In this document: positions 1 to 37,166 of the stretch, one piece after another | How positions within the stretch are numbered: position 1 is the stretch's first letter | Layout: each line of letters opens with the position of its first letter | Virus record (IMG/VR): IMGVR_UViG_3300035527_000387 | Location: 1 to 37,166 of that record | Strand: one strand, 5' to 3' | Length of the DNA stretch: 37,166 bases | DNA from: a virus | Lineage: Duplodnaviria > Caudoviricetes | Program-made: the position numbers and the translations under genes | The notes under the pieces: generated by a model | Databases searched by the model: none | Told to the model about the DNA's origin: nothing | Seen by the model: the letters and a program-made list of their open reading frames with translations, nothing else

Positions 1-255
1 TCAAGGATTGGCGTTCTGGGCGGTCCAGGTGGACCAGTCGAAGTCTTCGGGCGGATGGCCGTCGGGCGTGGTCTCCCCGAAACCTCTTTCCCAGCGGAAA
101 AAGCGGGCGGTGAATTCGCGGTCTTTGGGGTAGCTGAACTGATTGGCTTTGGCTGTCCGAACAGCGCCTTGAAAACTGGCGGCGGCAACGTGCATAATGC
201 GGCCAGATGGGCGGCAGAGAACGTCGAATTTGGCTATCGGTGGGTAGTTTCGCAT
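1..255 (-). CDS. hypothetical early protein (84 aa)
   Basis: ATG at 255 (MRNYPP...) preceded by AGGA and just after the stop of the upstream small ORF; same strand as the early operon. Confidence 0.65.
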   Translation of the reverse strand: MRNYPPIAKFDVLCRPSGRIMHVAAASFQGAVRTAKANQFSYPKDREFTARFFRWERGFGETTPDGHPPEDFDWSTWTAQNANP

Positions 256-257
256 GG

Positions 258-407
258 TTATCCGTCCTGTCTGCTGGTGTCCCACCAGTGGCCGTATTTT
301 CCCTGGGTCCAGGTGTGCCAGGATGTGCGTTCATCTTCGCGGCCTGCGCGGTAGCTGAGGATGGAAATTATCAATACAAGAATCATGGTCGCGGTAATGG
401 TTAGCAT
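258..407 (-). CDS. small membrane-anchored protein (49 aa, below the ORF-track cutoff)
   Basis: Translated by hand: MLTITATMILVLIISILSYRAGREDERTSWHTWTQGKYGHWWDTSRQDG; RBS TAAGGAGG upstream; fills the gap between neighbours. Confidence 0.65.
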   Translation of the reverse strand: MLTITATMILVLIISILSYRAGREDERTSWHTWTQGKYGHWWDTSRQDG

Positions 408-745
408 GCGGCCTCCTTATCTATAGAACATGACTGACAGAGGGAATAATCATCACGGGAATCTGGCCAGTACCAAACATGACACCATGGACATTTAACA
501 AGGTTTAGGTGCTGAGCTATTTCACGGCAGATAATATGAACGCTAGCGTTATGTTGCTTGATTAATTTGATGCGATTTTTTGGAAAGAAATCAATCATTA
601 CGCGACACTGCTGAATACCATTCTCTACTACTTTCTGTAGGTTATAACAGGTGTCGAAATTATTTTCATCTACGACATCGATAAGATCTAGTGCGCGATC
701 GAAATCAATTAAATCATGAATGGTCAAAATCGGGATGTTTTTCAT
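401..745 (-). CDS. hypothetical protein with C-terminal CxxC...CxxC zinc-ribbon
   Basis: CPWC...CQSC motif; AT-richer than neighbours; in the operon. Confidence 0.7.
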   Translation of the reverse strand: MKNIPILTIHDLIDFDRALDLIDVVDENNFDTCYNLQKVVENGIQQCRVMIDFFPKNRIKLIKQHNASVHIICREIAQHLNLVKCPWCHVWYWPDSRDDYSLCQSCSIDKEAAC

Positions 746-752
746 ACCAGAC

Positions 753-1331
753 TCAAAACGGAAGAAGCTGCTGGACCTGGCCGGGCAGTACGATGGTTTT
801 GATGTTGCACTCTACGCTTTTACCGGCCTTACGGAGGGGCGGGATTTCACGGCGGCGGATTCCGTAATCGCGGCAGATTCTTTGCACATATTCGTCGAGC
901 ATTTGGTTAACTTTATAGAGCTGCCAGGCGGGAGCGTCATCCATGCGTTTTGGCAGCATTTTGGACTGGGTGTAGATGGCGCAAACGTAGTCCCAACCGA
1001 CGGGCTGTTTGAGGAGCCATTCGAGGTCTTGCATGGCTTCCCGGATTACGTGTTTGAGGCGGCGTTCGGGGCCGTCTGAGAATCGTCCGATCAGGTGCTC
1101 ATCATCTACCAGGATAGCGAAGTGGAGCATGAGGGTTTCGAAGTCGGATGTGTTGTTACATTCCGTTGTCGATTTGACGTGGATTGCTGATGATAGCAGC
1201 TCGGCTCTGTACCAGTCTTCGTATGCTGATTTGTCGTTCGGGGGGGTGCCTGATTTAGTGCATTCTGCGAGCCAGGCACGCTGTACCAGCGGGCGGTACC
1301 ATTTGTAGTGTTGTGCTGCTGAGAATCCCAT
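753..1331 (-). CDS. Mu GemA/gp16-like protein (distant)
   Basis: RBS AGGAGG; motifs YRAELL...KSTTECN..DFETLMLHF and QLYKVNQML resemble the GemA (DUF1018) layout; position in Mu early region. Confidence 0.5.
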   Translation of the reverse strand: MGFSAAQHYKWYRPLVQRAWLAECTKSGTPPNDKSAYEDWYRAELLSSAIHVKSTTECNNTSDFETLMLHFAILVDDEHLIGRFSDGPERRLKHVIREAMQDLEWLLKQPVGWDYVCAIYTQSKMLPKRMDDAPAWQLYKVNQMLDEYVQRICRDYGIRRREIPPLRKAGKSVECNIKTIVLPGQVQQLLPF

Positions 1332-1340
1332 AATAACCTC

Positions 1341-1490
1341 CTATTCATTATCATCGGAATCGTCTTTGTCGTCCCCGTCATACAAAATGCATGCGATATC
1401 GAAGCTGCCAGTCGGTTCCATATTCTGCCAGCAGCCGTTGATGTCGTCCCAGTGGGAACATTCTTCGCAGGTGTGATCGTAATAAGCCAT
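1341..1490 (-). CDS. small acidic 4-Cys protein (49 aa, below the ORF-track cutoff)
   Basis: Translated by hand: MAYYDHTCEECSHWDDINGCWQNMEPTGSFDIACILYDGDDKDDSDDNE; RBS GGAGG; TAATG overlap with the upstream stop. Confidence 0.7.
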   Translation of the reverse strand: MAYYDHTCEECSHWDDINGCWQNMEPTGSFDIACILYDGDDKDDSDDNE

Positions 1491-1774
1491 TATGCCTCCA
1501 ATGTCTTAATATGACGTTTGATGTGCTTTTTCGTTTTGAGCGAGGCAATCGCGAGGTCATATTTTTTGCGCCGTTTTTCAAGGTGTTCTTTTGCTTCTGG
1601 ATGCTCTTTCAGAATGGTTTCTAATATATTTATGTAGTGCATATACGTGTCGTACAGGCCAACGTCGATGATGCTTTTCTCGGAGTTACCCCCCGCTGTT
1701 GCAATAACCTGGATCAGTTCGCGCGCGAAATTTGCAGGCATAATTTTGTATTCTGGACTTAACTCAATTGTCAT
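1490..1774 (-). CDS. hypothetical protein
   Basis: 94 aa ORF overlapping both neighbours in the operon. Confidence 0.7.
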   Translation of the reverse strand: MTIELSPEYKIMPANFARELIQVIATAGGNSEKSIIDVGLYDTYMHYINILETILKEHPEAKEHLEKRRKKYDLAIASLKTKKHIKRHIKTLEA

Positions 1775-2105
1775 CTTTTACCTGCCTTTCCAGCCCAACG
1801 GCACAAATAGCGTCGAGGATGTGTTTAGACTCAACGCACACAGACCCTTCCTGCTCGGCGATTATCTCAGCCCTTTTAATTACTGTTTGTGCCGTAGGCG
1901 TGAATCCGCGGGAACTTAAAGGCTGTTTGGTAGACCAAAACAACGCGACATAATTTGGGCGATAGGCACTGGCATCACTGTTGTATGTTTTCATTCGTAT
2001 TCTAACATCTGTGATTTCATGCCCTATCCTGGCGAGATGTTCGTGCAGATCATCAATATTCCGCTGAAAAACATGATATTGATCGGCTGTTATCTTGTGC
2101 TTCAT
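1764..2105 (-). CDS. protein with C-terminal Clp N-terminal-repeat-like domain
   Basis: Start MKHKITAD after GAAAGGA; C-terminus FTPTAQTVIKRAEIIAEQEGSVCVESKHILDAI fits the Clp_N repeat pattern FT..A..V...A...A...G...V...H.L.A. Confidence 0.65.
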   Translation of the reverse strand: MKHKITADQYHVFQRNIDDLHEHLARIGHEITDVRIRMKTYNSDASAYRPNYVALFWSTKQPLSSRGFTPTAQTVIKRAEIIAEQEGSVCVESKHILDAICAVGLERQVKDDN

Positions 2106-2142
2106 GATTTCCTTTCGTTCTCCGCCTGGAAGGCGGCGGTAC

Positions 2143-2739
2143 TTACACGTTGGAGATGTCGAGGGGGAGATAATCGAAGTCGCCTTTATCGTTTTTTCTG
2201 TAAAAGCGGATGTATTCTTTCGAGCTGGCAACCTGGATGGATTCGCGGATGAGCTTCATGGCCTTTTGCCAGCGCTCATCTTTTATGTCGAGGCGTAGAA
2301 GGGACAAGATTCTGCTGGTGCGGATGTTGCCCTTTTCGGCGTAGAAGGCATCGTCTATAAGCTTCTGGAGGTCGACATCGATCCCTGATGCTTTGGCCTG
2401 GATGAATTCGTTAATGAGGTCCTGGGCAAGCTGAAGCTGCTCGTTGAACGTTATGGAATCGTGCTGGGCGATGAGGATGCGCAACCGGCCGTCGAAGCTG
2501 GTAAGCGTGAGGTTGCCTTTTTCACCGCCACGGACGATGCCGTGCTCTGCCTTCATTTCTTCGACAAAGGCGGATGCATCGGTGCGCAGTTCAGTCTTGA
2601 GTTTATCCAGGTCGGCATGAACCTTTTCGGCGCGTTTGTAATACTTGCGCACGATCTTGTCGCGTTTTTTGTCCTTGGGCGGGACGTAGCGTGTTGGAAC
2701 CCGGTTCCCTCTGGCGTCGATCATTGTTGATTCTGTCAT
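2143..2739 (-). CDS. DUF3164 family protein (Mu-like phage early gene)
   Basis: MIDARGNRVP, GGEKGNLTLTSFDG, ITFNEQLQLAQDLI, WQKAMKLIRESIQV, YIRFY motifs; start MTESTM after AAAGGA. Confidence 0.88.
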   Translation of the reverse strand: MTESTMIDARGNRVPTRYVPPKDKKRDKIVRKYYKRAEKVHADLDKLKTELRTDASAFVEEMKAEHGIVRGGEKGNLTLTSFDGRLRILIAQHDSITFNEQLQLAQDLINEFIQAKASGIDVDLQKLIDDAFYAEKGNIRTSRILSLLRLDIKDERWQKAMKLIRESIQVASSKEYIRFYRKNDKGDFDYLPLDISNV

Positions 2740-2743
2740 GGTC

Positions 2744-3016
2744 TTAGCGTCCTTTCTTTGGGCTGGTTTTGGTGATGGCAAGTGATACAAGTATTGCTGC
2801 AATGATGATGGCCTGCGGAATTGTGATCTGTTTCGAGGCTTCCCACAGGTCGGCGCATACCGAGTTGGAAAGCTTGATCAGTAACAGGATCAGGCCAACC
2901 AATACCGCGATCAGCGCAAAGCCAACGGCCGTGTTCCATTTGGTTGATTTTTGTTTGGGTGATGGAACTGTTTCAAATTCTGGTGGTGAGACATTAATGT
3001 CCGGTATGTTTTTCAT
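2744..3016 (-). CDS. small two-TM membrane protein
   Basis: Two hydrophobic stretches (AVGFALIAVLVGLILLLI; IPQAIIIAAILVSLAI); ATGA overlap with the MuB stop. Confidence 0.75.
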   Translation of the reverse strand: MKNIPDINVSPPEFETVPSPKQKSTKWNTAVGFALIAVLVGLILLLIKLSNSVCADLWEASKQITIPQAIIIAAILVSLAITKTSPKKGR

Positions 3017-4035
3017 GCTGCACGTCCTTTCCTGGTGTTGATGGTTTCGATTGCGTGGAAGCCTTTGAGGTTGAGGCAGTATTTTGCGGTGTGGCGTACG
3101 GCCTCAACGGGGATTTCTTCGCCGGGCTTGAAGTCTGAAAGCAGTTCGTCGCGGATATCTTTGATCATGCTGTAGCCGCCAAAAGTGTTGGCGGCGCCGG
3201 CAACGTTCTGTGCGGCGGCGGCGTTGATGGTTACTCCGCCCTGCTCCATGAACTGCATCACGGCTGTGGGATCAATGCCGTCATGCCGGACCACGGCGAC
3301 GGCGCGGCGCAGAAGCTGCTTCGCTTCATCCCAGGAGGAGAGCATCATCCGTTCCCAGAATATGGGTATCGCGGTAATGACAACGGTCCAGGTTGTCTGG
3401 TTGAGAATGACCTTAATGAGGTCGCAGGCTTCTTTGCCGAAGGTATTGGCTTCGTCGATTTCGAGTACGCCGTGTGACTTCTGCATTTCGGCCAGCAGGG
3501 CGGCGCGGGCGGAGCGTCCGGAACGCCAGGGGCCGGGGAGTCCGAGAGCATGGCAGATGTCGAATGCGGGGGATGCGTAAGACTTGCTCCAGGACCGGTC
3601 GGCCTCACAGAACACGGCGTTGTATCGGTCCATGATCTGGCGGAGGAAGGCGGACTTTCCGCAACCGGTCTGTGCAAGGTAAACGACCAGCCGGATTTCG
3701 TCGTTTCGGTTTCGGGCTTTGCTGACGGCGTTGAAGAGCGCCGAGAATACAGGGAAGGAATGGAATTCGTCATCCTGTCCGACGTCCGGGGTTGATCGGA
3801 GAGCGAGCATATCCTTGATGGATACGATGGCTTTCTGGACGCTGGAAATCTGCTTGTCAACGTTACCATTGTAATCATGTGATCGGAGGCGGTGCCAAAC
3901 GGTATAACTCATATACGGGGAGAGATAGCGCTGGTGAAACTCGGTTTCGGTAGCGGTTGGCAATTCGAGTTTGAGTTCTTCCAGTTCGTCAATGACGGCG
4001 ATCTGCTCTGGGGTCATCTGCTTTTTTTTGGTCAT
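3013..4035 (-). CDS. MuB-like AAA+ ATPase (transposition protein B)
   Basis: Walker A AQTGCGKS, Walker B LEIDEA, QLLRR arginine-finger region; directly downstream of the transposase. Confidence 0.9.
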   Translation of the reverse strand: MTKKKQMTPEQIAVIDELEELKLELPTATETEFHQRYLSPYMSYTVWHRLRSHDYNGNVDKQISSVQKAIVSIKDMLALRSTPDVGQDDEFHSFPVFSALFNAVSKARNRNDEIRLVVYLAQTGCGKSAFLRQIMDRYNAVFCEADRSWSKSYASPAFDICHALGLPGPWRSGRSARAALLAEMQKSHGVLEIDEANTFGKEACDLIKVILNQTTWTVVITAIPIFWERMMLSSWDEAKQLLRRAVAVVRHDGIDPTAVMQFMEQGGVTINAAAAQNVAGAANTFGGYSMIKDIRDELLSDFKPGEEIPVEAVRHTAKYCLNLKGFHAIETINTRKGRAA

Positions 4036-4082
4036 CGTTTTCCTTTCTTATTTACTCATTCGCGGACCAAACGTCCGCGGTA

Positions 4083-6134
4083 CTACACTCTGTTCAGGCG
4101 GTCTATTACGGAGAATTCGGAATGCGGTCCTTCTTCGGCTTCTTCTGCGCGTGGTTTTTTGGTTGGGGATTTACCGGATACGGCGGCCATGACTTCGGCG
4201 TTGATCTGGGCATCTTCGGCGTGCTGTTTGAGGAGCTGGCGGCCGTATGGTTTTAGTTCCTGGGCGAGCTGGGATTCGATGTGGCGGACTTCGCCGAGGT
4301 TCTTGCGGATGCCGTCCATATCGGCGCGGCAGTGGCGCTGAATCTGCTTTGCAACTCCGAGGAATGCGCCGTCCGTATCGGAGACAAACATTTCGCCGGG
4401 GTTGAGTGGGTTAAGGTGGCAGATGTAGGCGCGTGATGACTGGTGGAGGATTATTTCCGATCCGTCGGAACGGGTAAGCAGTGAGTAGTACTGAATGGGG
4501 TCTGGGCCGAGTTCTTTGCGGTCGAGCTTGAAGGTGTGGTCCTGTTTGACGGTGGCGGTGAATCGGCAGGATTCGGGGAGCAGGTCAGGCATTCCCCAGG
4601 CAGGATACTGAATGAGGTTTTCACGGCCCTGGAGAAAGGCTTCTTTGGGAGTCATGGGGAGAACGCGGCGGTTTTCCGGGTTGGCGCAGGCGGCTTCAAT
4701 GGCGGTTTTCATTTCGGCGTGCGCGTCGCGGTAGTGCTCATCCAGGGGGAGCCATGGAGCGCCATTGTAGAGGCGGAAGAATGTACGCGTCAGCCCGGCA
4801 TCGTGGAAGCCCTGGAGGCGGTGGTGACGGCGGTTGTTTACGCGATCAAGGTAGAGGTTGTTGAAGCGCTGGAAATCGGAGAATGTAACGAAAGGCAGGC
4901 GCATGCGTTCGGCGAGGTCCGGGTTTTCGGCCATGACGGCGGCCAGGGCGGGGATAAGGAGGTTGGCCCGTTTGGTATCGCCGTAATAGCGCTCGGGGCA
5001 GGATTCCCAGTCCTTGCCGATCTGCCCTTTCAGCGCGGCCAGTTCGTTGTGCAGCAGATTGTGGATGGATTCGATGGATGCCTTGAACTGCGGGTTGCCG
5101 CGCGGGGTGGCGTCTGCCATACCTTTAAAGAAAGGTGTGTTGAGGTAGCCGGACCGTTCGATGGTGATGGCCCCGCCCGTGTGAATGGAAAGCTGCTTTG
5201 CAAATTCGCTGCCGACATTGGCGGTGGCATGTTCGAAGATTTCGACGGTGCCGTCCTTGCGGTAGCCGACGGTACGGAGCTGGGCGCAGTAGAACAGGAG
5301 GAAATCTTCTTCCCGTATGGAGCGGCGGGTTTGGGTGACGTAATCGAACTGGCGGCAGAGTACGCCGTAGGAATAGAAGCCTGAGAACACATCCAGGCAG
5401 CCCAGTTGAATGGGGCGCATAGCAGTTTTGTTGACGCCGGGGAGAATCACTTCGAGGTCGATGAACATATCATCCCACATGCGGTACTGTCCGACTTCGA
5501 GGCCGACGCGGGTGGCGGGGACGGAGGGCAGATTGCTCTTGGCCTTGCCGCGTCCGACGCGGGCGTGCTGGATGGCGTAGTTATTGGGTTTGCAGTTGTT
5601 GAGGTGCTGATAACTCCAGCCGCGCGGGGTGAATGTTTCCGGAAAGTACGGGCAGGCTTCTGGTACGGGACAGTTGGGAAATTCGTCGCGGTAGATTTCG
5701 CGCCAGGTGCCGTATCCGGGGATTTCCTCTTTTCCCGGAATGAGGTAGTCATGAAACAGGCTGCGGTAAGCGGGCCGCGTTTTGCGCTGATTCTGCATAA
5801 CCATGACGTGCCAGAATTCAATGAATTCAGCGGGCAGGCCATGCCCGGTCCTGATGCTGAGCAGCTTTTTCTGGAGGCGTTTGTCCAGGATCTGGAGTGG
5901 GCCGCCCTCTTCGACGGCCTTGCATTTGCGATAGAGAGATTTGACGGTGACGCCTTTCATGTGGCTGTATTGCCGCACCACGCGCTCGATGGCGGTCTTG
6001 CGGTCGCCGGGTGTGGCCAGAATGCCGCATACGATATCATACCACCAGTTGAACTCCTCCTGTTTCGGCTTTGTCAGGCCGTGTACAAGGCTGAGGTCAT
6101 CCTGGTTGATCTGAATTTTCTGCGGCAGTAACAT
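4083..6134 (-). CDS. MuA-like DDE transposase
   Basis: 683 aa; RMWDD / CLDVFSG / EIFEH / GNPQFKASIESIHN catalytic-core motifs; NNRRHH and MTPKEAF downstream motifs; paired with MuB. Confidence 0.88.
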   Translation of the reverse strand: MLLPQKIQINQDDLSLVHGLTKPKQEEFNWWYDIVCGILATPGDRKTAIERVVRQYSHMKGVTVKSLYRKCKAVEEGGPLQILDKRLQKKLLSIRTGHGLPAEFIEFWHVMVMQNQRKTRPAYRSLFHDYLIPGKEEIPGYGTWREIYRDEFPNCPVPEACPYFPETFTPRGWSYQHLNNCKPNNYAIQHARVGRGKAKSNLPSVPATRVGLEVGQYRMWDDMFIDLEVILPGVNKTAMRPIQLGCLDVFSGFYSYGVLCRQFDYVTQTRRSIREEDFLLFYCAQLRTVGYRKDGTVEIFEHATANVGSEFAKQLSIHTGGAITIERSGYLNTPFFKGMADATPRGNPQFKASIESIHNLLHNELAALKGQIGKDWESCPERYYGDTKRANLLIPALAAVMAENPDLAERMRLPFVTFSDFQRFNNLYLDRVNNRRHHRLQGFHDAGLTRTFFRLYNGAPWLPLDEHYRDAHAEMKTAIEAACANPENRRVLPMTPKEAFLQGRENLIQYPAWGMPDLLPESCRFTATVKQDHTFKLDRKELGPDPIQYYSLLTRSDGSEIILHQSSRAYICHLNPLNPGEMFVSDTDGAFLGVAKQIQRHCRADMDGIRKNLGEVRHIESQLAQELKPYGRQLLKQHAEDAQINAEVMAAVSGKSPTKKPRAEEAEEGPHSEFSVIDRLNRV

Positions 6135-6149
6135 GGCAAACGCTCCGGG

Positions 6150-7289
6150 TTAGAATTTGAAGTTTTTCTTGAGATAGTTAACGCAGTCCTTGAGCGACTG
6201 ATACCCGACGCGAAGATCGGCCTCCGGAAGCTTCTTAAATTCCTCCTTATCCAGGACAAATTCACGCAGGGAAACGATGCGGTCGGTCCAGCGCTGCTGA
6301 TACCATTCGATAGGCTTGGGCGCTGTCACGCTGTGCGCATCGAGGTACGCCTGGCGGAAGGCTTCGTAGTCCTCGCGAAGCTCTTCGGGTATGTCATCCA
6401 CATCGGCCACCTGCCCTTCCAGTTCCGGGTGATGGTCACGAATCCAGATCAGGATCACCGGGTTCCCCCCAATCTTTGGACGGCGGCGGATGATTCCCAG
6501 CTCCTCATAAAGTTCGGTGAGAGTAGCACCGCCGATGGCGGCGTTGACTTTGGCGGCGATGTCGAGGAAGGATTTTTTGCGGGTGATGGCCTGGGCGGCT
6601 TTTCCCGCTGCGAGCTGCTTACTCCCGGTCGGCAGCAGGTTGAGCTGCCTGATTTCCTCCGCCAACTCCGGGTGACGCTCGCCGAATTCTTTGGCCGTGC
6701 GGACGTAGTTTGATGCTGTCATTTTTGTAAACGGCAGGCTGTCACGCCACTGGGTGAAGCCGTTGCCGTGTCCGAGTGCTGCTTTCTTTTCGGCGATTTT
6801 CTGTCCGGTGTAGATGGCGGCGAGGACGGAGAGGCGGGCGAAGGTCTGGCAGGCGGTGTGGCCGGTGACGACCGCTCTGGTGAGCGGGTCGTCACTAATG
6901 CTGGTATTGGTGGATGCTGGAATGCTGGAATTGTTTTTGTTCCTGGTTTTGAGGGCCGCGGGAGTTTGATCGGTATGCTGAAGTTTTTCGCGTTTCGCGA
7001 TGTGGGTGGTGAGCAGCTTTATGAGTGAGGTGCGGTTCCCGTTTTTCTTTTCGATCCGCAGCGCCGCGTTGAGCGTCTCGACTGAATAGCCTTTGCCTTC
7101 CCGCTGATGTAAATCGCATTCAAGCGATGACCTGGCATCTGCGATGGATGTATTAATCAGGCGGGATACGCAGTCAGGTTTTGGTATTGAGAGCAGCGCT
7201 TCATGCTGTTTGCTTTGCTCTTCCTGTAATACCTTGGTTAGAGGGGCTGCTTTTTTGGTTGGTTGTTTTTTACGTTTATTCGTCGTCAT
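6150..7289 (-). CDS. DUF3102 domain-containing protein
   Basis: GQKIAEKKAALGHGNGFTQW...FTKMTASNYVRTAKEF matches the DUF3102 pattern; start MTTNKRKK after CAGGAGG. Confidence 0.75.
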   Translation of the reverse strand: MTTNKRKKQPTKKAAPLTKVLQEEQSKQHEALLSIPKPDCVSRLINTSIADARSSLECDLHQREGKGYSVETLNAALRIEKKNGNRTSLIKLLTTHIAKREKLQHTDQTPAALKTRNKNNSSIPASTNTSISDDPLTRAVVTGHTACQTFARLSVLAAIYTGQKIAEKKAALGHGNGFTQWRDSLPFTKMTASNYVRTAKEFGERHPELAEEIRQLNLLPTGSKQLAAGKAAQAITRKKSFLDIAAKVNAAIGGATLTELYEELGIIRRRPKIGGNPVILIWIRDHHPELEGQVADVDDIPEELREDYEAFRQAYLDAHSVTAPKPIEWYQQRWTDRIVSLREFVLDKEEFKKLPEADLRVGYQSLKDCVNYLKKNFKF

Positions 7290-7458
7290 AAGGTGCCTCC
7301 TGGGTTGTTGAGATTTCCACTCCCCTGGGGACGGCGAAGAGGATGCGGCGCACGATACGTTCAACATCGTTCTCCGCACCGGTCACTTCCAGGGGCCGTG
7401 TGTGGATGTTTGAGTCGGGCGTGGTCTCACGCTCGAAGATGGTTAATACCGCGTTCAT
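7276..7458 (-). CDS. hypothetical protein (60 aa)
   Basis: ATGA overlap with the upstream gene; fills the operon gap. Confidence 0.55.
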   Translation of the reverse strand: MNAVLTIFERETTPDSNIHTRPLEVTGAENDVERIVRRILFAVPRGVEISTTQEAPYDDE

Positions 7459-7826
7459 GCTTCGACGGGCTCCGGAAGGTTGTCGGCATCGATTATACCT
7501 TGCTCGGGCTCTGTGGAAACGGAGCGGGAGCTCCGTTCTACGGGGGCCTCTGCTTCGCTGATGGCCTGCATAAGGCTGCGGGCACTGCTGGCGAGTTGGT
7601 CAGCATCGCTAGCAAGGTCTGTGTCGATCTCGGTAGCCACAAGGATGCGCTTGATGAGTTCGCGTATGTGGTTGTTTGGGTGGGTGGCATGTTGCAGCAG
7701 CTTCCCCTTGTTGTATGTTATCTGGCTGATCGTGCCGAAGTGCTCATCGATGTTGGATGAAAGCGATATTGCTTCAGCCGATATCTCTGAGAGCGTCTTT
7801 ATGGTTTTTTCCTGTTCGTTACACAT
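7455..7826 (-). CDS. hypothetical helical protein
   Basis: Start MCNEQEK after GGAG; overlaps neighbours. Confidence 0.6.
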   Translation of the reverse strand: MCNEQEKTIKTLSEISAEAISLSSNIDEHFGTISQITYNKGKLLQHATHPNNHIRELIKRILVATEIDTDLASDADQLASSARSLMQAISEAEAPVERSSRSVSTEPEQGIIDADNLPEPVEA

Positions 7827-8049
7827 AGCTGACTGCTCCGTCGTTGCAGATGGGGGTTGTTTTCTCTGGTTCTGTAGATGCGGACCGAACGTCCGCTGTA
7901 CGGGTACGAGGGCACAGGTCGGGGTCGCGGAAGTCACGGGAGCCGGAATATGTCTTTTCTTTCGCCATCATGCGGATTGCCAGTATGCGGTCCTGTCGGC
8001 GGATGAGGGCTTTCTGGATGGCCCGTTCGGGAATGGTCATCTTGTTCAT
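7819..8049 (-). CDS. small basic hypothetical protein
   Basis: Start MNKMTIP after GAAAGGA. Confidence 0.6.
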   Translation of the reverse strand: MNKMTIPERAIQKALIRRQDRILAIRMMAKEKTYSGSRDFRDPDLCPRTRTADVRSASTEPEKTTPICNDGAVSYV

Positions 8050-8069
8050 GGTTTTTCCTTTCGTTTTGG

Positions 8070-8321
8070 TTACGGCATTGAGCGCCGGTTGATGAATGCG
8101 ATGAATGATTTGCGGTGAATCTTGAGGTAGCGTCGGCGGCTGGTTCCACAATCCCATCCTGTGATCAATCCGGCCTCCCACCATTCGTATATGTTCTCGG
8201 TCGGTACGTCGGCGGCTTCGGCCACTTCAACCGCAGGGATGAAGGGCTTCTTCGGCAGGCGCTCGATGATTTCCCGGGCAATGGCGTCGTCGAGGTCGAA
8301 CATTTGGAGTTGCTGGGTCAT
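8070..8321 (-). CDS. excisionase/MerR-like (HTH_17-type) DNA-binding protein
   Basis: EVAEAADVPTENIYEWWEAGLI...YLKIHRKSFIAFI winged-HTH pattern; RBS AAGGAGG. Confidence 0.8.
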   Translation of the reverse strand: MTQQLQMFDLDDAIAREIIERLPKKPFIPAVEVAEAADVPTENIYEWWEAGLITGWDCGTSRRRYLKIHRKSFIAFINRRSMP

Positions 8322-8836
8322 TGCCGGGCCTCCTTTTCGGTTGGCATGGGCTGTGTGCCTGCGGTATGATTCGCGGATGAGCGTTCTAAAAATGAATTGG
8401 TATGAGATTTCAGTTTGGATGCATGGCGAGTACACAAAGCTGTTGGATGACTGCTTTGATTTTCACGGAAGGGGCATCCCTCCGACTGAGCTTGCCGCGC
8501 AGTTGGCTTATTATAACGAGAGCACCAACGAAGAAATCGAAGATGCAATAGATGAATTCCTTGAAACAGGGGAATGGATACCACTCGCATCCTGTGCAAA
8601 AGTGATGCTGTTGATGAGGTTGAACTATGCCGCTGATTTGAGTTCTGCCCTGCGGTCATTCCCCTTTCATTCAACTGTTTGCAGCAGCAGGGCCGAAGCT
8701 GCTCGCTGGCTATTAGTTGATGCGTGGGATCAATCTGGTTTCTCAACCATTTACGATACGTTAGGGTCCCACCTTTAAACATATATTCCCGGTAGGCAGC
8801 CGAAGTCGGAAGCTTTTTGTAGAATAATTGAGCCAT
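8318..8836 (-). CDS. hypothetical ORF coupled to neighbours at both ends
   Basis: TGATG overlap at start and ATGA overlap at stop, but the C-terminal two thirds look low-complexity and lie antisense to 8392-8778. Confidence 0.4.
   Translation of the reverse strand: MAQLFYKKLPTSAAYREYMFKGGTLTYRKWLRNQIDPTHQLIASEQLRPCCCKQLNERGMTAGQNSNQRHSSTSSTASLLHRMRVVSIPLFQGIHLLHLRFLRWCSRYNKPTARQAQSEGCPFRENQSSHPTALCTRHASKLKSHTNSFLERSSANHTAGTQPMPTEKEARQ
8392..8778 (+). CDS. acidic hypothetical protein, antisense within the early operon
   Basis: MNWYEISVWMHGEY... 128 aa with globular-protein composition; AT-richer segment. Confidence 0.6.
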   Translation: MNWYEISVWMHGEYTKLLDDCFDFHGRGIPPTELAAQLAYYNESTNEEIEDAIDEFLETGEWIPLASCAKVMLLMRLNYAADLSSALRSFPFHSTVCSSRAEAARWLLVDAWDQSGFSTIYDTLGSHL

Positions 8837-8994
8837 CACCAGCCCCCTTCCAAAGATTGAATGATGTTAACCGCTATGGATATAATTGCTCCACCGAGCG
8901 CAAGGCGTAAGGGGGGCACCTTTACATCCCAAAGGGGAATCAAAACACCGAACAGGACCACGTAAACTAAGGTTTTGGTTATAAATTGATACAT
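8836..8994 (-). CDS. small two-TM membrane protein (52 aa)
   Basis: MYQFITKTLVYVVLFGVLIPLW...LALGGAIISIAVNII; RBS CAGGAGG; TGATG overlaps on both sides. Confidence 0.65.
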   Translation of the reverse strand: MYQFITKTLVYVVLFGVLIPLWDVKVPPLRLALGGAIISIAVNIIQSLEGGW

Positions 8995-9170
8995 CACCGG
9001 GCCTCCTGGGGGTATGAGATGCGGACGCGGCGCATGAGGGAGCGGCTCTCGCGACGGCCGGTCAGCACCATCCACAGATGTTCGTAGCGCACGCCCAAAC
9101 GTCTGGCCTCACGCTTAATACCGTAAAATTTTTTCCGTCCCCCATTCTCTCTGACTACGATACCATCCAT
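8994..9170 (-). CDS. Ner/Cro-like small HTH regulator (58 aa, below the ORF-track cutoff)
   Basis: Translated by hand: MDGIVVRENGGRKKFYGIKREARRLGVRYEHLWMVLTGRRESRSLMRRVRISYPQEAR; HTH pattern ARRLGV..HLWMVLTGRRES; first early gene, divergent from the repressor. Confidence 0.78.
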   Translation of the reverse strand: MDGIVVRENGGRKKFYGIKREARRLGVRYEHLWMVLTGRRESRSLMRRVRISYPQEAR

Positions 9171-9289
9171 TTGGTGCTTTCCCTTTCGTGGAATTACGTG
9201 TAATAATCGTTAACACATAATTTACACCTGTTTCGCACGCGGTCAAGTAGAAAAGTGTGAATTATGTGCGAATTGGTGATTTTGTGAAT
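9171..9289. promoter_or_regulatory. divergent lysis/lysogeny switch (early promoter and operators)
   Basis: Minus-strand TTGACC-N16-TAAATT (9246-9219); inverted repeat ACACATAATTTACAC (9213-9227) / GTGTGAATTATGTGC (9255-9269); repeated GTGYGAA half-sites. Confidence 0.6.
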
Positions 9290-9652
9290 ATTCGTCTGCA
9301 AAAATTAAGAAAAGAACTCCATCTCCAATGGGGCGAACTAGCTGAAAAGCTAGGTGTATCAAGATCTATGCTTGATCAGGTTCGAAAAGGAGTCAGGAAT
9401 TTTGGGCCGAAAACGGAGAGAAAATTACATGATCTGGAAGTCGATGCCGGAATAGCAAAAGTAAAACCAGTTTTACTTTTTGAGAATTCAGATTCACACA
9501 TAAGTGCGAATTTCGATGACCAAGCCACCTGCAAGACTTGTGCTGGGGTGTTTCTCGAAGCTATAGACAGGCTTGATGAATGTCAAAGGCAGCAACAGGC
9601 AGAATTGACGAGGTTGAGGAAAGAGATAAAGAAACTTATAGGAGGTGGGTGA
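9257..9652 (+). CDS. phage repressor, XRE-type HTH
   Basis: RLQKLRKELHLQWGELAEKLGVSRSMLDQVRKG HTH; C-terminal CxxC and coiled coil, no S24 peptidase; start may be GTG at 9284. Confidence 0.85.
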   Translation: MNYVRIGDFVNIRLQKLRKELHLQWGELAEKLGVSRSMLDQVRKGVRNFGPKTERKLHDLEVDAGIAKVKPVLLFENSDSHISANFDDQATCKTCAGVFLEAIDRLDECQRQQQAELTRLRKEIKKLIGGG

Positions 9653-10587
9653 TGACTTTAACAGCCTACACCGGTAGCGAATTCTCTGAGATACGGTGCA
9701 AATTAAACCACCTTATAAATCAGGTGGCAGCACTTAAATTGTATGACTACAGGGCAGTTGACGAGTTTATTGAATTCATGATTTGTCTCAACATCCCTGA
9801 AATGGAGCATGTGGCAGCTCTTCTTTTCGATTATTCATATGTGAAGCTTATTATTACCGTGAATAGTGAATTAAGAAAAACAAGAGAGGGGTTCATGCAT
9901 GAGCTGGCTAACGAGTTTACTCCGCAGATGTATTGCTATAAGGAACTTCTTTTGTACAAAAACGATGATGATGTTTTGTCAGAACTAACTGACATCTGGA
10001 AACGTAGCGGTGCCTGCGTAGTTGATGGACGGTTTATTGCATCGAAATATCATAAAGTTTGGAAAGCTCTAAGCCGTTTTGATTGCCAGCACGCACCATG
10101 GGACATATACGATTGGTTTAGTGTAATAGAAATGGACGATGACGAAGCAGCTTCGCTGGGCTTATCTTTAAAATATGCCGTGCCAAACCAAAAAGACATG
10201 AAATTTACGGATATAATTTTCTTTTTTGATGTAATACCTCATCCCAAATTCAGCACAGTTTCGGACCCCCTTGAAGAGTTTGAGACAAAGCGAATTGATA
10301 TTGAGGACATGAAGAAAGCGATATTGGTTGGTTATGCCACTCGCTTAGTTCGTGAAGCGGATGGGCGATTTCAGCCGAAGCAGTTAACCGAGCTTGAAGC
10401 ACTATTGCAAAGAGCAAGTGAATTACCCGGACCAGGGAACGATCAGATTTACAAAACTGCTGGTGCTGTTGCAGTGGCCTCAGGAAATATCGAGAACGCG
10501 ATTTTATATTATCAATATGCACTGGATTTAAACGCTAAGATCGGAGTAAAGACGAAGCTACAAAAGCTGAAAAAGGCATTGGGATAA
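9652..10587 (+). CDS. diverged MuF-like domain plus C-terminal TPR protein (lysogeny operon)
   Basis: TGATG-coupled to the repressor with RBS GGAGG; 17/45 ungapped identities to the MuF at 31375; C-terminal IYKTAG...GNIENAILYYQYALDLNAKIGVK TPR. Confidence 0.8.
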   Translation: MTLTAYTGSEFSEIRCKLNHLINQVAALKLYDYRAVDEFIEFMICLNIPEMEHVAALLFDYSYVKLIITVNSELRKTREGFMHELANEFTPQMYCYKELLLYKNDDDVLSELTDIWKRSGACVVDGRFIASKYHKVWKALSRFDCQHAPWDIYDWFSVIEMDDDEAASLGLSLKYAVPNQKDMKFTDIIFFFDVIPHPKFSTVSDPLEEFETKRIDIEDMKKAILVGYATRLVREADGRFQPKQLTELEALLQRASELPGPGNDQIYKTAGAVAVASGNIENAILYYQYALDLNAKIGVKTKLQKLKKALG

Positions 10588-10656
10588 TTTCCAACGGTTG
10601 GAAAACGCGCGCCTTAATTTTCCAACGGTTGGAAAAGTTTCCAGGGGTTGGGAAAC
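10588..10656. repeat. three palindromic TTTCCA-N5-TGGAAA-type REP-like repeats
   Basis: TTTCCAACGGTTGGAAA at 10588-10604, again within 10618-10636, and degenerate GTTTCCAGGGGTTGGGAAAC at 10637-10656. Confidence 0.85.
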
Positions 10657-10663
10657 GTGATAG

Positions 10664-10981
10664 GTGCTTAACAATTATGCAGAACGTGATATCGGAATAG
10701 AGCAAATGAAAATTCATGCTCGACGCGAACTTGCTGATGCAGCTATTGATTACTATGTTATCGGAAGCGGCAGGCTTTCTGATGACATAGGAAAGCTTGC
10801 TGGAGATGCCGCAATTAGCACAACAATAAAATCAAAAGTTTCTAGCAACGGTCATTTAACAGCTAAGGTTCAGGAGTATGGGAATGATGAAAATTATCAA
10901 AGCCAGGATGTCACTTCTATTGCTCGTTTCTTTGACAGGGATCGTTTTTATCAGCGTTTTCGTGTTTTTGAACATCCTTAA
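10664..10981 (+). CDS. hypothetical protein, possibly a 5'-truncated remnant
   Basis: Protein-like composition but weak start; begins right after the palindromic repeats and overlaps the next gene by about 100 nt. Confidence 0.4.
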   Translation: MLNNYAERDIGIEQMKIHARRELADAAIDYYVIGSGRLSDDIGKLAGDAAISTTIKSKVSSNGHLTAKVQEYGNDENYQSQDVTSIARFFDRDRFYQRFRVFEHP

Positions 10982-11336
10982 TGGCGGCAGATATATCTAT
11001 ACCGCTCACGCCGAGGCTGTTTCTAATATTGTATCAACATTTTGTGTCCTACTAATCGGGATTCTTTCAGCAGTCATCGTATTAGTAACAGGGATGAAAG
11101 ACAGCTATTTTGCAAGGAAATATCGCAGCAGTGGCGCACTAAAAAACTTGTTGTACTTTTACCTTTTTACGATAAGTACTGTGTTTGTAACTCACCTGCT
11201 GACAATAGCCTCGTTTTCTGCATACTATCTGTTTAAGCTAATGTTGGCTGCGTTAATTACAAATAATTTTCAAGTTATTCTAATCGCTTTTATTTGTCAT
11301 CATGTGGCCCATCAGCCAAGGGATGGCTTGGCGTAA
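10878..11336 (+). CDS. four-TM membrane protein (moron; candidate superinfection exclusion/defence)
   Basis: RBS CAGGAG; four hydrophobic segments; AT-rich; last gene before the terminator. Confidence 0.8.
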   Translation: MGMMKIIKARMSLLLLVSLTGIVFISVFVFLNILNGGRYIYTAHAEAVSNIVSTFCVLLIGILSAVIVLVTGMKDSYFARKYRSSGALKNLLYFYLFTISTVFVTHLLTIASFSAYYLFKLMLAALITNNFQVILIAFICHHVAHQPRDGLA

Positions 11337-11361
11337 AAGTGTCTTCAAGCCCACATCACAT

Positions 11362-11395
11362 AGCCCCGCTTTTTAGCGGGGCTTTTTTGTTTTTA
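11362..11395 (+). terminator. Rho-independent terminator of the lysogeny operon
   Basis: AGCCCCGCT-TTTT-AGCGGGGCT stem followed by TTTTTGTTTTTT. Confidence 0.9.
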
Positions 11396-11399
11396 AAGT

Positions 11400-11500
11400 C
11401 GGTGGTGTCGCTGAAAGCGGGGGTACAAATATTACCAATATTGGCGACAGTGGCGGTGGTATCCTGACGGGGTGATTCGGGTGTGGTAGACAGGCACCCG
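11400..11500 (+). promoter_or_regulatory. putative late promoter region
   Basis: Only non-coding gap between the terminator and late genes; tandem AATATT palindromes, TGTCGC/GCGACA dyad, TGGTAGAC -10-like box, no good -35. Confidence 0.35.
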
Positions 11501-11722
11501 ATGAACGCAAAAGAGACAATTCAGTCGCAGCAAAAGGAGCAGAGCCATGTAGTACCTGGTGAAACAGTCGAAGTCTATTACGGTGATTCCAGAACCCTCG
11601 TACAATCCAAGTGCGGGGGTTTTTATTTGCATCACGATTTGGAGAAACTGGCGGCTACCAGGGCGGCGCTGATGGAGGGGATTCGGTTGATTGATATTTT
11701 TTTAGGGGGGATGGGCTCATGA
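11501..11722 (+). CDS. hypothetical protein, first late gene
   Basis: MNAKETIQ... 73 aa; no RBS (possibly leaderless). Confidence 0.55.
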   Translation: MNAKETIQSQQKEQSHVVPGETVEVYYGDSRTLVQSKCGGFYLHHDLEKLAATRAALMEGIRLIDIFLGGMGS

Positions 11723-11766
11723 TCCCCTCTTCTCCAGGCAAAACAAAGACAATACACACAACAACG

Positions 11767-11820
11767 CGGCGGCGGGGTGAGCGCTTTCCTTTCGCGCTCT
11801 GCGGTCAACCCCCGCCGCCG
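11767..11820 (+). other. GC-rich nested stem-loop in the late leader
   Basis: CGGCGGCGGGG (11767-11777) pairs with CCCCGCCGCCG (11810-11820); inner GAGCGC/GCGCTC. Confidence 0.65.
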
Positions 11821-11870
11821 TCCCGCCTTTCAAGCACGCTAAAGCGTGTACTACGAACAGGAGCGTCCGT

Positions 11871-12314
11871 ATGCAGTCAGTAGACCCGGCAACCGTAAGA
11901 GATTTTCTGGTGATCATTTTCGCGCTGCTGGGCGGGGCTACGCTGGCGATTAACCTGGTGATTAAACTCAAGGGCAAACCGCCTTGCGAATGGGGGAGAC
12001 TGAAGCTGGAGAAGGTGGAGACGGAGATCGCGAAGCTTTCCGCGTATTACGATAACCGATGCACGGGTCTGAAGGATGCGCTGGATAAACACCGGTCGGC
12101 TTCGGAAATGAGCCTGGGGAAGGTTATCAATGAGTTTAGGTCGGAGATGCGGGAGATGCGGCAGGAACTGCGGGCGGACTTCCGGAGGCTTGAGGAACGC
12201 AGCGGAGCGGGCGATCTGGGTTTGAAGGAGCTGAACAAGGATTTGATTAACGCTTTGAGTGACATCAAGGAGCTGACCAGGGAACTGGCGAAAGGACAGG
12301 TGCGCAATGGATGA
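11871..12314 (+). CDS. membrane-anchored coiled-coil protein (Mu gp25/DUF2730-like position)
   Basis: N-terminal TM FLVIIFALLGGATLAINLVI followed by a coiled coil; RBS CAGGAG. Confidence 0.75.
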   Translation: MQSVDPATVRDFLVIIFALLGGATLAINLVIKLKGKPPCEWGRLKLEKVETEIAKLSAYYDNRCTGLKDALDKHRSASEMSLGKVINEFRSEMREMRQELRADFRRLEERSGAGDLGLKELNKDLINALSDIKELTRELAKGQVRNG

Positions 12315-12552
12315 AATGACGGCTAAAACAACGCTGGATGTGCTGACGGCACTGGATGGCTGCGCGTGCGAGGAAAGCACGCTGAAACGGTATGTGAACC
12401 AGCGCTTGATCAATCCGCTGACGGTGACGGAGTTCGCGGAGCATTTGGCGGATATGAAGGCAAAGGGCTGGGTGGATTCGCGGGTGAATGATTTTCGCAA
12501 GAAGGTGTGGTGGATCACGGGTGCCGGGCAGGTGCAGCGCAGCAGGATGTAG
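12307..12552 (+). CDS. small winged-helix protein (Mu gp26-like)
   Basis: EFAEHLADMKAKGWV...WWITGAG wHTH pattern; precedes TerS as in Mu. Confidence 0.7.
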   Translation: MDEMTAKTTLDVLTALDGCACEESTLKRYVNQRLINPLTVTEFAEHLADMKAKGWVDSRVNDFRKKVWWITGAGQVQRSRM

Positions 12553-12554
12553 TC

Positions 12555-12683
12555 CACAGAATACACAGAATACACAGAATTTTTTGAACCACTGATGAAC
12601 ACTGATTAACACTGATAATTTGAACTACGAAAGACGCGGAATGACGCGAAACTAATGACGAATGACTGATGACCAATGACTAA
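12555..12683. repeat. composite of four short tandem-repeat arrays
   Basis: CACAGAATA x3 (third copy CACAGAATT), CACTGATNAA x3 (third CACTGATAAT), degenerate ACGCGRAA-like x2-3, RATGACN x4. Confidence 0.85.
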
Positions 12684-13221
12684 AGGACGTACAGACCGCT
12701 GGGAGGCGGATTTAACGGATGAGCAGGCGCAGATGGCGTTTGAGCTGATTCGTGATCTGGGTGCTCCGAAGGCGCGCGTGCTGCTGCTGCGTGAAGAGGC
12801 TTTCGCGGGGGTTGAGGTTCCGGCGTGTTCGACGATGTACAGATTCTATGAGCGTTACAAACAGGTGGTGGATGAGGACCGTTTGCGGCGGGCAGTGGCG
12901 GCCCAGGCATCGATCAATGATGCGGCGGCATCGATGGAGGATATCTCCGAGACCATGATTAAGGGGGTTGGGTTCCTGGCGGTTGAAGCAATCGCGTCTC
13001 AGGACGTTAAAGCTATTGCCGCCCTGGTGAAGCAGTATAACGGCCTGGTGAGTACGCTGCATGCGAAGCAGGAACAGGCGTTGGCTGAAGCTCGGTTCGA
13101 GCTGATCAAGTCGGACAAGTACCAGGCGGGCCTCTCTGCCCTGGCTGAACAGATCAAGGGCAATGCTGCTGCGCAGGAAGCATTCGCAAATTTCAAAGCC
13201 GTTATTGAGGGGGATGATTGA
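12676..13221 (+). CDS. putative terminase small subunit (Mu gp27/DUF3486-like)
   Basis: N-terminal HTH-like region, helical C-terminus; immediately upstream of TerL. Confidence 0.65.
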   Translation: MTKGRTDRWEADLTDEQAQMAFELIRDLGAPKARVLLLREEAFAGVEVPACSTMYRFYERYKQVVDEDRLRRAVAAQASINDAAASMEDISETMIKGVGFLAVEAIASQDVKAIAALVKQYNGLVSTLHAKQEQALAEARFELIKSDKYQAGLSALAEQIKGNAAAQEAFANFKAVIEGDD

Positions 13222-13222
13222 T

Positions 13223-15301
13223 ATGGTAAAAAATGCCGTCAATACCCTCGATGCAATGGTCAATGAGAACCTGAATCCGGCTCCGGAGATTTCATCCTTC
13301 ACTGAATTCCTTGAGAAGCATGCGAAGGTTCGACTTAATAACGGACGTTATGTGCCCTATTCGTTTGAGGGGCGACGGCCATTGATTTTCTGTGCGGAGC
13401 TGTTGTCTAAGATTATTCAGAACACAGTGCGTAGACAGGTGGTTGAAATCGACGAACGGATTTACGCACCGAGGGAACTTGTGGGCGCAACAGTGTCGAT
13501 TTGCGGGGGTGCGCAGTTTGGCAAAACGGTTCTGGAATTGAATTTTTCAGCATACTGCACATCTATCGAGTTCATTAACTTCGGTTATTATACTCCGGAT
13601 AAAGAGCTGCTGAATACGATTGTCGACACGAAGTTCCGCCCGGATGTTGTTGATCAGATCGAATGGCTCCCTGAAATGATTGAGTTGAATAAGGCAGAGG
13701 GGAAATCCGGCAAATCGGTTAACAAAAAGAATTCGTATCAGATCAGTGATGGGAAACGGACGGCGTTTGGCTATTTCGTTGGTTTGCAGAAGCCGACAAC
13801 AACAATCTCCCTGGATGTAGCGGCGTGTGACGAAACGGATGATATACCGAAGAAGAACATCGGTTTTGTTTCCGGTCGTATGACGAACAGCGATGTAAAG
13901 TTAACCTGCTATATCGGCACGCAGCGTATTCATGGAGCCGGGCAGAACGAACGTTTTGAGTCGGGGACGCAGCACAAGTGGACGGTAACGTGTCCGCATT
14001 GCTGCATGGCTATCTGCATAGAGGAACACTGGCCGCAGGTCTGCCGTGTATCGAAAACGGGCGCTGCTGATTGTAATGATCCGCAGCTCAGTGAGGAAAT
14101 GACGTATGATCCTTCTTATCTGTATTACGCGGCCTGTCCTGATTGCGGGACTCCAATTGATCGGGACAGCGGCGCTTACATACCCACCAGACCGGACAAG
14201 GCCAAGCAGCTTAATTTCAGCATACGGGTATCTCAAATGGGCGTCGAGGCGATCGATTGGGAAAGCCAGGTTGCGAGCTGGTTTGCGGCGCTCCAGGACC
14301 CGGATGGCGAGGCGCTTATCGCCTGGCATTGTGACAGGCGGGCGATTCCGCATGCCGGGTCCGCGCAGCCGATTACCCCCGAAGTTGTGCAGCGCTGCAT
14401 TGATTGCGGGCTGAAAGACTCTGTTGAGGATGAAACAGACCGCACCTACTGCATGAGCATGATGCCGAAACAGCATCCCCGCGTTATGGGTATGGATACC
14501 GGGCCGCGCTGCTGGATGTGGATCGATGACATTGTGTCTCCGGTCTGCACGCCGATGGTATGGGCTGAGAAGGTTTCGAGCGGTCGCGCAGAAGCGCGAG
14601 TGCTTGAGCTGTTCTATGCTCTGGATATCGATACGGTTTTTATCGATGCCGGTGGCGAGCCTGAGTTGACGAAGAGCATCGTGCTCAAGCTTAACGGGCT
14701 GGACAGCTACTCGCCGCCTGTCGTTTCGTTTTCTGATTTGAAGAATATGAGGCTGCTGGATATCGGTGCCGGTGTAACCTGGGATGGTGACCAGGGACGC
14801 TGGATCAACATCAAGGCTGCTGCTGTGCTGTTCAGTAAATCGCAGGGCTCCGGTGTGCAGCATGACATAGGCCGAACGGTAGACGGGCAGATTTATCCCC
14901 TGATCAAGTGCAACCGGTATGATGCAATATCTGCTGCGGTGAATGACTTTGGCATTCCGAAGGACGGCGTGATTGAGCAGATTGAGATTGACGGAAAGGT
15001 AGAGCTGCGCCGCATGCCGCGTGCCCGCCTGCCGAAAACCTATATCGGAAACGGTGCAGAAGCATCTGTTGTGCATGCTCACCTGACGAATCTGCGAAAA
15101 ATAAAGAATTCAAAAACAGGCGTCGAGGATTGGGCAGAAGGAATTGAAAACCATCTCGGTTTGTCGAAGGTATACGCCCGCATTGCATCACAGGTCGTTG
15201 TGAATGCTCCGAAGGTTAATCCTGGCCGTTTCCATCGCTTTAAACAGAACCGTCACACGGCGGCGCGTTATGCGCGCAGATCAAGGAGTCTGATCGGATG
15301 A
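13223..15301 (+). CDS. terL: terminase large subunit, lambda GpA-type
   Basis: Walker A GAQFGKT, Walker B AACDETD, CPHC...CPDC zinc motifs, nuclease GMDTG and FIDAG; start could be 13214. Confidence 0.88.
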   Translation: MVKNAVNTLDAMVNENLNPAPEISSFTEFLEKHAKVRLNNGRYVPYSFEGRRPLIFCAELLSKIIQNTVRRQVVEIDERIYAPRELVGATVSICGGAQFGKTVLELNFSAYCTSIEFINFGYYTPDKELLNTIVDTKFRPDVVDQIEWLPEMIELNKAEGKSGKSVNKKNSYQISDGKRTAFGYFVGLQKPTTTISLDVAACDETDDIPKKNIGFVSGRMTNSDVKLTCYIGTQRIHGAGQNERFESGTQHKWTVTCPHCCMAICIEEHWPQVCRVSKTGAADCNDPQLSEEMTYDPSYLYYAACPDCGTPIDRDSGAYIPTRPDKAKQLNFSIRVSQMGVEAIDWESQVASWFAALQDPDGEALIAWHCDRRAIPHAGSAQPITPEVVQRCIDCGLKDSVEDETDRTYCMSMMPKQHPRVMGMDTGPRCWMWIDDIVSPVCTPMVWAEKVSSGRAEARVLELFYALDIDTVFIDAGGEPELTKSIVLKLNGLDSYSPPVVSFSDLKNMRLLDIGAGVTWDGDQGRWINIKAAAVLFSKSQGSGVQHDIGRTVDGQIYPLIKCNRYDAISAAVNDFGIPKDGVIEQIEIDGKVELRRMPRARLPKTYIGNGAEASVVHAHLTNLRKIKNSKTGVEDWAEGIENHLGLSKVYARIASQVVVNAPKVNPGRFHRFKQNRHTAARYARRSRSLIG

Positions 15302-16881
15302 GTAACGTAGCCCCGAAATACATCCAGATGCACATGGATGCGCTGAATAAGTGGCGCACCACGCTGAACCCGCTGCGCGGGCTGAGTATGACACGCATTG
15401 TCTCGATGCTGGAGGCCGGTGAGCGCGGCGAGTATTTGGACCTGCAATGGCTGTTCCGTTTTATCGAAAAGCGGGATGCGACGATTCGGGGATTGAAGCG
15501 GTTGCGGCTATCCGCGATCGGGAATTGTGAATGGACCATCAAGACGGTTCCGGAGGATGAGTTGCCGAAGGGCGCGACGCAGGCGCAGGCGGATAAGCAG
15601 GCGACGGAGTTGCGGGCGGCGTATGACCAGATCGACAATCTGAATGCGGCGATTGATCATCTGGCACTTGCGGAATTTCGCGGCTACTCGCATCTGGCAA
15701 AGGTGTATGCGGGGAAATACATTGATGACGGGATCGAACGGCTGGAGCCGTGGGATCAGTGGTTCTGGCTGCGTGACGGGCTTTATGGTGAGTGGCTGCT
15801 TAACCCGGACCTGAAGCATTCGATCCATACCGGAGAATCCATTGATACATCCCATTGGATTATACGCGAGGTGGATGATCCTATTGATGAGATTGCCCTG
15901 ATTGCCTACTTGCGCAAGAATCTTTCGCAGAAGGACTGGGACGGCTTTATCGAGGTTTTCGGGATTCCGGCGATATTCCTGATCATGCCGCCGAATGTGC
16001 CGCAGGATAAGGAGGAGGAATACCAGGATACGGCTGAGGCAATTATTGCGGATGCGAGGGGAACGCTGCCGAACGGGTCGGACATCAAGACGGCGGGCGG
16101 GGATGTGCGGGGGAATGCGCCTTTTAAAGATCACATCAATTACCAGGACAGTCAGATTGTGCTGGCAGGCACAAGCGGCAAGCTGACAATGCTGAACGAT
16201 CCGACTGGTTTGGGGTCCGGTCAGAGCAATGCGCACCAGGATACCTTTGATGAACTTGCGGAGGCGGAAGCGAAAGTTATTGCGGAGCTTTTCCAGCAGT
16301 CGATTGATGCGCCGCTGCTGGAGCGTATGTTTCCGGGACAGCCTGCGCTGGCCTACTTCTATTTTGGCAAACCGGACAGCGAGGATATCAGCGCCGTGCT
16401 TGAGCATGACAGCGCACTGGCGGCTTCCGGTCGCCGGATTGCAACAGATGATCTGGAAGAACGTACGGGATACACGATTGAAGATAACCCGTCGAGTGGT
16501 TCGGCGGTGGATGCGGGCGGGAGTAAAGCAAACAATAAGAACACTTCATATATTTACTCTCCCGCCCGTGTTTCCAATCGCTCTGCAACGGCTGTGGAAG
16601 CAGAAGACAAGCTTATTGAAAATGCGCGGATGGTTATGGCGGAGGCTGCTGCAAATGACATGCTGCCGGTTACCAAACGCCTTGGGGACATCCTTGATAA
16701 CTCTCCTGATGAAACCCTTGCCGCTGATCTGCAAAGGTTCCTGGAAACGGAACTTCCAGAACTGGCGAAAGAGGTCATGGCCAACCCGCAAACGGCTGAT
16801 GCGCTGGACGGGACCATAACAGCAGGGATCATTAACGGGAACATTGAGGCTTATGCGGGAAAGAAGGTGGGCAATGAATAG
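15298..16881 (+). CDS. portal protein (Mu gp29/DUF935 family)
   Basis: EKRDATI, AEFRGYS, DWDGFIEVFGIP, GLGSGQSNAH motifs; ATGA overlap with TerL. Confidence 0.92.
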   Translation: MSNVAPKYIQMHMDALNKWRTTLNPLRGLSMTRIVSMLEAGERGEYLDLQWLFRFIEKRDATIRGLKRLRLSAIGNCEWTIKTVPEDELPKGATQAQADKQATELRAAYDQIDNLNAAIDHLALAEFRGYSHLAKVYAGKYIDDGIERLEPWDQWFWLRDGLYGEWLLNPDLKHSIHTGESIDTSHWIIREVDDPIDEIALIAYLRKNLSQKDWDGFIEVFGIPAIFLIMPPNVPQDKEEEYQDTAEAIIADARGTLPNGSDIKTAGGDVRGNAPFKDHINYQDSQIVLAGTSGKLTMLNDPTGLGSGQSNAHQDTFDELAEAEAKVIAELFQQSIDAPLLERMFPGQPALAYFYFGKPDSEDISAVLEHDSALAASGRRIATDDLEERTGYTIEDNPSSGSAVDAGGSKANNKNTSYIYSPARVSNRSATAVEAEDKLIENARMVMAEAAANDMLPVTKRLGDILDNSPDETLAADLQRFLETELPELAKEVMANPQTADALDGTITAGIINGNIEAYAGKKVGNE

Positions 16882-17530
16882 TGCAGCTTTGACACCAGGA
16901 ATTGAATACACCTGTCAGGACCCGCTGTATGGCGTTAACTATGATGCGGGCTATACCGGGTTCACCTGCACGGTTGACCGGTCGGCTATCAGCAAGGGTA
17001 TAGCCTGGTTTTCCAGGTGGGACCAGCTCGGGGATATCAGCGTGACGCATGCGCTGACGGTGACCGGCCCAAACACCTGTGTTGAGGCGCTGATTGACCA
17101 GGGGGTTGTTGTTACTGAGCTTGACCGCTACTTCAATGATCCGAACGTGCTCATATTTTTCCGCAAGCCGATTCAATATGACAGCTATATGGCCCGCAAC
17201 ATTGTGGAGGCTGTGTGCAGCCAGGTGGGGACGCAGTACGACGACGGTCTCATAAAGGCGCACGCGATACGTAACACGTATCTGGGCCGTCTGCTGGCAC
17301 TGACGACCAAGCAGCTTTCCGACGGGTGGATCACGGCCATGCTTGAGAATCCCGCTGAGTGGATATGCAGCGAGCTGGCCGCATACGGGCTGAACGGTGA
17401 TCCGCGCCTGGCCGGGCTCGGCGTGCTGCGCTACCCGCCGACTATGATCCTGCCGCAAACCCTTTTCGAAGATGAGGAAATCTATGACCCGTGGCATCAG
17501 CCGCACAACCAAAGGAGTATCGCATCATGA
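16874..17530 (+). CDS. permuted papain-like NlpC/P60 amidase (YaeF/YiiX, C92-like)
   Basis: His motif THALTV, VEAL..GVV, GTQYD and C-terminal WICSELAAY catalytic-Cys motif. Confidence 0.8.
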   Translation: MNSAALTPGIEYTCQDPLYGVNYDAGYTGFTCTVDRSAISKGIAWFSRWDQLGDISVTHALTVTGPNTCVEALIDQGVVVTELDRYFNDPNVLIFFRKPIQYDSYMARNIVEAVCSQVGTQYDDGLIKAHAIRNTYLGRLLALTTKQLSDGWITAMLENPAEWICSELAAYGLNGDPRLAGLGVLRYPPTMILPQTLFEDEEIYDPWHQPHNQRSIAS

Positions 17531-17970
17531 TCGCACATATACCCACGCAGAATATTATCGCCATTGTTTTAATGCTCGCCGCCGTATGCGTGCTGAGCCT
17601 CACCGGCTGCGTTTCCCTGGGCAGCGATGCCACACCGCAGCCTCCCGGTGTGCAGCGTCTGGAAATCTGGGTGCACCAGGTCGACAGCCCCGACCCCGTT
17701 TTTGAGCAGACAACCAACGTTCCCGAGCCGGGTGTTTCCCCCGCACCGCCATCTCCGCCCGGCCTCGGGAACGGTCAAATTGAACTGACGGACCTCCTCG
17801 AGCTGATCAGCGATGCGCAGCGGATCAAGACGGGACAGATGCCGCTGGATGAGGCGGTGGCCAAGGCGGTGAGAATCTATGATGCCCTGCCCAAAGACAG
17901 CCGAGCAGACACGCTGGTTCAGGTGCTGAATATGGCAGGAATCGGAAAAACGGCAGAAGGCGCGAAATAA
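17527..17970 (+). CDS. proline-rich lipoprotein
   Basis: Hydrophobic signal with lipobox LTGC; PEPGVSPAPPSPPG linker; ATGA overlap. Confidence 0.75.
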   Translation: MIAHIPTQNIIAIVLMLAAVCVLSLTGCVSLGSDATPQPPGVQRLEIWVHQVDSPDPVFEQTTNVPEPGVSPAPPSPPGLGNGQIELTDLLELISDAQRIKTGQMPLDEAVAKAVRIYDALPKDSRADTLVQVLNMAGIGKTAEGAK

Positions 17971-18033
17971 GGCCGCTGAGGGGCCGGGCTTTGAACCCGG
18001 CTCGTTATGCGGCAGGTGCGACAAACCCCCTTT

Positions 18034-18062
18034 TGCAAGCGCTGCAAGCGGGTTTGCAAGCG
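18034..18062. promoter_or_regulatory. three TGCAAGCG direct repeats upstream of the head protease gene
   Basis: Copies at 18034-18041, 18043-18050 and 18055-18062; position equivalent to the Mu late promoter P(I). Confidence 0.45.
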
Positions 18063-18080
18063 AAACAAACAGGTGAAAGC

Positions 18081-19127
18081 ATGAAAAAATCAACTTTGAT
18101 ACTGAACAGGGCATTTCAGGAGGCTGAAGACGGCTTTTGTCAGCTTTCGCCGGTCGGTGAATTCCCAGGGGCCGTCGAGAACCAGGACGGCGAGATGATC
18201 CCGGTGATCCAGGTGCTTGCCATGGAGCATTTGGAGTCGATTTTTAACCGGCTTCAGGAGCTGGCGAAGGATGAGGAGTGGTCGGGCATTCTGGGCGATC
18301 GGGAGCACTGGAGTCTGACGGATGACCGTGAGACCGATGCGCTGACTTGGTTCAAGGAGTTTGGGTTGCGACCTGACGGGCTATATGGCAAAGGACGCAA
18401 GACTACCCTGGGCGAACAGCTTATCGGCGGCGGCGTTCTGCGCAAGGTTTCGCCGGTGTTTGATGTGGTCGCTGAGGATGGCGGGGAGATCAAGGCCGGT
18501 TCCCGCGTGGTGCCGACGGCGCTGGATTCCATCGGGTTCACGAACCGCCCGCGTCTGGGCAGATTTATGAAGCCGGTCACCAACAGGGGTGACGGGCACC
18601 AACAAAAACAACCAACCACAGGAGGAAACATGAAGTTGGTGAACAAAGCACTCGGTCTGCAGGATGATGCGGCAGAAGCCTCCGTCGTCGCTGCGATCGA
18701 GAAATTACAGAACCGCGCCGCCGAGGCGGACGGTTTGCAGACGGAACTGGATGCCGAAAAGCAGAAGGTTGCCACACTGGAAAACAAGCAGCTCGAAGCG
18801 GAAGCGGATGAGTTTGTTGAAGCGAACAAGGACCGCATCCTGAACAGCGATGAAGCGCGCGGCGAAATGCGCAAGCTCTACATCGAAAACAAGGATGCTG
18901 CTGAACGGGCGATCAAACTGTTTCCGACGAAACAGGAAGCGCCCAAAGTGCCGAACAAGGTCCCCCGCCAGCCGGATGATCCGACGGGCGACTCTGCCGA
19001 AACCAAGCGCGCTGTTCAGATTGGCAATCGCGCAAGGAAGATTCAGACCGACGCAAAGAACCGGGGGGAAACAGTTCCCTGGCCTTCGGCGTGGGCACAG
19101 GCGAAATCGGAGGTGGCAGCAGAGTAG
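18081..19127 (+). CDS. Mu I-like prohead protease/scaffold
   Basis: PVGEFPG, DREHWS, ALTWF, RPDGLYG, RKVSPVF, SIGFTNRP motifs; C-terminal coiled coil. Confidence 0.88.
   Translation: MKKSTLILNRAFQEAEDGFCQLSPVGEFPGAVENQDGEMIPVIQVLAMEHLESIFNRLQELAKDEEWSGILGDREHWSLTDDRETDALTWFKEFGLRPDGLYGKGRKTTLGEQLIGGGVLRKVSPVFDVVAEDGGEIKAGSRVVPTALDSIGFTNRPRLGRFMKPVTNRGDGHQQKQPTTGGNMKLVNKALGLQDDAAEASVVAAIEKLQNRAAEADGLQTELDAEKQKVATLENKQLEAEADEFVEANKDRILNSDEARGEMRKLYIENKDAAERAIKLFPTKQEAPKVPNKVPRQPDDPTGDSAETKRAVQIGNRARKIQTDAKNRGETVPWPSAWAQAKSEVAAE
18630..19127 (+). CDS. nested in-frame scaffolding protein (Mu Z-like)
   Basis: Strong internal RBS ACAGGAGGAAAC before in-frame ATG at 18630 (MKLVNKALGL...). Confidence 0.7.
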   Translation: MKLVNKALGLQDDAAEASVVAAIEKLQNRAAEADGLQTELDAEKQKVATLENKQLEAEADEFVEANKDRILNSDEARGEMRKLYIENKDAAERAIKLFPTKQEAPKVPNKVPRQPDDPTGDSAETKRAVQIGNRARKIQTDAKNRGETVPWPSAWAQAKSEVAAE

Positions 19128-19184
19128 ACCAACCATCGTTTCAACTGAGATTCAGCATTAATCAATAAAACAGGAGATAAAAAA

Positions 19185-19619
19185 ATGAATTTGGGAATGT
19201 ACCCCACTCAGAACAATACGCAGGAAGGCCCCATCGTTAAAATCGCCGGGGAAGACCTGACGGATAAAGAGGGCCGCCTGGTCAAGCTCAACAGCGACGG
19301 AGAGGCACTTCTTCCGACCGCTGCGACGGACATTTGTCCGTTTATTCTCGGTGCCGGAGCCGAAGAGAATGCCGAGGTGTATCTGATCCCGATTACAGGG
19401 ATTCGTAATCTTCGTGCTCTTCTTAAGGGCACATGCGATCCGGGCGACCAGTTGTGCCTGGCCGATCCTTCCGTGTCAGCCGACAAGGGAAAGATTCGCG
19501 CACTGCCTGAATCGGCGGATACGTATCGCTGCTTTGCGATCGCCGAAGAAAGCGGTGTCGATGCACAACGCCTCAAGTTCCGTTATACCGGCCCCGAGTC
19601 GGTTGTTGTGAGCGGGTAA
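19185..19619 (+). CDS. head decoration/cement protein
   Basis: AGEDLTDKEGRLVKL, PGDQL, AIAEESG motifs; between scaffold and capsid; RBS CAGGAG. Confidence 0.7.
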   Translation: MNLGMYPTQNNTQEGPIVKIAGEDLTDKEGRLVKLNSDGEALLPTAATDICPFILGAGAEENAEVYLIPITGIRNLRALLKGTCDPGDQLCLADPSVSADKGKIRALPESADTYRCFAIAEESGVDAQRLKFRYTGPESVVVSG

Positions 19620-19686
19620 ACCAGTAACCAGTAAACCAGGATAAAACGCCCTTAAGAAGGGGCACCATTAAACAGGAGAACAGAAC

Positions 19687-20613
19687 ATGCCTACACTAAG
19701 AGATCTCGGATATTCCGAGGAGCTGAGACAGTACAGCGTGGGAGCAGCCCAGGCAAATATTTCGCCGGTCGCGGATTACCTTGCCCCCACGGTTCCGGTT
19801 GCCGCGCCGACCGGGAAATACAAGGTCTACAATGACACCAATCGTTTCCGGATACCGGATACGACGCGTGCATCAGGCGGCCGCGCCGTTGAAATCGGTT
19901 TTTCGAAGGCCGATGCAACATTCAACTGCGAGCCAAATGCGCTGGACGTTCCGGTCGATCACGACGAAGCGGATGCTGAAGGCTTGAATCTCGCCCTCCA
20001 GGAAGCAGCCGATCTGGCTGCCGAGGTTGGCGGGCTGGCTCACGAAAAGACGGTGATCGATACGGCGGTAAGTGCTGCCATTCCCCATGCCCCGAGTTTC
20101 GGTGCATCGGTTGATCCGATTCCCGTCCTTGATGAGTACATCGCCAAGCTGGTTAAGAAGGCCGGATACGGCAGCCTTATGGAGGTTCGCTGCCTTTTGG
20201 GCGCAGACTTCCTGCTCAAAATCAAAAATCACCCCAAAGTTACCGCGCGCATTCTGAGCGGGAACAAGAAAAGCAATGGCCTTTCTGTGGTAAACGAGGC
20301 GATCCTTGCCGATTTGCTTCTTGGCAATCCGAAGGTTCGGACAAGCTACATGGTGGTGGACGGTGCGGCTGAAGGGAAAACGGCTGATCGTGATTTCATC
20401 CTGGGAGCTTCCATGTTGATCTTTGTTGCCCGTGAAAACCCGACCCGCCGCGACCCGAGCTTCATGAAAACGTTCCGTTTGCGGAACAAATTCATGGTTC
20501 CGGGAACCTACGAACGTGACGACGGCCGTGTGACCGTTGCCAAGTTCGATTGGTCAGAGGATGTGAAGGAAACAAATTCGGCCGGAGGATTGATTGTTAC
20601 GCCTACGTGGTAA
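19687..20613 (+). CDS. major capsid protein
   Basis: 308 aa; ADYLAPTVPV...GKYKVY, FRIPDTTRA.GG, PSFMKTF motifs of HK97-fold capsids; RBS CAGGAG. Confidence 0.88.
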   Translation: MPTLRDLGYSEELRQYSVGAAQANISPVADYLAPTVPVAAPTGKYKVYNDTNRFRIPDTTRASGGRAVEIGFSKADATFNCEPNALDVPVDHDEADAEGLNLALQEAADLAAEVGGLAHEKTVIDTAVSAAIPHAPSFGASVDPIPVLDEYIAKLVKKAGYGSLMEVRCLLGADFLLKIKNHPKVTARILSGNKKSNGLSVVNEAILADLLLGNPKVRTSYMVVDGAAEGKTADRDFILGASMLIFVARENPTRRDPSFMKTFRLRNKFMVPGTYERDDGRVTVAKFDWSEDVKETNSAGGLIVTPTW

Positions 20614-20635
20614 TTGATCATTGATTGACAAACAA

Positions 20636-20659
20636 GGCTGCGGCCTTCGTGCCGCAGCC
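20636..20659 (+). other. stem-loop after the capsid gene (mRNA stabiliser or weak terminator)
   Basis: GGCTGCGGC-CTTCGT-GCCGCAGCC with no U-tract; a similar CCGGGGGA/TCCCCCGG hairpin lies at 21072-21094. Confidence 0.6.
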
Positions 20660-20697
20660 ATCCATTAACAAAGCATAATAACAACTGAGGAGAACTC

Positions 20698-21063
20698 ATG
20701 AAGAAGATTGCAGCATTAATCCTGGTCGGAATCATCGCTTGCGGCGCAGCCCTGGCGATGACACCGATGCGCGAACCCATCACGCTTACTGCCGGTTCGG
20801 GGACCTACACCAACACCCGTGACTTCCAGGTCGTAAAGCCGATTCGTTTCGAAGTCTACGATACGCAGCCTGCCGTAAACACGCAGACGGTGTCACACAT
20901 TACTGGAAACCATACCAACTCAATCGGAACGATTGTAACGAGTGGAGGTGCCGGCTCTTTGGTCGTTACCCAGACGCTTTATCTGTTCAAGGGGGATATG
21001 GTTGAGATCGGCGGAAGCACCAATGCAGGTGATGGCTATCTTATTGGCGAGGTGCTTCCGTAA
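20698..21063 (+). CDS. signal-peptide-bearing small beta-sandwich protein (head spike/decoration-like)
   Basis: MKKIAALILVGIIACGAALA signal (ALA cleavage); beta-rich body with LYLFKGD; RBS GAGGAG; directly after the capsid gene. Confidence 0.75.
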   Translation: MKKIAALILVGIIACGAALAMTPMREPITLTAGSGTYTNTRDFQVVKPIRFEVYDTQPAVNTQTVSHITGNHTNSIGTIVTSGGAGSLVVTQTLYLFKGDMVEIGGSTNAGDGYLIGEVLP

Positions 21064-21111
21064 GAAATCATCCGGGGGAGCGTGTATCCCCCGGCAATTT
21101 GAGGTGATCCC

Positions 21112-21315
21112 ATGAAGCGAAAAATTGAAATAGCGATTGTCCTGGCACTGCTCATTGGTGCCACGGGCCTGCTGGCTGTCTGCACGCCTGAACGTCCGAT
21201 GCCGCAAAGCAGCAAGCGCACCGTATGCGTCGAAACGAACCGCTACAAGCCGGTGAGTGAAAACAGCGGGCATCAGCAGACCAGCGGTTACTACTCGAAT
21301 TCGGTGGGTCGTTAA
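21112..21315 (+). CDS. small exported or membrane-anchored protein
   Basis: MKRK plus hydrophobic core ending in LAVC (non-canonical lipobox); RBS GAGGTG. Confidence 0.6.
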   Translation: MKRKIEIAIVLALLIGATGLLAVCTPERPMPQSSKRTVCVETNRYKPVSENSGHQQTSGYYSNSVGR

Positions 21316-21317
21316 CG

Positions 21318-21767
21318 ATGTGGCGCGCGCTCACAGAGAGTGACCTGAAGACAGGGCTAAGCGGTACGGAGCTTTCACGGTTCCGTGCCGCCGCCCTGGC
21401 GGACGGCCAGGCAGACCCGATTCAGGACGTGATCAATTCGGTTACGGATTATGTGCGGGGGTACATCGCAGCTCACAAGGAGAACACCCTGGGGCCGGAT
21501 GGAACCCTGCCGGAGAAACTTATACGTCCGGCAGTCAATTACCTGGTCATTGAGGTACAGACGCGCGTGGCCGGTGTGGTGATTGATCCGAAGAGCGCCC
21601 GCAAGGATGCGCGAGATGACGCGGTGCGCCTGTTTGAGCAGGTGGCTAAAGGGCTGTTTGCCATCGAGGTTCCGGAGCAAGCGGATGATGAGCAGCACGG
21701 AACACCGTCTCCTTCAATAAGCGGGCGGAACAAAATGTTTTCCAAGACGCAGCAGGATGGAATTTGA
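21318..21767 (+). CDS. head-tail adaptor (Mu gp36/DUF1320 family)
   Basis: VTDYVRGYI...P..L...ARDDAVRLFEQVAKG pattern. Confidence 0.85.
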   Translation: MWRALTESDLKTGLSGTELSRFRAAALADGQADPIQDVINSVTDYVRGYIAAHKENTLGPDGTLPEKLIRPAVNYLVIEVQTRVAGVVIDPKSARKDARDDAVRLFEQVAKGLFAIEVPEQADDEQHGTPSPSISGRNKMFSKTQQDGI

Positions 21768-22155
21768 AGAGAACGCGAAAGCAGAACGAGGAACGATGAA
21801 CATGAAGAATGAACTGAAGAAGCTGGTGGATGAACTTAACAAGATCGGTCACGAAATGGTGAAGGTGGAGCCGGGCGCAAAAGAGGGGCAGGTCGATGTG
21901 CTGCTTTCGCCTGTGATTGTCGATCAGGAAACCGGTGAGTACGTCGTCTGCAAGGCGCTTGCAGATTGCGGGCTGGCTGCGCGCGTGCGGATGTTCGAGC
22001 AGTATCCGGAAAACATTTTGCTGCTTGAGGATGTGCATGATCCGGAGAAAAGACGGCTCAATACCGAAAAGGAGCATTCAGGAACCGGTGAGGTTATGGA
22101 GCCTGTTGATGGCGAACTCAGTGGTGACGCACAGGATGACTCAACCGAAGGCTGA
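21757..22155 (+). CDS. hypothetical protein, acidic tail
   Basis: ORF filling the operon; start may be a downstream ATG. Confidence 0.65.
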   Translation: MEFEENAKAERGTMNMKNELKKLVDELNKIGHEMVKVEPGAKEGQVDVLLSPVIVDQETGEYVVCKALADCGLAARVRMFEQYPENILLLEDVHDPEKRRLNTEKEHSGTGEVMEPVDGELSGDAQDDSTEG

Positions 22156-22157
22156 TC

Positions 22158-22622
22158 ATGTTTGACGAAATACAAACAGAAGTTGCTGTGCAGTTAAGAA
22201 CGCACCCTTACCTTGCCGACCTCGATATCATCACCGAGGACAAGGGTAACATCGATGTGCAGATCGAGCAGCAGCTTGCAAACCTTGGCCTGAGCGTTAC
22301 GGTGCTGACCGTTTCTGCCAACTGCGATTCCCCGGACGCAGAGCCGCTGTATTTCAGTGAAATCGGCGTAATTGTTGAGATCGCGGAATTTGTGATGATG
22401 AACCGGGAGTCGGGAGGGACCGGCAAACCGATCGGCAAGGTATGTGAAGCAGTTATGCAGGCCCTGCACATGTATACCCCGGAAGATGCGAAGCATACTT
22501 ATTCGATGGCGGAGCGCGTGATGTATGCGGTGGATCCACCGGAACCGGCCACGGCGGCGCGGCATATTGAATTTACAACGACCGGGGAACTCCCGGTGAT
22601 GAGACAAACCCCAGTCAGTTAA
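22158..22622 (+). CDS. putative tail terminator/neck protein (Mu gp37-like position)
   Basis: 154 aa, alpha/beta, EAVMQALHMYTP motif; precedes the tail tube. Confidence 0.6.
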   Translation: MFDEIQTEVAVQLRTHPYLADLDIITEDKGNIDVQIEQQLANLGLSVTVLTVSANCDSPDAEPLYFSEIGVIVEIAEFVMMNRESGGTGKPIGKVCEAVMQALHMYTPEDAKHTYSMAERVMYAVDPPEPATAARHIEFTTTGELPVMRQTPVS

Positions 22623-22640
22623 GTAAACAGGAGAACTATT

Positions 22641-23564
22641 ATGGCAGGCGTAACAAGACAGTCAATCGCACGTGGGCCGGGAACAGTCAAACTCGGAACC
22701 CAGCAGTTTTATGACAAGGACGGCATCAATGCCGACCTGGAAATCGAACCCAACAAGATCGAAGTGTCGCATTTCGGGCTGGTGGATGAGCGCATCGATG
22801 ATGTTGTCGGCAAAATCGGATTCACACCGTCCGGCCAGGTGACAGCGGAAATTATCGCCGCGCTGTTTCCGTATATGACGCCGAACATCGGAGCGTCGAT
22901 CTGCGGGTCATCGGATACCGCGTGCGAGGTTCACAGCAAGGCCGGGACGAAGGTGCTGTTTCACAGCGCGGCCCTTTTCAGTATGCCGGAAATTTATCTT
23001 TCGGCAAAAAAGACCTGCTTCGGCGCGGCCGAAATTGTGGCGGTGCTGAAGAACGGGGCCGAACGGACTGACGCCGATTCGCTCTATACGATCAGCACAA
23101 CCGCCTGGTCCGGCACCACCTTTGCCACCAGCAATATCAAGACGGTTGGATATGCCGCCTCCTGGAATTCACTGTCCTTCCGGTCAGAGGCGGGTTTCAC
23201 GGTTTCGCCAACCGTCAACCTGACGCCGGTTGAGGTGGATGATCTGGGGACGATTGACTTCACCGTTGACGGTGTTGAGGTCATGGCGAAGTGCGTGCCG
23301 CTGAACCTGAGCGAGTCGCAGATTTACGGCGCGATGAAACTCCAGGGCGCGGGTGCGGCAATCGGCTCCAGCCTTCGCGGAGGCAATGACCTGACGATCA
23401 CCGGCACTGGTGGGCTTACCGTCATTATCCGGGACGCTGCCCTGGTGACCGGACCCCTGAAATGGGGCAAGTCACAGCTTCGGGCCGGGGAAATCGGATT
23501 CATCGGACAGCGTACGGAAACCACCGGGACGTTCGGCAACCTGTTTAATGTGGCGCTGACGTAA
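22641..23564 (+). CDS. major tail (tube) protein
   Basis: 307 aa G/T-rich beta protein starting RGPGTVKL; two-fold internal pattern (VSHFGLVD / VDDLGTID); RBS CAGGAG. Confidence 0.7.
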   Translation: MAGVTRQSIARGPGTVKLGTQQFYDKDGINADLEIEPNKIEVSHFGLVDERIDDVVGKIGFTPSGQVTAEIIAALFPYMTPNIGASICGSSDTACEVHSKAGTKVLFHSAALFSMPEIYLSAKKTCFGAAEIVAVLKNGAERTDADSLYTISTTAWSGTTFATSNIKTVGYAASWNSLSFRSEAGFTVSPTVNLTPVEVDDLGTIDFTVDGVEVMAKCVPLNLSESQIYGAMKLQGAGAAIGSSLRGGNDLTITGTGGLTVIIRDAALVTGPLKWGKSQLRAGEIGFIGQRTETTGTFGNLFNVALT

Positions 23565-23577
23565 GGAGCGATGAATC

Positions 23578-23967
23578 GTGCAGGTATTCTTCGGCAAAAT
23601 CGAACTGGCAGGCCAACGCGCTGAATCTGTTTCCGGATTTGTTATCCGGACACAGAACGCCATCGATGTCGAAGAGTGTTTCAGAGCCGATGACGTAACG
23701 ATCTTTGACCGGAAGAATAAACGCACGACCATCACGTTTACTGCGCGCCGCCTGCATGCAACACCGGAAGAGGCCGCCACGTTTATTACGGAGCATACGC
23801 TTGATCTGTATGGCAAGGGAACGGTCAAGCTGGTGACACAGCGCGGCAACAGGTTTCTTTATGGTGCAGGAATAGAGTACGGGGAGGGTTCTTATAAAGG
23901 CTGCACATCGACGTTTAAATACACCATCCAGGGCGGACGGATCAGCAAAGAGGTAAAACCGCAATGA
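23578..23967 (+). CDS. hypothetical tail protein
   Basis: GTG start after TAAGGAG; beta-rich, 129 aa. Confidence 0.65.
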   Translation: MQVFFGKIELAGQRAESVSGFVIRTQNAIDVEECFRADDVTIFDRKNKRTTITFTARRLHATPEEAATFITEHTLDLYGKGTVKLVTQRGNRFLYGAGIEYGEGSYKGCTSTFKYTIQGGRISKEVKPQ

Positions 23968-24644
23968 TTATAACAAGACGACGCATAAGACTTCTCTGCG
24001 ACATTACGGACATGACCGGGCCGAAGGATGCAAAAACATCCCAGGTCCCGAAACTGTGGCGCGGAAATGATGTGCAGTTTGAGATCGGCGTTTTTTACGG
24101 CAACGATATCATGTCGATTGAGGATCTCGCCTCTATGACGCTCCAGGTGCGCGATGGACGGACCGGAACAGTCCAGATGTCCAAGACAATCGATGCGGCT
24201 GATATGGACAACACCCTTGATGCTGATACGTGGGAAGATGAATCCAAACAGCACGCGCTGATCAGCTTTACCGGCGCGGAAACCAGCCTGTCGCTCGGCT
24301 CCTCCGGAGAAACAAGCAAGGACTTGTGGATGGTGGTGGCCGCACAGACAACCAACACCCCCGCCCGTGAGATCACCCTGGCCGCCGGAACGTTTACCAT
24401 CGAGGAAGATGGCTACGGAACTGGAGACACGCCGCCTACTCCGGAGGATGATTACTACACGCAGGCTGAATCCGACGCGCGCTATATGCTGCAATCAGAT
24501 GCCGGTGTTAAAACGCGCTGGCATACGGACGGCCTGCTTTACATCGAGAATGCCGATAACGCCGGGTGGTGGCATCCGCTCATCATTAAAGGCGATCCGG
24601 CCCAGCCTTACTTTGAACCCGCACCGGGAGTTGAACTGCCATGA
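23964..24644 (+). CDS. BppU-like baseplate/fibre anchor protein (no signal peptide)
   Basis: LWRGNDVQFEIG, ISFTGAET Ig-like anchor pattern; YYTQAESDARY fibre motif. Confidence 0.6.
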   Translation: MIITRRRIRLLCDITDMTGPKDAKTSQVPKLWRGNDVQFEIGVFYGNDIMSIEDLASMTLQVRDGRTGTVQMSKTIDAADMDNTLDADTWEDESKQHALISFTGAETSLSLGSSGETSKDLWMVVAAQTTNTPAREITLAAGTFTIEEDGYGTGDTPPTPEDDYYTQAESDARYMLQSDAGVKTRWHTDGLLYIENADNAGWWHPLIIKGDPAQPYFEPAPGVELP

Positions 24645-26419
24645 GAACGAAGTTAGTCATTAGTCATTGGTCATTGGTCATTGGGTTGCTGCTGTGCGGG
24701 TTTTCGTTTGGCGCAACTGTGATGGTGGATACGAATGGTGTGGTGTACCATCCTACCAACTTCTGGGCGGCGTCCGGCGCAGAACAGATGATGATTGATA
24801 TTGCTGCATCCACCGTTGACACCGAGGTGCCGTCCTATCTGACAGATTACTATACCGCCGCGCAGTCGGATGCGCGTTACCGCCAGATTTCTGCGGCCGA
24901 TTATGCAAGCCAGGTTCAGGTGGTGAGAACCAACCTTCAGAACATCACGGGCTATACGGTGCAGCAGTGCCTGGAGGCGATCGATGATCTGCTGACAAAC
25001 TCCGGCGGCGGGACAGTGATCACCACCAACACGACCAATACCGTAGTCATCGGCGGCGCAAGCAACGCCACACAGATTTCTGTGTCATTCACGCCGGTGG
25101 AATATACCCCGGCGACTAATACCGTAGAAAGTCACCTGATTGCCATCGATGCCCGGCTGGCCTACCTTAACTCGCTGATCACAAACCTAAGCACGTCGAC
25201 CCCGGAAACGGCTACGCTCACCGGCCTGACACTGACCGGCAACAACCTCGCGTATGAGAGCAGCACGGAATACTACACGCTCACTGCCACCTATTCCGAC
25301 GCCAGCTCGCGGGATGTCTCCAGCGAGGGCGTTTGGACCATGCCCGGAGGCGCGCCATCCGGAACCACGCTGATCAGCAGCAATCTCACGGTCGGCAGCC
25401 TGACCTGGAACACGTCGGTTACGGTGCGAGCAGAATATTCCTGGCTGGGAGATTCAATTGCACGCGAGAAAACGGTCCAGCTTCAGGACACAAATCCACC
25501 CACGTTGCAGGGGGTGACCCTTACGGGCAGCTCAGTGGTTAACGAGCGCACAGAAATCTGGCAGAAAGCATGGGCAGTATATGACCAGGGCATTTCAAAC
25601 GATGTAAGTTCTTCGGCCGTGTTTGGATTTTCGAGCGCGGTCCCTGATGGTACAGCATGGACCGGCAATGTGCTGTATGCGGGATCAGTTCTCACAAATA
25701 CACCAATAACGATCACCGCGCAGTATGGTGGTGAGACCGGCAGCAGAACCGTAACGGTGCAGAACACTGAGCAGCATATGCTTTTCACCGTTAACAACTC
25801 GACTCCTTATAATTCAGGAACCATTTATATACACGGTTATGATAATGCAGCGATGCAGGGCTATCCTGTATGGGCGTTAACATTTCCTTACGATGCGTCG
25901 ATGTATGGGAGCTATTCAAGCAATATTTTGTCAACGGACATTCGGCAGGTCGGAACCGGACAGTATGAAGGGGAAACGTATTGGTTTGCTTTCCTCGACA
26001 CTGACGGGAATGGTTACGTGAACGGTACCGTGAATTTGCAGTCGTCGACAATTCCTTTGCTGCGCACGGATGAGCCTAACACGATTATGGATGGTCAGAC
26101 CGCATCATCTGGATGCTCATTATCTGTGAACAGCTCTTCCGATGTTTCTTTCACGCTGAACTCTGAAAACAATGGATTTTCCTACGTCGTGCAGGCAATA
26201 CCATCGGGCGGGCAACCTGTCAAAAAAGTGGTTGTAGCAAATGTTAACGGGCAGACCTTTGTCACATCATACATCACTAATCGGCCATATCTTTGTGAGC
26301 AGGACTTCCTGATTCATGGAGCATCGCTATCCGGCACTGCTACGTATCGCTGCTATATATACAACATGCTTAACGAGGTCAGCACAGACCCACGGTATTG
26401 GGGAAGATTTCCAAATTAA
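24641..26419 (+). CDS. fibre-like protein with signal peptide and two Ig-like repeats
   Basis: Signal MRTK...LLLCGFSFG-A; YYTAAQSDARY; TVQQCLEAID and TVESHLIAID fibre repeats; two Ig-like repeats (LTGLTLTG...ATYSD..SRDVS / LQGVTLTG...AVYD..SNDVS). Confidence 0.75.
   Translation: MRTKLVISHWSLVIGLLLCGFSFGATVMVDTNGVVYHPTNFWAASGAEQMMIDIAASTVDTEVPSYLTDYYTAAQSDARYRQISAADYASQVQVVRTNLQNITGYTVQQCLEAIDDLLTNSGGGTVITTNTTNTVVIGGASNATQISVSFTPVEYTPATNTVESHLIAIDARLAYLNSLITNLSTSTPETATLTGLTLTGNNLAYESSTEYYTLTATYSDASSRDVSSEGVWTMPGGAPSGTTLISSNLTVGSLTWNTSVTVRAEYSWLGDSIAREKTVQLQDTNPPTLQGVTLTGSSVVNERTEIWQKAWAVYDQGISNDVSSSAVFGFSSAVPDGTAWTGNVLYAGSVLTNTPITITAQYGGETGSRTVTVQNTEQHMLFTVNNSTPYNSGTIYIHGYDNAAMQGYPVWALTFPYDASMYGSYSSNILSTDIRQVGTGQYEGETYWFAFLDTDGNGYVNGTVNLQSSTIPLLRTDEPNTIMDGQTASSGCSLSVNSSSDVSFTLNSENNGFSYVVQAIPSGGQPVKKVVVANVNGQTFVTSYITNRPYLCEQDFLIHGASLSGTATYRCYIYNMLNEVSTDPRYWGRFPN
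24656..24683. repeat. heptamer tandem repeat GTCATTR x4 inside the signal-peptide coding region
   Basis: GTCATTA GTCATTG GTCATTG GTCATTG. Confidence 0.9.
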
Positions 26420-26432
26420 TGGGAGATGAACG

Positions 26433-27830
26433 TTGAAAAGATATGTTTACCAAATACTGCTACAGATTGTTACCCCCATTATGGCTCTGGGAGCTATCAA
26501 TATTGAATCTTTCGAAGTAACCGGCAGCAACTCAGCGACCCTTACCTGGACTAACAGCGTATCAACCGGCTACTACCGCGTGGCGTGGTGCAGCGACCTG
26601 GTGCTTTCCAACTGGTCTTCTTCCTGGAGCAGCCTTCAGCAGTTCGGCGGCACCAGCAATCAGACCATTACCGTTGACCTGCCAGGGTATTACCGGATGA
26701 TTCATTCAAACAGCGAGTTTGCGGTTGAAACCAACCACCCGATCGACGCCGCCGCAGAAACCTGGTACCCGCTGAACGCATACGGACGGGCCGCCATCGA
26801 AAACCTGGAACCCGGTGCGCAGTACGCCGTCGATTGGCACAACGGAACTGAATGGGTGCGCGGATGGCAGGAGCTTTGCAATATCGCTGCAACCGGTCTG
26901 CAGATGACCGCCAATGTGCCCGTTTCATTCCGCCTTGCCGTACTCTCAACCAATCCGCCAGCTCCGGCAACCAACGAGGTGTACGTGTTCGGCGGAACCT
27001 ATGAGTATGGTGCGGACGGACGCGGGGTGGCGGTCGATGGATTCTATGTCTCCGTCGCCGAGGTTACAGAATCTGAATGGCAGCACGTATATTCCTGGGC
27101 CGCGACCAACGGCTATGACTTTACCGCAGGCGGCCTGGCAGACCAGTTTTATACCAATTATCCGGTGGTTTCAGTCAGTTGGTTCGATGCCTGCAAGTGG
27201 CTGAACGCAAAATCAGAAATGGACAGCCTGACCCCATGCTACACCCGCACCGGAAGCGTATATCGCACCGGCGAATACGAACCCGTCTGCGCCTGGACCA
27301 ACAGCGGATACCGCCTGCCCACCGAAGCCGAATGGGAACGCGCTGCGCGCGGGTTCATCACCGGCGGCTATTTCCCCTGGGGCGGAACCAATGTCAATGA
27401 TATTGGCGGACAGGACGCCAATTACCGCAACTCAGGTGACCTTTCCGAGGTCATGCCCCGACTGCTTACGCCCGTAAAAGGATGGTCCTACCAGCCCGAC
27501 CGCTACAGCGAACTGCTCTCCAATATGCTGCCGTCCGATGAACTGTTCCGCCTGCAAACCTACAACATATATCCATACCCCCCCAATGATTACGGGCTGT
27601 ATGACATGGCAGGCAACGCCGCCGAATGGTGCTGGGACTGGTACACACACGCCGGACCTCCCGCCGGATCAACCAACTCAACCGGACCGGCCAGCGGAAC
27701 CCGCCGCGTCATTCGCGGAGGCCACTGCCTCTCTAATACAGACCGCGTTACCGTTTACCGCCGGTCCTTCGCAAAACCGGATAAAGTGTCGGATATCGTC
27801 GGATTCCGATACGTGAGGAGAAGGATGTGA
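26433..27830 (+). CDS. exported FGE-sulfatase (SUMF1/C-type-lectin-fold) domain protein
   Basis: EVT...W, PVVSVSWFDA, GYRLPTEAEWERAARG, PNDYGLYDMAGNAAEWCWDWY, RVIRGG, VGFR; TTG start and probable signal peptide; two N-terminal repeats. Confidence 0.9.
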   Translation: MKRYVYQILLQIVTPIMALGAINIESFEVTGSNSATLTWTNSVSTGYYRVAWCSDLVLSNWSSSWSSLQQFGGTSNQTITVDLPGYYRMIHSNSEFAVETNHPIDAAAETWYPLNAYGRAAIENLEPGAQYAVDWHNGTEWVRGWQELCNIAATGLQMTANVPVSFRLAVLSTNPPAPATNEVYVFGGTYEYGADGRGVAVDGFYVSVAEVTESEWQHVYSWAATNGYDFTAGGLADQFYTNYPVVSVSWFDACKWLNAKSEMDSLTPCYTRTGSVYRTGEYEPVCAWTNSGYRLPTEAEWERAARGFITGGYFPWGGTNVNDIGGQDANYRNSGDLSEVMPRLLTPVKGWSYQPDRYSELLSNMLPSDELFRLQTYNIYPYPPNDYGLYDMAGNAAEWCWDWYTHAGPPAGSTNSTGPASGTRRVIRGGHCLSNTDRVTVYRRSFAKPDKVSDIVGFRYVRRRM

Positions 27831-27832
27831 AC

Positions 27833-30310
27833 ATGAAACTTGATACTCGATGCTTGATGTTTGCGGCTTTCGCGGGGCTGGCCTGCTGCGCCATCGCGCA
27901 GGACCTGGCCGTCAATGAAACCACCGCCACCTGGGACACCACCCAGCGCCGCAAGAAACAGTCCATCGTTCTCATGCGCGGGGAGAGCTACCCTTATACC
28001 CTTACCGCTAAAAACGGGACATCTCCTATTGATCTGTCACCCACAAACACCTTCGTCCTGTGGCGCATCAACGGCTCAGGCGAAACCGACTATACCAATA
28101 CATACATAGCCTCCACCGGGACCATCGAAAACGCCACCAACGGCACCGTCAGCTTCCTGCTCACCCCGCGTGATACCAACCTTCGCCCCGGTTACTATGA
28201 CGGCTATATCGACGCCTGGCAGGCCGACGGCACCAACATCACGCGCAAAGGCACCCTTCAAACACAAATCATCGATATTCGCTACAGCCCCTATCTCAAC
28301 GACACCAACTATCTCGGGCCGCTGCCGTTCGGCGCAGAAGCAATTGAACGTATAGTTGATGGTGCCATTGCTATCGAAACCAACACGCGCGCGGCAGCGG
28401 ATACTGCACTCCAGGGCAGCATCAACACCAATGCAGCGGCCATCGCGCTGGAAACGAATAACCGCGCTCAGGCAGACACTCTGCTCCAGGGTGCAATCAG
28501 CACAAACTCCGCTGCCATCTCTGCCGAGACAGCCGGCCGGACCAATGCGGATCATGGGTTGTCGCTACGCATTGATTCGCTGGAGGGAGTGGCCTTAACA
28601 AACGAAACTGACCCCGCATTCGCGGCTGCCAGGGCGGCAGGCTTCACCGTGCGAAATATCAACATAGGACCCAACACAGATGATATCCTGCATACGCAGG
28701 CTGATGCTAAGATTACGCTGGGGGGAGGAAATGCCTGGAACACCGGGGCCATGCTGGAACTCGGTGGAGATGCTTATGCAGGTGTTGACGTAGACAATGG
28801 TTCCTCGCAGCTTTTACTTAAAAACAACGCCTCACGTTTTCGCGTTCGCGACCGGGAAGGCTGGACGGATATCGCAACGTTCTGGGGGTCCGGCCAGATC
28901 GTTACTCCGCATGCTACCGATACCGGCTCAGATAATCTGGTGAAATATGGCGTGCTGGAATCGTTGTTTGCAAAGCAGACCAGCGTCACGGCAGAGGCCG
29001 AATCAAGAATGAGTGGTGACGCCGCCCTGCAGGCACAGGTTGACAGTCTTGATCTGGCCACAACCGCAGTCTGCATCGGCGGGCCATACCATCCGGACTA
29101 CTTCACATTAGCCCTGCTGCCCTGGCCGTATAATGCGGTGACCTACGGCGAGACCCAACAATATTACTCAGTCTATGCCAGCACGGAGGTTGTTGACTCG
29201 GAGGCCGGGTATCTGCTTGGCCCTGACATCCTGCGTAGCACCGGCTGGACAAACGACGTCGATTATGTCGCTGTCACCAATGTTGAAATCATCAGCACCA
29301 CAATTACAAACTACGACTTCATGGGTGGAGCAGATACGCACGAATGGGATGCCGTGCAATGGCAGACCGGCTTGACACCCGGAGAAACGGGGGTGTTCCG
29401 CGCCGTGCTCGGCGGCTACCAAGTCGAACGAGAAATTGTTTATCAGTCCGAGAACCTCTACACGAACCACGTCTATCAGGGGGATGTTCCAGGCAGCCTG
29501 CGCGCGTATATCAACACTTCTATTTACTCGCGCATCAGCGAGGGTATGGATACGTCGGTGTATGTGAGTAACACCTGGGAGCGTAACACAAGCTGCTGGG
29601 TTAATGGGTACGACATTACATCGGCGAGTCCCTACAACACTGCCAACGGCCAATACTACGCGGGAACACTGATCACGCCGCAGCACTATATCAGGGCAAC
29701 GCACTACCCTAATATGGCAGCAACGAACCTTATCGGTGAGCAGTTGATGTTTGTCGATAACACCAATGGCGTCCACTGGCGCACCGTGATTGATGAGCGC
29801 AGTGCTGACGGCAGCGACGACTGGAACCTATGCGATGCAACGGTCGGATTGCTGGACTCCCCGTTGCCCTCCTCCATTACACCGGCGAAACTGCTAAACC
29901 GCGCTGATTCTGTGCGTTTTTCCGGCAAGTACTGCACAATGCCGCCGCTGTACGGAATCTACGGATTCTACCTTAATCGGAGAGAACAGGCATACCCTAC
30001 CATGTACAATGTTGATTACCCAAACTGGCTGCTTAGGCCACTGGTTGTCTGCTGGGGAATCAAAGAAATGGAGTACGACTATTTCATCAGCGGCGACAGC
30101 GGCAGTCCGATGTACCTGATCATAGGGACAAACACGGTGCTGTATGGAACGCTAACCACCGGCATGGGCGGGGCGGCGAACTTACCCATGTTCGCCGAGC
30201 AGATCGAAGCTCGCATGCAGGAAATGGGGCATACCAGCTATACGAATGTAACGTACGTCAACTTAAACGCCTGGACCGAATACGGTGCACCACCAGCGCC
30301 GGGGAGCTGA
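27833..30310 (+). CDS. exported fibre-like protein: BppU-like domain, coiled-coil stalk, trypsin-like serine protease
   Basis: Signal ending AIA-QD; RGESY..PIDLS..NATNGTVSFLLT; ET..R..AD..LQ..I stalk repeats; GTLITPQH...ATH, D, GDSGSP triad. Confidence 0.82.
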   Translation: MKLDTRCLMFAAFAGLACCAIAQDLAVNETTATWDTTQRRKKQSIVLMRGESYPYTLTAKNGTSPIDLSPTNTFVLWRINGSGETDYTNTYIASTGTIENATNGTVSFLLTPRDTNLRPGYYDGYIDAWQADGTNITRKGTLQTQIIDIRYSPYLNDTNYLGPLPFGAEAIERIVDGAIAIETNTRAAADTALQGSINTNAAAIALETNNRAQADTLLQGAISTNSAAISAETAGRTNADHGLSLRIDSLEGVALTNETDPAFAAARAAGFTVRNINIGPNTDDILHTQADAKITLGGGNAWNTGAMLELGGDAYAGVDVDNGSSQLLLKNNASRFRVRDREGWTDIATFWGSGQIVTPHATDTGSDNLVKYGVLESLFAKQTSVTAEAESRMSGDAALQAQVDSLDLATTAVCIGGPYHPDYFTLALLPWPYNAVTYGETQQYYSVYASTEVVDSEAGYLLGPDILRSTGWTNDVDYVAVTNVEIISTTITNYDFMGGADTHEWDAVQWQTGLTPGETGVFRAVLGGYQVEREIVYQSENLYTNHVYQGDVPGSLRAYINTSIYSRISEGMDTSVYVSNTWERNTSCWVNGYDITSASPYNTANGQYYAGTLITPQHYIRATHYPNMAATNLIGEQLMFVDNTNGVHWRTVIDERSADGSDDWNLCDATVGLLDSPLPSSITPAKLLNRADSVRFSGKYCTMPPLYGIYGFYLNRREQAYPTMYNVDYPNWLLRPLVVCWGIKEMEYDYFISGDSGSPMYLIIGTNTVLYGTLTTGMGGAANLPMFAEQIEARMQEMGHTSYTNVTYVNLNAWTEYGAPPAPGS

Positions 30311-30316
30311 ATATAT

Positions 30317-31378
30317 ATGAGAAATCTTTTAATTTGTCTGATTATTGCACTGGTCGCAGAAATTGCCCAGGCCGCAGAAATTGAAATCAAAAATGTTTTG
30401 TTCACATACGCGCGTGAGGATGAGCTGAACAGCATAGTCGTTGAGCGGGACACAGCCGTGTACAATATCAACGACCCCCATGATTTAAGGATCGGAGACG
30501 GCGTTACCACCGGCGGCTGGAGGGTTTGCCGAACAGACGTACTCACAAATGCGCCATCCTCGTTCCCGCATCCGATCCAAATGAACGAGCACGCGATCAA
30601 CCTCAGCCATACCTATTCCATAGGCGCAGAGGGTGCAGCATTCTTCCTGCGCAGCGGCGGGTCAAACGTCCTGGCCATCGTGGCCGGTGAAGAAGGCGTT
30701 GGGACCATTATCTCCCGCTCTTTTTCTGACGACATCTATACCATCAATATGTCGGTGCCAGATAATGCCGATACGCCACTGGTGCAGTATTCCTCGACCA
30801 TGGTCCCGGCTGCCTGGACCGGTTGTACGTATTCTGTTTCCAACACCAGCCCGAACACGATGCGCATTGATATCACAACAACAGAGGATGCTGGATACTA
30901 CCGCATCAGCGCACTGTCAGGGCATCGTGCCCGGTTCGCCGTACCTGTTCATGTGCCCGCGCTAACGGTCAATGGGTCGGCTAACGTTGAGGCAGGGGCG
31001 CAACTCAATAGCCTACAGGTTGGAGTAACCGGCCCACAGGACATTATGAGCAGCGAAGGCAAGCTGACACTTGGAGGTGGCAGCAACTGGAATAGCGGGG
31101 CATACATGGAGCTTGGGGCAGACACCCTAACCGGGAATGATGTAGCCAATGGTTCAGCTCAACTAGTCTTGCGGAATAATGCTTCTTCATTCCGTATCCG
31201 TGACCGTGACGGCTGGAACAGTACGCTGGAAGTGAAAAACGAAAGCGTTATAATAAGCGGAGCACTCAATGTGGGAGGCGCAATAATTGTGACCAACCTG
31301 CCTACGACCGATCCCGGCGTCAACGGCCAGTTATGGCGCAACACGTCTAACCTGTATATATCCACCGGCAACCCATGA
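30317..31378 (+). CDS. exported fibre-like protein
   Basis: Signal ending AQA-AE; LRIGDGVTTGG fibre N-terminal motif; C-terminal NLPTTDPGVNGQLW motif; shares a 52 aa module with the previous gene. Confidence 0.75.
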   Translation: MRNLLICLIIALVAEIAQAAEIEIKNVLFTYAREDELNSIVVERDTAVYNINDPHDLRIGDGVTTGGWRVCRTDVLTNAPSSFPHPIQMNEHAINLSHTYSIGAEGAAFFLRSGGSNVLAIVAGEEGVGTIISRSFSDDIYTINMSVPDNADTPLVQYSSTMVPAAWTGCTYSVSNTSPNTMRIDITTTEDAGYYRISALSGHRARFAVPVHVPALTVNGSANVEAGAQLNSLQVGVTGPQDIMSSEGKLTLGGGSNWNSGAYMELGADTLTGNDVANGSAQLVLRNNASSFRIRDRDGWNSTLEVKNESVIISGALNVGGAIIVTNLPTTDPGVNGQLWRNTSNLYISTGNP

Positions 31379-32583
31379 TCACCGACCCCACACCAATAAA
31401 TCACGCCCTCGAAAGCCGCCGCATCAAGCGGCTGCTTCCGACTTCGGCCGGATCGGCCGCATTAAGCAGCCTCGCTCCGGAGATCCGCGAGCGTTCGACA
31501 TTCTCCGCCCGCACCGATAATCCCCGCTATCTCTCCGACATCGAGTTCTTCCTCACCGACCTCACAAAAGGAAAACTCGACCCGGCCACCGTTCGCCTTC
31601 GCCTCAAACAGCGCCTTGATTACTACGGTTATGACCCCGCATCGAAAGGCATCATCCCCGGTTCGCTCCAGGACCTGTCCTCCGACAACCGCACCAACCT
31701 CATCATTGAGATGCAGGAAAAGTTTGCGCACGGCTACGCCCAGTTTGAAGCCGATCAGGACCCGGCCCTGCTCGACCTTTGGCCCTGCTGGGAATTCGTA
31801 CGCCATGAATCCCGGCGCAAGGAACGCACCGACTGGCCGCAACGTTTTCTTGCTGCCGGTGGCCAGCTCTACGGTGGCCGCATGATCGCACGAAAGGATT
31901 CCCCCGTATGGGCTGCCCTGTCCGTTTTCGGCCTGCCGTATCCCCCTTTTGATTATAACAGCGGCATGGGCCTCGATGATGTTGAACGCGCCGAAGCCGA
32001 AGCCCTGGGCGTCATCACAAAGCGCACCGTCGTTAAACCGCAGTCGCGTCGCCTGAATGATTCCGTGCAGGCTTCTCTCCCATCCTTCAGCAACCCGGAT
32101 CTGCAAGCCGAGGTTTTAAAGGCATTCGGAAAAGACATCATCGCCGCCGGTGAAACGGCCTGGCTGCTGCCCGCCGGAAATGCCGCCGCACGTTCCACCG
32201 CCATCGCCCAGCAAACCGCCGCAGGAACCGGCATTATGCGTCAGGTCATTGACTCCACAGAAGATGCCTACAACGCCCTCTACGTTCCCGATATCGGCCC
32301 CGTTGACTTCCGCTGGGGTGATGACGGCAAGGGCGTTCGGCACATCATTAAGCGCCGTGACGATTACCTCAAATCAAAAGGCGATGGCCCAACAGGAGAA
32401 CAGACCGCCCTGCGCATGCCAGAGGTGATCATCAAAGGAAAACGCATCCAGCAAATCAATGACCGTGTTCGTATCGAATACGACGGTTATATCGCCGTTT
32501 TGGTCAACCGGCTGGATGGAAAGAAGGTCAATCGCTGGATTCTGACCGGCTTTGATGAGGATAAAAAGAAAGGGAACCGATGA
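31375..32583 (+). CDS. MuF (gpF-like) head protein with C-terminal PBECR1-like RNase toxin domain
   Basis: RSTFSAR, DLSS..R..LII, YPPFDYNSGM MuF-type motifs; C-terminal IGPVDFRWGDDGKGVRHII...MPEVIIKG...WILTGF BECR-fold pattern. Confidence 0.8.
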   Translation: MITDPTPINHALESRRIKRLLPTSAGSAALSSLAPEIRERSTFSARTDNPRYLSDIEFFLTDLTKGKLDPATVRLRLKQRLDYYGYDPASKGIIPGSLQDLSSDNRTNLIIEMQEKFAHGYAQFEADQDPALLDLWPCWEFVRHESRRKERTDWPQRFLAAGGQLYGGRMIARKDSPVWAALSVFGLPYPPFDYNSGMGLDDVERAEAEALGVITKRTVVKPQSRRLNDSVQASLPSFSNPDLQAEVLKAFGKDIIAAGETAWLLPAGNAAARSTAIAQQTAAGTGIMRQVIDSTEDAYNALYVPDIGPVDFRWGDDGKGVRHIIKRRDDYLKSKGDGPTGEQTALRMPEVIIKGKRIQQINDRVRIEYDGYIAVLVNRLDGKKVNRWILTGFDEDKKKGNR

Positions 32584-32663
32584 ACCCGGCGAAGGTGACA
32601 ATTCAACCGGGCCTACGCGCTGACAGCCTACAAGGAATTCGTCTGCCAACGGGTGCGGTTCCT
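32572..32663 (+). ncRNA. candidate structured RNA overlapping the toxin stop codon
   Basis: Closing stem GGAACCG/CGGTTCC, inner CCCGG/CCGGG hairpin, a third imperfect stem; pairing judged by eye only. Confidence 0.35.
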
Positions 32664-32758
32664 GTATCTATAAATACGCCTGGAACTTCCCGCTGTCAAT
32701 CGCCTGCTCCAGCAAATCCTGGAGGGCGGAGCTCCGCGATTCCGCCGAGGAGGCTGCC

Positions 32759-33310
32759 ATGCTGAACGCGAGAATAAACAAAGATACCGCCCGTCCCTTT
32801 CTGCGTCGCCTTCAGCAGTCAGGGCCATCCGCCCGGCAGGTCGTCGGCAAGGCCGCTGCAAACACCTATAAATCACATTTCCGTCGCCTTGATTCATCCA
32901 GGCACCGCACCACCGCCCGTCATCACTTCTACGGGCGTGCCGCCAATGCCACTTCATGGTTCGTACGCGGTAACGATGTTTATGTCCGTATCCAGCAGGA
33001 AGGCATCGCACAGCGTTACTACGGCGGCCGCATCCGGCCACGCTACGCCAAAGCACTCACCATCGCCACACGCCGCGCAGTCGGCAAAAGAGCGCGCGAA
33101 TTCAACGACCTCTTCATGGTCTGGCGCAAAGGCAAATCAACCGGCTATCTCGCCCGAATCGAAGGCGGCGCGCTGCGCATATACTTCTGGCTCGTTCGCG
33201 AGGTGAACCAGAAAGGCGACAAGTCGGTACTGCCAAAACCATCCACCGTCTATGATCGCGTCAACCATGCCCTCGATGCCCACTACACCCGCCTGGAGGC
33301 TCAGCAATGA
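32759..33310 (+). CDS. Mu gpG-like virion morphogenesis (neck) protein
   Basis: Very basic; QRYYGGRIRP..AKALTI motif; follows MuF as G follows F in Mu; RBS GAGGAGG. Confidence 0.7.
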   Translation: MLNARINKDTARPFLRRLQQSGPSARQVVGKAAANTYKSHFRRLDSSRHRTTARHHFYGRAANATSWFVRGNDVYVRIQQEGIAQRYYGGRIRPRYAKALTIATRRAVGKRAREFNDLFMVWRKGKSTGYLARIEGGALRIYFWLVREVNQKGDKSVLPKPSTVYDRVNHALDAHYTRLEAQQ

Positions 33311-35307
33311 CCAAAAATTTTGACATCAAAATCAACACAAAGTCCGACCAGACCGGGGCAAAGCAAACCACCCAGTCACTCGACCAGCTCGCCAACAAAA
33401 CCGATGGCCTCACCAAGAAATCAACCGGTTTCTCCGGCATGCTTTCCAAAGGCTTCAAATCCCTGCTTTCACCCATCGGTCTCGCCACAGCAGCGGTCGG
33501 AGCCTTCGCAGCCGCCCTCGCAGGCGCCGCCAAACTCCTCAACGAATTCGGTAAACAGGAAGTCATCGACAAAAAGCAGGAAGCGCTGATCCGCGCCACA
33601 GGCGGGGCCGCCGGGTACTCCGCAGCACAGCTCAAAGAAATGGCCGCTGCCCTCTCTGAAACAACTTCTGAATCCGATGAATCCGTGGCCGCAGCGCAAA
33701 ACCTCCTCCTTACTTTCAAGAACATTCGCGGCGAGGCATTCGAAAGAACCATCGAAACCGCGCTGGATATGGGCGCGGTTCTTGGCGGTACAGAATCAGC
33801 CGCACTACAACTCGGAAAAGCCCTTGAAAACCCTGCCGTTGGCCTCACCTACCTTCGCCGATCCGGTGTCTCATTTACCGACCAGCAAATGAAACAAATC
33901 AAAGCCCTGCAGGAACAAAACAAACTCTTCGAAGCGCAAACGCTCATCCTCGATGAACTCCAAACACAGTTCGGCGGTGCCGCCGCAGCCGCAGGATCCG
34001 GGTGGACCGGCGCTACCAAACGACTCTCCAATGCCTGGGGGGATTTAAAACAGGCGATGGGGGGAGCGATTGCTTCAACGGGTTTGTTTCAAGGGGCGGC
34101 TTCAGTTTTAACAGATAGCCTGCGCGACATAGAGGATGGAATCAAATTTTCTCAAGGCGCGAACGAAGAATTTAAAGTGTCGCTTGCCGGCTTGAAAGAC
34201 CTGTCAGATGATTCGCTGGGTCCTGTTGCAGCAGACGCTGACTCGGCTGCTGAAAAGCTGGAGAAAGCACAAAAGGCGGCAGAAGATTTGCAAACTGCAA
34301 TGGCTTCAATCGAAAATGCGCGGCTTGGTTTAAAATTGGCTCAGATAGACCAACAGGTGGCTTCTGGTGATATGTCGAAGACAGATGCTCAGGCAGCGAA
34401 AAACGAACTGCGAATTGCCTATAATGTGCGTGAAACGAAAGGGAAAATATCCGTATTAGAATCAACAAAACAAGCGATGAATCAAGATGTTGAGAGCAAG
34501 GGGATACAGGCAGGTGAAGCCGTTGTGTCGTATCAGACCGCACGCGATGATTATAATGAAAAATATAGCGCCGCGCTCGGGAAGTTCGACAAACCGTCAG
34601 ATTTGGTCGATGCAGTAAAAAGACTCGAAAACGCATACTCCATCTTGTGGAAAACCGGCAAAGGCACAAATGAAGAATTTGCAAAAATAACGCGCGCATT
34701 AAAACAGGCGAGGACCCGGCTCAATGATATGGAGGCGCTAAGAGAATTGCCTGCTGAAATCGAAAAACTAAAGCAGGATGCAGAAAAGAAACTCGCCGCG
34801 TATTATGATGCGAAGGAATCTGCTCAAACAGAAAACGTCACCATTGATGCGCGAAAAGAAGCGCTTCAAACCAAACTGAATACGTTAGAAGTTTCCGGTG
34901 ACACAAACATAATTGAGAAAAAGAATGCTGACAGAAAAGCCCGAGAGGAAGCCGCAGAAAAGGCGCGAAAAAAAGCCGAAGAACGCGATAAAAACATGAA
35001 GCCCGGCGAGCGCATGCGCAGTATGATTAACAGTGTCGAGCCCGTGTATGTCGATCCGACCGGCCAGCAGGTACACGGACAGGTAGGCGAGGCCGCACAG
35101 AGGCAGGCCCGTGAAGCAATTCGTGCCGCAGGGTCGGCTATTATGGCCGGGAAAGACGACAATAATATTATATTTGAGTTGTCTGAAAAGCTTCTTGAAA
35201 TCAGTGCCTTACAGAGAAAGGGATTTAGTCAGTTGTTCAGTCAGCTCGATAAGCTGGACGGGGAAGTCGAACTCAACAAATCAATCCTTAAGAAAGGGCG
35301 GACATGA
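33307..35307 (+). CDS. tail tape measure protein
   Basis: ATGGAAGYSAAQLKEMA, AQNLLLTFKNI, LQLGKALENP..GLTYLRRSGVSF, ILDELQTQFGG motifs; helical, 666 aa. Confidence 0.92.
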   Translation: MTKNFDIKINTKSDQTGAKQTTQSLDQLANKTDGLTKKSTGFSGMLSKGFKSLLSPIGLATAAVGAFAAALAGAAKLLNEFGKQEVIDKKQEALIRATGGAAGYSAAQLKEMAAALSETTSESDESVAAAQNLLLTFKNIRGEAFERTIETALDMGAVLGGTESAALQLGKALENPAVGLTYLRRSGVSFTDQQMKQIKALQEQNKLFEAQTLILDELQTQFGGAAAAAGSGWTGATKRLSNAWGDLKQAMGGAIASTGLFQGAASVLTDSLRDIEDGIKFSQGANEEFKVSLAGLKDLSDDSLGPVAADADSAAEKLEKAQKAAEDLQTAMASIENARLGLKLAQIDQQVASGDMSKTDAQAAKNELRIAYNVRETKGKISVLESTKQAMNQDVESKGIQAGEAVVSYQTARDDYNEKYSAALGKFDKPSDLVDAVKRLENAYSILWKTGKGTNEEFAKITRALKQARTRLNDMEALRELPAEIEKLKQDAEKKLAAYYDAKESAQTENVTIDARKEALQTKLNTLEVSGDTNIIEKKNADRKAREEAAEKARKKAEERDKNMKPGERMRSMINSVEPVYVDPTGQQVHGQVGEAAQRQAREAIRAAGSAIMAGKDDNNIIFELSEKLLEISALQRKGFSQLFSQLDKLDGEVELNKSILKKGRT

Positions 35308-37166
35308 GCAGCATCTGGAAAATCAACGGCACCGATGCTTCGACTCTGGGGATTAAAGGACTGAGCCTTACCCAGGTCAATCAGGCACCCGGTGAATTCT
35401 CATTTCTTATCCCCGGCAATATGGCAGCCTCAATACCCTATCCATACAAATCCGAAATGGTGGTTACGCGCGGCTCAACATGCTGGTTCAGGGGCGTAGT
35501 CATTACTAAACCTCGATCCGGTACCCCACGCAAAGAATACATACGCATCCGGGCACAGGACTGCTGGTGGTGGCTGGATAACATAACCTTCGAACAGGAT
35601 TGGGCTGTCTATGCTTCAGGCTCCGTCGTCAACGCCACAAAAGCACGCTGCATCCTGGGGCGTGATAAGGACGGCAACCAGCAGACAAACGGGCAGGTTA
35701 TTCGCGAAGCCCTCGAATGGGCTATCGGCTCCGGCGCACCCATACAAATAGGCACCATCGATCCCGCCGCAGAAGTGCCCGCTACAGAGGACCAGGACAT
35801 CACCTGTTCGCAGGTCATTCAGCAGATGCTGCGCTGGTCCCCGGATGCCGTTTGCTACTGGACTCATTCCGGTTCCACGCCGGTCTTTAATTGCCGATAC
35901 CGCCGCAACCTTTCGGCAGCCACAATGAACATCAATGCCGGGGCACCTAATTCGGGCATTGAAATCACTTCACGGCCAGACCTTGTTTTGCCTGCCGTAG
36001 TCCTCAAATATGAGCAGACGCACAGCGAGGATAACCGCAGCTATTCAACCCTCACCGTAGACAAATATCCAGCCGATGCAACCGGACGTGAAGTAGGGGC
36101 TTTCGTAGGCACAGTGAACCTTGCCGGTCGCTCTGTAACCTATCAGTATCAGGACGTGCTAACCGAGCCTATAAAACTTGAAGATGATGTTTGGTGGCAA
36201 AAAAAATTCCCTTGGATGGCGGATACAGTAAAGTATGCTGATATTTACCGTTACGACATAAAAAGATCAGGGGCATTATGCCCAGAGGGTATTGAGCTTT
36301 TTGGAGAAAAAAAAGGTACTCAGAAATACACCATAAGAACAGGCTTGAAGAACGAACTAATTGACGGCCAAGTGCTAGACTGGATGCAGGAATATGCTGG
36401 AGAGGAAACCATTACGCTTAAGGTCGATTATGCCGTAAAAAACGAGGATGGAACCGAGGAAAAAATAACCGGACAAGACCTGTCATTCACTCTCACCGCC
36501 ACCGACGCTACAACCCGCAAATACTGGCGACTCAGTTCCTATGTAGGTGCAGAAACACCGCCTTCCGGTTTGGCCCAGGCTTTATACCAATCATGCTCCG
36601 ATATACACTACGAGGGACAGCGTACAATCGTAGAGGATGAATGCTCCGGAACATATACCTTGGGGCAGGTACTCAATATCGCCGGAGGATTGTCAGAATG
36701 GAGCTCCATGCGTGCCCTGATACAGTCCGTCACATTCGACTTTGATCGCGGCTATACAACCGTTAATTTCGGCCCCCCTGAGCATTTAGGGTTCTATGAT
36801 CTGGTGGAGCTGCTGAAAGTAACACGCAACTCCCGTCCGACTATCTCCATAGGCATTCGGGAGACAGGCGATATTTCATCCTCAGACAACACCATTTCCG
36901 GCGGCCAAAACCCCCCGCGCTCAAACAGCACCCAAGGGCCGCCGCAATACTCAAAATTTGTAGTCCGTAACGGCGAGAAAGCCATCACGCTCGATCCCGC
37001 CGCTGAAGAAACAGAACTCACCCTTTTTACCGCCCTCGAACTCCAGGCAGACGGCATTCATACCAAACAGCGCACCCTCAAGCTGTACGGCACAATTCCT
37101 TACGAAATCGGCCCAGAACAATCCGGGCCAACCCTTCCGGGAGGCCCGTGCAGCTATGGCTCCTAA
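35304..37166 (+). CDS. tail tip/baseplate hub protein
   Basis: Follows the tape measure; WFRGVV, AQDCWWWL, IQSVTFD...TTVNFG hub-type pattern. Confidence 0.7.
   Translation: MSSIWKINGTDASTLGIKGLSLTQVNQAPGEFSFLIPGNMAASIPYPYKSEMVVTRGSTCWFRGVVITKPRSGTPRKEYIRIRAQDCWWWLDNITFEQDWAVYASGSVVNATKARCILGRDKDGNQQTNGQVIREALEWAIGSGAPIQIGTIDPAAEVPATEDQDITCSQVIQQMLRWSPDAVCYWTHSGSTPVFNCRYRRNLSAATMNINAGAPNSGIEITSRPDLVLPAVVLKYEQTHSEDNRSYSTLTVDKYPADATGREVGAFVGTVNLAGRSVTYQYQDVLTEPIKLEDDVWWQKKFPWMADTVKYADIYRYDIKRSGALCPEGIELFGEKKGTQKYTIRTGLKNELIDGQVLDWMQEYAGEETITLKVDYAVKNEDGTEEKITGQDLSFTLTATDATTRKYWRLSSYVGAETPPSGLAQALYQSCSDIHYEGQRTIVEDECSGTYTLGQVLNIAGGLSEWSSMRALIQSVTFDFDRGYTTVNFGPPEHLGFYDLVELLKVTRNSRPTISIGIRETGDISSSDNTISGGQNPPRSNSTQGPPQYSKFVVRNGEKAITLDPAAEETELTLFTALELQADGIHTKQRTLKLYGTIPYEIGPEQSGPTLPGGPCSYGS

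What the first reader, a model, noticed from the sequence alone, without database searches (positions are those of the whole stretch)
9652..10587. Repressor-coupled gene is a diverged copy of the phage's own MuF domain fused to a TPR
Seen: GRFIASKYHKVWKALSRFDCQHAPWDIYDWFSVIEMDDDEAASLG (10027-10161) aligns without gaps to GRMIARKDSPVWAALSVFGLPYPPFDYNSGMGLDDVERAEAEALG of the virion MuF (31876-32010) with 17/45 identities. Weaker similarity continues upstream (KLII versus NLII; CYKEL versus PCWEF). The gene is AT-richer, TGATG-coupled to the repressor and so probably expressed in the lysogen. It has a C-terminal TPR instead of the toxin. Established: MuF proteins are minor head proteins linked to portal and DNA ejection. 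Inference: a domesticated MuF acting as a dominant-negative decoy or sensor against related phages, or as a trans-acting antidote to the injected MuF toxin.
Basis: partly seen in the sequence, partly recalled or inferred. Interest (0 to 1): 0.82.

Follow-up and report, generated by a model that had tools for sequence, protein, structure and literature searches.

The report
Head-protein domain domesticated behind prophage repressor
Right behind its repressor gene this prophage carries a stripped-down relative of a phage head protein (MuF) joined to a protein-binding repeat; such genes recur in related prophages and host chromosomes and likely help the host cell block rival phages, which is untested.

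Summary
The homology is real. Gene 9652-10587 encodes the core of the MuF head-protein fold (residues 13-195) plus a C-terminal TPR. It is TGATG-coupled to the repressor and AT-rich. It is probably not a copy of this phage's own MuF: it groups with a separate MuF-core+TPR family, and its own MuF ranks 44 of 60 by identity, although an AU test cannot exclude sisterhood. A second, leaderless MuF core sits in the repressor operon of five other Mu-like PVC prophages, bare or with TPR-like, GYF_2 or zinc-ribbon-like additions. Similar genes occur in host chromosomes with no phage genes seen nearby. These copies keep the fold but lose arginines conserved in virion MuFs. Best reading: a lysogen-expressed anti-phage factor that engages the head or portal machinery of rival phages (0.45). 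Antidote is unlikely: 4 of 6 such prophages have toxin-less MuF. No binding, expression or protection was shown. Earlier scan notes report a membrane-anchored MuF domain behind cI on other DNA (unchecked).

The parts
9257..9652 (+). Repressor-like HTH gene, first gene of the rightward operon
   Evidence: Pfam HTH_3 E 1.6e-6; divergent from the early genes; inverted repeat 9214-9227/9255-9268 at its start
9652..10587 (+). Leaderless MuF-core + TPR protein, 311 aa (P0001)
   Evidence: TGATG overlap and GGAGG; family N-termini align to this start rather than to ATG 9580
9688..10236 (+). MuF core (about residues 13-195), matching virion MuF 51-235; lacks the MuF N-terminal leader
   Evidence: hhalign; same secondary-structure order in both models; no leader-model match
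10300..10584 (+). TPR helical domain (about residues 217-311)
   Evidence: VIA-align Z 12.6 to an idealised TPR; PHROG 74 terminase small subunit tail E 8.5e-7
10588..10655 (.). Three 18-nt palindromic REP-like repeats between this gene and the RexA fragment
   Evidence: same repeat runs into unrelated DNA in other contigs, and two contigs bridge the junction without differences
10664..10981 (+). RexA-like C-terminal fragment (model positions 207-262 of 267 only)
   Evidence: PADLOC PDLC02339 E 6.5e-6; six-frame search finds no further part
10878..11336 (+). RexB-like membrane protein, full model length
   Evidence: PADLOC PDLC02340 E 1e-8, positions 4-135 of 141
11362..11383 (+). Intrinsic terminator-like stem closing the operon
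   Evidence: 9-pair stem and T run
15298..16881 (+). Portal protein, the expected partner of virion MuF
   Evidence: Pfam Portal_Mu E 4e-45
31375..32583 (+). Virion-type MuF with C-terminal PBECR1 predicted RNase (P0002)

Best explanation
The gene encodes a MuF head-protein core fused to a TPR, sits in the repressor operon, and is likely a lysogen-made defence factor that would engage the head-assembly machinery (portal, procapsid or incoming MuF) of rival Mu-like phages and so spoil or flag their infection. Shown: the fold, the TPR, the loss of the MuF leader, the operon position, the recurrence, and the RexA'/RexB neighbours. From the literature: MuF/gp7 binds portal and supports infectivity. 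Inferred: co-expression with the repressor; that the kept core still binds a portal-vertex component; that the added TPR, GYF_2 or zinc-ribbon modules block the site or recruit a host or effector protein; and that distance from the phage's own MuF plus shut-off of the repressor promoter on induction spare the carrier.
For: Position: all six prophages found with a second leaderless MuF core have it in the repressor operon, five directly behind the repressor and one a gene further. Of 155 leader-bearing MuF ORFs in fetched loci none has a repressor-like HTH within 1.5 kb upstream; 6 of 27 leaderless ones do (the HTH model was built from these repressors). Each copy is lower in GC than its record, as cargo genes tend to be. 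Here the operon also holds RexA- and RexB-like ORFs, a known defence pair behind cI (PMC12894663, passages). Structural W/G/P/F positions are kept in 26 non-virion copies, so the fold is under selection. The family is portal-linked: a portal-MuF fusion and MuF directly behind portal occur in relatives, and SPP1 gp7 binds portal (PMC6316719, passages). Prophage proteins that block assembly of rival virions exist (Tab, PMC10884400, abstract).
Against: Arginines nearly invariant in 61 virion MuFs are largely lost in the non-virion copies (R121 7 of 26, R125 6 of 22, R129 13 of 26, R84 12 of 22; model numbering). If they form the portal-binding face, a decoy would fail. This protein is among the most degenerate members (longest branch; it even lacks the family's conserved W131 and R84). 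Chromosomal members lie among housekeeping genes (hemC-hemD; ABC transporter and sugar genes), not in recognised defence islands. None of the 14 non-virion copies and family members scanned hits PADLOC with a meaningful match. The genes behind Mu-like repressors vary widely, so position alone shows lysogen cargo, not defence.
Confidence: 0.45

Rival explanations
1. An exapted interaction module with a role unrelated to phage heads, or near-neutral cargo: the MuF core is reused as a generic domain with TPR, GYF_2 or zinc-ribbon partners and is carried at the permissive site behind the repressor.
For: Chromosomal copies with no portal or repressor HTH found in about 5 kb flanks: P0132 between hemC and hemD, four GYF_2 fusions, solo cores near ParE or IS3. 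Loss of the virion arginines and the SGM motif.
Against: Repeated placement behind repressors of phages that also keep a virion MuF (6 of 6), with different added domains and probably more than one origin (six-copy clade p-AU 0.064), is more than drift predicts.
Confidence: 0.25
2. It replaces the lost N-terminal part of RexA as the sensor: the MuF core detects a rival's portal or DNA-protein complex, and the TPR triggers the RexB-like membrane effector for abortive infection.
For: It stands where most of rexA would be in a cI-rexA-rexB layout. RexA is cut to its last fifth while RexB is full length. RexA is the proposed sensor and RexB the effector (PMC12894663, passages).
Against: The RexB model is not found in the five other prophage-bearing records (0 of 5; nothing rang in that call's controls either). 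REP-like repeats at the junction suggest a chance recombination that decapitated rexA. The Rex models also ring in 1 and 2 of 14 control genomes.
Confidence: 0.11
3. A regulator of lysogeny that acts with the repressor, for example by binding DNA or the repressor and tuning induction or transposition.
For: Translational coupling to the repressor here and in G039 and G222. gp7 is described as DNA-binding (reference title in PMC6316719).
Against: The basic residues most likely to contact DNA are the ones lost. Chromosomal members have no repressor nearby.
Confidence: 0.1
4. A trans-acting antidote to the PBECR1 RNase carried by the phage's own MuF.
For: The window's MuF bears PBECR1, and the 61-aa ORF behind it does not look like a convincing immunity gene.
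Against: Four of the six prophages have 266-290 aa MuFs with no toxin domain. The shared part is the targeting core, not a toxin-binding module. MuF immunity genes normally follow the toxin directly (PMC5576092, passages).
Confidence: 0.06
5. A decaying leftover of a duplicated head gene with no function.
For: Long branch and loss of motifs.
Against: Intact 311-aa frame with RBS; confident two-domain model (pLDDT 83); full-length relatives with the same architecture at 25-33% identity; no DNA similarity to the virion gene.
Confidence: 0.03

Closest known systems
MuF / SPP1 gp7 minor head proteins (Pfam PF04233 Phage_Mu_F; MuF polymorphic toxins, PMC5576092)
   Same: Same core domain. A PF04233-positive protein aligns to the virion family at probability 99.4, and that family aligns to this gene's family at 100.
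   Different: Encoded in the repressor operon, not the late region. Lacks the N-terminal leader, the cysteine or SGM motif and the conserved arginines. Ends in a TPR, not a toxin. Occurs beside an intact virion MuF, and relatives occur in host chromosomes.
Lambda RexAB and RexAB-type systems (PMC12894663)
   Same: Repressor operon ending in RexA- and RexB-like ORFs and a terminator.
   Different: RexA is reduced to its last fifth; a MuF-TPR gene stands between repressor and rex; the pairing was not found in the other five prophage records.
Tab (PMC10884400) and Tai (PMC11364771), prophage- or satellite-encoded blockers of tail assembly
   Same: Proposed mode: a prophage protein made in the lysogen interferes with assembly of rival virions.
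   Different: They target tails. No homology was tested here, and the passages seen do not describe them as derived from a virion protein.
Avs STAND-TPR sensors of portal and terminase; mouse Fv1 (both recalled, no call)
   Same: TPR-based sensing of phage portal; a domesticated viral structural protein used as a restriction factor.
   Different: No NTPase or effector domain here; analogy only.

Membership tests
MuF superfamily (domain) | Homology to PF04233 | tested here: met
   Indirect: no direct Pfam hit for this gene or for any of 121 virion relatives. The family profile finds PF04233-positive proteins, and one aligns over 177 columns, E 4.8e-21. Foldseek of the virion model hits 'phage head morphogenesis' models at E 4e-4.
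Virion MuF proteins | Gene in the head or late module, often behind portal | tested here: not met
   Lies in the repressor operon, 4.7 kb before the portal gene
Virion MuF proteins | N-terminal leader of the PVC MuF family | tested here: not met
   Leader HMM: virion MuF 77 bits, this gene no match
Virion MuF proteins | Binds portal and is packaged in the head | not tested
   The complex-prediction queue was full; the job was not run
MuF polymorphic toxins | C-terminal toxin domain followed by a small immunity ORF | tested here: not met
   The C-terminus is a TPR; the virion gene carries the PBECR1
Paralog by recent duplication of own MuF | Sister to the phage's own MuF | tested here: inconclusive
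   Free trees place it with the TPR family (88/96) and own MuF ranks 44 of 60, but AU p 0.27 does not reject sisterhood
RexAB system (neighbouring ORFs) | Full-length RexA | tested here: not met
   Only model positions 207-262 of 267
RexAB system (neighbouring ORFs) | RexB membrane protein behind rexA, downstream of the repressor | tested here: met
   Positions 4-135 of 141, E 2e-9; the model rings in 2 of 14 control genomes
Anti-phage defence gene | Protects against phage | not testable with these tools
   Needs phage challenge

The most novel reading that the evidence does not exclude
Prophages and their PVC hosts have repeatedly domesticated the portal-targeting MuF head domain, stripped of its packaging leader and toxin, into a class of restriction factors or sensors against rival phages' heads, a bacterial counterpart of Fv1. 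In this phage the domain may have taken over RexA's sensing role for RexB.
Probability: 0.3. Interest if true: 0.86.

Novelty: new variant of a known kind. Interest (0 to 1): 0.66.

Why it matters
MuF's own function is poorly known. A recurring non-virion form gives natural separation-of-function variants: the leader and arginines that it loses point to what packaging needs, and the kept core points to a second binding function. If it protects, it adds head or portal interference by a domesticated structural domain to the known tail-assembly blockers. It also offers a testable lead on what can trigger RexB-type effectors.

Tried and rejected
Word-index protein search found only the gene itself; the exhaustive search found the family. 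Pattern scans of viral contigs with this gene, the virion MuF alone, P0132, P0127, P0130 and the RexB-like ORF found nothing. tblastn of this gene and the two Rex-like ORFs in annotated phages or plasmids: no match. The Atlas gave only TPR look-alikes, and nothing for the core. No solved MuF structure surfaced, and Foldseek of this gene's model in the viral library gave nothing at E 0.001; absence there shows nothing. DNA-mimic idea rejected: core charge -8 against -3.9 +/- 6.0 in 195 other cores. An AU test on 78 rows did not finish; 30-row tests reject neither own-MuF sisterhood (p 0.27), one clade of all non-virion copies (p 0.35) nor one clade of the six repressor-side copies (p 0.064). 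Portal-binding prediction was not run because the queue was full. No RNA holder listed. Several partial genome hits appear to be broken, cut or mis-started virion MuFs (L166, L169-L172, L179, L181-L183, L201, L202, L207) and are not counted as domesticated copies. Literature searches listed no paper on MuF domains outside the virion; the library lacks most subscription papers, and supplements of PMC5576092 were not read.

Full report
Setting. The window is a Mu-like provirus record with transposase and transposition-protein genes leftward, and terminase, Portal_Mu, Mu-type protease and capsid genes rightward. The closest relatives of its virion MuF are mostly in Verrucomicrobiota and Kiritimatiellota genomes, so a PVC host is inferred.

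Observation. BLASTP gives E 8e-8. A profile of 121 virion relatives scores the gene 41 bits, against 3.5 for the next of 486 window ORFs and 4.5 for the best of 2000 shuffles. Family against family, residues 13-209 align to virion MuF 51-249 with probability 100. Predicted models show the same order of helices and strands (pLDDT 93 and 83). Residues 219-311 are a TPR (Z 12.6). The TGATG overlap, a GGAGG site and low GC (0.41 against 0.53) are confirmed.

Is it MuF? Neither protein hits PF04233 directly. The family profile, however, recovers PF04233-positive proteins. One aligns over 177 columns at E 4.8e-21, with its cysteine motif opposite the family's SGM motif. Relatives include a portal-MuF fusion and MuF genes directly behind portal. 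The virion protein is therefore a cysteine-less MuF branch with a PBECR1 tail, an architecture described in PMC5512222 (passages).

Not the phage's own copy. A search of 1.84 billion representatives returned 29 hits, among them proteins with the same core, a shared new N-terminus, a conserved aromatic-Asp-Pro linker and, in seven, a TPR. Own MuF is 19% identical over the core, rank 44 of 60. A profile of the family without this protein scores its core 111 bits and its first 60 residues 28 bits; the virion profile gives 42 and nothing. The family was picked with this protein as query, which favours that result. A 30-row tree puts it in the TPR-family clade at 88/96, but an AU test does not reject sisterhood with own MuF (p 0.27). 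There is no DNA similarity between the two genes. Acquisition from an older pool is the better reading.

Recurrence. Of 80 viral records bearing a virion relative, 2 hold a second gene. Overlapping genome samples (in the large samples only 6-12 candidates were scored per genome) gave partial matches, of which I fetched a subset. Five further Mu-like prophages carry a leaderless core in the repressor operon, 7-22 kb from an intact virion MuF: G004 and G222 (N-terminal zinc-ribbon-like CxxC pairs, judged by eye), G039 (bare), G124 (GYF_2, E 3e-5, below cut-off; one membrane gene between) and G1029 (helical tail with a TPR-like end, by eye). G039 and G222 have the same stop-start coupling. None of 155 leader-bearing MuF ORFs has a repressor-like HTH within 1.5 kb upstream, against 6 of 27 leaderless ones. 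That model was trained on these repressors, and many of the other 21 look like broken virion genes. Two more cores lie on the repressor strand of small elements (G123 beside tRNA-Asp, G1538). Others are chromosomal: the TPR-family member P0132 between hemC and hemD, four GYF_2 fusions (two above cut-off) and bare cores near ParE, IS3 or a kinase. The contexts of the other TPR-family proteins could not be fetched. Trees suggest more than one origin but do not prove it.

What is kept and lost. Across 26 non-virion copies the Trp, Gly, Pro and Phe core is kept (W135, G139, A149, W156 in 26 of 26). Arginines that are nearly invariant in 61 virion MuFs, and the SGM motif, are mostly lost (partly circular, since the copies were found by profile). 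None of the family proteins scanned has the leader. The fold is retained while virion-specific features are shed. Whether the lost arginines bind DNA or portal is unknown, and this decides how well a decoy could work.

The operon. The two ORFs behind the gene match PADLOC RexA (last fifth only) and RexB (full length), followed by a strong terminator. Lambda rexAB lies just behind cI, with RexA as the proposed sensor and RexB as the membrane effector (PMC12894663, passages). Three REP-like palindromes separate the gene from the rexA fragment. Two contigs from other runs bridge this junction unchanged, so it is not an assembly join; those runs may be one campaign. The RexB model was not found in the other five records, so the pairing is local. 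The operon reads as a defence-cargo site.

Mechanism. SPP1 gp7 is targeted to the procapsid by portal, and virions without it are about 25% infectious (PMC6316719, passages). A leaderless core made in the lysogen could occupy that site on a rival's portal, or bind its MuF, and either spoil particles, as Tab does for tails (PMC10884400, abstract), or signal through the TPR. Every functional step is inferred: expression, binding and protection were not shown, and the complex prediction could not be queued. I give this 0.45, a non-phage or neutral reuse 0.25, a RexB-triggering sensor 0.11, a lysogeny regulator 0.10, an antidote 0.06 (4 of 6 prophages have toxin-less MuF) and decay 0.03.

Novelty. 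PMC5576092 (first sixth of the text and passages) treats muf genes as packaging-module genes; its supplements were not read. Five searches listed no description of non-virion MuF domains. For Tai I saw the search listing and three passages. Two earlier scan notes describe a membrane-anchored PF04233 domain behind cI in other prophages; I did not check them, and they are leads, not support. Verdict: a real, recurring, apparently undescribed non-virion variant of the MuF domain, with defence the likeliest role. Interest 0.66.

Noticed in passing
window 10664-11383: Decapitated rexA and intact rexB-like gene with terminator behind the repressor operon of a PVC Mu-like phage.
   Followed up: partly
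window 10588-10655: Three 18-nt palindromic REP-like repeats that also occur in many unrelated contigs of the same metagenomes; probably a host repeat picked up by the phage.
   Followed up: partly
window 31375-33310: The virion MuF lies among tail genes just before the tape measure, 14.5 kb from portal; its PBECR1 has no convincing immunity ORF behind it.
   Followed up: partly
window 8161-8778 (+): An AT-richer 205-aa ORF on the strand opposite the early genes, with no family hit; possible second cargo gene.
   Followed up: no
window 26433-27830 (+): FGE-sulfatase-like domain protein (E 2e-36) in the tail region, of the kind that diversity-generating retroelements target (recalled); no reverse transcriptase was looked for.
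   Followed up: no
window 16844-17530 (+): Weak permuted papain-like amidase (Peptidase_C92, E 0.045) directly behind portal, where MuF usually sits.
   Followed up: no
P0130: Family member that keeps the N-terminus, linker and TPR but has the MuF core replaced by a membrane-like segment, so the core is swappable within the TPR scaffold.
   Followed up: no
L081 7424-7969 and L168 9009-9557: Homologous exported proteins (28% identity, E 8e-16) follow the zinc-ribbon MuF cores in two prophages; possible exclusion proteins.
   Followed up: partly
L206 4959-7463: Natural portal-MuF fusion of 835 aa.
   Followed up: partly
L192 11588-14894: Small element beside tRNA-Asp with repressor, excisionase-like HTH genes and a leaderless MuF core; no head genes seen in the fetched stretch.
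   Followed up: partly

Follow-up and report, generated by a model that had tools for sequence, protein, structure and literature searches.

Does a tailed phage necessarily build the whole of its particle inside its host's cytoplasm? In the textbook view it does, tailed-phage particles being completed in the cytoplasm. The window analysed here, a 37,166-nt stretch of viral DNA, poses the question directly, in that several of its late genes (all on the + strand) begin with what look like Sec-type export signals. The window is a Mu-like phage, probably one of the host lineage Kiritimatiellia: a transposase A/B pair, a Mu-type portal, an I protease and gp36 are all present by Pfam and PHROGs (phrog_310, phrog_296, PF06074 at E 4e-45, PF10123 and, weakly, PF07030). 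The reading that we favour, and regard as reasonably probable, is that the proteins of the fibre slot and of the post-capsid position are exported by Sec, fold in the periplasm, are possibly glycosylated there by host enzymes and join the particle at lysis. What makes production beyond the cytoplasm likely for these outer parts is their combination of export signals with the Thr-Asn signature of the host's own exported proteins.

Leaders were called by a purpose-made heuristic (n-region, h-region, A-x-A-type site) and not by SignalP. ORFs 20698, 24641, 26433 (start codon TTG), 27833 and 30317 each open with a basic stretch and a hydrophobic core followed by an A/G-x-A/G site; none of the remaining 17 listed late genes was called. 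The original prediction had named six such genes, most with A-x-A-type cleavage sites, four of them near-contiguous tail genes; five of the six are retained with their sites, and the four tail genes do overlap or are separated by no more than 13 nt. The sixth, a 67-aa ORF with a hydrophobic N-terminus at 21112..21315, was left out: it has a good ribosome-binding site, no homologue in the fetched loci (best tblastn E 0.33) and an empty slot in L001, L008 and L017. The claim that capsid, tube, tape measure, hub and 23964 lack signals held throughout. These leaderless genes are the major capsid protein (19687..20613; phrog_1005, E 7.7e-30), the probable tail tube (22641..23564, a conserved family labelled from position), the tape measure protein (33307..35307; PF06791, phrog_27166) and the probable baseplate hub (35304..37166, again labelled from position), to which can be added a small conserved tail gene before the fibre slot (23578..23967), Dit-like from position only, with a homologue in 6 of 8 checked prophage loci. 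Separately, 17527 has the look of a lipoprotein. A search for RNA holders of the region listed none.

Relatives were located with the hub gene as marker, which gave 58 viral loci; a search seeded with the tube gene alone found none. In relatives, too, core genes go uncalled by this heuristic (anchors 0 of 50, tubes 0 of 58, hubs 0 of 70), while in L001, L008 and L017 leaders stand at the same positions although their sequences are unrelated. Because none of these 178 core genes is called, and because positions are kept where sequences are not, the leaders exceed chance. Conservation in homologues had been set beforehand as a test, and 123 of 150 relatives of 27833 do carry a leader. Predicted export thus has good support: leaders are conserved, the core genes differ in lacking them, and a host secretome motif discussed below is matched. 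Akkermansia phage Chantilly, related weakly through its hub, was considered as a model and judged unsuited because its inspected late genes read without a leader-like N-terminus.

The organization of the fibre slot would tie the leaders to the tail. Gene 23964 (23964..24644) encodes a short signal-less fibre anchor whose N-domain is shared with fused tail fibres of relatives and whose C-terminus carries an additional ~50-aa domain typical of split forms. Of 25 loci with a short anchor, 20 have a leader-bearing gene directly after it, against none of the 10 with a fused anchor-fibre (Fisher p 1.6e-5, with kinship left out of account; 3 of the 38 anchors were truncated and are omitted), and the split or fused state has changed at least five times on starred branches of the tree. 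The leader-bearing proteins of L023 and L003 match the C-terminal part of the fused signal-less fibres of L031 and L036 (best E 2e-12, ~26% over 380 aa), which themselves match PHROG tail-fibre families. The slot is accessory, since it is empty in L098-L100 and L106. In the window it holds 24641 (24641..26419; Thr-Asn 11 versus 5.6 expected), which opens with an N-terminal VMVDTNG..P.NF motif common to other post-anchor proteins (the window, L001, L004-L006, L008, L017 and L107) and absent from many other split forms. The anchor's YYT..xSDARY motif recurs in 24641, and the predicted TV...L.AID fibre repeats are there as TV..xLxAI at residues 106 and 161; the supposed Ig repeats found no family match in profile searches. 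A complex prediction that paired the N-terminus of 24641 with the C-terminal domain of 23964 scored 0.00, which counts neither way. Pfam, PHROGs and NCBIfam offer no family name for 20698, 24641, 30317 or 23964.

Gene 27833 (27833..30310; Thr-Asn 20 versus 6.1 expected) models as a BppU-like baseplate anchor with a stalk and a trypsin fold: leader 1-22, BppU-like domain ~23-150, helical stalk ~168-254, β-sandwich ~423-551 and trypsin fold ~567-806. The BppU-like anchor of the original prediction is borne out by Foldseek, in which the N-terminal fold, taken from a model of the whole chain rather than of that domain alone, matches 4V96 (E 1.5e-6), 6V8I (E 1.2e-5) and BFVD BppU proteins (E 3e-8); sequence gave no Pfam BppU_N match and, against the PDB, nothing useful. 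As in TP901-1 BppU (4V96) and BppU_N-bearing fibres, an N-terminal β-sandwich precedes a long helix; unlike them, 27833 has a leader in front and a trypsin-fold tip. Compared as profiles built from shallow alignments, the N-domain of 23964 and that of 27833 gave no match. The tip would be an S1 trypsin-like peptidase, judging from its double β-barrel fold (VIA Z 15.8, rmsd 4.2, 209 aligned) and a predicted triad of His624, Asp668 and Ser756, with H, D and GDSG unvarying across 12 sequences. Neither this C-terminus nor the Thr-Asn enrichment had figured in the original prediction.

Might the proteins be exported and never reach the particle? They would then be fibre-derived periplasmic or released factors acting on the producer or its neighbours, like phage-encoded MAT fibres, with superinfection exclusion, receptor masking or envelope degradation at lysis as candidate roles. 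Host-type FGE and protease domains, the host secretome motif and a slot dispensable in some relatives all speak for this, as do the MAT proteins of Bdellovibrio, which the available text of their description presents as leader-bearing, phage-like fibres encoded on the host chromosome and serving as cell-surface adhesins, many with S74 (PMC10769870). Going by that text, MAT and window proteins share a signal peptide, a conserved post-leader domain and variable tips. The window genes, unlike MAT, sit in a prophage-type structural operon and show no S74 match. The 27833 family, 196 clusters in size and with its virion-docking BppU fold kept across them, has members in 9 of 251 Kiritimatiellia genomes, one copy each; rather than standing outside prophages as MAT genes do, 7 of 8 newly examined host-genome loci lie in prophage structural operons, the eighth being at a contig end. 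Three loci yielded no signal-less anchor, its slot being taken there by the leader-BppU gene. By heuristic search, 143 of 144 family proteins show no membrane anchor downstream of their leader, and lipobox and PEP-CTERM signals are missing from all of them, which also weakens the alternative raised at the outset, that of late surface factors, in its anchored form. The adjacent signal-less anchor, moreover, is retained, its fibre body going missing precisely where leader proteins appear.

A precedent points the same way. In Cellulophaga phage phi10:1 (KC821618), the consecutive tail-end genes gp091-gp094 have Sec-type leaders by our heuristic while the core tail genes upstream have none, as in the window; GenBank labels gp091-gp094 structural from MS/MS, a label that could reflect co-purified proteins. 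The record makes no remark on these leaders, and our literature search found no paper on them. The host of phi10:1 belongs to an unrelated phylum, and its proteins show no Thr-Asn or N-x-S/T excess. We therefore hold a purely non-virion role to be unlikely, if still the strongest rival, and prefer attachment at lysis: a virion role is supported indirectly by the fibre slot and the BppU fold, by homology with fused fibres that lack a signal, by prophage context and by phi10:1.

The composition of the mature proteins bears on where they reside. Against shuffles that preserve composition, Thr-Asn stands at 3.14 times expectation in the 27833 family and at 3.8 times inside its BppU-like region, versus 0.49 in hubs and 0.19 in tubes of such phages; it is also the top dipeptide of Kiritimatiellia host exported proteins (173 versus 93). 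(Six of the 150 proteins, non-family or leaderless, are omitted from the BppU-region, retention-signal and host-dipeptide counts; 3.14 and 123/150 use all 150.) Signal-less anchors of these phages show a mild rise as well (23 versus 13), and host G004 no bias among 30 exported proteins. N-x-S/T shows no excess in the family (1.03 times). Opitutales versions raise N-x-S/T instead (33, 35 and 40, each versus 15), and their host secretome has a mild excess (1.34 versus 0.83 cytoplasmic). In host G002 the cytoplasmic set is up in N-x-S/T too (1.24 versus 1.35).

Two further readings can be judged against these data. Leaders that are cleaved late or kept might tether fibres to the inner membrane for tails or particles to collect; cleavage is indeed a prediction and some leaders have long n-regions, but short hydrophobic cores followed by A-x-A-type sites predominate and the secretome-type motif runs throughout the mature parts, as fits a periplasmic location, so that we consider tethering improbable. 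A reading of the hydrophobic N-termini as peptides for assembly in the cytoplasm, and of Thr-Asn as a turn or repeat feature of fibres, commonly Asn/Thr-rich as they are, seems least credible of all, given that leader anatomy is kept between N-termini unrelated in sequence, that the excess goes beyond the shuffles, that 0 of 10 signal-less fibres reach z 2 for Thr-Asn or N-x-S/T, and that N-x-S/T in a homologous region is 15 versus 8.2 with a leader and 5 versus 5.6 or 9 versus 6.9 without. Soluble periplasmic fibres thus remain our preferred reading. Filamentous phage pIII and pVIII are virion proteins with Sec leaders, membrane-anchored and assembled during extrusion of a tail-less particle; the window proteins, unlike these, are predicted to be soluble parts of a tailed phage.

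What might modify them? No transferase gene was found within the window. The Kiritimatiellia host has, by structure prediction, a candidate transferase of AglB/STT3-like fold (L089:11534-13636; E 4.5e-8), modelled as a GT-C fold with a periplasmic domain; all 19 of its fold matches at E <= 0.001 are AglB, STT3, PglB or DPY19, and the model, of low confidence (pLDDT 58), is equally close to the C-mannosyltransferase DPY19. It has no Pfam STT3 match, and its consensus reads YWEN, not the WWDxG motif of STT3/AglB. Pfam STT3 gives a weak signal in 1 of 5 host genomes, and homology places the family in 4 of 5, with weak PDB sequence matches. Because it is present in both lineages, the transferase leaves the two motifs unexplained. 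Nor is glycosylation the general reason for export, since at least eight relatives of the split, leader-bearing kind (L111, L116, L118, L121, L122, L123, L127 and L138), as well as phi10:1, show neither motif. Work by Freeman et al. in 2023 reportedly found mycobacteriophage virions glycosylated by phage-encoded transferases on capsid and tail tube; the likeness is a sugar-coated tailed virion, and the difference that the putative enzyme here is a host membrane protein. Archaeal virus HFTV1 was dropped as a comparison, the available text of PMC12494034 giving no support to glycosylation of its virion proteins.

The favoured sequence of events would then run as follows. Since head, tail, hub and 23964 have no leaders, they would assemble in the cytoplasm, while 24641, 26433, 27833, 30317 and 20698 are predicted to be exported and cleaved, and to remain soluble because the heuristic finds no retention signal. 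A host transferase may modify them at or beside Thr-Asn, the weakest step and one that we put slightly short of even. Once the inner membrane breaks at lysis, 27833 would dock by means of the BppU-like domain that it carries, and 24641 by its N-terminal motif, which would settle on the C-terminal domain of 23964; the trypsin and FGE domains may serve as accessory binding or degrading tips. A branched arrangement is described for Klebsiella phages KP32, KP34 and JD001, in which a truncated virion anchor receives a partner through a short conserved N-terminal peptide (available texts of PMC6872550 and PMC13352976). The window's short anchor and its separate partner with an N-terminal motif may correspond to these; the window's partner differs in having a leader, 'signal peptide' being absent from the available text of PMC6872550, and Pfam and PHROGs identify no T4gp10-like domain in 23964.

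A periplasmic route, if real, would amount to a lysis-coupled maturation step for tailed phages, one that opens host glycosylation and disulphide chemistry to their fibres and keeps enzymatic tips out of the cytoplasm. No paper describing it emerged from our literature search, whose coverage took in few subscription journals; phi10:1, a cultured phage, opens it to direct testing. The Thr-Asn bias also suggests that Kiritimatiellia have a protein-modification signal not described so far. More tentatively, and with the balance tilting against it, one may picture two-compartment assembly as widespread among Verrucomicrobiota/Kiritimatiellia phages, with Sec-routed fibres and head decorations that receive glycans from a host AglB-like enzyme, at a so far undescribed Thr/Ser-Asn sequon (for Opitutales, N-x-S/T), and are attached at lysis as a host-sugar coat.

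The smaller leader-bearing genes fit this scheme unevenly. Gene 20698 (20698..21063) adjoins the capsid gene; of its homologues in L001, L008, L224 and L225, the first two occupy the same post-capsid slot and bear a leader. Its Atlas look-alikes are mostly from Kiritimatiellota/Verrucomicrobiota, with one viral cluster, and carry no family name; its position suggests a head decoration. The virion signatures foreseen for the mature parts appear as motifs in 24641 and 30317 and as the BppU fold in 27833; 26433 has none. Gene 30317 (30317..31378) shares an ~80-aa segment with 27833 (E 4e-17), has homologues in prophage loci L221 and L223, with Atlas giving leads only, and contains the expected short fibre motifs, IGDGVTTGG at residue 59 and LPTTDPGVNGQLW at residue 328. 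Gene 26433 (26433..27830; FGE-sulfatase domain PF03781, E 2e-36; Thr-Asn 9 versus 2.2 expected) is kept in L001, L008 and L017 and has host chromosomal matches in L055 and L082; it looks like a captured host-type secreted protein, its place in the virion unsupported. A host-type sorting motif occurs in 26433; among 67 host exported proteins just 2 have it, too small a number to build on.

The original prediction held that six late genes of this Mu-like phage, named here by start coordinate, encode virion fibre, spike or decoration proteins with Sec-type signal peptides (leaders). By a heuristic that combines a basic n-region, a 9-residue hydrophobic window and a small-residue cleavage site, this leader anatomy is borne out for five of the six, the post-capsid gene 20698 together with 24641, 26433, 27833 and 30317, and is kept in their relatives although the leader sequences themselves are unrelated. 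The sixth, 21112, was excluded because no homologue of this ORF was found in the loci compared. The same heuristic calls no leaders in the core genes of relatives (anchors 0/50, tubes 0/58, hubs 0/70). One member of the set, 26433, is an FGE-sulfatase-domain protein with homologues on host chromosomes. In many relatives the post-capsid slot is likewise occupied by leader-bearing genes (L005:6173, L006:6440, L150:227, L222:6004, L223:7988), several of them unrelated to 20698 by sequence; additional ones lie 3' of the hub (L004:17172, L026:19177), and thus exported genes are not confined to one slot.

The window is a complete 37-kb viral record with a Mu-type transposase pair, terminase, portal, I protease, capsid, gp36 and tape measure. 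Its host is probably a member of the Kiritimatiellia, since the nearest relatives of its anchor include that of L008, a prophage contig in a Kiritimatiellae genome (58% identity), and both anchors fall within one starred clade of the anchor tree. Further relatives come from genomes of Opitutales and Methylacidiphilales. Besides two possible source samples, four oil-field metagenome DNA runs, possibly from one campaign, contain half or more of the region's words.

The fibre slot behind the short, signal-less anchor gene 23964 exists in two states, which differ in the presence of leaders. Of 50 anchor-family members found, 38 are distinct and 35 have a readable next gene. Ten of the 35 are long, leaderless fusions of anchor and fibre, most of which, where scanned, match PHROG tail-fibre families; in no case is the next gene a leader gene. 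The remaining 25 are short, and a called leader gene comes next in 20; of the five uncalled neighbours, four look leader-like by eye and that of L010 does not. Fused and split states change seven times on the tree of 38 anchors, with at least five changes forced by starred branches; sister pairs with opposite states include L009 (fused) against L003/L023 (split), and the fibre bodies of the fused L031 and L036 align with the leader-bearing proteins of L023 and L003. Many short anchors carry a C-terminal domain of ~50 residues that fused forms lack, and several of their neighbours have a VMVDTNG..P.NF motif near the N-terminus, which was not found in many other split forms. The pairing of extra domain and motif-bearing neighbour is reminiscent of Klebsiella phage anchor-branch systems, as described in PMC6872550 and PMC13352976. 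With the hub gene as 3' limit of the window, any signal-less tip genes past it would fall outside the view.

Gene 27833 is predicted to combine BppU-like and trypsin folds. Its model (mean pLDDT 64) runs from a beta-sandwich through a long helix and a second sandwich to the trypsin fold; Foldseek matches it to the baseplates of TP901-1 and 80alpha and to proteins with a BppU domain, VIA-align gives Z 15.8 against S1 proteases, and His, Asp and GDSG are invariant across 12 sequences. A profile of the N-domain retrieves 196 clusters at 50% identity, and among the 150 members listed from these, 123 have called leaders, most of the others having long or clipped leaders by look. The N-domain occurs in 9 of 251 Kiritimatiellia genomes, in single copy. 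One copy is L008; of the other eight, seven have portal, capsid, gp36, tube or hub genes as neighbours and one is at a contig end, so that this is a phage structural-operon family and not one of host adhesins. Retention signals are scarce: a later membrane segment occurs in 1 of 144 members, and a lipobox or PEP-CTERM in none of the 144. The 20-kb loci L221, L222 and L226 yielded no signal-less anchor; in them the leader-BppU gene comes after the conserved small tail gene (in L222 with one small leader gene between). In L223, L224 and L227 it directly follows gp36, and the 27833 homologue P0017 carries a Mu gp36 head-tail adaptor domain in front and a leader-like segment internally; this fusion and adjacency hint at neck or collar attachment.

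Composition points to a shared compartment. The five mature window proteins contain 45 Thr-Asn pairs versus 17 expected; 16 signal-less late window proteins contain 12 versus 13.7 expected. Thr-Asn is the top dipeptide of the 27833 family (z about 52; ratio 3.14, with Ser-Asn at 1.58 and N-x-S/T at 1.03), Pro after its Asn is halved, and the bias is equally strong within the BppU-like region (3.8x) and present in stalk repeats. Over the roughly 530 kb covered of G001, a Kiritimatiellae genome, Thr-Asn stands at 1.88x in 67 exported versus 1.18x in 173 cytoplasmic proteins. Independently of any phage, it is the most over-represented dipeptide of G001 exported proteins (L038-L057, L078-L097). 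In Opitutales relatives it is N-x-S/T that is enriched in the exported fibres (z 5 to 8), and the host genome G005 has N-x-S/T at 1.34x in 62 exported versus 0.83x in 96 cytoplasmic proteins. Against this, N-x-S/T in G002 differs little between exported and cytoplasmic proteins (1.35x versus 1.24x), the signal-less anchors are themselves mildly raised in Thr-Asn (1.77x), 30 exported proteins of G004 show no bias, and both motifs are missing from at least eight split relatives. The motif is good evidence that the leader-bearing proteins occupy the same compartment as the exported proteins of the host.

The analysis shows the anatomy and slot of the leader genes, their tie to the split anchor, the BppU and trypsin folds as predicted models, the lack of retention signals and the motif bias. 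We infer with high confidence that the leader-bearing proteins are exported and their leaders cleaved; that they would then join the virion at lysis seems reasonably probable, and 24641 may, with moderate confidence, dock on anchor 23964. L098-L100 and L106 have nothing in the slot, which marks its proteins as accessory, a status that fits late addition to the virion but also a non-virion role. Bearing on the former, Cellulophaga phage phi10:1 has leaders, by the heuristic, in all four of gp091-094, annotated in its GenBank notes as structural proteins from MS/MS, and in the pectate lyase gp095; no leader is called in 11 other genes of the same stretch. In this it resembles the window phage, but it has no Thr-Asn bias. 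In literature whose coverage leaves out most subscription journals, no paper came up that describes export of structural proteins in tailed phages, and none on a Thr-Asn signal in the phylum of Kiritimatiellia. The motif may be a glycosylation site, and glycosylation is tentatively suggested as the purpose of export in the Kiritimatiellia-phage lineage.

A candidate enzyme comes from G001, where two membrane proteins encoded in tandem are related to a weak STT3 match in G002. One folds over its length like AglB, STT3, PglB and DPY19 (model pLDDT 58; 19 matches at E <= 0.001, best 4.5e-8). It has no Pfam match and lacks the WWD motif, and the family occurs in both host lineages, so that it does not account for the two motifs. 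The host cluster L089:9411-15713 (G001:C20), in which two AglB-like genes accompany a TPR-bearing membrane protein presumably akin, by motif, to TMTC-type transferases, is a candidate protein-glycosylation locus of Kiritimatiellia.

After the exported cluster, the gene at 31375-32583 (+) has a C-terminal PBECR1 nuclease domain (E 2.9e-12), its N-part presumably resembling the Mu gpF/MuF protein; relatives mostly have a shorter gene there. The window yielded no standard endolysin or spanin. Between portal and protease lie a permuted papain-like gene (16874-17530, +; C92, weak) and a lipobox-bearing gene (17527-17970, +), with possible lysis or envelope functions. The fused-fibre Opitutales prophages L027 (4049-4999), L014 and L036 encode a protein with a lipobox and C-terminal membrane segments, similar to a unimolecular spanin.
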